A DNA stretch of 60,202 nt, filler included, from Asterionella formosa (taxonomy: Eukaryota): assembly GCA_002256025.1 (NCBI GenBank). It is 4 parts of 4 records of this genome, joined end to end, with 100 filler letters (N's around TTAATTAATTAA, not from the genome) between each part and the next. Parts side by side here need not be neighbours in the genome. Positions count along the whole stretch, not along the records: positions 45,248 to 60,202 come from NKIB01005659.1; 3 more parts are not named here. One strand, written 5' to 3'. Shown in pieces: positions 1 through 60,202 of this stretch (positions are counted from its first letter, which is position 1; every line of letters begins with the position of its first letter). A program made the position numbers and the translations under genes. Below the pieces are notes generated by a model that saw only the letters and a program-made list of their open reading frames with translations, did not search any database and had not been told where the DNA came from.

Positions 1-594
1 CTTCCCTTTGTGCTCACCATCATGATGCCAGACATCCCTCTACAGGAATTCAATGAGCAGATGATGACTGACATGGGTACATTCTGGGCATACATTTTTG
101 ACAGTTTGGCCTCTTTTTGCTGGTGTCTTGAACACAAACCAGGATGGCTTACAGCATATGCCCAGAGCAACAAGGTGATTCTTCCCGAGATGGAGGCAGC
201 AAGCATAGGTACAAGGGAAGAAAAAAATCGTGTTAGAAACTGATTTGTTGAATTGATTCAGCATGCTGCAGAGGAAACCATGATCATGATACTCTCTGCA
301 ATCACTCCAGCAGGGTATATGGTGTATCTTCAGAGCCTTTGCCATTCTTGGACAGAAGATCAGCTGTCCAAGAGCTGCTATGGGAATAATCAATCATATC
401 TATTCAACTTATTCAGGCTACATATTGACACAGGCTTCACAGTTGATTTTGAGAAGGAACTTAGCAACCTGTTGCATGGGTTTTATCGGATTATTGCAGT
501 AGAGAATCATTTTGGGTTAGGAGAGATTTGTGAGGGTAAGGACCCCATGAACAATCAACTATATCGCATCCTTTGTACTTGGTTCATTGAGTTA

Positions 595-828
595 AAAGTT
601 AATTAAATTTTTATAGTATGTTAAAGCTATCCAATAATCGCACTTGTGCCCACTTGAATGGAAACAATTAGTACCAGTTTTATTCATCCATATGGTACAA
701 CAGTACCTGTCACTTTGTCAGCCTCACCCCCCGAACCCTAGGGACAACATAAAAGAAACACAGGTGGAGAATGCAGGAATCGAACCCGCTACCTCATGAG
801 GTGTGCTAACCAATCTAAGCCATTCCCC
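595..828 (-). mobile_element. tRNA-Ala-derived SINE, 234 bp, with 19-bp target-site duplication
   Basis: Flanked by TACTTGGTTCATTGAGTTA (576-594) and TACTTGGATCATTGAGTTA (829-847), 18/19 identical. tRNA-like head at 828-765 and an AT-rich tail. The tail recurs at 45067-45108 (38/42 identical). Confidence 0.85.
765..828 (-). pseudogene. tRNA-Ala-like head of the SINE (anticodon arm truncated; not a functional tRNA)
   Basis: Minus strand reads GGGGAATGGCTTAGATTGGTTAGCACACCTCATGAGGTAGCGGGTTCGATTCCTGCATTCTCCA. Acceptor stem GGGGAAT/ATTCTCC has the G3:U70 pair, A box TGGCTTAGATTGG, B box GGTTCGATTCC, intact T arm. Only 64 nt long. Confidence 0.8.
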
Positions 829-956
829 TACTTGGATCATTGAGTTAGGAACTGGTGATGGCATTTGGGGTCACCTATTCCTGGTCTTTACTTGGAAATT
901 GATTTTCAGGGTCAATAACACAAGCCAAATCTGCTTGTCACATACGGAATGGACTG

Positions 957-1024
957 ACGATGCTCTGCGTAAATACTTTGCAAACACCAAACGATGCTCT
1001 GCATAAATACTTTGCAAACACCAA
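957..1024 (+). repeat. 34-bp tandem duplication that frameshifts the Crypton ORF
   Basis: ACGATGCTCTGC(G/A)TAAATACTTTGCAAACACCAA at 957-990 and 991-1024. Confidence 0.95.
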
Positions 1025-4000
1025 GACAGATCAGAAAGAGACTCAATCAAAATATCCCAGACATATTTATGCGAATCCAATTGAGTGGGTAGTATATCCT
1101 ACATTTTATCTTGGTGTATACTTGGGAATATTTAATAATGTTGCTAAAGGAAATAGTTACTTATTCCCTGATCACAATCAATTTAAGAGAAGCCAAGAAG
1201 GGACAGCTATTTGAATAAGGTATTGAATCAAACAACATCAGCATGCACAGTATAAGGACAAAGGGTGCTGCTACTTATATAAGTGCCTGCCCAGGGGGAA
1301 CTTCATCAGGTTCTATCAGTGTAAATGATGGTAAATAGTGGGTGGTCAATGGGCAGAGTCAAGGACACCATTGATGTCCAGTGGTATGAACATTTGCGGG
1401 AAGGTCCCTATGTGGTGGTCTACCCATGTTAATTGCATGATTCTATTCCTCTCCCCAAATATTTTTAATCTGAAACTTATGGTAATGAAACCAAAGCATG
1501 ATCATATGATGATTCCGCAACTCAATGATTCATCATTTTATGATAATGTCAAGTGGGTTCTTCAGCTTTTTGATCCCATGTGTGCCTGCTATGTTTGGAT
1601 AACAAAAGGGATGCAAAGTTTCCTAACCAAACTAGCTATCTCACGGGTGCAAACATGGAACAATGGGGTATCTCAACTGTTCAGTACAGATTCTCTTATT
1701 AAATTCAAGGCAAGCATTGTTGTTGATGTCGCAGAAGCTTCTCGAATACCCAGGCATGAAGACTGCGTACACCTGGAACCAAACTGCTGGTATATTATGT
1801 TGGAAACCTTCTTTAGTTAAACGGTTTTAAGTTAAGCCCATACTACTAGGTTGTGTTGATTGTAAAATGTATTTCTAACAGGGGACATGCCAAACAGCAA
1901 GAAACAATGGATTGATTACAATCAGAATGACAAATCCTTCCAAGGTTGTCCAATGCAATCTACAATTATTGAACAAGATGCAAGATTAATTGACCACTTT
2001 CTAAACAGTTACAGCCTTGTCAAGAAATCACCTAGGATGCCAACCTGGTGATACATGCAACCATTGTTAGTGCTTCAAATGTTTGTTGATGAAAAGGGCA
2101 ATTGCAGTCTTGCCTTTTCTTAGCTGAATTAATATTGCTTTCATGATGCCAATCAACTGAAGCAAAATGAGAGATCGATTGCTGCATTTCAACTTTCAAT
2201 TTATTCATCTCTTGGCGATTCTTGGTATCATTCCAGACTTCAGCTTTCTTCAAGAGCAGAGGGAATGGTGCACAGTGTCCCCGATGTGACAATCAAACAG
2301 ATTAGTAACTTTCCAACGGTATGTAATGATCAACCGACCCGATATTGTTGCACAACTTCTTCTACCAGAATCTCACTCAGTTGTCATTTTCATTACTCTT
2401 CTTTCTTGTGGAAGCAGCGATAACGAAAAAAACTGGTATATTGAAAGTCCAAGAAACATCCTGCAAGGTGGACATCGCCAATCAGACAAGGAACCAATTG
2501 GCGGAGATTTCAAGAAACATTACAATCAACTGAGCAGCAAGGAAAGAGGAAGCAAAAACCGGGTAATAAGGATGGATTAACATAAAGTACTGTACATAGT
2601 CAGTAGTTGTGAGGCTCCACTAAAACTTCGGTGAAACGCGAAAAAGAACTTTGACCTATAAGAAAAACAGACTAAAACAACCCGGAAAATACAAACGTTT
2701 GAATACGGCGAAGGTTGTATATGGAGGTGGACCCCTGTTGCTACAATTTTTAGCTAAGTAGAAAGGCGAAAAGAATAAGGACTAGTCTAGTACAAAAACA
2801 GAGCTGCAAGGAATCCACTGGTAGTCAAGCTACACAGGTTTCTGGGTTTCCTTTGGGGAATCTTTGGGTAAAAGATGTTTTCCCTGTGGCGAAAGCTCAA
2901 TCGAATGCCGCCAGCCATGAGTCTTCCGGAAAACAACATAAAGCATTATCTACAACAAAAGGCAGTGGAGCAATAATTGGAAAAAATGAGAAAGTTCGTT
3001 CATATCAATGAACCTAGCTAACTATGATCATCGACCTAGCGATGGATTTAGAGAATGAAGTGTCCGCTGCCAAACTGACGGGTGCAGACGAAACTCCAAA
3101 AAAGCTAACAAGCAAAGAAACTTTCTATCTGCAAAACAACAAGTTTCAGCGTTTGCTTCCCTTCTAACAAAGGAAGGAAATCAGGCAAAACGGCAAATAT
3201 TATAACTGAAGATAGCGGTTCTACTCAGTCACTGACATAGATGAAAATGGCAATAACTCCTCAATGGGAGAACCCCAGTTCAAGTGCTCTTTTATTTGAT
3301 TTGATTATGCTAGGGCAGGAGATGACACATCTACACTCTTAAACTCATCAACACCATATATGCAAAAATGATCGACGCCATTTGTTTTTTCTTTGTTCCT
3401 GGTGTACAGAAAAAAACAACGGCAATAAGAAATAATTAAAATGGGGCAAGAAGCAAAGGTGGAATTGAGAGAGCTGAGAGAAGAAAATTGTGATGATGAC
3501 TCCACAATAAAGAACAAGCATGACAAATTGATCCAAATACTTCCATCTGGACCGATCTCACCTCATCCATCCCATTTGGGATGCTCCCAAGGCTTTTGTT
3601 TCTCCTGAGAATGTCAAAACTGATTTGATCCTGTCGTCAAGCCAGTGCCAGTTTCTCGTACGTATCGGGACACTTGTTCCAAAACGTGAGCGCCAGTTCT
3701 TGCTGTACTCCATTCGCTTTTGCAATGTAAGGAAAAACATTTTCCAAAGAAGACTTTGGTATTTTTCTTCTCCTTTTCATAAAACCGATGATACACAAGA
3801 AACTCGGTTGGTTTTGGTCGAGGCGTTGCATGGTAGTACAGTGGCATCATGACCCAGCCAAGATGAAGAAAGAACATAGTACTCACATAAAGAAAGATAC
3901 AAAGATTATTAATATGGCATACATAGATATACACTATATACTGGGTAAGTATCATACTACATATACCATCATATCATGTCCTTCAAGATGATGTACGCAA

Positions 4001-4534
4001 TTGTTCACAAAAAACTACCAGTATCTTGGTAGCAGTTGGTAGTTGTGAACATGCTATTTGGAGATGATGCCGTGATTGTCTTGAAACGTTCCTTCTTGTA
4101 GCAAAGAATGCAACAATGTGCACCATGATAATACAAACACCAAAATAACGTCCACAAACAGCTAAAAATACGTATCATTTTGCATCAAATTGTATTCAAC
4201 AACTTTACTATATGATAATCTATGCTGCATTGCTCTAAGCATATGATTTTCATGTAATCAAATTTACGATTAAATGTACTCAAAAGTACTTTCTAGAGGG
4301 CAAGCAAAAGTGGTGCAAGGTTACGATTTAGATTTTATATCCATTTGACCAATCGATTGTAGTAGTGTCTTCATGTTGGAATGATTCTGATTTTTAAGCC
4401 AACAAAAAAGGAATTCATTTGAAATTGGCAATATTAGTGTGATGCTGCCGAGTTGACAGTTATTGTGTCAGTGCCAAAGGATGTAATACTCATTAATTAA
4501 CAGCTGTATCACTGGATCTGGCATACATATGTGA

Positions 4535-5850
4535 TGACGCTTAGTAATGGATATACTACCGGTACTAGTAGTCATCTACTAGCCTACATACATACGTGGT
4601 ACTCGAAACAACCATGCATGGTTTAACTAAACTTTAACGCTTGCTTTGAACACATTATAATATTATCGCTGTAGACTCAGTATTATTTTTACGAGACCAG
4701 AATGTTAAATTATATTGTTCATATATTGATTGATTTTACGTATGCCTGATTTCGTCCTCACAATTATAGTTCTCACCCTATCCTGCCTGCCGTTGCTCTA
4801 TTCGGGCTCGTAACTGGCAACATTCGTCTTTCTTTGATCCCATTGTCTGCTTCTTGTTATGCTAGTGGAAGCGGATCGGTGAGTACAACAGTGAAACACT
4901 GAATGTGGATTGTAGATCCTCCTATTTATCGAATTTCCGATTTGATTGCTTCCATGGTCTGTTTTGATCGCTTCTGTCGTTGTTTCTCGTTCCACACTGT
5001 AGTTTTGATTCGATTGTATCTATCTGCATAAGAACCAATGCATTTATAAATGACTACTCTTTGAAGATGTGGCATTGTGCCATTGTCAATCGTATTTGTT
5101 GATTTGTACAGTCGTTGACAATGATGTCAATATTGCCGCCAAGCAATGCTTTTCTTGTACCAACGCGCTTTGCTACATTTCTAATACGAGTTCGTATCAC
5201 AAGCTACATACATTCAGATAGAGGGAGTCGATAGTGCTGGAGCAGCCTGGCGATCATACTCAATCAGAATGGATTGGAACGGAATGACGATCAGGGTTTT
5301 TTGGTGAGAGGAATGACTGAGGGCGGAAGGACCACTGCAACTTGTGTACAGCGATGTGCATGGTTGCAGCAACCAGATCATCTATGCTACATTACCATGC
5401 AGGTCTTAATTGAGTTACGCTTTTTTCTTCTTACGTTGGTCTTTGATTGTGGGGTGATGGAAAGTCAATTGCCTGTGAAAGTACTACAATGTCACAACGC
5501 ATACGTCTCCATTGAAACTCCTATTTCTTTTACTTCATTTCTCACCCAAAACATTTTTTCGCTACTTATTACATCGCATTTCATACTTTGGTTGCTCCAA
5601 ACATCATGTTCAATTTTCATTGATGTTGCATGTTACAATCATTCTTGTGTATTTTACGCTTGATGTACCATTTTTATGTATTTTATTGTTTTTCTGGCTG
5701 TCATCATGCTAAAATCAGCAATTTTGTTGCCGAAAAATTGGATGTGCCCCAAATTGCCCCTAAATAAAAAATTCTTCACAAATTACTTAGAGCCTAAAAA
5801 TTACTTAAAAGTGCCCAAATGGTAAGACAATAGCTGGAACAGGAATTGCT
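4535..5850 (+). mobile_element. Non-autonomous TIR element, GGCAATTC-ended family, copy A (5'-truncated, right terminus present)
   Basis: Colinear with about 46860-48159, 41644-42720 and 53899-55059. Ends ...ATAGCTGGAACAGGAATTGCT. Confidence 0.85.
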
Positions 5851-6949
5851 TGTTTACACCACAACAAAGCAACGCTTCCCATTCTGGATTGACTTACCAA
5901 TTATTGATGTATTTTTTAACATTTCTGAAAAATAATGTCATTCGAATATCGCATAAGTACAAATCAATAAATCGTTCCACCAATGTCATGTATACTAACT
6001 TACAACAAAACTGTTTGATTACAATTATCCTGAAAGATAAATAATACATATATGTCAGCTATGCTGTAACAGTTGAGCATTGATCCAAGGAGAACACCTA
6101 CCAATTTTATATTGTCAACATTCGTGGTTTCTCACTGAATTCAAAATGAGCTGAAGAATCGCTAGAGAACAAAGATATCATTTAGTCTTTGTGAACCTAA
6201 CAATTGATCATCTTGGCATGTGCCCTTGGCGTAAAATAGATAGATTCCATGTGTGTGGGAGCCCAGGAAGTTGGATTTTCTCAAGATTTATCCTTGATAG
6301 TAGGTCTGTAAAGGATATCTTGACTTTGTTGTAATTGATTTTACCTTTCGTGCGGCCAAATATCCTCTATCATGGCAATCATTTTCCTCGCTAATCGTGT
6401 CCATGAAGTGACATACATTCGCAATATTACCAATTGGGAATATAGTCAGAATGATCATCAATCTGATGCAATCAAAGATGGGGACTGTTTCAAGAATGTG
6501 CGCAGAAAGCACAAGAAGAGTTGAGCCAGCCAAAATATCACTTAATACCAATTAAGGCACGATAACACTTGCTTGATGTTGATAAATGGAACAAGGTGAA
6601 GAAAAAATTGTGTGATCCAATTGGATGTTGATGATTAAAGTGCCTCCAGCCCTCCTTAGTGGTTCCATGTCATCCACAAAAACTAATGATTTGTTGAAGG
6701 AGATGAGGAGATTTAGATGTTGATGCTGCCTTGTATGATTGATTATTAAGGAGGATCACTGTAGCTTAAACCATCAATTAGACAAAGGATGGAAGACAGC
6801 TCTTCAATCCTACTAGAATAACAATATGCAGTGTAGCTATTCATAGTGTGAAAATTTAAAAAATTTATAGTAACCATCATTTATCAATTAAACCAGTAAA
6901 AACTTACTGCTCTTGGACATCATTTTTCGTCATTAAAGATACTATTATT

Positions 6950-7195
6950 CATGTATAAGCACTCTAGCTCTATTCACAATTCCATTAGCTAAAATATGGG
7001 GCGTGATATTTGACTTAGTAAGATTTGGTGAAAAAAACAAGAATAATCTGCATACATTGTTAAAAGCTTTGTCAACCAAATGACATGGTTTAACATCATA
7101 TCTCCAATTTGCTTTCGGTTAATTGGTTGGAAATGCTTTTATCTGGGGTTTCTGGAATATACATGTGCCATCAACAGCTAGAATCATATTATGGT
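6950..7195 (-). pseudogene. Possible heavily deleted DDE_Tnp_4 (Harbinger/ISL2EU-like) transposase remnant
   Basis: Minus-strand fragments MILAVDGTCIFQKP, LVDKAF and IVNRARVLIHE resemble the three catalytic-motif neighbourhoods, but the spacing is collapsed. Confidence 0.3.
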
Positions 7196-7602
7196 TTCAT
7201 AATAATATGAGTTTTCTGAATGAAATATGCTGATATCATATATCAAGACATTCAAACCAATAGCGACAAATATACAATTGCACATACACAGACCAATGGA
7301 ACCCATAACATGGGTGGATGGTGATGTGTGTCATAGATGAATGAATGGAGGAATACATATAGGGGTAGAACCACAACAATACATATTTAAGGCAGGTCGT
7401 AATAGAGATACAAATAATTATTTTTATTATTAAATTGTATCTTCAGAAAAAAATGAATCTCTATCTCAGTAACGGCAAAATAGTTGGCCTATTTCTCGTG
7501 TCTTCGCAAACATGTGCATCAGACTCTCAAAACAGCAAAAATATTAGCAATGTGCGCTTCAATTATACAACCTGTCAGATCATCATCAATACAGACAAGA
7601 TA

Positions 7603-8874
7603 ATGACAAATCGACTGGAAGAACCTAACTGGTGTTGGGCTGTCATTGACAATCTTGATTTAGAACAGGAAATAGAAGCAGAACAATATAGTTTTCTATT
7701 TCTTGGAGCACTTGCATTATCCTTTTTGGAGTCATACTATCCACGAAACTTAAAGCCAGTGCAATCAGCAAAATGGGAGCATCAACGACTTGACTGGCAT
7801 GATCATGTAACAAAGCTTTTTCATGAGAACAGGCTTCATCGTGAATATCGCATGTCCCTTCAAGCTTTCAATCACCTACTGGAATACTTCGACCTTCCAT
7901 CACAGTTAGCTAGTGCTGTCAAATACAATGCAAGTTCTGGTTTATACAGCACAAATCAGCATATTTCTCCTGATTTGATCCTTGCCATTGGACTTCGCTG
8001 AATTGCAGGGGGAAACCTCAAAGAAATTCGTCATGTCTATGGAGTTTCTTATTCATCTGTTTATGCCATCACACAAACATTCCTTGATGCGGTGAACTCC
8101 TGCACAGCATTATCAATAAAATTCCCTACAACAAACAAGGAGAAACAAACAGCGATGAATGGATTTCTTGAAAAAAGCGAGCAGCAACCATTTCGTTGAC
8201 GCGTCATTGCAATTCATGGGTATTTACAGCCTATCGACAAACCTTCCCTCAAGCATATTTGTCTAGGCATTATATGTCATATGGATTGAATGTTCAAGAT
8301 GTTTGCAACAGTAATTGTTTTTTCTCCCCTTCTTTGGTGTCGGGGCACCAGGAAAATGTCCAGATCAGCAGGCATTTGAAGAGCAAATCTTTTTTAGATT
8401 TTATCCAACCTTCGTCCAGGACAATACATAGTAGCAGGTGATGCTGCTTACACATTGACTGATCAAGTGCTCTGTCTATTTGTTGGAAGTCAAAGGGAAT
8501 CAACAAACAAAGATGCATACAACTCCGCATTAGAATTGAGATGTCGTCTTGTCCTTCAGGATGAAGAAATCAGTTGCAATTATTTCTGCTTGTGCCCGCT
8601 TAGACAATTTTTGCCTATTCATGGATGATGATAAAAGAAAGAACTTGCTAATGGAATGGAATTTCTGAATAGTTTTGAGCTTGTTGATCCAATACCCAAT
8701 GCTCCTCTTGGGTGGTCTTATCTTCCAACTGTCAGGAAGTTGGATGTAGTACAAGATACTTCACAGATTTGGCAAATTATTCTTGATGTTGTCACCAACA
8801 ATGGGTTCAAGCGGCCTCCAGCTAATGTGTTGCGCCAATGACGTGAACTGTCTGAAATAGGATTAATGTACTAG
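7603..8874 (+). pseudogene. Harbinger DDE nuclease (HARBI1/DDE_Tnp_4-like) pseudogene
   Basis: REYRMSLQAFNHLL, LAIGLR*IAGG, YGLNVQDVCNS and GDAAY (about 8437-8451). Premature stop at 7999-8001 and several frameshifts. Confidence 0.85.
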
Positions 8875-8940
8875 CATACAGACAAAAATAGCTGGAAGAA
8901 ATTTGATTAAAAGTTAATAACAACTAAAAGTAGAAATATA

Positions 8941-10108
8941 CTAATTATGATTAGGATCATCCTCAGCTATGGCTGTCTGGATGAGAGCTACAGAATTCTT
9001 TGTCAGCACATCCATGGCTTCAAAAAACTCAACAATACTGACATTCTCTTGATACTCTTTACTATCACATTTTTGTGATACTTCATTTCTTGCTAATTCA
9101 GCCCGAGCTTCTATTAACTTTGTGCAGGACATACTAACAACATCCATTAGATCCTTCTCTCGCTCGTTTTACAACAAAACTTGCTCGTGCAAATTTTGCA
9201 TTGGAACTTTGAAAGGCAAGTGTCATTTGTTTACGGTGTTTATTTGCTTTTGAAAATTCTTTAAGAGATTCAACCACTTGTTTGGACGTTTTTTTTAAAC
9301 TCATTAGTGCCATATTTTCTTCCTTTTTTCGTTGAAGAGGTAGCTTGGCAACTTCATCCTCTGCAGGAATGTGAATAAGACTGTCCATGCATAGCAGCAC
9401 CATCACTTAAATTTGGTACTGCATTGGCATGGAAATGTGGTACCTGTTGAAGCCATAAATGATAGTACAAGAATAAGGCCGCTTTTGAGTGATATTGTCA
9501 AAACTATCATGTTGACCGAAAACTTTGTTATTATTGAACAGATCTTGTCATGCACATTTCGAAATTCCATAACTTTTGAAAATTGTTTGCTATCCAACAT
9601 ATCAAAAGTGAGGGGATAGTTATCATGTGAATTCCATGGTATTCAAACTGGGTGTGTTTGAATGCCATGGATCCAACTGTATCATTGTATATGTCCATGT
9701 AGGCATCCAATAACTTGTCCCAAACTGCTTTATGGGGATATTTCCTTGCATCCAATTCACACATAGTTGGTGTATTCCCAAGATCCAAAATATCTTGACG
9801 ATGTTTCTCATCAAAGAATATATTAATTACTTGATAGTATGTGCCATGCTTATTAATATCTTTGGGAGCTATGGCAGCATTTCTTTTCCTCTGAATCTTG
9901 GGAGGTAGTCCCTGTTTCTTAATAATCTGGTGGGATCTTTCTGAATCGTCATCCAATAAAATATCAGCAGGAACTGGAGATGTAAATACAGACAATTGGG
10001 AAGGAGATAATTCGGAATCTGTACTTGAGTCATTGGCAATATTTTCTCTGGTAGTATAAAGTTGCTTTGATAGTAGTAGGCGAGGAGACTTCCTTGTTCA
10101 TGATTCAA
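8941..10108 (-). pseudogene. Harbinger second (accessory DNA-binding) gene, fragmented
   Basis: Chain of minus-strand ORF pieces (9869-10108, 9531-9995, 9403-9600, 9134-9406, 8941-9147) inside the TIRs, convergent with the nuclease as is usual for PIF/Harbinger. A Myb/SANT domain was not directly recognised. Confidence 0.6.
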
Positions 10109-10658
10109 GAGTAGAGGGCGGAGTGCTGTTTCTTTTCAGATACTTCTTTGGTACTTTTGACGACTTTTTTTGCACCACATCATGTCTCAAAGATCAAGAG
10201 TCCTTAACCAATTCTGAATGAGTGTAATTGTTATCATCTTTGTTTTGTTTCTGCGATTTTAAAGTGAACGCAAATACAACGAAGTCGTTGCAGCGATATC
10301 TGTTGAATGAGCATGTCTTTCATCATTGTCAAAGAGCCTTCGTTTTTGATGAAAAAATCAACAGGACTAATGCTTGCAAGCCACTGGTCATCCAGTTTCC
10401 TTGCTACAGAATATGTTTCATTGTCTAAAGAATCAAATGATGCCATGGCGAGAAGTAACAGCAGTAGCAGCAGTAGCTTAACACTGTATCTGCAGTGATA
10501 CACACAGATACACATTTTGGAGCAACAAAAAATATGTTGCTGGAAGCAACAGACCACCCGGATGTTGGAAATACAAAAAATTGGGCCAAGCAACATTTTT
10601 TAAAGTTTTGTTTCTCTGTTAAGACCTGCCCTTAAAAAATTGTCTAGATAGGGAAAAC

Positions 10659-11948
10659 TCAGTTTCCGAATAATATATTGAGCACGTAATTGCCAGCATT
10701 TTTGATTCCAATATGATCTGAATGATTCTGCATCGCAGAAATGATCACATCGATGATCCCACCTTCATCAACAATTTTCACTTGATGGCTGATGTCATTA
10801 TTATGTTTGCTGATGTGTAAGAACCTCAGAATTAGTAGACAAGCTTGCTCTTGAACATCAGCATGGTCCCAGTGTTTCTGCATCGAAGTAAGGATCATGT
10901 TCATGACATCTGCATTTACGATTTTCATATGGTTGTCAGTATTGGCAACTAAATTCTTCAGAGCCCAACAACCCTTCTCTTGAACACTAGGTTGATCAGG
11001 ATGATTCTTCATGGCAGCACTAATCATATGTATACCACCTTCTGCGGCTATTTTGGCTTGGTTTTCTAAATTGACAGACAATGAAATCAGCGCCCCGCAT
11101 CCTTTCATTTGAACACCAGCGTGAGTTGAGTGCTTCCACATGGCTGAAAGTATCACAGCTATGCCACCAGCCATGGCAATTTTTACTTTGTTCTCTTTGT
11201 TTGTAGCCAAATTACCTAATGCACGACAGCCATACTCTTGAATCCTAATGTTTTGAGGGTGATTCTGCATTGCAGAGCAAATTGTGTCTATACCACCGGC
11301 TGAGGCAATGATCACTTGGTTGTCCTTGTTAGTGGCGAAAGAGATCATCGCCCTACAAGAATGCTCTTGAATCTCTGGTCGATCGGAGCGCTCTCGCATC
11401 TCAGCAAGAACCGCGCTTATTTCTCTTGTGGCTGTGTCACTGTTCAAGTCGTTATTGTGAATATTGAAACCCAATTCATTCCATGTCGCTGAATTGTTTT
11501 GCTCCTCAAAACTAACAGTGGGAACCACAACATTAAGTGCATGTGCCATGGCAAGTGGAGGATCCGAGACTGGCAAGGACCCCTCCTCAGTGCGTATCAC
11601 TTCCACCGGCACTGCATCATTTATAGGGGCGGAATACTGTGACGGTGAGGGTAGTGATGAGTAGGATGCAATGGTGGAGGCGGAAGAGGACGCAGCAGCA
11701 AAGTCCATTCTGCTATTGCGTTGATTGAACGATTCGTTCCATTCCGCAGCACAGCGATAGCACTCCGACTTGATGACGGACCATCCTCCAAATCTTTTTT
11801 TTTGTCTCAATTGAACGTCGTTGTGTTTGTTACAAAATCCAGCTTCAGTGAACTTGACTTCTGCTCCATACTGCGTGAGAACTGGAGCTTCATGATTGTG
11901 AGGGGCAAACATTTGCAAGTTGCCGGTTATAAATCCTTGATTTGCCAT
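10659..11948 (-). CDS. Armadillo-repeat protein (429 aa) with an N-terminal Cys/His motif
   Basis: Intronless ORF with about six ARM-like repeats (IA.AGGI..I..AM..H....VQ..GC.AL.NL) and N-terminal FCNKHNDVQLRQKKRFGGWSVIKSECYRC. Confidence 0.85.
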   Translation of the reverse strand: MANQGFITGNLQMFAPHNHEAPVLTQYGAEVKFTEAGFCNKHNDVQLRQKKRFGGWSVIKSECYRCAAEWNESFNQRNSRMDFAAASSSASTIASYSSLPSPSQYSAPINDAVPVEVIRTEEGSLPVSDPPLAMAHALNVVVPTVSFEEQNNSATWNELGFNIHNNDLNSDTATREISAVLAEMRERSDRPEIQEHSCRAMISFATNKDNQVIIASAGGIDTICSAMQNHPQNIRIQEYGCRALGNLATNKENKVKIAMAGGIAVILSAMWKHSTHAGVQMKGCGALISLSVNLENQAKIAAEGGIHMISAAMKNHPDQPSVQEKGCWALKNLVANTDNHMKIVNADVMNMILTSMQKHWDHADVQEQACLLILRFLHISKHNNDISHQVKIVDEGGIIDVIISAMQNHSDHIGIKNAGNYVLNILFGN

Positions 11949-12205
11949 CGTGTGGCTAGTTTCTCGTAGTGTTGCGTCTTATTTGCTGGCAACGTTTTCT
12001 TCGATATCCTTTCGGTTGTTTTAAAATTAAAAGTATAAATTATTGTTTGATGAAATCGAAACATGACTCATGGTTGATTTTTTCCATGACTGAAACATGA
12101 TTTTCGATTGCGAGACGACCAATTCGAACCAACTGTACTACAGGTGCACGATCATACTTCTGTAAGTCGACCGAATGTCCGGAGTCCTGATCGAGCATTG
12201 CTGAA

Positions 12206-12396
12206 GGCAATACACGCCCGAGGAGGTACCTGGTATCATGCCTGCGAGTATACATGTGTTCGAGGCTGGGTGGCGCGAGTAGGTTGACCGTACGAGTGGT
12301 GCCCCCGGCGCTGCGAGATGGTCACCCTACGAGTGGCATCCCAGCCGAGTACACATGTGTACGAGAAGGCATGTACCCACCGAGAAGGGTATTGCT
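12206..12396. mobile_element. Small GC-rich hairpin MITE with GGCAATAC...GTATTGCT ends
   Basis: Imperfect terminal inverted repeats and an internal inverted repeat (ACATGTG...GGCTGGG / CCCAGCC...CACATGT). An inverted homolog lies at 42723 to about 42915. Confidence 0.65.
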
Positions 12397-12398
12397 GA

Positions 12399-12930
12399 GG
12401 CAATTCACAAACTAGCTATCGTCGCCCCATTCGCTTACCTACTGCCCACTCATTCAGTGTAAATGTCAATTTAGCTCGCTATAGCCCATCATATCAAATA
12501 TTTCCTATCTTCACATCCAAATTTGCGATGGGTCCGATATTGCCCATCATTAAAATAATTTTTTTATATTTCCTATCTTCGCATTTTGGCATTTCTATTT
12601 GTAGCAATTGCCCCTCGGTCGTCCAGCCCTGGGATTGCCGATATTGGCAAGGGGTCTACTTAAGGAAATGTTTTTATATAATCTACAGTTTTTAGAATTA
12701 ATATCTGGAATTCACGAATCTGTTGTAATATACATTAATTCTGTTTGTTTCTTAGAATGTGGAAATACAGCTTTGACACAGTCAATCATCAGCCAACCAT
12801 CATGCCCAATCTGAAGCAAAATGTGTTCATTGATGACGAAAGTAGCAACTTGTCATCAAATAGATGTGGTTGGTTGTTGGATAACTCGTCTTTATGTGGG
12901 ATTCATGTCATGTCATCGTACTTACTTTGT
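12399..12930 (+). mobile_element. Left end of a GGCAATTC-ended TIR element
   Basis: Starts GGCAATTCACAAACTAGCTATCGTCGCCCCATTCG, an imperfect inverted match to the right ends at 5850, 42720, 48159 and 50771. 12533-12930 is homologous to about 46410-46790. Confidence 0.75.
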
Positions 12931-13792
12931 CGTGGTGGCGCCAAAATTGTAATTCCTAATTCATTCAAACTCCAAAAGTCTCATCATTCATCATCTGATC
13001 TGTTGGACACTGATGATTTGGATGATTGCTCATCGATACTATCATTGATTGGACTTTTGGGGACCAAGATTCATGGGTTGCGCCAGTAAGGAGTCAATTT
13101 CGTACACCATCATTGTCAGATTTTTGGTGCTATTTCCAGATGTTATGTTCAGTTACAATTCAAAAATGAAATTTTTTAGTATGTTTTCTATGTAAAGATC
13201 AGATATGATGGCTCAGAAGCAAGTTTGATAATGCTTTTTGAGCAGCTCTAAAAGATAGATTCATGTTGTTTTCATTCAATGTTATTATAATTCTAACATA
13301 CTGATTATTTCACAATGACAACGGGAACTAGAAGCAGTTGTTTCACTCAAAGAGCGGTGACAAAGACTGCTAAGCGCAAAGAGCAAGATGGTAACCGGTG
13401 TGCTGCATCGTCATTGTGTGCACTGGCAAGGAAAAAGATGCTTGGGTATGTTGTTGATTGTTGTGTGCTTCCATGCTGCCTGTTTGGTCGATTTCATCCT
13501 AGCTAACATATTCAATCCATTACATTCTTCAGTTTATTGGAACAGAATGAGGTCGCTGCAAATACTGCAAGTATTCCCAAAGTAGCCATTGAAGAAAGTG
13601 ACAACGAAGTAGAATATAGGTGCGTTTGTTGTTGATCGTTGCATCATTGTGCTTCCGTTCCATGGTTTTGCAATCACTCACAGTCGCATAGTTTCTTTCT
13701 TGTCATTGTCAGCTTTGTTAAAGAAACTTGTAAAAGCAATGTGTCCACTACAGCTGTGAAAGATTCCGATTTAGCAAAACACCATTCTGATT

Positions 13793-14749
13793 TTGAAAGC
13801 TCCAGCTCTGTTGATTGTCATGACTCTGATTGCAGCAACAGTAGCACATGTGATTCTGCTGACACCAAGTACTACCAAAGAACTTTTATCGTTGCTTGTT
13901 GATCCTACTAATGCTGGAGCTCATGATTGCCACTATGATTCCCGGAATCCAAAGTCGGTTGCAACTGCTGAAGACTATGCAAATGCCATTCGATCCAGTA
14001 ACAATGTTATTGGATCTGCTACACAAACAGATGTTATCAGGAACCTGACGCACAACACGAGCAGGTATACCAAGGCACTTACCATCATCGAAAGCAGATT
14101 CTTTGAAACTCTTGTCGGAAATCCAACCTTGGGCTTGCTTGCTTGTATGGATCAGGATCCCGACAACGGAAACCAGCCAATCCGTCGATTCTATCTACTA
14201 TGTCATGGCTTACGACGTAACGCTACCAAGCACATCATCAACACTGCTGTGCTTTGGTTCGCAACCAATTTTTTTAAGAAAAAATCACCCTTCATCCTTG
14301 AAAGTGCATCTGACAAAGCCATCGCATCAGCAATGTACCAACCCGAACACTGCCCAAACCAAGCTGAAAGATCTCTTCCGACGCTTCTCCCGTCAAGGCA
14401 TCCCGTATTCCCTGTCGAAGGATTTCAATGGCGAGGGTGAGATTCAAGCATTAAAAAAATGGCAATTGCTGCCAAGCACCGTCCATTGGAATACGGTCAC
14501 AAGCCCATGGCGTCACAGTTCGATCAAGACGAAGACAGGAAGCTATGCGCACTCCGGATGCAACCTTATCTGAATTATGATGATTGCCTCAAGTCCATGG
14601 TATGGAAAATGGGCAAAGCGTTCAGTGTTAGAGGTTCAATTGAAATGTGCGATTTGACTTTCAACAAGGTGACAGCCGGTTTCTTGGACGGACTAGTACG
14701 AACTGTTTTGCTAGTATATCCAAGTGAAGTCGAAAAAATAATGCCCTGA
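13793..14749 (+). pseudogene. Frameshifted N-terminal half of a Crypton-like (DUF3504-type) tyrosine recombinase
   Basis: Joined frames read MYQP/NTAQTKLKDLFRRFSRQGIPY.LSKDFNGEG ... MGKAFSVRGSIEMCDLTF. RG..E resembles the first catalytic Arg box. Truncated by the MITE at 14754. Confidence 0.5.
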
Positions 14750-14753
14750 CGTA

Positions 14754-15003
14754 CCGTAAAACCTGGTGCCTCGTATCCCCCCAGATACCTGTACCCCCCT
14801 TCGTACATCTGGCACAACACCCCCAAATATTTTATGTCTACAGAAAAAATAACAGCATATTATTGTATTCTAGCACTTTATTAATGAATTTACTATAATT
14901 GTATTCTTACCGGTCACCATCATGAAACAACAATCAACAACAACACGAGCGATGCCAATGACATTTGCGATGGCGATATCCTTGTCCTGAGATCTATTTC
15001 AAA
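14754..15003 (+). mobile_element. Left part of a Tc1/mariner-pogo-like MITE (TA|CCGTAAAACC...), cut by the contig end
   Basis: Preceded by TA (14752-14753). Homologous to 31533-31770. Its first 25 nt match the reverse complement of 32221-32245 at 20/25. Confidence 0.75.
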
Positions 15004-15103
15004 NNNNNNNNNNNNNNNNNNNNNNNNNNNNNNNNNNNNNNNNNNNNTTAATTAATTAANNNNNNNNNNNNNNNNNNNNNNNNNNNNNNNNNNNNNNNNN
15101 NNN
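15004..15103. other. Artificial contig linker (N44-TTAATTAATTAA-N44)
   Basis: 100-nt spacer with stops in all six frames; identical to the other two linkers. Confidence 0.98.
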
Positions 15104-15104
15104 C

Positions 15105-15836
15105 CAAGCTACACCGGTGGATGTTTGCCTGGGTCCTCTAGCCATCCTAGCCTTTTTCTTCGCAATGCGCTCCTGCGAATACCTGACGATCACTGGAGAA
15201 CGCCGCACCAAATTACTCCGAGTCCAGGATCTACGTTTCTTTCAGGATCGCACTGACATCACCCATGACCACACAACCAATCATCTTGCCGACATCATCT
15301 GCATCACATTTCGCGATCAGAAAAATGGGGAAAAGGATGAAGCCATCACCCTAAGTCGCACTTCGGACCCCATCATGTGCCCGGTACGCCAAGGGGCTTG
15401 CATTGTCAACAAAATACTGAACATTCCAGGGACCAACACCTCCTCGGCGATTAACACCTACATGTCCGGGACACAAACTTACACACTCAAAGCCGAGACC
15501 GCGATAAAAAGAGTTCGCACACTGGCTACAACGCTTGGACGGGACCACCTTGGTTATGACCCACTGGACATTGGACTACATTCGATTCGCAGTGCGGCGG
15601 CCATGGCGATGATACTTTCTGGGGTACCAAACTACATGGTGATGCTCATAGGAAGATGGAAATCCGACGCATTTCTAATTTACATTCGCAAGCAAGTGGC
15701 GGAATTCACGAAGACTGTCAGCCAAAAGATGATCACAACTACCACCTTCTTTCACCCTCCAGACAACACACCGGCATTTACATCTCGGTCGACAATGGCA
15801 GGGCGAGACGCGCATGCCACGGCTCATCTCACATAA
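15105..15836 (+). CDS. Tyrosine recombinase of the retrotransposon (5'-truncated by the contig start)
   Basis: FFFAMRSCEY (Arg), DQKNG, DPIMCPV, GLHSIRSAAAMAM (HxxR) and GRWKSDAFLIYIR (Trp/Tyr): intact catalytic set. Confidence 0.9.
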   Translation, partial: QATPVDVCLGPLAILAFFFAMRSCEYLTITGERRTKLLRVQDLRFFQDRTDITHDHTTNHLADIICITFRDQKNGEKDEAITLSRTSDPIMCPVRQGACIVNKILNIPGTNTSSAINTYMSGTQTYTLKAETAIKRVRTLATTLGRDHLGYDPLDIGLHSIRSAAAMAMILSGVPNYMVMLIGRWKSDAFLIYIRKQVAEFTKTVSQKMITTTTFFHPPDNTPAFTSRSTMAGRDAHATAHLT

Positions 15837-15857
15837 TTCGTCGTGACTCGAAAGTGG

Positions 15858-16725
15858 CTCGGCAAAGCGCAACTCGACTGCCGCAGAACCCGGAGATTGG
15901 ATCTGGACCTCAAACACGGATTCGAGAATGGGACACATTTACTTAGCACCGAATTCAAAAAACCATTTATGCTATTTCTACTTAGTATTCCTGGCTCATT
16001 ATTCTATTATTCTATGGATCGCTTTCATATATTCCAGCGATGTATCTACGAAGCTACAACACAGACTAAATATGGAGAAAGACGAAATGGACAAGACGGT
16101 AATTGTGTCGAAGTTACTTCGTTTATATTACGGACAAGGACAGACGCGATGGAGTTATACCAGACGAGCACCGGACGCACTAGAAAAACCACGCGATGCG
16201 AATCGAAGGAGTCGAAGCTGAGAAATTAATATAGCGACAACGCGACTATTAAGTTCTAGCTTTTAGAGTTGAATCGAACAACCAAGAATCGGCAGCTAAG
16301 ACAACAAGGGAAGAAGACAGCAACCACGCGAGGTTAAACAAGAAAGTAGTAGTACAGGGGTGAAGCACACAATTCTTTGAATAACGATTCAGAGAAGCAG
16401 TCTAAAGCATCGCCAAGCCTTTCGCAATTTATAGTCTAAATCACCCACCCTACGTCCCTCCCTCGGCAAAGCGCAACTCGACTGCCGCAGAACCCGGAGA
16501 TTGGATCTGGACCTCAAACACGGATTCGAGAATGGGACACATTTACTTAGCACCGAATTCAAAAACCATTTATGCTATTTCTACTTAGTATTCCTGGCTC
16601 ATTATTCTATTATTCTATGGATCGCTTTCATATATTCCAGCGATGTATCTACGAAGCTACAACACAGACTAAATATGGAGAAAGACGAAATGGACAAGAC
16701 GGTAATTGTGTCGAAGTTACTTCGT
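15858..16725 (+). repeat. Direct repeats B1 (15858-16122, 265 bp) and B2 (16462-16725, 264 bp)
   Basis: Identical by eye except one A in the TTCAAAAA(A)CC run. Confidence 0.95.
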
Positions 16726-16979
16726 ACCGGTACATGAGTCGTAAAATTTATCACATAATAAATATGTATATACATCCTACATGCAAATAGTGGTATATGA
16801 TTACCGGTTTTTTGGTTGGATGTATGTTTTTGATACCGGTATACAACGGTATGTAAAACTGTATCATACCACCATGAATATTCATACGTGTATATCGGCA
16901 ATAAAATTGCCGATCATTGTTGTCACCCACTTCGTTGTTTCATCATTTCACGAGAATCGTTTGCCCGTTGTTCAAGGAG

Positions 16980-18338
16980 ATGTTGTGCCTTATATTGATG
17001 CCTTTCGTGTTGGGCGCAAAGTCTGCGGAAGCATTTGGACCAAATCCTAACCAGATCCGAATTGGCAACTTTCACTCGACGCAATCGATGAATTCCATTC
17101 GCTTAGTTGTCCCTTTCACATCACAAATTAAGAAAGCAAGCCCTATTCCATGCCTAAATCTGTCTCCGGTTGATATGATTCCCACAGAAAGTCTGGCATT
17201 TATCGAACAGATCAACCTCAGCATAGGCCAAGACGAAGCAGAAGCATTCGCGGGCCCCCTTTTTGGTATCAGCTTATTCCCCTACCTAGCCTTCCTATAC
17301 TTTCTCAACGTCCCAGAGAACGAGTGCCCGAAAGGAGTGACAGTCGGATTCGCAACCTGTCTTCTCTTTGTTTTTCTAACCATTCCAGCTGCTATCGCCG
17401 CCAAAATTCTCTATGGCGTGTCACTTGCTGACAGTGACTGGCTTCATGGATCGGCGGAGAGTCTCTTGACAATCACTAATTTGGTGACTGTCGTTGCCTT
17501 TCGGCAAGCTCTTCGTGCTAAAGAGAGGGATTCGCCCATGCCAGAGAGCGCAGAAAGCTATGCACCCATGACTTGGCTAGTTGTCATATTGACCGGCATC
17601 GCCTGTGTAACGGCATTCGTACCGGCGGCGATGGGACCAGATGTGCATACACCTTATTTGGGAGGTGTCATGGACCTATCGTTTAGCTTCGAAACCATTG
17701 GAGCCCACCCAGAACCCGAAAACGCACTGACCGTGGCAACTTGGATCATTCATATTTCCTCATTGATCGAATTCCTTGTTGCTATGGGATTCGCATGGCG
17801 GTGGGCTGACGTTGTCGACAATCCGAAATGGAAGGGATTAACATGGGGTTTGTTGCCCCTTCATTCCTCAGGAATTACTGCTTGTGCCTACCATATGCTA
17901 TACAACCGCGTTCCTATAATGGTGCCACTGCAGGCGCTACTCACATGCATTGGAAATACGACTGCTGCTTATGCAGCTCTAAGAATAGCCCTCTCAAATG
18001 GCTGGGTCCCCTCATTGGACCTGTTGAAACCTCTGACTGCTTTTGGAGATGGTGACAAAATTACTGGACGAGTATCAAGGAAAGAATCACTAACGCTAGT
18101 CGGTTTCGAGGACATTGGAGATTTGTTAGAGGGTGATGATGATTACAGCTTTCTTCTCAAGCTCTTTGGCGGTTGTGCGCTCGCTTCTTATGCAATAAAA
18201 TACGGCGAAACATTTTTTGGATTTCCGTATGAAGCCGACGTTTATGTTGGCCTATCGCTCATTGCTGTACCATCAATGTTGAATGCATTCAAATGGTACA
18301 AGCGAAGTCAAGATCATTCATTCGATGGTTGGTTTTAA
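16980..18338 (+). CDS. Plastid-targeted membrane protein, DUF3593 + DUF2499 (Ycf49-like) fusion
   Basis: Presequence MLCLILMPFVLGAKSAEAF (ASAF-like). SLFPYLAFLYFL...DWLHGSAESLLTITNL is DUF3593. NALTVATWIIHISSLIEF...WKGLTWGLLP is DUF2499. Intronless. Confidence 0.85.
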   Translation: MLCLILMPFVLGAKSAEAFGPNPNQIRIGNFHSTQSMNSIRLVVPFTSQIKKASPIPCLNLSPVDMIPTESLAFIEQINLSIGQDEAEAFAGPLFGISLFPYLAFLYFLNVPENECPKGVTVGFATCLLFVFLTIPAAIAAKILYGVSLADSDWLHGSAESLLTITNLVTVVAFRQALRAKERDSPMPESAESYAPMTWLVVILTGIACVTAFVPAAMGPDVHTPYLGGVMDLSFSFETIGAHPEPENALTVATWIIHISSLIEFLVAMGFAWRWADVVDNPKWKGLTWGLLPLHSSGITACAYHMLYNRVPIMVPLQALLTCIGNTTAAYAALRIALSNGWVPSLDLLKPLTAFGDGDKITGRVSRKESLTLVGFEDIGDLLEGDDDYSFLLKLFGGCALASYAIKYGETFFGFPYEADVYVGLSLIAVPSMLNAFKWYKRSQDHSFDGWF

Positions 18339-18382
18339 AGGATAAAAGGCTTAAAATTTCCCTGAGATTTACAATGACTACT

Positions 18383-19672
18383 TCACACGATCGCTTTGAT
18401 CGCTTCCGCAACCCGATTAAGCTCAACACAGAAGCCAGTAATTGATTTGTCCCAATTTGATTGCTCAGTCCCTATTGCAGAAAACATTAACACGCCTTCT
18501 ACCTGGTCGATGGATCCATGCAATGAAGATTCCATAATCATGGTTGCCGCAACCTTTTCGGCTTTGCGCCGATCGACCCCCAAAATGTTTCCGAGCGCGT
18601 TAAAATAAATGGATTTGTACAGTTTACTGACTGCAATCATATTGTGCTCAAGCACCGAACGTTCAATGATCGTCAATCCATCGCCCATTACAGCTCGTTG
18701 ATGTTCAGCCAACGAGGATTCAAATTTGGTGAGTTCTTCTTTATGGATAACTTGATTCAAATACATCTTCCTTAGGATCGTCGAATGTGTTTCAAAAGTG
18801 GGGATTGAGTCAAGTTGTGACAATCTACCATCATTGTAAATGTGTCCAAGGATACGATGTCGCTGGGGTCCACTCGGAGCCAGTATCGCACATGTACCAG
18901 CACGTCCCAACATATTGAGCAAGTCATCGGCTTCAATCATATCGGTAGCACTTTGACTCAAGTCATGATAGCGTGATGCAGCTTGGAGGAACTTGCGGTT
19001 GGCGTCAAGTACGCGGGCATATGTGGACTTGTATCGCAGTACCAACGCCATGTGCTGTTCAGGGTTCTCGATTGATTCAACAATCGCACCAGCCTTGGCG
19101 ACGGCTCCATCCGCTTCAACCGTTTCATCTTCTTCCAAAAAGCATTCCGCAACCTTTACAAAAACTATACGTGACAAAGTGATGTGAGTGCTCCCGTGCA
19201 AAGTGGCATACAAACTCCATTTCCGTGGGTCGAGTAACTGCTAGCTCCACTGAACAAGCTGCTAGTTCCACTTACCGTCGCATCGATCCGCAGCAGTCAT
19301 GTAGTAAGTACTTCCTTCCAAATCCTCCATTCTCGTCCCAGCCAGAACTCTAGCGGCTCCTGAATAGTCCTCTTCTGTGTTGACCTTGTAGTCAAAGAGC
19401 AACTGACGCAGCTTGTTGTCTGCTGCATGCTCGACAGCACTTGGGAGATTTCCGAGCGCAATCGCCATGACTTGCATGACTTCGGCAGACGCAAACGCAG
19501 CAGGCAAGAACGTGCTAGAGGCGACAGCGGCTCTGACAAAGTATCCAGCTATCGATCGCTGTTCACCTTGGCCAAGTGCCTGCATGCATCCGGTCGAGAA
19601 CATGGCAGCTAACCCATTGTAGTCGTTGCTACCGATCGCGGTATCAATCGATCGCGTTAAATTGTCCATCAT
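18383..19672 (-). CDS. CSN4: COP9 signalosome subunit 4 (392 aa); exons 19672-19276 and 19164-18383
   Basis: YARVLDANRKFLQAASRY, CAILAPSGPQR, LAEHQRA..GDG.T..ERSVLEHN and a PCI C-terminus. One 111-nt GT-AG intron restores the frame. Confidence 0.93.
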
Positions 19673-19987
19673 AAACGTTGCGTTGTTCGATGCTATGTTC
19701 TTTGAATGATTTAGAATTTAGATTACCAGTAAAATTCCAGGTAGTCAAAAGTTATGTGGAAGCATCGTTTTCAACCATGAGAGCATGGATCACATTCTGC
19801 GTGTATTGCTGATTTTACTAGCGGTATGCTGTAGTCTACTGTTACATCAATCAAATAATACCCGTAGTTATCATATTAGATTAGACTATACTATTACTCC
19901 CTTCATTTGTTAGTGCACCATCTACAGAAATTTATAGAGTGCTTTCAAAACTGCACAAAAACTCCAAAAATAAGAAGATATCATAGA

Positions 19988-20859
19988 ATGGGACAGCTCT
20001 CAAGGTCGAAGCTGATATTGATTCTTGCTTTCCTTATCCCTTCTTCCTTGGCGCTCTCTACACGGAGTAGAAAGACGGAACAAGGACTTGGAGAGCTTTA
20101 TGCTAGTCGTCCCGACGAGACGCTTACTCGTGCGACACGGCGTCAGATACTTTCCTTTGCTGCTTCCGTAACTACCTTTGGCGTTTTTCCCGGGCTAGTT
20201 TCTGCTTTTCCGAACAAAATCAGCGACAAATATGATGATCGACCAAAAAGAAAGGGACCTCAGGTAGGTGGTTTCTTCTTTGAATCATCCAAAACAATAA
20301 ACCTCACTGCTCCACCAACATCACCGTCGCTCACATCTCGCAGCCCAAGGATCTAGGTGTTGCCACGCGGAAAGATATGATTGGTGAAGAGTACATGGGT
20401 CTTAAGAATTGTGGACCAGCACCAAATTGTTTCTGTTCCACAGATGCGGCTGAAGATGACCCTGAACACTACATTCCAGCATGGGTATGGCCGAAAAACC
20501 TTGGGAAGGAAGCTGCGTTTCATCAATTGGAAGAAACAATCAGTTCCTACAAGCCAGGACAAGGGAATATAGATGGCGGTGGATTTGAGATTATAACGTC
20601 CAAGCCAGGTTATCTATACTGTCAATTTGAGTCTCTGAAAAACGGCTATATCGACGATTTTGAAGTCGCCTTCATTAATGGACAAGGAGAGAACATGGTA
20701 CAAGTGAGATCAAGCAGTCGAGTCGGGTATTTAGATTATGGAGTCAATGCCAAACGAATAAATTACATTGCAAAAGCATTGCGGGAAAAAGGCTGGATAG
20801 CAGAAGGTGTTGACTTGAAGAACCATGCAGAATATACAGCTCAGAACCAACTGCTGTGA
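19988..20859 (+). CDS. DUF1499 family protein with N-terminal targeting sequence; exons 19988-20263 and 20344-20859
   Basis: [21 protein letters not shown] and [20 protein letters not shown]. 80-nt GT-AG intron. Hydrophobic leader plus an RR motif suggests plastid or thylakoid targeting. Confidence 0.85.
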
Positions 20860-22083
20860 GTGTCAATACTATATAAGGTAATACCAGGGTACCAAAAATA
20901 CTTTCGTACTTTTGTTCTTGCATTGTACATGTTGTTAGTTAGATATTCTGGTGCAAAGTAAATTATCAAAGCCCAATACAGGAACAACTTGTATTGGATG
21001 ATATTGCCATGGGAAATATGGGCACCTTGCATCATTGGAGCAAGTCCCAAAGTTGTTTTCAACTTGTATTGGACTTGATTTATAAACAACATTTCGCCTA
21101 TACAAGGTGATCCTTTTATTGGATTTATAGAGTACCTTGTAATCCTTATTTTGGAATCGAACATAACCTTGTATTGGAGAATTCCACCTTGTATTGAAGA
21201 AACAAATAACCAATACCTTGGATTGGAAAATGTTGTGATGCCCACCAATACAAGTTAGTACGCCTGGATTTGGAAAATGCACCAAAAATCTATTGGCAAT
21301 TTAATTTTTTATTTTTGTTTCCTGTTTTTACAAAATATACTGGTAACTTAATTATGGGTAATACTGCCACAATGCATGTGAAGATATGGCACCTGTGCTC
21401 AATGAGTTATGTTGTAGTATTGTATTTTTTATCACTTTGCATTGCTGGATATATAAAATGGGGTATGGTATGGTTTATGAAACGATGCAATTCATGATGA
21501 TGATTCATTTGATGCTTAATCAAGAATATAGCATCAATGGCTTCAATGGGTCACGAGGACTGTGGACTCGACTGTAGTCCAATGAATCAAATGGTGCGTT
21601 CCCATGTCAAGGAACTTGCTAACGAGATTCATGTTTCAGATGAATCAGAAGAAAGATTGCAACAACGAAAAGGGAACATGAAAAACAGTTTCTCAAAGTG
21701 TGATGAATGGGATTGAAACTAGGTTTTTAGTTTAAGCTTATAATTTTAAGAAACAGTGAGAATTGACAGAGAAAGGTCAAACGCTAAGAATCAGCAAGAA
21801 GGATAAACTAGCAAGAAGGCTAAGTACTCAGTAGAAGCAACCATTGGTATAAATAATTACGAGTACTACAACAGGTAAGCTCAACGAAAGGAGATACCCG
21901 CACGCAGGAAGCAAGAGTACAAGGGTTTTAACAAGAACACCGGTACTTCGAAATGCCGACATGACAACTCTCAACAATAATTTGTGGCAGCAGCCGCTGA
22001 TGATGTGTGTTGGTCTAAATTAGGAGCCATCATTTGTTAATTTCACGAGGCATCACACCTTCTCAATTGATTCTCCTGATCAA

Positions 22084-23391
22084 ATGGCAGAAAGCATAAC
22101 GGGACAAGCGTTGCAGTCTCCTGACGATGATCCGGCAAGGAGCAATTTTTTGTTATCACCAAAACTACATGAGTTTTACAACACCCACATTGATGCTGTT
22201 CAGTCGTTGCTGTCGTCAGATTTGAAACTTCCTCGTTTTGTCCGGCTGAACCCTCGCTACGAACAGGAAGAGACTTTGAGTATGCTCACCGCTGAGATGC
22301 AGCATGCTCCGAAACAAATTACTTGGCTGGATTCGAGCCTTGGATTCTTTGCTGTGGGTGGTGAATTTAAGCTTGCTCAATCTGCCTCCTTTCGATCCGG
22401 CAGAGTCTATGGGATGGATGTCAGTTCAGGCGCCGCCGTCGCAGCATTGCTTTCTGACAGATATGATAAGAAGAAATTTGAATCTAGGGATGCAGAAAGT
22501 GAAGACTTTCGAGTCTTGGATTTGTGCTGCTGTCCAGGCTTAAAGTTGTGTGCTATTGCTGACATACTGATATCGAAGCCCAACACAGTGAATGTTGTTG
22601 GTGTTGATATATCGGAACAACGACTCTCGCTCTGTAAGAAAATTATTAAGAAATATCATGTGGATCCGATGACCTCTGGGCGAAAGTCGGACCGAAAATC
22701 CAACTTGAGCATCAGGTTGTATCATGCTGATGGTGTTTCTTTTGGTACCAAAACGGGGGCAAATAAGATTGTTTTTGACTCAGGAGCTGCATTAGAGGAC
22801 TCTTGCCATGCCGGCAAGAGAAAGAGAATGAATAAAAGTGCTAGGGCTAGAGAAAAGAAGAAACTTGGTACGCTTCGTTCTCTCGACCTCACAGAAGCAC
22901 TTCGTGTACAGAACAACGCTTCAGAAGTACAACAATTCGACCGGGTCCTAGTTGATGCAGAATGTACTACAGATGGTTCCATCAAGCATATGCAGCAGCA
23001 ACTGCGGAAGTCCGTTCTTTTCAGAAGCAATGAAACAGCTGCACAATGTCTTGAGAACCGAACACTCACTGACCCTATTCAGTTGGGTAAGCTTGTCGAG
23101 CTACAACAGAGTCTTATATCTACGGGATTTAGGTTACTAAAATCAGGAGGTTTTCTCGTGTATTCCACTTGTTCCCTATCGACCGAACAAAATGAGCATG
23201 TTGTGCAGTGGCTTCTTGGGGATAACCCATGCAGTGCGGAGCTTGTTCCTGTAAGTTTCAACGCTAATTCAGTTTCTGTGGTTGAAGGGAAAATACCTGG
23301 TACTGTCCGCTTTCTTCCTACTGTTCCAGGAGACGACGCAAATGACTTCTTTGGTGGTGGGTTTTTCCTGGCAAAGATCAGAAAATTGTAG
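22084..23391 (+). CDS. NOL1/NOP2/Sun (NSUN/RsmB-F) RNA cytosine-5 methyltransferase
   Basis: VLDLCCCPGLK, FDRVLVDAECT, LVYSTCSL..EQNEHVV and GFFLAKIRK. Confidence 0.9.
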   Translation: MAESITGQALQSPDDDPARSNFLLSPKLHEFYNTHIDAVQSLLSSDLKLPRFVRLNPRYEQEETLSMLTAEMQHAPKQITWLDSSLGFFAVGGEFKLAQSASFRSGRVYGMDVSSGAAVAALLSDRYDKKKFESRDAESEDFRVLDLCCCPGLKLCAIADILISKPNTVNVVGVDISEQRLSLCKKIIKKYHVDPMTSGRKSDRKSNLSIRLYHADGVSFGTKTGANKIVFDSGAALEDSCHAGKRKRMNKSARAREKKKLGTLRSLDLTEALRVQNNASEVQQFDRVLVDAECTTDGSIKHMQQQLRKSVLFRSNETAAQCLENRTLTDPIQLGKLVELQQSLISTGFRLLKSGGFLVYSTCSLSTEQNEHVVQWLLGDNPCSAELVPVSFNANSVSVVEGKIPGTVRFLPTVPGDDANDFFGGGFFLAKIRKL

Positions 23392-24529
23392 CAATCAAGA
23401 AAACAGCAGTCCAATTCTTGCTTGGATCTCGGTTGATTCTTGGACTGCTATGCAGTGCCATCTGAGGTTTCCAGATTACAGTTATTTTGTGGACTTCGAA
23501 CTCGCCTGAATGATCGTTGTGTTACGACCCGTAGTTCATAAAAACCGAAATCGGCAAGGCCTTACAGATATTGCTACCAGGACAAAGGGCTCAAAGGAAG
23601 CTCACTTGAAAATTCTCGATTTCATCAATCCATCAAACACAATCCCATATCTCAACCAGACAAAGTCACGCGTGGTGAAAATTGTTCGTAGCTCTGGAGA
23701 GGACTTTGTCCATTTGCTGTAGACCCGTTGAATCATTTACTTGTATGCTACACTGAAAAATAAAAGCTGGCAAAGTTCATGCCAACTTATGTGGAATTTG
23801 AACTTGAGCGAATGCACTTCCTTTCTGTTGTTCATCTCTTTCCTTTGTTGCTGTCTGGCAACAAATGGAGGCTACAACCGGATCACAATAGAAGATATTT
23901 TATTGCCATCCACAGCATTATCACTTACCGGTAATACCAGGTGAGGGCCCTTTTTCAATACTTGAGCATTTTGGTTATTAGCAATTTACACTGCCTGTAC
24001 ATGCACATATTCTAGAATGACCATAGTAGTCGCAGCCCATACATGTGTCGGAATATGTTTTATACTTCATACCCTTATCTAAATGTTCTAAACAGGTCGT
24101 ACCAGTAGTCCGACAAGTACCGGTACATGGGTGGGGTACATCACGGGATATGATGTACCGGGTACCGGTACACCTCAATTATTTGAACAAAGAAGAAGGC
24201 GGACACTCAAATCATGTCAGCCTACATAGTTACCGGTATATCCTCGAGAAGTGATGTGCTGATTAATATATTCATACATGAACAAATGCATAAAAATATG
24301 TTCGACATTGATTCACAATCACATGTATTATATGTACCGGTATATATATTTTCTATGTATTTCTTTTTTAATGATAACAAATCAGTACATAGAATACCGG
24401 AATATTCAATCATGGCTGGATGACCACATACAACTGCACTACACTTTTCTGTATGCCGTCCTTGTTGGAATTATGCATTATTTTCACGCGAGCAAGCAAC
24501 AGCAGCAGTCAATTATTTGTGAGTAAGAC

Positions 24530-26145
24530 ATGAGATTGAATCAATGGGAATTGATGTCGGCTTTGACTGTGGCTGTCGCCGCGAGTCTATTGAGGGTTAA
24601 AGGGGAAGGTGATGCATTGCTGGAGCGTTCGAACCCATCCACCCTGTCACTTCAGGATGAGGAATCACAGCGTTCGTTTTGGGACTGCCAGTCTTTTGAT
24701 CGTTCACAGGTATGACGTGGGTCCCTGCATTGATGTTGTTCTTTGGATTGTGTATATTTCCATTCTTATTTTTTAGATACTCACTTGTTACTGCTCGGTA
24801 TCTCTTTCATGTTCTGTTTAACAGAAAGTCATTTTCTGGAGCAACATCAAAGCAGTCAACACTGTCCAAAATCATGTAGATTGGGAACTATTAAAGGATC
24901 GATACCTACTTTCTACGTTTGATAGTGAACGCAGACTTGGAAAACGCAAACCGAGAAGGAGAAGGCGACGGAAAGATTGGAAGGTAAAACACGTCGAACA
25001 ACTCCAAGTGTCTAAGCCTGGCGGAAGCGAGCAGAATGGGAAGAACATTAACAGCAAACAGGCCAATAATTTATACAACAAAATTTCAGAAACCTTGAAA
25101 AATTCTGGATTAGAAAATATAAAAGAGCAGGTCAAGCAAGCCGAAATTCGAGCAGAGAATATGGTTGCCGAAAATGCGACTTCTGGTGGTGGTGGTATAG
25201 AAGTGCCAATCAATAATTCAACAGTCAGCAAACCAGCTAATGATTTGAACAAGCTGATTTCACAGGCATTGGATGATGCTGGATTAGGAGAAATCAAAGA
25301 TCAGGTCAAGCAAGCCGAAATCCGAGCAGAGAATAACATGAATGAAAATGTGACTTCTGACGACACTGCAGGTGTTGATGATGATGTAGTAAGTCCAGCT
25401 GATAATTCAACAGCGACACTCGATGATGATTCTTGGTCAAATACAACTTATTCAGGCGATGATAAAGCTGGTGCAAACGATGACTCGATGATTAACAATT
25501 CAACAGGAGTAGATAATTCAACCACAGTGGGTACCGGAAACAATCCATCACCGAACGATGACGGCATTCCTATTCCTAGCTACGAATACTTGACAGGAAA
25601 CTGCCCTGGGGCCGGTGATTCAGACGCTGCTGTACCTTGCGCCCCGAAAAACTTGGACCAACTGTGCGACAAGTATCAAGTTGGGTCTTCATTCAAGCTC
25701 TGCTGGGAAGCATGTATTCCAAGTTTTTGCTGTATTCATGGTAAGTCAATTTCATCTTTTTAATGCAAGCCGAATGTCGATTTTCTCAATTGTATCACTG
25801 TCAGATGCACCTCCGACCACGAACGAAATCGCGCCAAACTGTAACAAGGACGTGAATTGTGCTCAATATGCTAGTTGTTACATTGTTTGGTGGAAAATGC
25901 ATGATACTGTAGGTCCTGCAACTGAGGTTCGACTTGAACAAAATGATGATTTCTTCGATTTTTCAACACAGGACCTTGAAAGTGATGTAAATGGAATGGC
26001 ATTCTATCGTGAGATGCTCTTTCACCACTTTGATAATTCAGCAGAAGTTATCAGGCTAGGAACAGTCAAATTGAACGACTCTATTTCCTACTTTGATTCG
26101 GATCTGGTTTTTTTGAACTCGACATATTGGAACACGACAATTTAA
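24530..26145 (+). CDS. Secreted protein of unknown function (478 aa); exons 24530-24709, 24825-25740, 25805-26145
   Basis: Two GT-AG introns join three ORF pieces in frame. Signal-like N-terminus, acidic N/D/S/T-rich middle and Cys-rich C-terminal domain (CWEACIPSFCCIHDA...CAQYASCYIVWWK). Confidence 0.8.
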
Positions 26146-26263
26146 GAGGTACGCTTAGATCCACTGTAGTGATTTTGTGCTCGTTCTGTTGAGCCTTGTT
26201 ACACTTGTATGTGCTTTTAACTCATATCCGACTTTTTGCTCGTACTTTGCAGTACTTTTAACT

Positions 26264-27265
26264 TCAAATACTCAACAGATGCATCCTTCTCAATTTTAAG
26301 GCTTCAAATTGCAACCTTGCATCAGTTCCATTTACATTCCGCAAGATGCGGGGTCGTATGTAGGTTAGAACCTCACCAGCATCAACTTGCTGAGCATTTC
26401 GCTTCTCCCTCCATAATCCCAGCACTTGCTGCGCCGGAGCGTCATCGTCTACAACGTGCACTTCTCCAATGACCATGATTGAATCCCCCAAACCACATTC
26501 CCGCACATGAACATGTATAGGATCGGCAATCACTAGTACTACTCGTTGATTCAAAAGGGTCGACACTAGATTATCAACAGGGGTCATGATAGATCTAGGT
26601 CGTCTCTGTCCCGACAATTTATTTGTTTTCAATGACGCCTTAGGAGTATGAACGAGCCTTCGAGTGCTTCTAGCTCCAAGTAACAGAGAATTTTTGCCCG
26701 TGGAAAGCGATGTCTTCGCATGGGACTGCCCAGACTGGTGCAATGGCTTTGTGCGTTCCTTGCATGGTGTTGTAAATGTAGGAGAGCGTATTGGCGTCCT
26801 AAGCAACGGGTCTCCCAAGACAAAGCACACAGATCCATCCTCTTGATATATATGCCTATGTAATACAACACCTGTGACTCTTATTGACTTATCCTTGTAG
26901 TTCGTGCTTCCAGCATTGAGCTCGGAGACGCTCAGAATTTCGCCCGACTGAAAGGTAACACTACTAGACGGCAACCGCTTAGATGGAGGCAAATCTCCAG
27001 CAGATAATGATTTATTCTCCATCAAAATAGCACAAGGCATTGCTACGGGTGTATTGAACGCTTTACTTGTAGGAGCTGAATCGATTTCTATTGCCAACGA
27101 AGTTTCAAGGAAGTTTACAGGGGCTTGTACATTATCAACAGGGCCGTTGATCACTTGATCTGGAGGTGCTTTCGCTCTCTTCAGATATGGATTCATGATC
27201 ATTCGCTTGCCGGTAGGCGCATATCCATCTCCGTGATGGCTGATTTGCTCGACAAGCTTCTCCAT
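26264..27265 (-). CDS. TEN1: TEN1-like OB-fold protein (CST telomere-capping subunit) with N-terminal extension and internal insert
   Basis: SGEILSVSEL....NYKDKSIRVTG, GDSIMVIGEV and IRPRILRNVNGTDARLQFEALKLRR parallel the recalled TEN1 motifs (SLRVT, GS.YQFIGEL, ARTGRNVDG.D..LY). Confidence 0.65.
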   Translation of the reverse strand: MEKLVEQISHHGDGYAPTGKRMIMNPYLKRAKAPPDQVINGPVDNVQAPVNFLETSLAIEIDSAPTSKAFNTPVAMPCAILMENKSLSAGDLPPSKRLPSSSVTFQSGEILSVSELNAGSTNYKDKSIRVTGVVLHRHIYQEDGSVCFVLGDPLLRTPIRSPTFTTPCKERTKPLHQSGQSHAKTSLSTGKNSLLLGARSTRRLVHTPKASLKTNKLSGQRRPRSIMTPVDNLVSTLLNQRVVLVIADPIHVHVRECGLGDSIMVIGEVHVVDDDAPAQQVLGLWREKRNAQQVDAGEVLTYIRPRILRNVNGTDARLQFEALKLRRMHLLSI

Positions 27266-27562
27266 GACTGTGTAGCCATCGAAAGAAATGTTTTATAAAA
27301 ATGCCGGTATGATTTGCTTGTTGTGAATTTAGCTTTCTTTTGATGCTATGTACTTACGCGGCAGTACCTGGTACCAGGTACCGTACCATCCTCCTGTGTG
27401 TGCCCTCCTTGATATTCGCTCAGTGCTTCGCTCAGCTGGAAGGAACTTTCTTGACTTCGGAATTGATTAATCTAAATATCACGATTAGCGGACCTTCCTT
27501 GGCGGACTTGTGAGGCGAATGCGGAGGAGTATCATATAGGTAAGAGGTGTAGTCTATGTACT

Positions 27563-27625
27563 GGTACCAGGTACCAGGTACCAGGTACCATGTACCATGT
27601 ACCAGGTACCATGTACCATGTACCA
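27563..27625. repeat. Heptamer array (G/T)GTACCA x9
   Basis: GGTACCA x4, TGTACCA x2, GGTACCA, TGTACCA x2. Confidence 0.95.
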
Positions 27626-28272
27626 GTATCAGCTGTACCTACCGGTATACGTTTACAAATACATGTACTGATGTACGTATGGTGTAGTCTGCATAGCTAT
27701 ATGTACCGGTATCACTCTGTACCACATGAATACCGGTATCGTAGATTAAAAAATTTATTCATATACGACTATTGCTCGCTGCGGCTGTCTCGAGCCGGAG
27801 CCGCATCCTCGTTTGTGGAGACTTGGAGAATGGAAAGCGTACGAGGGCGGCGACAACAATATACGGTACTCCGAGTACCAGGTAGCCATTCTCATCAGAC
27901 GTAGGGTTTTGATGCGCTCTTGTCATAAAACGGAACCGGTACCAGGTAGCTCAGAAAATAGTCTATCATTTTGTTTAGATGTACCAGTATTCTTTTCCTT
28001 CTAATGATCTAGGTAATCACTCATACTAGAAAGTTCAAAAAGGAGAGATCGCATCCTATCTGATTCTGTTTGAAATGAGTGAAGAAGAACGTTGCATGCC
28101 CCTAGCTAGCAGTCAGATAGATCGAAATCGAGGAAATATCTACTAGTAACTTCGAATGGATGCTGCCTTTGAATATGTAGAGCAGTTGAACTTGAGTATT
28201 CAATAAGTAAAATTCATGTGAAACACTATAGGAATACCTTTCACTCATATAGTACTTGTCAATCAACCGTTT

Positions 28273-29751
28273 TCAATCAGTGGCATCACATACTCCAGAA
28301 GGACCAACAGCAAACTGGGCATCAGCCTCGGGAAGTGTAGGACTGTCATAGACAGTACATATACGGTTTTCACCGCGTCCCTTGCGCAAACGTAAGCGGG
28401 TAGTGGAAGCATGAGCCATTATATTGCCTCCGATTGGCTTGGTACTGTCCTTGGCGAAACTCATCCCATCAGGGTTTGCAACGACTTGGTTGGTAATAAA
28501 TACGGCTACACCGAATTCTTCCGCCAAGCGAGTTAGCTGACGAAGGAACTGAGCCATTTGCATCTGACGTTCGGAAAGCTCGCCACGACCTGTATAATCA
28601 GTTCGGAACAAAGCAGTCGCGCTGTCAACAACTATCAAGGCGTAGCGATCCTGGGACATGATGGCAGCTGCCAGCTTGAGCAACTCCATCTGATGTTCCG
28701 AGTTGTGCGCGCGGGCATACGCAACATTTTCCAAAGCAACAGCGGGATCAAGACCGAAGCGCTCTGCAATCGCCTGTAAACGTTTTGGACGGAATGTACC
28801 CTCGGTATCAATGTAGATAGCCTTTCCTTCAGCACCTCCTTCTGTAACTGCCATCTGACAAGTCACGCAAAGAGTGTGGCAAAGTTGAGTCTTTCCGGTG
28901 CGAAACTCCCCGAAGACTTCCGTAATTGATCCAGTCTCAACACCGCCTTCTAAAAGCTTGTCCAGCTCGACTGATCCAGTCGTAAGAGTAACCAACGACC
29001 TGCATACGTTTTATCATGATTAGCTGATATCAGGATGAGAATCATGCAGTCAATATCAATTTGACTTACTTGCGGTCCTCGAGAGCATCGGCTGCGGTCT
29101 TAAAGTCCATTGGTACCATCGCCTTGACAATCTCCTTGAGCTTGGCAACCTTTGCCTCTGAGATACCCTTGACATCGGAAAGCTTGCGTATGGTTGCATG
29201 AGCAATCTTATAGAAAGAGATAAATTGAAGAGAAAAAACCAGTGAGATTACGAATTGATCTGAACATGCCGCGCCACATTGTGTCAGAAACCAAAAGCTA
29301 GACTCACAGATTCAATCGTATGATAGCCGGCGTCGTTGAGTTTCTGAATATCATTTGCAGCAATTCCATGCTCTTGAAGACTTTCAAGACTCTGATAGCT
29401 TACAGCAATCTGAAAGGAAGCAGCAGACAATGAGAAATGTTAACAAGGCGAACAAATTAATTAATTCGAAAAGTTGACGACGCAATTGTGAATGTCGCAA
29501 CCATTCACATATGCTTGAATTCAAGCGATACCCATTTGAGTTCAAGAAGACACGAAAGATTAAACGAAGGAAGGGATCTCGACACGCAGACCTCGGGCTG
29601 GTCTCTGATATACCAGTATGTAAATGTAAATATGCCGCCAACCTCCGAAGGAACATTCGCTGCCATCCTTACGAACAAAACACACCTCCATAGCGCCTTC
29701 TTCGCCATCATCGGCATATTGAGTTTCATCCTGTTGTCTTTGGACCTCCAT
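28273..29751 (-). CDS. RAD51: DNA repair recombinase RAD51 (343 aa); exons 29751-29686, 29409-29308, 29206-29070, 28999-28273
   Basis: Walker [45 protein letters not shown] and [16 protein letters not shown]. Three GT-AG introns keep the frame. Confidence 0.95.
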
Positions 29752-29958
29752 GACCAATACGTTGTTTACAGATAGTAAAGAATAGCGTCAACAAGGCTTA
29801 TAGCGGCAGTGATGATACTACCGTAATAATTATCGTGGAAAAATGTGCATTGCTCCGAGATCAAAGAAAGGCAGTTCAAATGATGTGATGAATCGATGAG
29901 TCCCTCCTTGGTATTCTTCTGGCGCGCTCTACGTGATGATTATACATGCAAGCGCGTA

Positions 29959-30083
29959 CCGTATACTTCATTGTCCTGGACCCCCCAATGTACACTGCCG
30001 TGACTGAATTTGACTGATTTTACTTAAGGGGGGCCCAGGACAATGAAGAGATTTCCCTTATAATGGACCTAAGTAAATTTCTT
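29959..30083 (+). mobile_element. Terminus of another TA|CCGT-starting element with a subterminal inverted repeat, cut by the contig end
   Basis: TA then CCGTATACTTCATTGTCCTGGACCCCCC. Arms at 29966-29986 and 30028-30048 are inverted at 20/21. Confidence 0.65.
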
Positions 30084-30183
30084 NNNNNNNNNNNNNNNNN
30101 NNNNNNNNNNNNNNNNNNNNNNNNNNNTTAATTAATTAANNNNNNNNNNNNNNNNNNNNNNNNNNNNNNNNNNNNNNNNNNNN
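30084..30183. other. Artificial contig linker
   Basis: N44-TTAATTAATTAA-N44. Confidence 0.98.
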
Positions 30184-31532
30184 TTGTTAGTGATGCAAAT
30201 AAGTATTAGACGAAAATAGTCAAAATGAGGCAAATGGCCGAAAAAAGAAAATGACAATGACAGGGGCAATAGAGGGGTGGAATGAAGCAAAAGTAAGAAG
30301 TCTTGTTAACTTTGCTTTATTCTCTCCAAACTCAAAATCATTCTTTTTCCGGCCGAGCGAAGTGATGAAGACAACCAATAATGAACGGTTCTATATTTAT
30401 TAGGATTTGAATATTCATATGCTTGCATCATCATATGTAACAACTATTGGTACCTGATATAAGTCATATTTTCATACCACAATTTGCATGTTGGCTGGCT
30501 GGACTTATGCTGCTCAAGGTTTTACCTGAGGTAGCACTTGTAAGCCATTGTAGATTTGGCTTATATTACTCGATTCTTTTGTATATCATGTATGCATACC
30601 AGTATAGCACTACGAAATACTGTGTAGTCATCGTGAGCAGCTGGCGAATGCATGGTGCATCATGTCATGATCTCAGCCTTGACCATGAAATATTTAATTA
30701 ATATCTCAATGAAAAATGAGAACGACGCTTTGCTATGACTAGGCACCAAGTACATTTATTAGGCACGATTATGAAAATACAATTGCAAAAGAATAGCTGC
30801 AATAACACTAATATTGACAAGGAAAAAAGAAATATCCAATGGCGCATTTTAAAATGAAATTTATAGATTCACAATTCAAAGCAACAATGTTATCAGCGGA
30901 TTTTAAAAACTTTCACAGGAGCTGTACAACAACTAGAAGACGACTAAAACAATAAAATGATAAATTAAAGCAAACTATTTCAAACAAGTAAATTATTAGT
31001 TTGATATGATTGTTTGTATTGAAGATGAAAAAAGGATGTATTGTTTCATGGGAATGATGGAAGCATGATGGTGATGAGATTTCAAAAGTGTTTGTTTATC
31101 ATAGCTATAAGTACTGTTATGCATACTATGTTCTATCTTCATTAGTCGACAGTTGACAGTCGATATAGCCAGTAGCATGGTGGTAGCTTACAATTGTAGT
31201 ATACCTAACATGAATATGTACTGTACATACATAATTTATAATCCTACTAGGAAAATTGGGTTGTTTGGTTTGATGGTGCTGGCAGTTACAAACTTCCAAT
31301 TGCAATGAATTTGAAAACTTTAATTGAGATAGGTTTTTTCATCACTTTGGCTGGAAAAAGAGAACGATTTTGAGTTTGGAGAGAATAATGGAAAGTAAGC
31401 AAGACTTGCTTACTTTCAGGCCACCTCTCTATGATTGCCCTGCCGGTCATTGTTGTGTTTTGACATTTCCCTGTTGTTTTGAAGAATATAATTATTAGGA
31501 TAAAACAAATTTCACTAAGTGGTGATCATATA

Positions 31533-32245
31533 CTGTAAAAAAACCTTAGATACCAGCATCCTCCTTTGTACATATGGCGCAATGCTCCCAAATATTTCAT
31601 GTGTACAGAAAAAATAACAGTGTATTATTGTATTCTAGCTATTTGTTAATGTATTTATAATAGAATAGTCTTCTTACCAGTAACCATCTTGAAACGACAA
31701 TCAACACCAACACGAGCGATGCCAATGACAGTTGCAATAGCAATACCCTTGGCCTGAGATCTATTTCAAGAGTTGAAGCTGCAAGTTGCAAGTTTGTTGT
31801 GACACGATTATGAAGCTGAACACGGGCCACTATAGGCTTAGGCAGTGCTGGCCTTGATGTTGTCGGCTTGCCGGAAGCGGTCATAGTAATATCCATCACA
31901 ATCCAAGTCGTAAAGTTTACACAAATTAATATTGTTGTAGAAATAAGTACAAAAGATTACACACTCTAGGAATTAGTATTGATACCATCACGAAACTCTG
32001 GCGCAACAGTGCACCAACAATAGAAATTCTACTGATCAGCCATAGAAACCGTTTGTACTTACGACAATATATCTATTAAATATTGCTTTTTTCGTTTTAG
32101 GCTACGGATAAAAAGGTGGTGAAGTTGGTTTTTTCACAATGTTGGTTGATCAGAAACGTACCTACCGGTATATCTTGTATTCCCCTCTTAGTAAAATCAG
32201 TCGTGGCTGTGTACATAGAAGGATAGGAGACACCTGGTTTTGAGG
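31533..32245 (+). mobile_element. Complete 713-bp Tc1/mariner-pogo-like MITE with TA target duplication
   Basis: TA at 31531-31532 and 32246-32247. Left about 240 bp is homologous to 14754-15003. Right end GGATAGGAGACACCTGGTTTTGAGG is the inverted match of the 14754 terminus. Confidence 0.75.
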
Positions 32246-33100
32246 TACCGGTAGACGATTTTAAATACCGGGAGTGAATTTGTGACGTTTTCTATGTACC
32301 CTGTATTTTAACGCCTGTCCTGCGTCATATTTTCAATTTCAGCGAAATGACCGCAACTTGCAGGAAACTGTCCTGCGCGGTTCTTCAGCTGCCTGGTTCT
32401 ACCAGCTACCAGGTAGACTATGCATACTGGTATAGTAGCATTTAATACATGCATTATACTAGATACCGTAGCGGACTACCGGTAAGACGACCGAAGTGAT
32501 GTCGTCAATCGTGACCTTCGAACTTGAGTGCCAGTTTACCAATAAGTGAAGCGAAGAATGCAGCGATCAGATGCCTGCCATCAACGGTTCAATTGAAGTT
32601 GCAGATACCACATCCCCATCACTGCGGATACTCTGTTACTGCCTTCCCCTTTGGAAGACCTGTTTGGAACAAGGAGAGGAGATGATCACTAAGGTGCCAA
32701 TATGAGCTAACAAAATACCGTGAGTAAGTCGTGACTACTTTCACCTTCAGGTTCACGGACCAGACTCGTCGGGGGCGCAGTTATCTATGGCATAAAGTCA
32801 GTTATACATGAATACACGAAGAAACTGTTATAATATTCTATTCATGTAAAATAAATGTTCTATATGATATGTAAATGACAAATTGTGGCTTGTGAAATCT
32901 TATGTCTTGTGTTTTCTGTAGCGCAGGTACACTCTAACTTTTCTTGTTGTTTCTGGAAGTGATTCAGTGGCGAATATTTAGGGCGCAACTGGCGCCAAGC
33001 TTGCTGCTCCATAGTATACGGTTGTGCACAGAACTTTTTGTGTTCTTTTCTTTGTCTCTCTCTATAGCCTCTATTTATTCGATCATTCGAGCCTGTGATC

Positions 33101-33484
33101 TCACAGGTCTAATTGGAAGATTTCGCCGTCATAGATCAACTCTGGTTCCGCTTGCGAATCTTGAATCGTGTCGAGAATCTCGCTGCCGTCGTTGGCATGG
33201 TTGACACAATATGAAATACCAGAGGATCCACCTCTTTTGGAGGATTTGAGTCTTGCCTGCACAATTCGGTTGTACATGAGCCAGGTCTTGAGGTCATATT
33301 CCGCTTTTGTGGAACACCCAGTGGAAGATGAAGCGGTCTCATACTGGTGATAACCTCGCCGACTTTGACACTGAATCGGCAATGATCTTTGTTTTGTTGA
33401 ATTCATTGGGGGCGATCTATTTATAGAGACGTTGGTGCAAAGGATGTTGGACCGGGCATTGATTAGAGATCTGGAATGGGCCAT
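33101..33484 (-). CDS. Small hypothetical protein with YDxxTWxMYxRI and C-terminal EIFQLDL motifs
   Basis: Single-exon ORF. The motif pair is familiar from small diatom proteins. Start codon uncertain (33484 or the downstream MNSTKQ Met). Confidence 0.65.
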   Translation of the reverse strand: MAHSRSLINARSNILCTNVSINRSPPMNSTKQRSLPIQCQSRRGYHQYETASSSTGCSTKAEYDLKTWLMYNRIVQARLKSSKRGGSSGISYCVNHANDGSEILDTIQDSQAEPELIYDGEIFQLDL

Positions 33485-35238
33485 TATGATTGCCACGTTG
33501 CTAATCAGAAAGGATTCTTCGAATGATTTCTTGCTTTTGTGAGAAAAATATGATTTTGGGAAAATTTGTGCGGCGCGGAGCGACGCAGCCTGATGAGACT
33601 CCACTTTTCTCGTTTAATTCGTCTGTGTTCTCATTCAATGTGTGGTGATAACGAGGCACTTGTACTGACGGTAGATTCGATTTCATGAGATTTGAATCCA
33701 CCAATATTCACTCCTTAGAAGGCTATGTTCGCTACTCGTACGTAAATTGCCTTTGAGAAAAATTGTATATTGCTCCGACGAACTCGATGTGAAAATGCAA
33801 AGAAGTGCAGTCGAATTCGTCCGATGAATGGAATCTTGACAGTACACAGTACCTGGTACAAGTACCAGGTACTACCGGGTATTGGTGATAGATTCGCTAC
33901 TGCCCGTTTCAACTTGGTGTTACACGATTGCCAGTACGTCCTTAGGCAGAAGTATACCGGTCTACAGTAGTAGCAATGTACTTGTGTACTCACCGGCACA
34001 TACCGGGACCAGACCTACCAGATACAATACAGGTATACCAGTAGCGGTTACCGTCAGAGAATCAAATCATTGCTTGTGAAGCACATGATTCTTGTTATAG
34101 CTGACGTCACTGACAGCATCGATGTCACCATTTGAAATCCGACGTGATGGTTCCTTGAGCGCGCATTACAACTCTCAGGAAGTAAAGAAAACTGTAGAAC
34201 ATATACTATATAGTTTCTGTACGTCAATCTGTGGTTGATTTTGTCCGTATTTTTCCTAACGGCCAGTTCAGTCAGCAGCGGTTTTCGCTTGCTTCCGCCG
34301 TGATTCATTTTTTCGGCCCCTGCTTAACGGAAAAATGTGGATGATTTTCACCGGTACCAGGTACCTGGTGGAGAGTTGAGAGTACGTACTGGTACCGGTA
34401 CAGGGTACCTGGTACTGTGTTGTCAAAGTGAGCTCTTCATCTACCGGTACCGGTACGTAGTTATGACTCGCAGTCGACTGAGTCGACTTTTGATGTACGT
34501 GGTACCTCACATGATATTATTCTGCTATAATGAGCCGGACAAAATACCGGTAGACTATTTGGAAGACTGATAGTTTGAATCAAACGATCAATGGTTATAA
34601 ACCTATGATCAATAGGTGTGAGATAGACATGGGTCTATCTATGAATTTATGTTCTGACAAATGCAAACAGCATCTGGAGAAATAGTTTGTTTGATTACTC
34701 AAACTGAACAAAACCAACTAGTTTGCTTAGTAACTCACAATAAGAATCTAGAAACAAATGTCTCTATCTATTGTCTTCTTTGTCAAATGATAGATCTATC
34801 AACTAAAAGGTAATACTTTAACACCATGTAGTAAATTAGAGGTTGTGTGGGCAGACCAGGTATACCAGGTAGAGTACCTTGTACCAGTAATACAGGGAGA
34901 ATCTGGAATTCAAGGTCCTCACCAGCATAGAATTACACAATTTCAGCCACCATCATGGAATGGCAGAAAATAACATTCTGTTCTCCGCCTGCTCCGCGCT
35001 GTCATTTCTTCTTTACATTTCTACTAGGTACTTCCATGCCGCTGGCAGGCAAAAAATGGCTTTTAGTTGATGGTTCGTGACTATCAGCCTTCTGAAAATT
35101 AGCCAACTCAATACTTGCTGCATTGATTCGTCAATCGAGCTCGTTCACGTGGACTAGTCTATTGAATCGCCTGCTTGCTATACTGCTTAACTCCGCAAAG
35201 TTTCAATACTTTCTTCCTCGCAGAAGCAAGCCTCAAAA

Positions 35239-36817
35239 ATGTCCGAATCCGACGAACTGGTCTGTCAGTTTATGGCCTTCTCTGGCTGTTCTGATGCTGA
35301 GCGTGCACAGTCGTATTTGGAAATGAGTGGAAATAATCTTGAGATGGCCATTTCCTTGTACATGGACCACTCAAGTGGAGGTGGAGCCGCGGATGCTGAT
35401 GGCGACGCTGGCGTTGCTCCAGGCTTGTCGGAAATACGAGCTCCCGACGCGACACAACGAATGCAACTCATGGACGTCGGACTCTCGGGGTATGGAATGC
35501 ACTTGGCCGACCCTGAACCAGAACCAATGAATATTCCCAACGCCTTTGCTATCGATACCGATATTAGAGCCGCCATTAATGCTGCGGTGATGGGAGAGCA
35601 CTCCAATGATGATGGCGAGGACGACGATGATGACGAGGAGTATATTCAAGTCATCGGGAGACCTGTTGGCACTACTGGATTGCAAACTATGTTCTCTCCG
35701 CCGACGCACCTCATGTACACTGCGGGAGGATTTCAGGGAGCTCGATCGGCAGCCAAGGATGCTAGACGGTGGTTACTCGTTAATATTCAGAGCGATGCTG
35801 AATTTAGCAGTCATGCTTTGAACAGAGACGTGTGGAGAGATGATTTGGTGGAAAATTTGGTTCGAGAAGGCTTCATTTTTTGGCAAACTGTGAGTATTTG
35901 ATATTAAAATGGAGAATCGTCATATTGCGCGTGACATCGTGTCGGAGAAGAATTCTCAGAGCGAAACTAACTCCTTGTGTTTCAATTTCACTCACCCTGG
36001 TCGTTCTAGTACGACGTTACACCTGATGGCCGGACGTATGCCCAAAGATACGATGTCCACGATTATCCCCACGTTGGCATTATCGATCCTCGGACAGGCC
36101 GCTTATTGTGGAGAAAGGAAGGTTGGACACAGGAAAAGCCCATGACAGCTGAAACTTTTGCGGAAATGGCCATGGATTTCTGTTCGCGTCATTCCTTCGA
36201 CAAGGAACCACAGGCTCCACGAGCGGCATCTGCGAGTATCAATAACGGAGAACGAAAGCGTCCCTTCATGACTGAACAAGAACAGATACAAGCCGCCATG
36301 GTTGCTAGTTTGAAGAAGGACACAATAACAGACGTTGCCACTGACAATGGCGATGGCGATAACGAATACTGCATGGAAGCCGATGACGATGACGAAGAGA
36401 TTGAATGCTTGGGCACTGAGGAAGAAATGAAACAAGTAGCTGAACCCGCATTTATTGAAAAGTTATTGGATGTGACTGTACCAGCTGAACCGTCGGACAG
36501 TGTTGCTCGTGTGCAAGTTCGCATGCCAGACGGAAAACGGCTGGTTCGAAAGTTTGCCAACACCGACAAGTTGCTGATAATTTATGCATTTGTGGCGGTA
36601 AGTGCTTTTAATTATTATTCACATTGGTGCTAGCATTCCCAGAATAATCCTAACACCTACACCATTTCGACAGCAAAACAATGACGAGGCCAAAGGCGGC
36701 AAAGAGTTTATATTGATGGCTGGCTTTCCTCCCAGGGATCTGTTGGCTAGACTCAATGACACTGTAGAGTCGTGCAAGTTGGCAGGGGAAGCAATATCGG
36801 TCCGATGGAAGGAGTAA
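35239..36817 (+). CDS. UBXN7/PUX7-like p97 adaptor (UBA-UAS-UIM-UBX, 460 aa); exons 35239-35889, 36010-36597, 36674-36817
   Basis: UBA-like N-terminus, WLLVNIQ...FSSHALNRDVW (UAS), EQEQIQAAMVASL (UIM) and VQVRMPDGKRLVRKF...GFPPR (UBX). Two GT-AG introns. Confidence 0.9.
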
Positions 36818-37796
36818 AAAGATCATTCTAAGACCCTCTGGTGTATAACGAAAGGGTATAGCTTGTTGCTCTTTAAAAGTTTTTAGTATCCCACTTGTTT
36901 CTGTTATTAGTCAATCTTAGTGGCCAACTGACTTGCGTTTAGGAGGCCCATACATTGTGTACTTGTAAGCATATTCCAGACACATGTACGCTCCGTAGAT
37001 CACAACCGCTTTCCTTAGGCCAGGGAAGGGATCGTGGTGCAGATTGCGAAAAACGGGGTGATCTCTCCAGGCATCTTGTCCGCGAAAAACCATGATATAT
37101 TGGAAATCTGTATAGAAACAATGTAACTAGGTTAGTTGGTGACCTGGTAGTATTCAAACGGGCGTGTTCTTGAGCAATGATATATGCCATATCGGAGGTT
37201 TAGTGCGACAAACAAAAAACTCGAGAATCGAGGTCTGACGAGCGCTAATGCTCGCCGAGTGACAGAATCGCCGAGTGCTGTGAATTTCTCGATTGATATT
37301 TCAATCGTCTCGTCTCCTCTGTTTCTCTTCAGTACATCGGCAGTAAACATGTCGCAGCATACGGATTGCAATGCTGAAGGAACGCACCTGGGAAAACAGT
37401 GGAAAGAACTGATTGTAGGCTGACAACAATTGTTTGTTACCGGTAGTCAAGTGCTACCTGATGAAAAAGGAACGCCGCGACTTGATAGAACTGATTAACT
37501 ATTTGCACAGACAAAACATTTATCTGGCACGGAAACCAAATAAAAATCGATCATGACATCGAGCGACTTTTGGCGCGCCAAAATTTCACATCACATCATT
37601 TAATAATTCCATTATTTTAGGATACCAGTAATTGATCGTTGCAGCTGGATCAAAAACTTAAAACGTGCATATGTTCCTGAATCAGCGTCCTGCACTTGCT
37701 TACTGTCCTCGTTGTCATTTATTTGATCCTTTCGTGCCTCTCTTTTCGTGGCTACAGCAACAGTAACAGTAACGACGCAAGACCAAGGCATTCAAC

Positions 37797-39146
37797 ATGG
37801 CCGCGCCAAAGCAAAACTCGCCCGTTCAAGCGACCGAGTCGTCGACACTGAAGGCGGCTCCTCAAGATCCTCCTGCCATGAAGGACCCTCCGTCTGGAAC
37901 TCCAGCCACTCCGCACAACGCAGCTTCGACGCATATGACGTTCCCTATGGATCCTCCTGCTGCTGATGCAACGGAGCCTGTTGAGGATCCCCCAGAGCTC
38001 ACCTACGCCGGCACGGAAGCATCGGCCGCATATTGCACCGCCAAGATTCTCCTCAATGACGGGGAGTTTGATCAAGCCCTGGAGATTATAGGAAATGCCA
38101 TGGCAAGGACCATGTCTAGGCTCCCGGAGGAATCTGGAACTCTCCACGAATGCATGGCTCCTTTTTACTATCTCTACGGAACAACCCTACTTTATTCAAT
38201 TGAAGAATCCTCGGACAATCTCGGACCCGAAGCGCCCGACGAAGAGGATGGAGGAGAAGACGCGGAAGACATTCAGATTGCCTGGGAAAATCTCGAAACT
38301 TCTCGTCACATTGTTTCCATGATGCGCGGGAAGGACTCGACCGATGATAAGCTCACGCTCGACTTGGCCCAAATCCACATGCGACTAGGCGATGTGCAAA
38401 AGGCAAATGACCGTTCCGCTGAGGCACTGGAAGATTACCGTAGGGCCTTGGAACTTCGTCAGCCACTCTTGGGCATGTACAATCGCAAGGTGGCTGATTT
38501 GTACATGCAATCCGCCATGGTATATATGACCCTGGCTAGTGCGGAGGGTGTCTCTGACGCACAAAAGGGGGAGTATACAAACCAGGCGTTGGAGCACTAT
38601 ATGGCTTGCGGCAAGTCGTTTGCTGGACTTATTGCATTTACCTGTGGACATAATCCAGAAGTTGTCACCAAGGATCCCGAGATATTTGTTGGTGGTAAGA
38701 CATCTGGAATGACGGAGGACGAACTACGAGTAAATCAAATGTCCCTCACCTTGAAGAACATTCGTGACCGTGTGGCCACCATGGGAGTAAATGACGAGCA
38801 GGTTCATGAGTGGAAGGAAATTCTCACAGAAATTCAAGAAACGATTGACGAAGCTGAACAGGCGGGAAAAGCCATGACAGAAGTGACTGAAATGAAGATT
38901 CAAGCGAAAATGGCAGCTGATGCAGAGGTGGATACTCCAAATTTGGATGGGAGTACTACCTCGATTGGATTTGGGGGAGTTACTGTAGCTGCGGTGACGG
39001 CGAATGTAACTAGCTTGGATGTGGCGTCAACTGGTGGGGCCAAACCAATGATGGTGGTTCGTAAAAAGAAGAAACTGGATCCCCCTGAGAACGACCAGAA
39101 AATGCCGGATGAAGGAAATATGAGCAAGCGAACAAAGAACGTGTAA
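37797..39146 (+). CDS. NASP/Sim3/Hif1-like histone chaperone (SHNi-TPR)
   Basis: CMAPFYYLYGTTLL, acidic insert, EDIQIAWENLETSR, LAQIHMRLGDV...ALEDY.RALELR and a basic C-terminal NLS. Confidence 0.88.
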   Translation: MAAPKQNSPVQATESSTLKAAPQDPPAMKDPPSGTPATPHNAASTHMTFPMDPPAADATEPVEDPPELTYAGTEASAAYCTAKILLNDGEFDQALEIIGNAMARTMSRLPEESGTLHECMAPFYYLYGTTLLYSIEESSDNLGPEAPDEEDGGEDAEDIQIAWENLETSRHIVSMMRGKDSTDDKLTLDLAQIHMRLGDVQKANDRSAEALEDYRRALELRQPLLGMYNRKVADLYMQSAMVYMTLASAEGVSDAQKGEYTNQALEHYMACGKSFAGLIAFTCGHNPEVVTKDPEIFVGGKTSGMTEDELRVNQMSLTLKNIRDRVATMGVNDEQVHEWKEILTEIQETIDEAEQAGKAMTEVTEMKIQAKMAADAEVDTPNLDGSTTSIGFGGVTVAAVTANVTSLDVASTGGAKPMMVVRKKKKLDPPENDQKMPDEGNMSKRTKNV

Positions 39147-41643
39147 GGTGTGCTATTAATTATTACTTTGTAGAGTCGAAATTTAGGCAAAATGATTTGT
39201 CGTCCACTGGATACCAATACGTGAGTCAATTTTGTTTCGATGTTTGCATTGCAAAGAAAGTTATAGAAGGGATGAGAAACGTCGCTCATATATGCATTTC
39301 AGTAGGTATTTAGTAGTCTGGGGGGCGCACAATCATCGCAGTGATTTGCATGATGCATTCGCTATGATGGATAAAAATGCGTTCATTTAGCGAAATACTT
39401 CTAATTTAACTCCAAAAGAATCGGCCAAATAAATTAGCATATACATTGCGATTGCTGTATAGTGTGGCAAGTAGTAATTCACTCTAACGTCACCTCATTT
39501 ATTAAGTGCCTCAAGACTACTTGAGTGTTGGTAGGGTAGCCCATATGGCACATTCTGGCATTCACACCCCAAGTTTTTTCAATACTTTCTTATGCCAAGA
39601 AGTATTAGGGGGCTGGTTGAACTTGTGGAATGGCAGGAGTTACAACACAACAACCAACAGGAGTCGACGTAGAGTGTGTGACAGTAGTAGGTACGGAAGA
39701 GGATGAAACTGATTGAGGAGTTTCAGGTGGGAAAGCACTATTGACCTTTTCAAAAACAGGAACGCGAGCCTGGTGATGCATCTCCATTGAAAGATTCTGA
39801 TATCTGGAGTTATTTCTGTGAAAGAGTGTCTAGATTTATCAAGAACATATGTGGTTGGAAGAGAAGCAGTTGAGTTTACCAGAGCAGAGATCATGCCTTT
39901 CTCCTGCAATGAGCTGTGCAACGATCTGGCTTCTTCATCCCAGAAGCAGCCAGTTGCAAGGTCTACGCATATCCTAGTTGCATAAACTTTTCCAAAACAG
40001 TCCCCAACGCTTCATAAAAAATATCTAGTTTACGTTGTTGTTGTGTAAATATAGAATCAAACAAAACAAATGTACTAGCAAGCAAGCATGCAAATATATA
40101 TTATTGACATGATTGTCAAGCAAAAAGGAAATTTTATAAACAATGAAGTCAAGCACTTACCTTAAGTTCCTTCTAAGGAGCTCTCCTTCTTCGAAAAAAA
40201 CTGTTCATTGCTAGCAATCATCTCAGGAGAGCAAATGTTATGACGGTAGTGATACACAATTTTCACAATGCAATTAAGGTCGCACGTGTCCTCGATCATT
40301 GTGCACTCGTGTAAACTGGCGTACCTGACCTATGGTACAGTATGTACCACGCTAGATCTACTATATCATTAGATGGTATAAGTCCTATGTAACGTTAACC
40401 TCATAGGCTCTTCTATACAGACCATATACTTCTTTACTCTCACTGTACTGTAGAGATTTACACAATACACACTGTGTATGTATGCCACGTCAACCATAAG
40501 TGAAAGGTGTACCCTTTTACATTACGCACACGACTACCATGGAACCCATACGTAGTACATATACATGTACACGAGAGTGGTCATGATTAGTACTTGATGC
40601 TATAGACACGGTTACTAGTATGTAGCTCGTAGTACATATTGCATTATGTACCCGCAGGTATATGTTACGTGATAACTACCGTTTATTGGTACAGATGTAT
40701 CTCTAGAATAGACGTACCAATGCTAGGCTAAAACATGACACCTAGCATGGACTCTTGACCTAGTACATGCCCTTCTCATCAAGAACCGCCCTTGTGAGTC
40801 CCCTTGGACTAGGAGCTAATATAGATACACTAATCATTAAGCTCATAATTACCCAGAACCTACTTGTTGAATCCTGACAACCGTAGGGCAGTACCTACGC
40901 TCAGTTTTCTGTAGAGTAAGAGCATTTTTTTCTTAATCACTGGGATGAAGGACCACAGTGCACAGTCCATTCAAATACCGACGGTCACCTTATCGAATGT
41001 CAATTCTGACTTCTCGATCGACCCACTGACACAAAATGATGCCTTACCCAGCTCCATAGTAGAAGAGACTTACTGCAGTCGTTGTAGTAGTTCTCAAAAG
41101 GAAAGAGCCTCGTGCTGTGGACATGCATTTCCCCATCTTCATGAGACAAACAACCTGTGAATACTTGTGATTTGTTGGAAGTATCAGGAGGTGGAGGAGT
41201 AGCAGGACAGGGTGCAATCTTCAAAGCTCTACATGATAAACCGTGGTGGCAGGGCACATTAAGCATGACAACGCACAATGAACAAGCACATAACTATCTT
41301 CTTCGCTTGTACCATAGCTACGGGACAACGCGGTATGCCAAATCTCTTCATATTCCTTTTGCTTGGCAGACTTCGAGATAACCAATGTCGACTTTTCGGT
41401 GTCATTGTAGTCAATTAAAAACGCGCATAAAGTAGGAGAAGTAATATTGTGATTAGAAAACATAGAACAGTGCTATTCTAGAGAGGAGGAATAACCAACA
41501 AAATAGCACTCAAAGTTGCTGCCGATGTCTTATATCAGGCAGATATATCCATAGAAAACACATCAGTAAAAATATTTATATTTTAACATCTGAAAACTGC
41601 TGATGATTATTGCTAATCTGAGACCATGGAAGCCTCAATTGGA

Positions 41644-42720
41644 TATCCTGTCTGCCGTTGCTCAATTCGGGCTTGCAACAGGGACCTTTTGACTTTCTCT
41701 TGATCCCATAGTCTGCTGCTTGTTATGCTGCCTAGTTAGAGCAGATTGGTCAATATACCAGTGAAACAATGGATGTGCGATGTAGATTCTATTTGTCCTA
41801 GTATTTGCGACTTGATTACTTACATTGTCTGTTTTGATCGTTTCTGTCTTGTTTTTCGTTCCGCTCTGTTATTTTGGTTCAATTGTATCTATCAACACAA
41901 GAGTCAATATACTATGTATCAATGCATACTCTTCAAAGATGCATTGATGTTGATCTTATTTGTTGATTTGTCAAAATTGCCACCAAGCAAAACTTTTCTT
42001 GTAATAACGCGCTTTGCTACCTTTCTACTCAGGGTTTGTATCATAAATTATGTATCAATATTCAGCTAGAGGGAGTTGATAGCAGTTGAGCAGCCTGGTG
42101 ATCATGCTTGGTGCTCAGAATGGAATTATCAGGGTTGTTTGGTGGGAGGAACAGAACTGTGGGCGGAAGCACTCCTGCTAGTACGTGTGTCAGGTTACAG
42201 CTATGTGCATGGTTGCAGCAACCAGATGATCTACAATACATCATGATACAGATCTCAGTTGGGTTCAGTTTTTTCTTCTCATCTGTTTTATTTCACCACT
42301 CTTTGATTGTGTGACGGAAAGTCAATGTTGGCTGTGTAAGTACTACAATGCATATGTCTCCACTGAAACTCCAATTTTTTACTTCTTTTCTAACCTAAAA
42401 CAATTTTATCTATTTCTCATTTGACACTATTAATTACATTTCATATCATACTTTGGTTGCTCCAAACACCGTGTTCAATTTTTATTGATATTGTATGCTA
42501 CAAACATTCTCGTGTGTTCAATGCTTGTTTTCCCATTTCTATGTAAATTACCGTTATTCTGGCTGTCATGCTAAAATCGGCAATTTTTTATCCCGAAAAA
42601 TTCGATATGCCCCATATTGCCCCTAAACAAAAATTAAATACTTAACAACAAGTTACTTAAAGTTTTAAAATTACTTAGAAGTGCCCAAGAGGCAAGTTCA
42701 TAGATGGAACAGGAATTGCC
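41644..42720 (+). mobile_element. GGCAATTC-ended TIR element, copy D (right about 1.1 kb)
   Basis: Colinear with 4779-5850. Ends ...GATGGAACAGGAATTGCC. Confidence 0.85.
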
Positions 42721-42722
42721 TA

Positions 42723-42915
42723 GGTAATATCCTACTCGGTAGGAGTTAATTTGAGTATTCGACTTGGGAGTCCCTAGCAGGTTGCCCTTCTCCCAACGCC
42801 GGGGGTGCCACTCGTTCGGTCAACCTACCGGTACTCGCGCCTCCCAAGTCGAGTACCCGTACTGTGCATACACAAAAATACTCCTCGCAGGCAGTCGCCA
42901 CCCGGTCGTGTCTAG
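42723..42915. mobile_element. Second copy of the small GGCAATAC-type hairpin MITE (inverted relative to 12206-12396)
   Basis: CGCCGGGGGTGCCACTCGTTCGGTCAACCTA[CCGGTA]CTCGCGCC matches the reverse complement of about 12272-12310. Internal inverted repeat TCGACTTGGGAG / CTCCCAAGTCGA. Confidence 0.7.
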
Positions 42916-43268
42916 TACTGGTACCAGGTACCTTCAACATTACCCACGGTACCAGGTACGAGTTTGCAAGAAGGCAGGCAGTGCGTTGAATTGTCCTTGC
43001 TTTTCTTCTTGGCGATCGCTCAGCAGCAGGTATGGAATAATCTATGATTTCATATGGTTATGAGTTTGCTTGATGGCTGGCTTTATTTACACATTCATCA
43101 TCTCATACTACATCCAGCGTACAGCACAGAAAACATAGTGTACTGGTCGTGCATATGATAACAAGTAATAATCCGGCAGAGACCATACTACACGGTAATA
43201 ACAAACAATTGTATTGATCACATGCAAATGTAGGTGCAGTCATCAGTATACCCTTCGAAAGCATCACC

Positions 43269-44654
43269 ATGGCCGACCGATCATCCTCGTCTGGGGAACT
43301 CGCCGCTCCGAGGAAAGAGATTTATACGTATAAGGCGCCATGGACTGTATTTAGTATGGCGTGGTCGCATCGGTACGTTACGTGTAGTGTTTCTATTCAA
43401 TTGTTCCTTGAACAAATGGCCAAATGGTGTTGATTGTGCGCCACAGCCTCGTGTCTATTTACTCACAATTTACTTTGCATGCCATGGTATTACGTACCCG
43501 CAGTCCTGACCCGTCCTCTCAATTCCGTTTGGCCATTGGCTCCTATGTCGAGCAATATTCCAATTCAGTTTCTGTCATTAAGAAGAATCCAGAGTCGTCT
43601 CAACTTTATCAAGCTTGTGAATTCGATCATCCCTACCCCTGCACGAAAATCCTATGGAGTCCAGATGCTGGTTCACAAGGATCGAAAGATTTGCTTGCAA
43701 CCACAGGCGACTATTTGAGAGTTTGGAATGTTACTGATGATCCGCAATCTGGGAAAGGAATGTTGTTACCAACTAAGGAGGCCTTGTTGAATAATGTGAG
43801 TTATTGTTTGCCCTTTTTTGCAGTTATACAATTTGTAATTGTGTCTCTCTCTCTTGATTTGCTAAAACGAGTCATTCTTCCCTTCTTCGAGACCGCACAG
43901 AACAAAACGTCGGAATATTGTGCTCCCTTGACTAGCTTCGATTGGAACGAATCAGATCCCAACATCATTGGCACCTCCAGTATTGATACAACATGTACCA
44001 TTTGGGATTTGACCACACAGACTGCACGGACTCAATTGATTGCACATGATCGAGAAGTTTTTGATTTGGCATTTGCACGAGGGAAGGATGTTTTTGCATC
44101 CGTGGGAGCCGATGGAAGTGTGCGAATGTTTGATTTGAGGTCTTTGGAGCACTCTACTATTATATATGAATCTCCCAATTTAGACCCACTTTTACGATTG
44201 GAATGGAACAAGCAAGATCCAAATTATTTGGCAACCTTTATGCTGGACAGTCGACGAACAATCATTTTAGACATTCGTGTGCCATCATTGCCAGTTGCAG
44301 AACTGGGAGGACATTTGGGATGTGTCAACGCCACTGCGTGGGCTCCACATTCATCCTGCCATATTTGCACAGCAGGAGATGACTCACAAGCACTTATTTG
44401 GGATCTAAGTCAAATGCCCAATCGACCAGTGGAAGATCCTATTTTGGCATACAATGCTGATGGAGAAATTAACAATTTGCAATGGAGCGCTATTCAGCCA
44501 GATTGGATCAGTATTGCCTACAATGACAAACTTCAAATACGTGAGTACAATTTTTAACATTTCCGTTCGTGTGATCATATGTTTTTGTGTATGCTATTTC
44601 TAAATCTCATTGTTCTTTTTGTCACAATGTTTAATTTCTACAGTTCGTGTTTAA
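43269..44654 (+). CDS. DCAF7: DCAF7/WDR68 (AN11/TTG1-like) WD40 protein; exons 43269-43372, 43504-43795, 43901-44540, 44644-44654
   Basis: KEIYTYKAPW, FDHPYPCTK, LLATTGDYLRVW, CAPLTSFDWNE, QLIAHDREV and GSVRMFDLRSLEHSTIIYE. Splicing gives the canonical KLQILRV stop. Confidence 0.93.
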
Positions 44655-45066
44655 TGTCTATTGTTCATTAACTTCATATTACAATTGTATGTGGCTTGGA
44701 ACATAATCTATTGCAACCTAAAGAACCTTAATCTAACTCTGGCAATAGTAAATACTGGTGTATATTTCACTAGGTAGTTTCAGGCAAAAACACTAGGAAC
44801 AGAAACTCCCATTGAATATACTGAGAGGTTATTGTAAGCCTTAACCCAATGAGTCATTTACTCCATCCAATGCCCACTGCTCCTTGACCTTTTCAGTTTC
44901 AGATAATTCATCTGCTCCCTGTCATGATAGCAAACTGGTTCCATTTGATCATCAAAACTTATCTTCATTTTGCTTTTCTGATTCCCAAGGAATGTTTTGT
45001 CATCATCCAGTAGACATCAGTCAAATATGACGACATACGAAGATTCATGAAATTATCAATCAAGTC

Positions 45067-45147
45067 TTATTGTATGTTAGAGCTATCCAATAATTGCACT
45101 CGTGCCCAAATAAATGAATAAATGGACACAATTAGGTTTCATTCATC
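45067..45147 (-). mobile_element. 3' tail of a second SINE copy, cut by the contig end
   Basis: 45067-45108 matches 611-652 at 38/42. Similarity continues with gaps to the contig end. Confidence 0.8.
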
Positions 45148-45247
45148 NNNNNNNNNNNNNNNNNNNNNNNNNNNNNNNNNNNNNNNNNNNNTTAATTAAT
45201 TAANNNNNNNNNNNNNNNNNNNNNNNNNNNNNNNNNNNNNNNNNNNN
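45148..45247. other. Artificial contig linker
   Basis: N44-TTAATTAATTAA-N44. Confidence 0.98.
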
Positions 45248-45520
45248 TTGCCTTCCAGTGGCATACCGGTAGTAGGACTGAAGCGCGTCCAGAAAGATAC
45301 GCTCCTTTTCGGCTACTGTGAGACGAATGAGTTCCCCACTTTCCGGATCGACGACACAGTATTCCTCGTCAGGCATGCATTCTTCTTCCTGCAAGTTACC
45401 GGTAGTCTCAAAGAATCGTCCAGACTTGGCGTCGTAAGCGATTTCTCTCGTTCCGCTCGTAATGGTGATCTTTTCGTCGCTTCCTTCTTCGGCCATTAAA
45501 AGTGGACCAGCAACGGCCAC
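45248..45520 (-). pseudogene. PGRL1: PGRL1-like gene fragment (N-terminal part), probably a damaged copy
   Basis: EYCVVD...IRLTVAEKERIFLDALQSYY..TGRQ resembles PGRL1 (YC.ID....T.GE.EQEFLQALQSFY). Two in-frame TACCGGTA sites. No intact signal peptide upstream. Runs off the contig. Confidence 0.7.
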
Positions 45521-45639
45521 ACGACCAGCTGTTGTCGTTGTCTTCCTTAAAGTTCGATGATCTTAAATTCATTTACCGGTACCGGTACCGGTACCGGTAC
45601 TGTCCCGCTGTAGTAGCAGCAGTCATAGACATACCGGTA

Positions 45640-45922
45640 TGGTGTTCTATTGCTTGCTTATTACCGGTACTCCGACTACCGGTACCGCTTTTCAGTTTCA
45701 CGATCATACAATCCTAAAACTACCGTAGTATGATGATTTACTATGGTGTGATATTGCTTGCTTATTACTCCGACTACCACTTTTCAGTTTCACGATCATA
45801 CGATCCTAAAACTATGATGATTTACTGTCCCACAAAATTTGCAACAGTCATGAAAATATGGTGTTTTATTTGTTTTTAGTTTTTCGATCATACGATCCTA
45901 AAACTATGATGATTTACTGTCC
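45640..45922 (+). repeat. Dispersed and degenerate copies of the 92-bp satellite unit
   Basis: 45793-45922 is about 1.4 units of the 59948-60202 repeat. Two related degenerate units lie upstream (about 45640-45743 and 45744-45830). Confidence 0.85.
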
Positions 45923-46248
45923 GAGCCGGCTTCTGGTTCGTCCTCGTCAACCGGTATTTTCTGATCCAGCAAGCCGCCCAATTTACCATTTCCTTTCAGA
46001 CCATCAGGCTCTTCAGGAGGGTGAAGGCCGCCGCTCCGGGATTTGGAACTGGACTTGAAGAAGGTCTGATCCTTGAAGCTTTCAATCATATGAGGCAGTT
46101 CGTGCGATGCAGAGCCGCCAGCGTACATGCTCAATGTCATGGAAATCACACCGAAACTTAAAAGACTCAACAGAAAGATAAAGAATTCGATGCCGCTTTG
46201 CCGCTGCGGCCGAGGAGTGTCCGTTGCTCTCCTGCTTGGCGTCGACAT
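45904..46248 (-). pseudogene. 5' fragment of a type II membrane protein gene, truncated by the satellite
   Basis: MSTPSRR...FFIFLLSLLSFGVISMTLSMYAGG (one TM helix) with gene-like composition. The frame ends on entering the repeat at 45922. Confidence 0.45.
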
Positions 46249-46409
46249 GGTGGGCGTCCGTCCGTGCTTGGCTGTAGTGGTGCACAACTGCCTCGTCTTC
46301 TCAAATGCTGATGGTATGCATACGGTACCTGCTAAGATACCGTTATACCGCATGGTATCCATACCCCGAGGTATCACTGATATTTACGCCTATCATAGCA
46401 ATGTACCGG

Positions 46410-48159
46410 TCCGATATTGCCCATCATCAAAATATATTTACGATATTTCCTATCTTCGCATTTTGGCATTACAATTTGTAGCAATTGCCCCTCGGTTTTC
46501 CAGCCCTGGGATTGCCAAAATTGGCAAGGGGTCTACTTAAGGAAACCATTTTATATACTCAGAAGACTTTAATAATTTATATCTAGAATTCACCTCTCGT
46601 TTTTGTTCGTCTCCTCAAAAGTGGACTCCGGCAATTCACCTTTCACCATGCCAATCATCATCCATCATGACCGGTTTGAAGCGAAATCAGTTCAGCAATG
46701 ACGCCAGTAGCGATTCGTTGTCTAACGGATGCGGTTGGTTGTTGTATTGCTTGTCTTCTCGAGGGATTCATGTAGTCGCATTGTCCATATTTCGTTGGAC
46801 GAACAGTGATATCGATGCATCTGATGTTGGTTGCAAGTTTTTGCTCCGGTCATGCCTGTGAGGACGCTTAACGGATATTCTACCGGTAGTCATCTAGCCT
46901 ACATACGTACATGGTACTGAAAACAACCATGCATGGTTTAACCCTTACTTTGAGCATGTTATAATATTATCTCTGTAGACTCGGTATTATCTTTACGAGA
47001 CCAGAATGTTAAATTGTATCATTCACATATTGATTGATTTTACATACTGTATGCCCGATTTCGTCCTCACAAATATAGTTCTCACTCTATCTTGCCTGCC
47101 TTTGCTCTATTCGGGCTTGCAATGGGGAATGTTCGTCTTCCTTTGATCCCATTGTCTGCTGCTTGTTATGCTAGTTGAAGTGGATCAGTGAGTACAACAG
47201 TGAAACACTGAATGTGGATTGTAGATTGTATTTATTGACTTTCCGATTTGATTGCTTCTGTGGTTTGTTTTGATCGCTTCCGTCATTGTTCATCATTCCA
47301 CACTGTCATTTTGTTTCGATTGTATATATCTACATAAGAACCAATGAATTTATCAATGACTACTCATTGAAGATGTGGTATTGTGCCATTGTTGATCATA
47401 TTTGTTGATTTGTATAGTTGTTGACAATGATGTCAATATTGCCGCCAAGCAATGCTTTTCTTGTACTAACGCGCTTTGCTACATTTCTACTATGAGTTTG
47501 TATCAGAAGCTACGTATATTCAGCAAGAGGGAGTCGATAGTGCTGAAGCAGCCTGGCAATTATACTCAATCAGAATGGATTGGAATGGAATGATGATCAG
47601 GGTTGTTTGGTGGTGGGAGGACTGCAACTTGTGTCAGGCTCCTATAGAAATGTGCATGGTTACAGCAAGCAGATCATCTACGCTACATAACGATGCAGGT
47701 CAAGATTGGGTTCAGCTTTTTCCCTTCTTATTTTGGTCATTGATTGTGTGGTGATGGAAATTCAATAGCCTGTGTAAGTACTACAATGTCACAATGCATA
47801 CATCTCCATTGAAACTCTTATTTTTTACTTCATTTCTAACCCAAAACAATTTTTTCTATTTCTCATTTGATGCTACTTATTACATGGCATTTCATACATT
47901 GGTTGCTCCAAACATCATGTTCAATTTTCATTGATGTTGCATGTTACAATCATTCTTGTGTGTTTTACGCTTGTTGTACCATCTCCATGCATATTACCAT
48001 TACTCTGTCTGTCATGCTAAAAATCGGCAATTTTAATGCCGAAAAATTTGATATGCCCCATATTGCCCCTAAATAAAAATTACTTAAGAAATTACTTAAA
48101 GTCTAAAAATTACTCAGAAGTACCCGAATGGCAACACGATTGCTGGAGCGGGAATTGCC
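46410..48159 (+). mobile_element. GGCAATTC-ended TIR element, copy B (most complete; lacks about 130 bp of the left end)
   Basis: Left part matches 12533-12930 and the right part matches copies A and D. Ends ...GCTGGAGCGGGAATTGCC. Confidence 0.85.
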
Positions 48160-48578
48160 TTCAGCAAGCAACAAAGCCAACATCCATCATGACAAGTACA
48201 TTCATTAACAAAAATGAGTAATACCGCTAGACATCACTGAATGTTCGCATTTGGGAACACTACTTCAAATTGTAGGCACTAATATGAACGAGCCCACCAG
48301 TTCTCGATTGCCTTTTGGTTGATGTATAGTGTGGCTACTAATGAATATCTGGGATTACCTTCTCACATTCCAAATCAAAGCGAAGCGAACACCGGTATTT
48401 CATTTGACATGAATGTTGAATCACATCAATTCTTATCTTCTGAATTTCAGATCACTTTTTGAACAAACAACTGATTATCAAGAATCAAAGTAAGTTTCTA
48501 TGTTTCTGTTGCTCGAATCATGGATATACGCTGCTGTTCCTCACGCACGTAATTCATACGCACTTACATGGCATCAGA

Positions 48579-50342
48579 ATGAAGATTTACTTCGCACTTT
48601 CGTCCTCCATTGCCTTTTTGTTGACAGCCTCCTGTTCAAGGGCAAGAACCGGAGCTGACTCGGCACCGTTCGAGATTTTGGTCCACAAGAATGTCAGTGG
48701 TTGGGCGCCATTCGCGCTTCTTGCCACTCGGAACCGTGCAGGCCGAAACTCAACAGTGAACCCAGATGGTATCCACCTACGCAGGGCTGCTTTTAAAGAG
48801 TCCGGCTTAAAGATCAAGTGGTCAATTGAAGGTATAAATGGACGAGATACATCCATTGCGAACAATAACCTAAGGTATGAACCATCTGATCAGGGTCTCT
48901 GTGCTGGTAATGGATTTTTCATGCATACAGTGAACTGTGCAACCCAAGTGTACAATGCCAAGACTGGCAAGCCTCTCACTAATGTCATATCCACCAATGA
49001 GTTCTTTCATTTTCCACCTGAGTGGGATGATAAAACCAAGAGTTGGGGAAAGTATGCAACTGACCCAAGCTGTCATTATGACCCTGACACAGATCGATGG
49101 TTTCATGTAGTTGCACACATAGAAGTCAATCCTGTCACAAGAGATTTTACTGGCCCAAACTACCTGAACCTGGCTGTGAGCAAGAGTGGTGATCCCACAG
49201 GAAAGTGGGACATCTATCGAATCCCAGCTACAAATGATGGCACAGAAGGAACACCCAACCATCAATGTGATGCAGTGTTTTGTGTGGGTGATTTTCCACA
49301 ATTTGGCATGAACAAGGATGGAATTTTTATCACAACAAACGAGTATTCATTGTTTAACGAGCCTTTTTATGGGGCACAGGTGTATGCGATCTCTAAGCCA
49401 GACTTGGTTGATGGAAAAGATTCGATCACAGCTTACCTGTTTGACACACATGTTGATCCCTGGAAGCCAGTTGGAACAGAATATGGAGGAACTGTGTGGC
49501 CAGCAAAATCAGCAGGGACTCAATTTGATAAACACCAGAAAGGTACTCAATACTTTGTTAGTGGCAATGCAGAGTGGGATATCTCCTCAACACATATCAA
49601 TATTTGGGCCTTAACCAATACTCAGTCACTCCAGTCATCAACCCCTGCTTTGAAGCTCACAAATATTGCTGTCAAATCTCAATACTATGAGATTCCACCC
49701 CCATCTGTTCAGAAGGAAGGAAGCATCCCTTTGGGAAAGTCCAATTATAGTGCTACAAAGGCAGGCGCTATTGATACACTTGATGCAAGGATTCTTGATG
49801 TCCGTTTTGCAGATGGTAAGCTATGGGCTGTACTTTGTACAGGAACAACAGTGAGTAGACAGAAACAAGCTGGTGTTGCCTGGTTCATCCTTGTTCCATC
49901 AGTATCAAAGGCAGGTGTAACTGCCAAGATGTTGAAGCAGGGTGTTCTTGCTATGAAGGGTGAGAGTCTTGTGGTTCCAACAGTTGGGGTAACAACCAAT
50001 GGAAAAGGAATCATTGGGTTCACCAGAGTGGGTAAAAAGCTCTATCCCAGTCAAGGGTATGCTTCCATTGATGCTGTTTCTGGTGTAGGTCCTGTTTCCA
50101 TGTCGGCCATGGGGAATGCCCCTAATGATGGATATAAGGAATACCAAGAGCACAATGGGGTAATTCGTCCTCGTTGGGGAGATTATTCTGCAGCTGCAAT
50201 TGATGGCAAATATGTGTATATTGTCAATGGTTACATTGAGCAGGGAAAGTGCTCAGTAAAGGAGTTTATGGCAACTGAATGCAACAGAACACGCAGTTTT
50301 TGGGTGAATTGGAGTAGCAGGATCACCAAAACTAAATTGTAA
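48579..50342 (+). CDS. Secreted beta-rich protein of bacterial appearance (587 aa), function unknown
   Basis: Intronless. Signal peptide MKIYFALSSSIAFLLTASCSRA. Motifs EPSDQGLCAGNG, TDPSCHYDPDTDRWF, LAVSKSGDPTGKW, GDFPQFG, TTNEY and RWGDYSAA recall bacterial secreted hypothetical proteins. Confidence 0.85.
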   Translation: MKIYFALSSSIAFLLTASCSRARTGADSAPFEILVHKNVSGWAPFALLATRNRAGRNSTVNPDGIHLRRAAFKESGLKIKWSIEGINGRDTSIANNNLRYEPSDQGLCAGNGFFMHTVNCATQVYNAKTGKPLTNVISTNEFFHFPPEWDDKTKSWGKYATDPSCHYDPDTDRWFHVVAHIEVNPVTRDFTGPNYLNLAVSKSGDPTGKWDIYRIPATNDGTEGTPNHQCDAVFCVGDFPQFGMNKDGIFITTNEYSLFNEPFYGAQVYAISKPDLVDGKDSITAYLFDTHVDPWKPVGTEYGGTVWPAKSAGTQFDKHQKGTQYFVSGNAEWDISSTHINIWALTNTQSLQSSTPALKLTNIAVKSQYYEIPPPSVQKEGSIPLGKSNYSATKAGAIDTLDARILDVRFADGKLWAVLCTGTTVSRQKQAGVAWFILVPSVSKAGVTAKMLKQGVLAMKGESLVVPTVGVTTNGKGIIGFTRVGKKLYPSQGYASIDAVSGVGPVSMSAMGNAPNDGYKEYQEHNGVIRPRWGDYSAAAIDGKYVYIVNGYIEQGKCSVKEFMATECNRTRSFWVNWSSRITKTKL

Positions 50343-50664
50343 AGACAACATGGACAAAGCATATAGTGGTTAGTAGTACTTTGATATAGTTTTCACACTG
50401 CAGCGAACTCAAATCTGGGTTCTCTCTTTATATATTGTTTCGCTTATTCCTGGTACTATCTATGAACACCACTGCATGCTACTGCTGACCTCAACGTCCC
50501 TCACCATGTCCAAATCAGACACAATCTCTCTTGCCAACCCAACTCCTCACTCCCAAATGCCAACCATCTTCCCCTTTGCCAGCAATCAATCAGCGCAAGA
50601 ACCAACAAAATCAACCATGGCATCATTGAAAAAGACAAGAAAAAAACACAACCATCCTGCAGTG

Positions 50665-50771
50665 CTCCATATTTGCCCCTAAAATATTCCTTAAGAAATG
50701 ACATAAATTTGAGCCAAAAAATAACTTAGAAGTAACTGAATGGCAAAATGATAGCTGGAGCGGGAATTGCC
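50665..50771 (+). mobile_element. Isolated right terminus of the GGCAATTC family (copy C)
   Basis: CCATATTTGCCCCTAAA...TTAGAAGTAACTGAATGGCAAAATGATAGCTGGAGCGGGAATTGCC, homologous to 48058-48159. Confidence 0.8.
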
Positions 50772-53700
50772 GAAATCAGCAAGGGGTCTACTTAAGGAAT
50801 AAATTTTATATACTCTACTTGATTATAATATATCTAGTATTCACCTTGTTTTCGTTTTGTTGCCTAAAAGCTGACTCCAGCTCTTCACCTTTCACCATGC
50901 CGATCATCGTCCATCATGCCCAGTCTGAAGCGAAATCAGTTCAGTGATGACATCAGAAGCGATTTGTTGTCGAATGGATGTGGTTGGTTGTTGGATTGCT
51001 TGTCTTCTTGTGGGATTCATGTAGTTGCATTGTCCATAATTCTTTGGACAAACAATGATGTTGGTATATATCTTATGTTGGTGGCAAGGTTTTGCTCCGG
51101 TCATGTATTTGATGATGCTTAAATGACGGATATTCCAGTCATATAGCCTGCATATGTACTATGCATCTAAGCCGCGAAATACGCCACTTTTCGAAATTTC
51201 ATTTATGTAGGAGTGTTAATGATGGGGTACTTGACATGAATTAATGCCACTCTTCCCGTAAAAAAGGTTAATTTTAACGGTTTCATGTGAAGTTTTCACA
51301 ATGAACTTTGAACTCAAGACTGAATTAGTTGATGTTTCAAATAATTCATTTCAAAGTTCAACTAATATCCTGCTCTTGTGGCTAATTCATTTACTACACG
51401 CATCTTTATTTGTGAAATAGTAAGGATATTTGTGGTGTCTTATTTCATGCATGGACAATCTACAGTTTATAGTTGTGCACTTCATGTAAAATATATGAAC
51501 TATTATTGTTCGCATTGTCAATGTAAAATTGGCAAAGCAATGCCGACTCGAGAGAGTGTCCTTCAGCGCTCATCAGAAGCACTCATGCGACAATAGCTTA
51601 CCAAGTTAATTACTGGTGGTACAAGCACCCTGAGTGCGTGTTGTTGTCTTGCTGCGCTGTGTCGTGGCTCAGTTGTTCTAACCCCTTGGCGCTTCTTCCC
51701 CTCAAATACTCCATCCGTACTCACGATTGGTAGATTGATTATCACAGCAAGGCGGATTGCAGTCATCGGACGCACGCTTAGTCAAAGTGGCCCTGCTGCA
51801 GAATTCAAATCTTTCCATTCTCAAACCAGGTTACAACAACTTGGGCAACAAAGGTATGTTTCAATACATTGGCTGTTGGGATTTCAGCACACCACGCTTT
51901 GGGATCGTTGGATCTTGGATTCAGCCAAGTCGGCGATGATGGGATCAGATCATAGGAACGTGCTTTGTTTGGATCTGCCTTGCATACGCTCTACTTGGCA
52001 GGGAATCACATGCGGGAAGAAGGAGCCATGGCGTTGGCTGGTGGGATCAGGAGAGGGTGCGCTGTGACCAAACTTTATTTGACTGGAAACTGATTAGCTA
52101 GGACCAGATGGAGTGATTTCAGTAACAGAAGCCATTCTAGATGAACTGAGAAGGAGAAAAACGTCATATCGAGTCAGTGACACTCTGACACACAAGGGAT
52201 CCAAGAACTCTTTTTAGATGAAACAAGCATGGGACCAATGGGTTGCCATGTAGTAGTTGCTATAATGCTCTGAATGGCGCTGTACAAATCACACAGAATT
52301 GAGGAAAACACGAGTGAATTGGTTAACTCATCAGTTGATTGTTTTCAATATAAAATCCAGGCGTATTTTTTACTATATTAGGACGTGGCTAATGGTAGAT
52401 CATCCAGTGCATGTGCAATTAGGAGTAACTATTGGCTGTCTTCTCTCCCTCTTGTCATATTTGTTCAAGTCACACTTGTAGCCTCAGAAATTTGTCGAAA
52501 TTGTTCTTAGCAAGACTGCGCCAGATTTTTTCGTGTAGATTTTAGGTTCTGTTGGTACAAAGAGGAAGTCATGGCTGCACCAGGATTTTTGACCATCTGA
52601 ATTCATAAAAACACCATCATTCAACACCACTGTGAACAATTTATTTTCAACATGGGGACGACCCTTACAACTAGCATCCCCCTTCCATATTTTCAGCTGT
52701 CTTATTATAAACAATTCTTTTATCAGCTCACATATGGTTTGTTGCACCAACAAAAGGTGGAATGATGCAACATTGAGATCGTTCGCAGTGGATGTTTTTT
52801 AGGTAATTTTTTTCTTGCTATTTTTGCTATCATGTCACCAAGCGAGTGATAATTCATAATGATATGCTGCTATTCTCAACATTCATTGACATTTGAACAG
52901 ACCTTTCCAAAAAGGAGTGTTCTCTTGAAAGCAGGAGTGATCGAAGGTGAAATGATGCAATATGGAGACCCGCAATGGAAGATTTTACTAAGGTAAGCTT
53001 AATCCTCAGTTTTTGTCATCACATCAGCTAAGCGAGCGATAAATCACGTGGTTCTATCATTGTTCTCTTCATTTGTTTTACATTTTAGCCGTCCATTTCA
53101 CAACAGGAGCATTCTTTTGAATGCATCAGTGAGTTGCGGTGCTGCCTGGTGGCTAATGCCGGTGTCTTGCTTTCAATTTGACTGCTCCGTGAAACAGTTG
53201 AATAGCACATGTGTGTGTTGCTCTCTGCTGTTGCTAGTTCTATTAAATGAATTTCTGACACACTGTTGTTATGTGAATCTTAGCAGGTCAATGAAGAAGT
53301 CATTTCAAGGACAAGAAGGAAGCCAGTGTGATGCATTCCTGTTACAATTTCGCACCATGATGCCTCTTCAAGAATGAATAATTTTTTCATTCAGAATGAA
53401 CGGCTTCTGTTTGTCTTGTATTGTCCTTACAGACATCTCATAATGCCTGCCTTCTCAAGACTGAAGATGCCATTCTGAAAGAACTGCTTTGTTTGATTGC
53501 ATATCGAGATTTGTTTCCCATGTAATGTGAAATACCGGCAGTTGAATTAGAAATCAACATATTTGATTGTACTTTTAAAATACGAAAACAAATTTAATAC
53601 ATTACGTGAACATTATTATTAGGCAATGTGAACTAAATTACAGAATTAATTGAAGTATATCAAATAATTACGTGAAGTATATCAAATAATTATGTGAAGG

Positions 53701-55059
53701 TGATCACGTAATATAGTGATGATCAGGAATGCATGCATGATACTCTGATCAAATAATTAACGTGATGTATTCAGATAATATATGGATATATTCAAGTAAC
53801 CATTTTGATGTATTCAACTAATTCATGTGATCCATTCAAAATCAACTAGGCTTATTTACGTGATGGTCACTTCACGTAATACGTGGCATAGATGTGTGGC
53901 ACTAAAAACAACCATGCATGGTTTAAGCTAAACTTTAAAGCTTACTTTGAACACATTATAATATTATTGCTTTAGACTCAGTATTATCTTTACAAGAACA
54001 GAATGTTAAATTATATCGTTCACATATTGATTGATTTTACGTACTGTATGCCCGATTTCGTCCTCACAATTATAATTCTCACTCTATCCTGTTTGCCTTT
54101 GCTCTATTCGGGCTTGCAACAGGCAACGTTTGTCTTTCTTTAATCCCATTGTCTGCTGCTTGTTATGCTAGTTAGAGCGGATTGGTGAGTACAGCAGTGA
54201 AACAATGAATGTGGATTGTAGATCCTATCTATCGAATTTCCGATTTGATTGCTTCTGTTATTGTTTGTCGTTCCGCACTGTCATTTTGTTTCAATTCTTT
54301 ATATCTACATAAGAACCAATGTATTTATCAATGAATAAACTTTCAAGATTTATTGTGCCGTTGTTGATCTTATTTGTTGATTTGTATAGTCGTTGACAAT
54401 GATGTCGATATTGCCGCCAAGCAATGCTTTTCTTGTACTAACGCAATGTGCTACATTCTACTACGAGTTCATATCACAAGCTATGTATCAATATTCAGCT
54501 GGAGAGATTCGATTTTGCTGGAGCTGACTGGCGATCATATTCAATCAGAATGGATTGGAATGGAATGATGATCAGGGTTGTTTGGTGGGAGGAACGACTG
54601 TGGGCGGAAGGACTGCAACATGTGTCAGGCTAGTACTACAGCGATGTGCATGGTTGCAGCAACCAGATCATCTACGCTACATAACGATGCTCATTTCAGT
54701 TGGGTTCAGCTTTTTTCTTCTTATATGTTTTTTTTCGGTCTTCGATTGTGCGATGAAAAATCATTGTTGCCTGTATAAGTACTAAAATGCATGTGTCTCC
54801 ACTGAAACTCATTTTTTTCATTTTATTTCTATCCCAACAAAATATTTTCTATTTCTTATTTGACAATACTTATTTCATTATATAACTTACTTTGGTTGCT
54901 CCAAACATCATGTTCAATTTTCGTTGATATTCCATCTTACAATCATTCTTGTGTGTTTAACGCTTGTTTTGCCATTTATATTACCGTTATCCTGGCTGCC
55001 ATGCTAAAATCTGCATTTTCATTGGCGAAATAATCGATGCGCCCCCTCCAAATAAAAAC
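50772..55059 (+). mobile_element. GGCAATTC-family copy E, split into 50772-51159 and 53899-55059 by a nested insertion
   Basis: The two parts correspond to adjacent segments of copy B, meeting near 46910 (CATACGTAC|ATGGTACTGAAAACAACC). Confidence 0.85.
51160..53898. mobile_element. Nested 2.7-kb TIR element with TCACGTGA-like subterminal repeats
   Basis: Ends TATGCATCTAAGCCGCGAAATACG (51160-51183) and revcomp CACACATCTATGCCACGTATTACG (53875-53898), 17/24 identical. Many (T)ACGTGA/CATGTGA motifs at 51230-51500 and 53600-53885. Confidence 0.7.
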
Positions 55060-56192
55060 TATCATATATCCATGAAGCATCATAGGATTCTTGTGATCAC
55101 CTGATCATAATTTTTCGTTGTATCATCTAATAATTTTGATAAATGCCCTTGTAATTTAAATAGTAACCCTTTTGACTACATATATTTAATTTTTATATGT
55201 ATTGTTTCTATAAGATTCCTGTATTCGAATTTCTTGGGAGGATAATGTACCAGCTAAAATCATTTCCATCCATCATCACTCCGATTTTTGCAACAACAAC
55301 GAAATACTAGCGATGACAAGTGGAATGATTGTTTGCGATAACAACGTCTTCAATTGTTGGTCAAGTGATCATTATATCTTTGAGTAATAGTCATGTGCAG
55401 TGAACCTATGTTCATAATCATTCAATTGTTGAATTTGTCCGCATCTTTTTTACCATCAATAGAGCGACAAGTGGCTCTCTTCATTGTTGTTTTCTCTCGG
55501 AAAAGTCGGTGTCTGTGTCTTCCTCATCAATAGATGACAAGTGTCCTTCATCATTGCGGTTTGACGCTGGAAAAATTGGTACCCAAATCGTCATTCGCAC
55601 GTTGGAACGACTGTCCGTTGCCTCAATTGCTTAGCGTGTGTGTTTTTGCAGTGTCAACTTGTTTACATTATAGGATTGATTTAGCTTATAAAGTGCGTGT
55701 TATAATATCATACTCTGTAGTACGATGCAGAATACTAAAGTTCCCAATCATCTCATCATGATTGATAAGATGATAATTTGATATCACGATAGGGTTCCAT
55801 TGATGCATACATCACCAAAGTATGATACATATTATTGAATCAAGTATATCACATAGCTATGATGCATTGATCAAAGAACTATGATGTTTTCTTAAATGTT
55901 TATTATATAATTTTGATCAAAATATGATCATGTTAAAATAATACAATGATAATAAAAAACGATAAAATATGTACAAAAGTGTTATCAATACATCATAGAA
56001 AATAGATAAAAAGAAAATATTTGATCTGGTTCTTGAGAACCCAGAAAAGGGTAATGACAAACCTTTTTTTTACACCAAGGTGTTTGTCATCAACTTCATC
56101 ATGGCAGTAAATACTGTATGTGCTAATTGTTTTTTGCATAAGATCAGATGAGGAGGAAAACAATCATTTTGTGCATTTTCTTTTTGCTATAA

Positions 56193-57160
56193 ATGATGGA
56201 TTATGTCAAGTCCGTGATCCAGGAAAAGATGCAAGTTCGGATGAACATTATGATCGAGTATTTCACCTTGGCGTGTAAGTACCGGATCATTCCTGCATGC
56301 ACCAAACAATTGGAATTGCTATGCACCGATAGAGGATATCTTCCACAAGAGTCGCATACACCTGAAGAAATTGGTTTATCGGAATCTTTCTATACTGGCA
56401 CCAAAGCAAGGCGCCATTGCAGATCATTAAGGCCACTGAACATGATTCCATGTTATTTCAACCAGAAGATGATAGTGGATGGTCATGTGGACCATTTACA
56501 ATTGTGAAAGTATTGGAAACTCTATTGCAACTAGAAAGGAATGACAAAACCAAATTTCTTGGCAACCGGGCTCAATTCCATTTGGATACAGAGTCCTAGA
56601 AAGTTTTAAAACGTCAGGTGGAAGCAACTGATCAAACAGACGATTTTTTATCTGTTACATCTGACCCACTGACCAAGTCAACATACTTTCATCTTGGAAC
56701 AGTTTGGCCTCAAGTGACAACGACAAACATTCATGAGCATATGTTTCAGTTGGAAGTAACTGTTCTTCAATTTTGTATGGACAAATTTTTGAGCTCCTAC
56801 TTAGATTTTAAGATTTTAAACGAAGTATTTGGACAACTTCCATGAAATTCATCTTTCAAGAACGATGATGTTGTCAAGGTGAAATCCATGATCCAACAAA
56901 TGAATAAAAAAGTTGCTCCCTTCAAATGGTATAGTCATGCACCTCTTGGCCAAATTTCTGGATGCATCAAAATTGATAAAAAGTTGAAAAAAATTGTTAC
57001 TGATGATATGATAGCCCTTCTGGAATAAAAATTGAAAAAGTTTACAGAATCATATCGAACTGCAGTTGAAAAGTGGAGAAGAAAAATTTCGGACAAAACG
57101 AGAAGGACCATCTTATGTTCTTTGGGAGTGAAAAAGAACAAATAATTGACCATTGGAATC
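56193..57160 (+). pseudogene. Possible Ulp1/peptidase C48-like remnant
   Basis: Fragmented ORFs, including LFQPEDDSGWSCGPFTI, which resembles the Q...D..SCG.F catalytic-Cys box. Confidence 0.35.
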
Positions 57161-57349
57161 ATCCAATCTCATCATTCCTTAGGACATTGTAGTTTGTGAA
57201 AACCTTCTAATAACTTAACTAGTATGTGAAACTAAATTATCATTATTTTTTATACTTTTCTTGTGTATTTATCAACGTTCGCTTGTTAGTTTTTGGTCCC
57301 ACCCGATTGATTTCCATAAATGATGTGGAGGCACTCCATTACCAACCAT

Positions 57350-58600
57350 CCCTGAAATCACAAATTTTGATGTTCTCTTATGTATCACCAATGATCATTC
57401 CAATCTGGAAATAAAATTTTGTCATACAAAGACCATGAACCCAAATATCATTTGACTTGTTTGGATCGCTCTTCGAAAGGCGACAATAGAAATCCTGTAA
57501 TATAATGGTATAATTTGAGTCGACATAAGGACAAGTCGTTGCTCACCAGATAACTAATTATTCATTTGTTTCTCCAGATAACTGACTTCAATTTCTGGCA
57601 AAAGAGATACCAATTGCCATCCATCAACTTATTTTTCATTCCTTCCTTCCAACGTTAAGTTTAACATTGTCAACAAAAACGGATGCTCGGAATGTTTCAT
57701 TTGTTTATTAATAGGTGAACCATCACTGAAAACTGAAAAATGCTAGAGCAACAAATAAACACCCTGTCTTGACTTCAACACTCCATTTCTGATGCAGGAG
57801 AATTGTTGAATGCATTTTCAAACCAAGTCGCGCATGCGTTCTCCACAAATTATAAGTTTCATTTGTGGGTGACATACAAAATGTTGCATGATATCGGAGA
57901 TGGCTGTACTGGTTCGAAATAATGGAGTGTGCGTGGGATCATCATATTTGAATTGTTAACAATCTGTATTTGTTTGGTCAACAGTTGACCACCAGCTAAT
58001 GTTGGTGGAAATGAAATATCCATGCGTTTTTTTCAAAGTCTGGTAAGATGGAGCTTGATACCTTCCATCAAAATACTTCATTGCTTTGGCCTTGAACAGC
58101 CATTTCATTAGATGATCAAAGTAAACTGGTGGAAGGTAGGTAATTCTCGTTAAAGAAATAATATGAGTTCTAATTCGATTGCATGCGCGCATGTTTAGAG
58201 AATGTTTACTTGGAAGTTGAAATTGAGGAGGAAGGGGCATTTCCATTGCATTTTCAGGGAGAAAGCCGGCGTGATATTGAAAATCTGAATATTGCATCAT
58301 GGTTTCTGAATTCAATCCTTGGAGAGTTTTTAGACTCAATTGTTCGTCTTGTTGTGACTGAATATTGTTATAAACTGAATCGTCGCTGTCATCATGAAAT
58401 GGATGATTTTGGCCACTTGATTCAAGGAAAGTACACATAATCTCTTCATGTTGTCTACTCTCCCTAAATGCTGCAGCAGTTACAGTGCCATCATTAAATT
58501 CTTTCCTTGAATGATTCGATGAACTACCGCAATACATAGTTTCATTATGAACTGCAGGAACTCGATGTTCTTGCATGCAATGTCAACAGTGACCATATGC
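57350..58600 (-). pseudogene. Plavaka/CACTA-like (CMC) transposase pseudogene
   Basis: Manual minus-strand translation gives LPPVYFDHLMKW...APSYQTL, WFENAF, FSDGSPINKQMKHSEHPFLLTMLNL, GWQLVSLLPEI, LKLYHYI and IGMIIGDT*ENIKIC, in the motif order expected for Plavaka transposases. Many stops and frameshifts. Confidence 0.65.
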
Positions 58601-59947
58601 ATAGAAAACACGGTCGCTAAAATTTCGATTGTGAGACTCAGATGGGGATTTGTTCTTCCGAAATTTGTAGTGACACAGATAACACCATTGCAATGTCCGC
58701 ATTTCATTGCTAATTGCAAATGATGACAAAGTCAGGATATGAACAGGATAGAATGAAAATGAATTATGAATAATAAATTTAGCATCACTCTGATCATGCT
58801 GTGCTGGACAATCCAGAGTCGTGAAATTATCACTCCACCATAGTAGTAAAAATGGAGGTATACCGCTACATATAGTACAGGCGGCACTAATAGTATTAGT
58901 AGTATAGAGCAGCATCAATGTTTTCCTAACATCTATGATATGTTTTGTGCTTTGTAGAAGTCTTACACTAACTATGTTTATTATGTAACTACTAAGCATG
59001 CATTGGTTTCTATTAGATCCATTCAAAATCAATGTCGTCATCAATGTCCCGTTGATTAATGCATTCATTGTAATCAATATTCTTCTCAGGAACATTTGGT
59101 TGAAGTGGTTCAACGTATTGATTCATATCCTCTTCACTTACGTTGGGAAATGAGAAGTATGAGTGTGGGTAGATGATATTTGTTGTGGAAGTAGCAATTC
59201 CACTAGGATTCCTTCCATATTCAGATCGATTCTTTTGTGAAAGTCAAGTGTAGATTTCCTTATAATAACCGAGTAAATCGTTCATCAGTCCATTGATCAG
59301 TGAGACCATTTGAAACTGAACTTTCTTCCCTCACAATCTTTTTGATAAGTGGTTTCCCACCAATGTCGACAAAATCAGTAGAATGACGAATATCGTTCTC
59401 TGAAATTTCCTGCGTATCTGGATTGAAACCCAAATATTTTTGTTGCAATCGGAATTTTCCTTTCAGCACCAAGAAGCAAAAGGCTTCTGTACTGACATTG
59501 ATCAGCGAACCAACAAAACGTGATAGCAATTCACATTGTGCCCGAAGACTTAGTTGACATTTGGTCACACCAGATTTGTCTCCTGTTAAAAATGGTTCTC
59601 CACGGCTTGTCCTGCCTATAAAATACATTGGAGCAAGAGCATCACGCCAGACTTGGTATCCATGCTGGCTTCCCCTGTCAATGTCCTTTGACTGCGCAAG
59701 ACGATAAAGCGTCAACGCCCACCTAATAAAGTCATCTATAGCTATCCATAGTCTGGAAAATAGCTATATTCTGTTAGACCAGCTGGTATGTCATGAATTA
59801 TGTTAGCATTTTTAATTCAAATATATTTGATAAGAAAATAATCATCGACTCAAAACATCATGCTTTCAGAGAATCTCCTGGCCTGCAAGAACTTACCTAA
59901 GATTCCTTTAAATTGATTATTCAACACGTTCTGACATTCTCTCACCT

Positions 59948-60202
59948 TTTGCAACAGTCATGAAAATATGGTGTTCTATTTGTTTTTAGTTTTTCGATCA
60001 TACAATCCTAAAACTATGATGATTTACTGTCCCACTAAATTTGCAACAGTCATGAAAATATGGTGTTCTATTTGTTTTAAGTTTTTCGATCATACGATCC
60101 TAAAACTATGATGATTTACTGTCCCACTAAATTTGCAACAGTCATGAAAATATGGTGTTTTATTTGTTTTTAGTTTTTCGATCATACTATCCTAAAACTA
60201 TG
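59948..60202 (+). repeat. 92-bp tandem repeat (satellite), about 2.8 units, running off the end
   Basis: GCAACAGTCATGAAAATATGG recurs at 59951, 60043 and 60135. Confidence 0.95.

Follow-up and report, generated by a model that had tools for sequence, protein, structure and literature searches.

The window, by which we mean the whole stretch of DNA that was analysed (60,202 nucleotides), consists of four pieces of about 15 kb each (1-15003, 15104-30083, 30184-45147 and 45248-60202). The spacers between them (15004-15103, 30084-30183 and 45148-45247) are made of 44 N, TTAATTAATTAA and another 44 N. Since the pieces are separate, pairs such as 42826 and 12283 compare separate loci. The genes of the window are of the diatom type and include those for a DUF3593/DUF2499 protein and an RsmB-like methyltransferase as well as WD40, TPR and UBX genes. 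The Rad51 exon shares 98% identity with one protein, whereas its identity to named proteins of diatoms is 92-93%, and the named matches of a PGRL1-like open reading frame (45248-45562, minus strand) are all from diatoms. No relatives of the protein encoded by the open reading frame at 24822-25760 were found in a metagenome scan. One block of a 92-bp satellite is located directly upstream of the PGRL1-like gene; altogether, two of the four pieces carry this tandem satellite, with six complete or partial copies at 45560-45926 and 59935-60202.

The most frequent 8-mer of the window, words with N set aside, is TACCGGTA. It is present 30 times, which is 60-fold the order-2 expectation, and 100 dinucleotide shuffles of the window yielded a mean of 0.22 and at most two copies, so that none of them reached 30. 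The top of the 8-mer enrichment list is made up of words that overlap with it. This bears out the signature of micro-insertions at TA that a sequence-only reading of this DNA had described. The window contains 110 CCGG, 30 of which have TA on both sides, while every other pair of flanks was found three times or less. TACCWGGTA is present 18 times, corresponding to 18 of the 83 CCWGG in the window. For the cores located between TA and TA, observed and expected numbers are 30 and 0.5 for CCGG, 13 and 0.2 for CCAGG, 5 and 0.2 for CCTGG, 11 and 1.1 for CCAG, 5 and 1.1 for CTGG, and 7 and 2.1 for CCG; CCGG is the sole core in excess among the 16 palindromic 4-mers. The variants have C(C) at the start and (G)G at the end (CCWGG 18, CCAG/CTGG 16, CCG 7). 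The central base of the longer core is W at the 18 TACCWGGTA (13 CCAGG and 5 CCTGG, some of them within one tandem array) versus S at two sites (TACCGGGTA), thus it looks templated and not randomly added. TACCAGTA and TACTGGTA are each one CpG transition away from TACCGGTA and are most simply explained as its decay products. Of the three insertions that had been predicted to be in excess at TA, CCGGTA (30) and CCWGGTA (18) are, but CATGTA is not, since TACATGTA was observed twice in the window with 2.06 expected.

To describe the distribution, TACCGGTA, TACCWGGTA, TACCAGTA and TACTGGTA were counted together, which gave 64 sites at 54 loci. Only one of these sites is located in an open reading frame of at least 150 amino acids, yet 956 of the 3731 TA dinucleotides are. 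The distance between neighbours is 150 bp or less in 28 cases; when TA outside open reading frames were drawn at random 2000 times, there were 9.5 such distances on average and never more than 19. The four pieces contain, in order, 3, 26, 25 and 10 sites. Clusters are intergenic and often on the promoter side of genes. The cluster at 23926-24342 is intergenic and contains five TACCGGTA together with TACCGGGTA and TACCAGTA, and the one at 27365-27989, intergenic and 3′ of Rad51, contains TACCWGGTA, TACCGGTA and TACCAGTA. Three TACCGGTA and one TACCAGGTA are found at 32163-32484, and four TACCGGTA, six TACCWGGTA and related forms in a divergent intergenic region at 33850-34890; the fifth cluster is located at 45574-45730. 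The rank of TACCGGTA as the commonest 8-mer supports the sequence-only reading, which had called the scars a dominant intergenic motif.

The last of these clusters falls into the satellite, where the inserts are confined to a single copy (copy A), the remaining copies having a plain TA. In copy A the TA within tttactgtccc has become a tandem array, TA(CCGGTA)4 (45574-45599); the three other copies covering this site (C, E and F) show plain TTACTGTCCC and no CCGGTA unit. TACCGGTA at 45632-45639 (aaaaTAtggtg) corresponds to a gap of six columns, with plain TA in all four other covering copies. Two further TACCGGTA (at 45662 and 45677, within 45662-45684) are opposed to TTACTCCGACTACC in the adjacent copy at 45765-45778, and the comparison of 45661-45686 with this copy, which had been pointed out before, indeed reveals two gains of 6 bp. 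A variant, TACCGTAGTA, is located at the TA of aaaacTAtgatg (45721-45730), where all five other copies have a plain TA. Altogether, at least eight events are found in 160 bp of one satellite copy, with none in the adjacent copies. If the inserts are excision footprints, such a density beside untouched copies requires a strong hot spot or local hopping.

Two of the motifs are located in the PGRL1-like open reading frame, both on the minus strand. TACCGGTA at 45264-45271 adds YR in QSYYRYATG and TACCGGTA at 45397-45404 adds TG in FFETTGNLQ; the motif codes for exactly these additional residues. In a MAFFT alignment with all 63 homologues found, neither insert is present in any of the 63; in one divergent sequence the YR place is taken by letters that bear no relation to the insert. 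The nearest relative (P0122), 98% identical in the alignment, has neither of them. Removal of 6 bp at either site restores a plain TA and keeps the frame. The earlier claim that the insertions preserve the frame of this gene is thus confirmed with two in-frame inserts of two amino acids each.

Paralogous sequences allow the same comparison elsewhere in the window. TACCGGTA at 42826-42833, in the context aaccTACCGGTActcgcg, has a plain TA as its counterpart in the paralogous copy at 12283-12284, which reads aaccTActcgcg on the reverse strand; the pair of 42821-42839 and the uninserted reverse complement at 12274-12286 was therefore described correctly. A second pair was found to be only partly as described. 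The repeat copy with TACCGGTA at 46881-46888 is 6 bp longer than the copy at 51128-51142, but the shorter copy has CA and not TA, which is an exception to the anchoring at TA. In a further copy (4557-4570) TACCGGTA is followed by CTAGTA, a second TA-anchored gain of 6 bp with another palindromic core.

Several repeats were observed in the window. A family of about 1.3 kb is found at 4530-5849, 41644-42721, 46857-48158 and 53896-55045, with 74-84% identity between copies, and also at 12531-12908, 46408-46910 and 50766-51159; its open reading frames have no Pfam match. The region 15858-16725 contains two direct repeats of 265 bp that are 99.6% identical and 339 bp apart, and the second ends exactly at TACCGGTA. 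In four metagenome runs the depth of this region is 30 to 70 times that of single-copy DNA, which makes it a multi-copy element. At 16725, to which an element junction had been assigned, the second repeat copy ends, and in the metagenome comparison this position falls at a contig end. An element junction at 32246 was not confirmed; the likeness of 14752 and 32247 is due to chance and lies beside a paralogous gene piece. A hairpin at 29966-30048 has arms of 21 nucleotides (95% complementary) and a loop of 41 nucleotides; the 500-bp bin around it has a depth of about 450 times single-copy in run X4, so that it might represent a small element with a very high copy number. The region 21104-22103 shows 80 to 100 times the single-copy depth in four runs, with a repeat boundary near 21780.

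DNA nearly identical to that of the window is present in contigs of freshwater metagenomes from 16 studies. We compared contigs of four other studies (X4, X6, X7 and X9) over 15104-30083. At 24440-24441 the window has an empty TA, as has X6, whereas X4 and X7 carry TACCGGTA with TACCGG inserted behind 24439; the scar is thus present in contigs of two of the three independent metagenome studies covering the site. Both the empty and the scarred allele have been seen here: the site is a natural polymorphism and reflects recent or ongoing activity. An occupied allele was not found at any scar site among the indel and joint rows listed, and there may be more polymorphisms than the one at 24440. The X4 pieces listed have no indel at the motifs at 16834, 23926, 24118, 24163, 27640, 27704 and 27731, and the X6 pieces listed have none at the motifs across 24118-24335. 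Since contigs from independent studies carry the same sites, an assembly artefact can be dismissed. One difference is not explained by excision footprints: at 24231-24238 the window and X6 have TACCGGTA, X4 and X9 have TACCTGCA, which is of equal length but differs by two changes that fall within a stretch of three bases, although the DNA is nearly identical elsewhere.

The arrays also differ between populations. A tandem array of TA-CCAGG and TA-CCATG units at 27556-27626 is shorter by 35 bp (5 units) in X4, X6 and X7 (27577 to 27613), which shows that arrays slip once they are formed. In each of the four runs the depth of the bin with the arrays is 70 to 130 times that of single-copy DNA, and GTACCWGGTACC arrays are common to many metagenome contigs with unrelated flanks. 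Every run has dozens of contigs that break in this bin, with a flank agreement of only about 0.4. Depth and breaks fit many loci with such arrays in the same genome; they could also come from other organisms in the samples. Evidence on the genome-wide extent proposed earlier is therefore indirect and comes from the four separate pieces, all of which have sites, and from these contigs.

The direction of the change was addressed along three independent lines, namely the satellite copies, the PGRL1 homologues and the polymorphism at 24440. Wherever polarisation is possible, the motif is derived and was gained at a TA that was there before. A duplicated TA surrounds the scar and a single TA is present when it is missing; this was found in the satellite, for 42826 and 12283, at 24440 and at both PGRL1 sites. 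Paralogues and outgroups agree in that these are gains and not losses, as had been proposed: plain TA is present in four of four and five of five satellite copies, and the insert in none of the 63 homologues. The gains are anchored at TA, have 6 bp and are not copies of the flanking DNA, which likewise corresponds to the earlier description. As the flanks of the single gains contain no CCGG, slippage and template switching can be rejected for these. Slippage of the microsatellite or minisatellite type does not apply to them since the new unit is no copy of an adjacent unit; this is true only of existing arrays.

Taken together, we regard it as probable that the TACCGGTA sites were left as scars by the excision of a TA-duplicating cut-and-paste DNA transposon with a chemistry of the Tc1/mariner type. 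In Tc1/mariner transposition, the transposase cleaves the non-transferred strand a few nucleotides within the element, and after end joining two to four terminal nucleotides, either the first or the last ones, stay behind between the TA copies (PMC6943129). The element proposed here would start with CC and finish with GG. On its departure, staggered cuts would leave a few terminal bases on either flank, and end joining between the two TA copies would convert TA to TA-CCGG-TA (+6 bp) or TA-CCWGG-TA (+7 bp). A self-complementary CCGG overhang, or CC joined to GG, would account for one dominant scar. If four bases were left on each flank, two self-complementary CCGG overhangs would result that could be joined by simple ligation, which would explain the uniformity of the scars. 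A cohesive overhang of 4-5 nucleotides is at the upper end of the range described for the superfamily, which counts against scars of this origin. Tandem arrays might arise by re-insertion into either TA of a scar and by replication slippage, and clusters by local hopping together with a preference for open intergenic DNA and selection against hits in genes.

The source of such scars was searched for in the window. No element with inverted ends of the type TA|CC...GG|TA was found in the 60 kb, the scar sites of the window share no sequence past TACC, and none of its 72 open reading frames of at least 90 amino acids contains a transposase domain, a search that covers only 60 kb. Candidate inverted ends at 672 and 2438 were rejected since the match stops at 14 nucleotides. 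A candidate element end seen twice in the metagenome joint letters was discarded as well, being not above chance in the window. Because element, transposase and occupied allele were not found, the excision mechanism is read from the anatomy of the scars, from which we infer a transposon, its termini and the repair route. The sequence-only reading had also arrived at excision scars, and what speaks for it is that the inserts are derived, TA-anchored, polymorphic and in frame and that the CCWGG class exists; the missing excess of CATGTA speaks against it.

A second metagenome scan, which used three TACCGGTA within short gaps as the pattern, returned 116 loci, none of which matches the window by blastn. 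Most of them come from unrelated organisms and represent satellites or repeat elements with TACCGGTA inside the copied unit. The three-motif pattern selects for repeats, so these loci say little about the genome studied here. Clusters of TACCGGTA can have other causes. One locus, L079, resembles the window. It is a contig of 6.1 kb from another diatom, with an ankyrin open reading frame whose named relatives are all diatoms, and its intergenic clusters contain six TACCGGTA, three TACCWGGTA, two TACATGGTA and two TACCAGTA/TACTGGTA. This is the motif spectrum of the window, and the selection covered the TACCGGTA class only. The two paralogous units of L079 share 64% identity and are too diverged to polarise its sites. 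Short loci resembling the window are L002, L022, L024/L053, L037, L068, L012 and L019. The process is thus not limited to a single species. Among the other loci, L011 (1-1608) is an AT-rich contig (26% GC) with a 1.3-kb element that has inverted ends matching at 19 of 20 positions; these begin with CCGGTAC after TA, and TAGTACCGGTACTAA repeats are subterminal at both ends. L020, L026, L032, L040, L042, L066, L074 and L080 form a repeat family with TTACCGGTAAC/G runs at the ends; it belongs to an organism other than that of the window and has units of about 640 bp bracketed by the runs.

Other origins of the motif have to be weighed against excision scars. The motif could be written at TA by a process that is independent of transposons, either by a nuclease, perhaps a domesticated transposase, with repair by a fixed string or by templated micro-insertion of CCGG(TA). 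That neither a source element nor a transposase lies within the window would agree with this, as would the extreme uniformity of one scar type (30 TACCGGTA) and the crowding of at least eight events next to untouched repeat copies. We nevertheless regard this as unlikely: repair would have to add CCGG untemplated, and we know of no repair route that does so, while 60 kb are too small to expect an autonomous element. In addition, a TA duplication around a palindrome that looks like terminal bases is the specific signature of TA-duplicating transposons (PMC6943129).

Selection could also have favoured the motif as a palindromic functional site, for instance in promoters or for protein binding, which spread by slippage or gene conversion of a unit of 6-7 bp. 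TACCGGTA is a perfect palindrome, the motifs are intergenic, lie on the promoter side and avoid open reading frames, and the unit number of an array differs between populations (35 bp, 5 units). Gains of a single unit at a plain TA are, however, impossible by slippage where the flank is without CCGG, and gains are also located within satellite copies and, in two cases, within coding sequence, which makes a functional site very unlikely. Finally, the clusters might be subterminal repeats or satellites of a larger repeat family containing TACCGGTA, like most of the 116 metagenome cluster loci, which are satellites or elements with subterminal TACCGGTA (for example L011). In the window, however, the sequence that separates the motifs does not recur from cluster to cluster, no inverted ends surround the clusters, and the polarised cases are clean gains of 6 bp in otherwise collinear sequence. 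We consider a larger repeat of this kind highly improbable.

Excision scars as such are textbook knowledge. Our literature search, whose matches were primers or unrelated work, revealed no earlier account of a genome with a single scar that ranks first among the 8-mers, is located in frame in a conserved gene, varies in wild populations and seeds tandem arrays. If these are transposon scars, excision can be, besides insertion, a dominant mutational force. It would have added two-residue inserts to a conserved photosynthesis protein, littered promoter regions with a CpG-containing palindrome and seeded tandem arrays of variable length, and the scars would allow past transposon traffic to be counted and would serve as a marker, one in which natural populations already differ. 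A bolder view, which we put forward only tentatively and hold to be rather doubtful, is that diatoms have a very active TA-specific cut-and-paste system with self-complementary CCGG ends that leaves an identical palindromic scar of 6 bp at each visit or, more radically, that a nuclease and repair write the motif without any element. If such an active TA-specific system is true, its scars would be a major source of frame-preserving indels in genes and promoters, would seed tandem arrays of 6-7 bp units and would record transposon traffic across species. Should no matching element exist, one would have to look for a new TA-directed insertion process.

The window shares dense clusters of the same 8-mer, TACCGGTA, with the repeat families L005, L025, L039 and L011. 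In L005, L025 and L039 the word is copied along with the rest of a unit and recurs at constant spacing, and in L011 it is associated with inverted ends, whereas in the window it represents separate gains in unique sequence. The window clusters have neither bracketing inverted ends nor conserved spacing or spacers and thus do not form an element with subterminal repeats. Among the known excision systems, Minos of the Tc1 family leaves a scar with a gain of 6 bp, composed of the TA duplication and four terminal nucleotides, which is known from experimental mobilisation in flies and not as a genome-wide signature. Common to Minos and the window are the net gain of 6 bp and the frames that are kept; the termini differ. 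The canonical scars of Sleeping Beauty are TACAGTA and TACTGTA (PMC6943129). Like these Tc1/mariner scars, the sites in the window have a duplicated TA around a few bases, here the putative termini of the element, with one dominant form and trimmed variants, and the CCWGG class, with A or T in the middle, corresponds to the C(A/T)G scar, in which the central base is likewise one of these two. In contrast to Sleeping Beauty, no donor element is known here and the core has 4-5 nucleotides (CCGG, CCWGG) instead of three. Unlike Tc1/mariner footprints, the scars of the window are the top 8-mer, are located in frame in coding sequence and seed tandem arrays.
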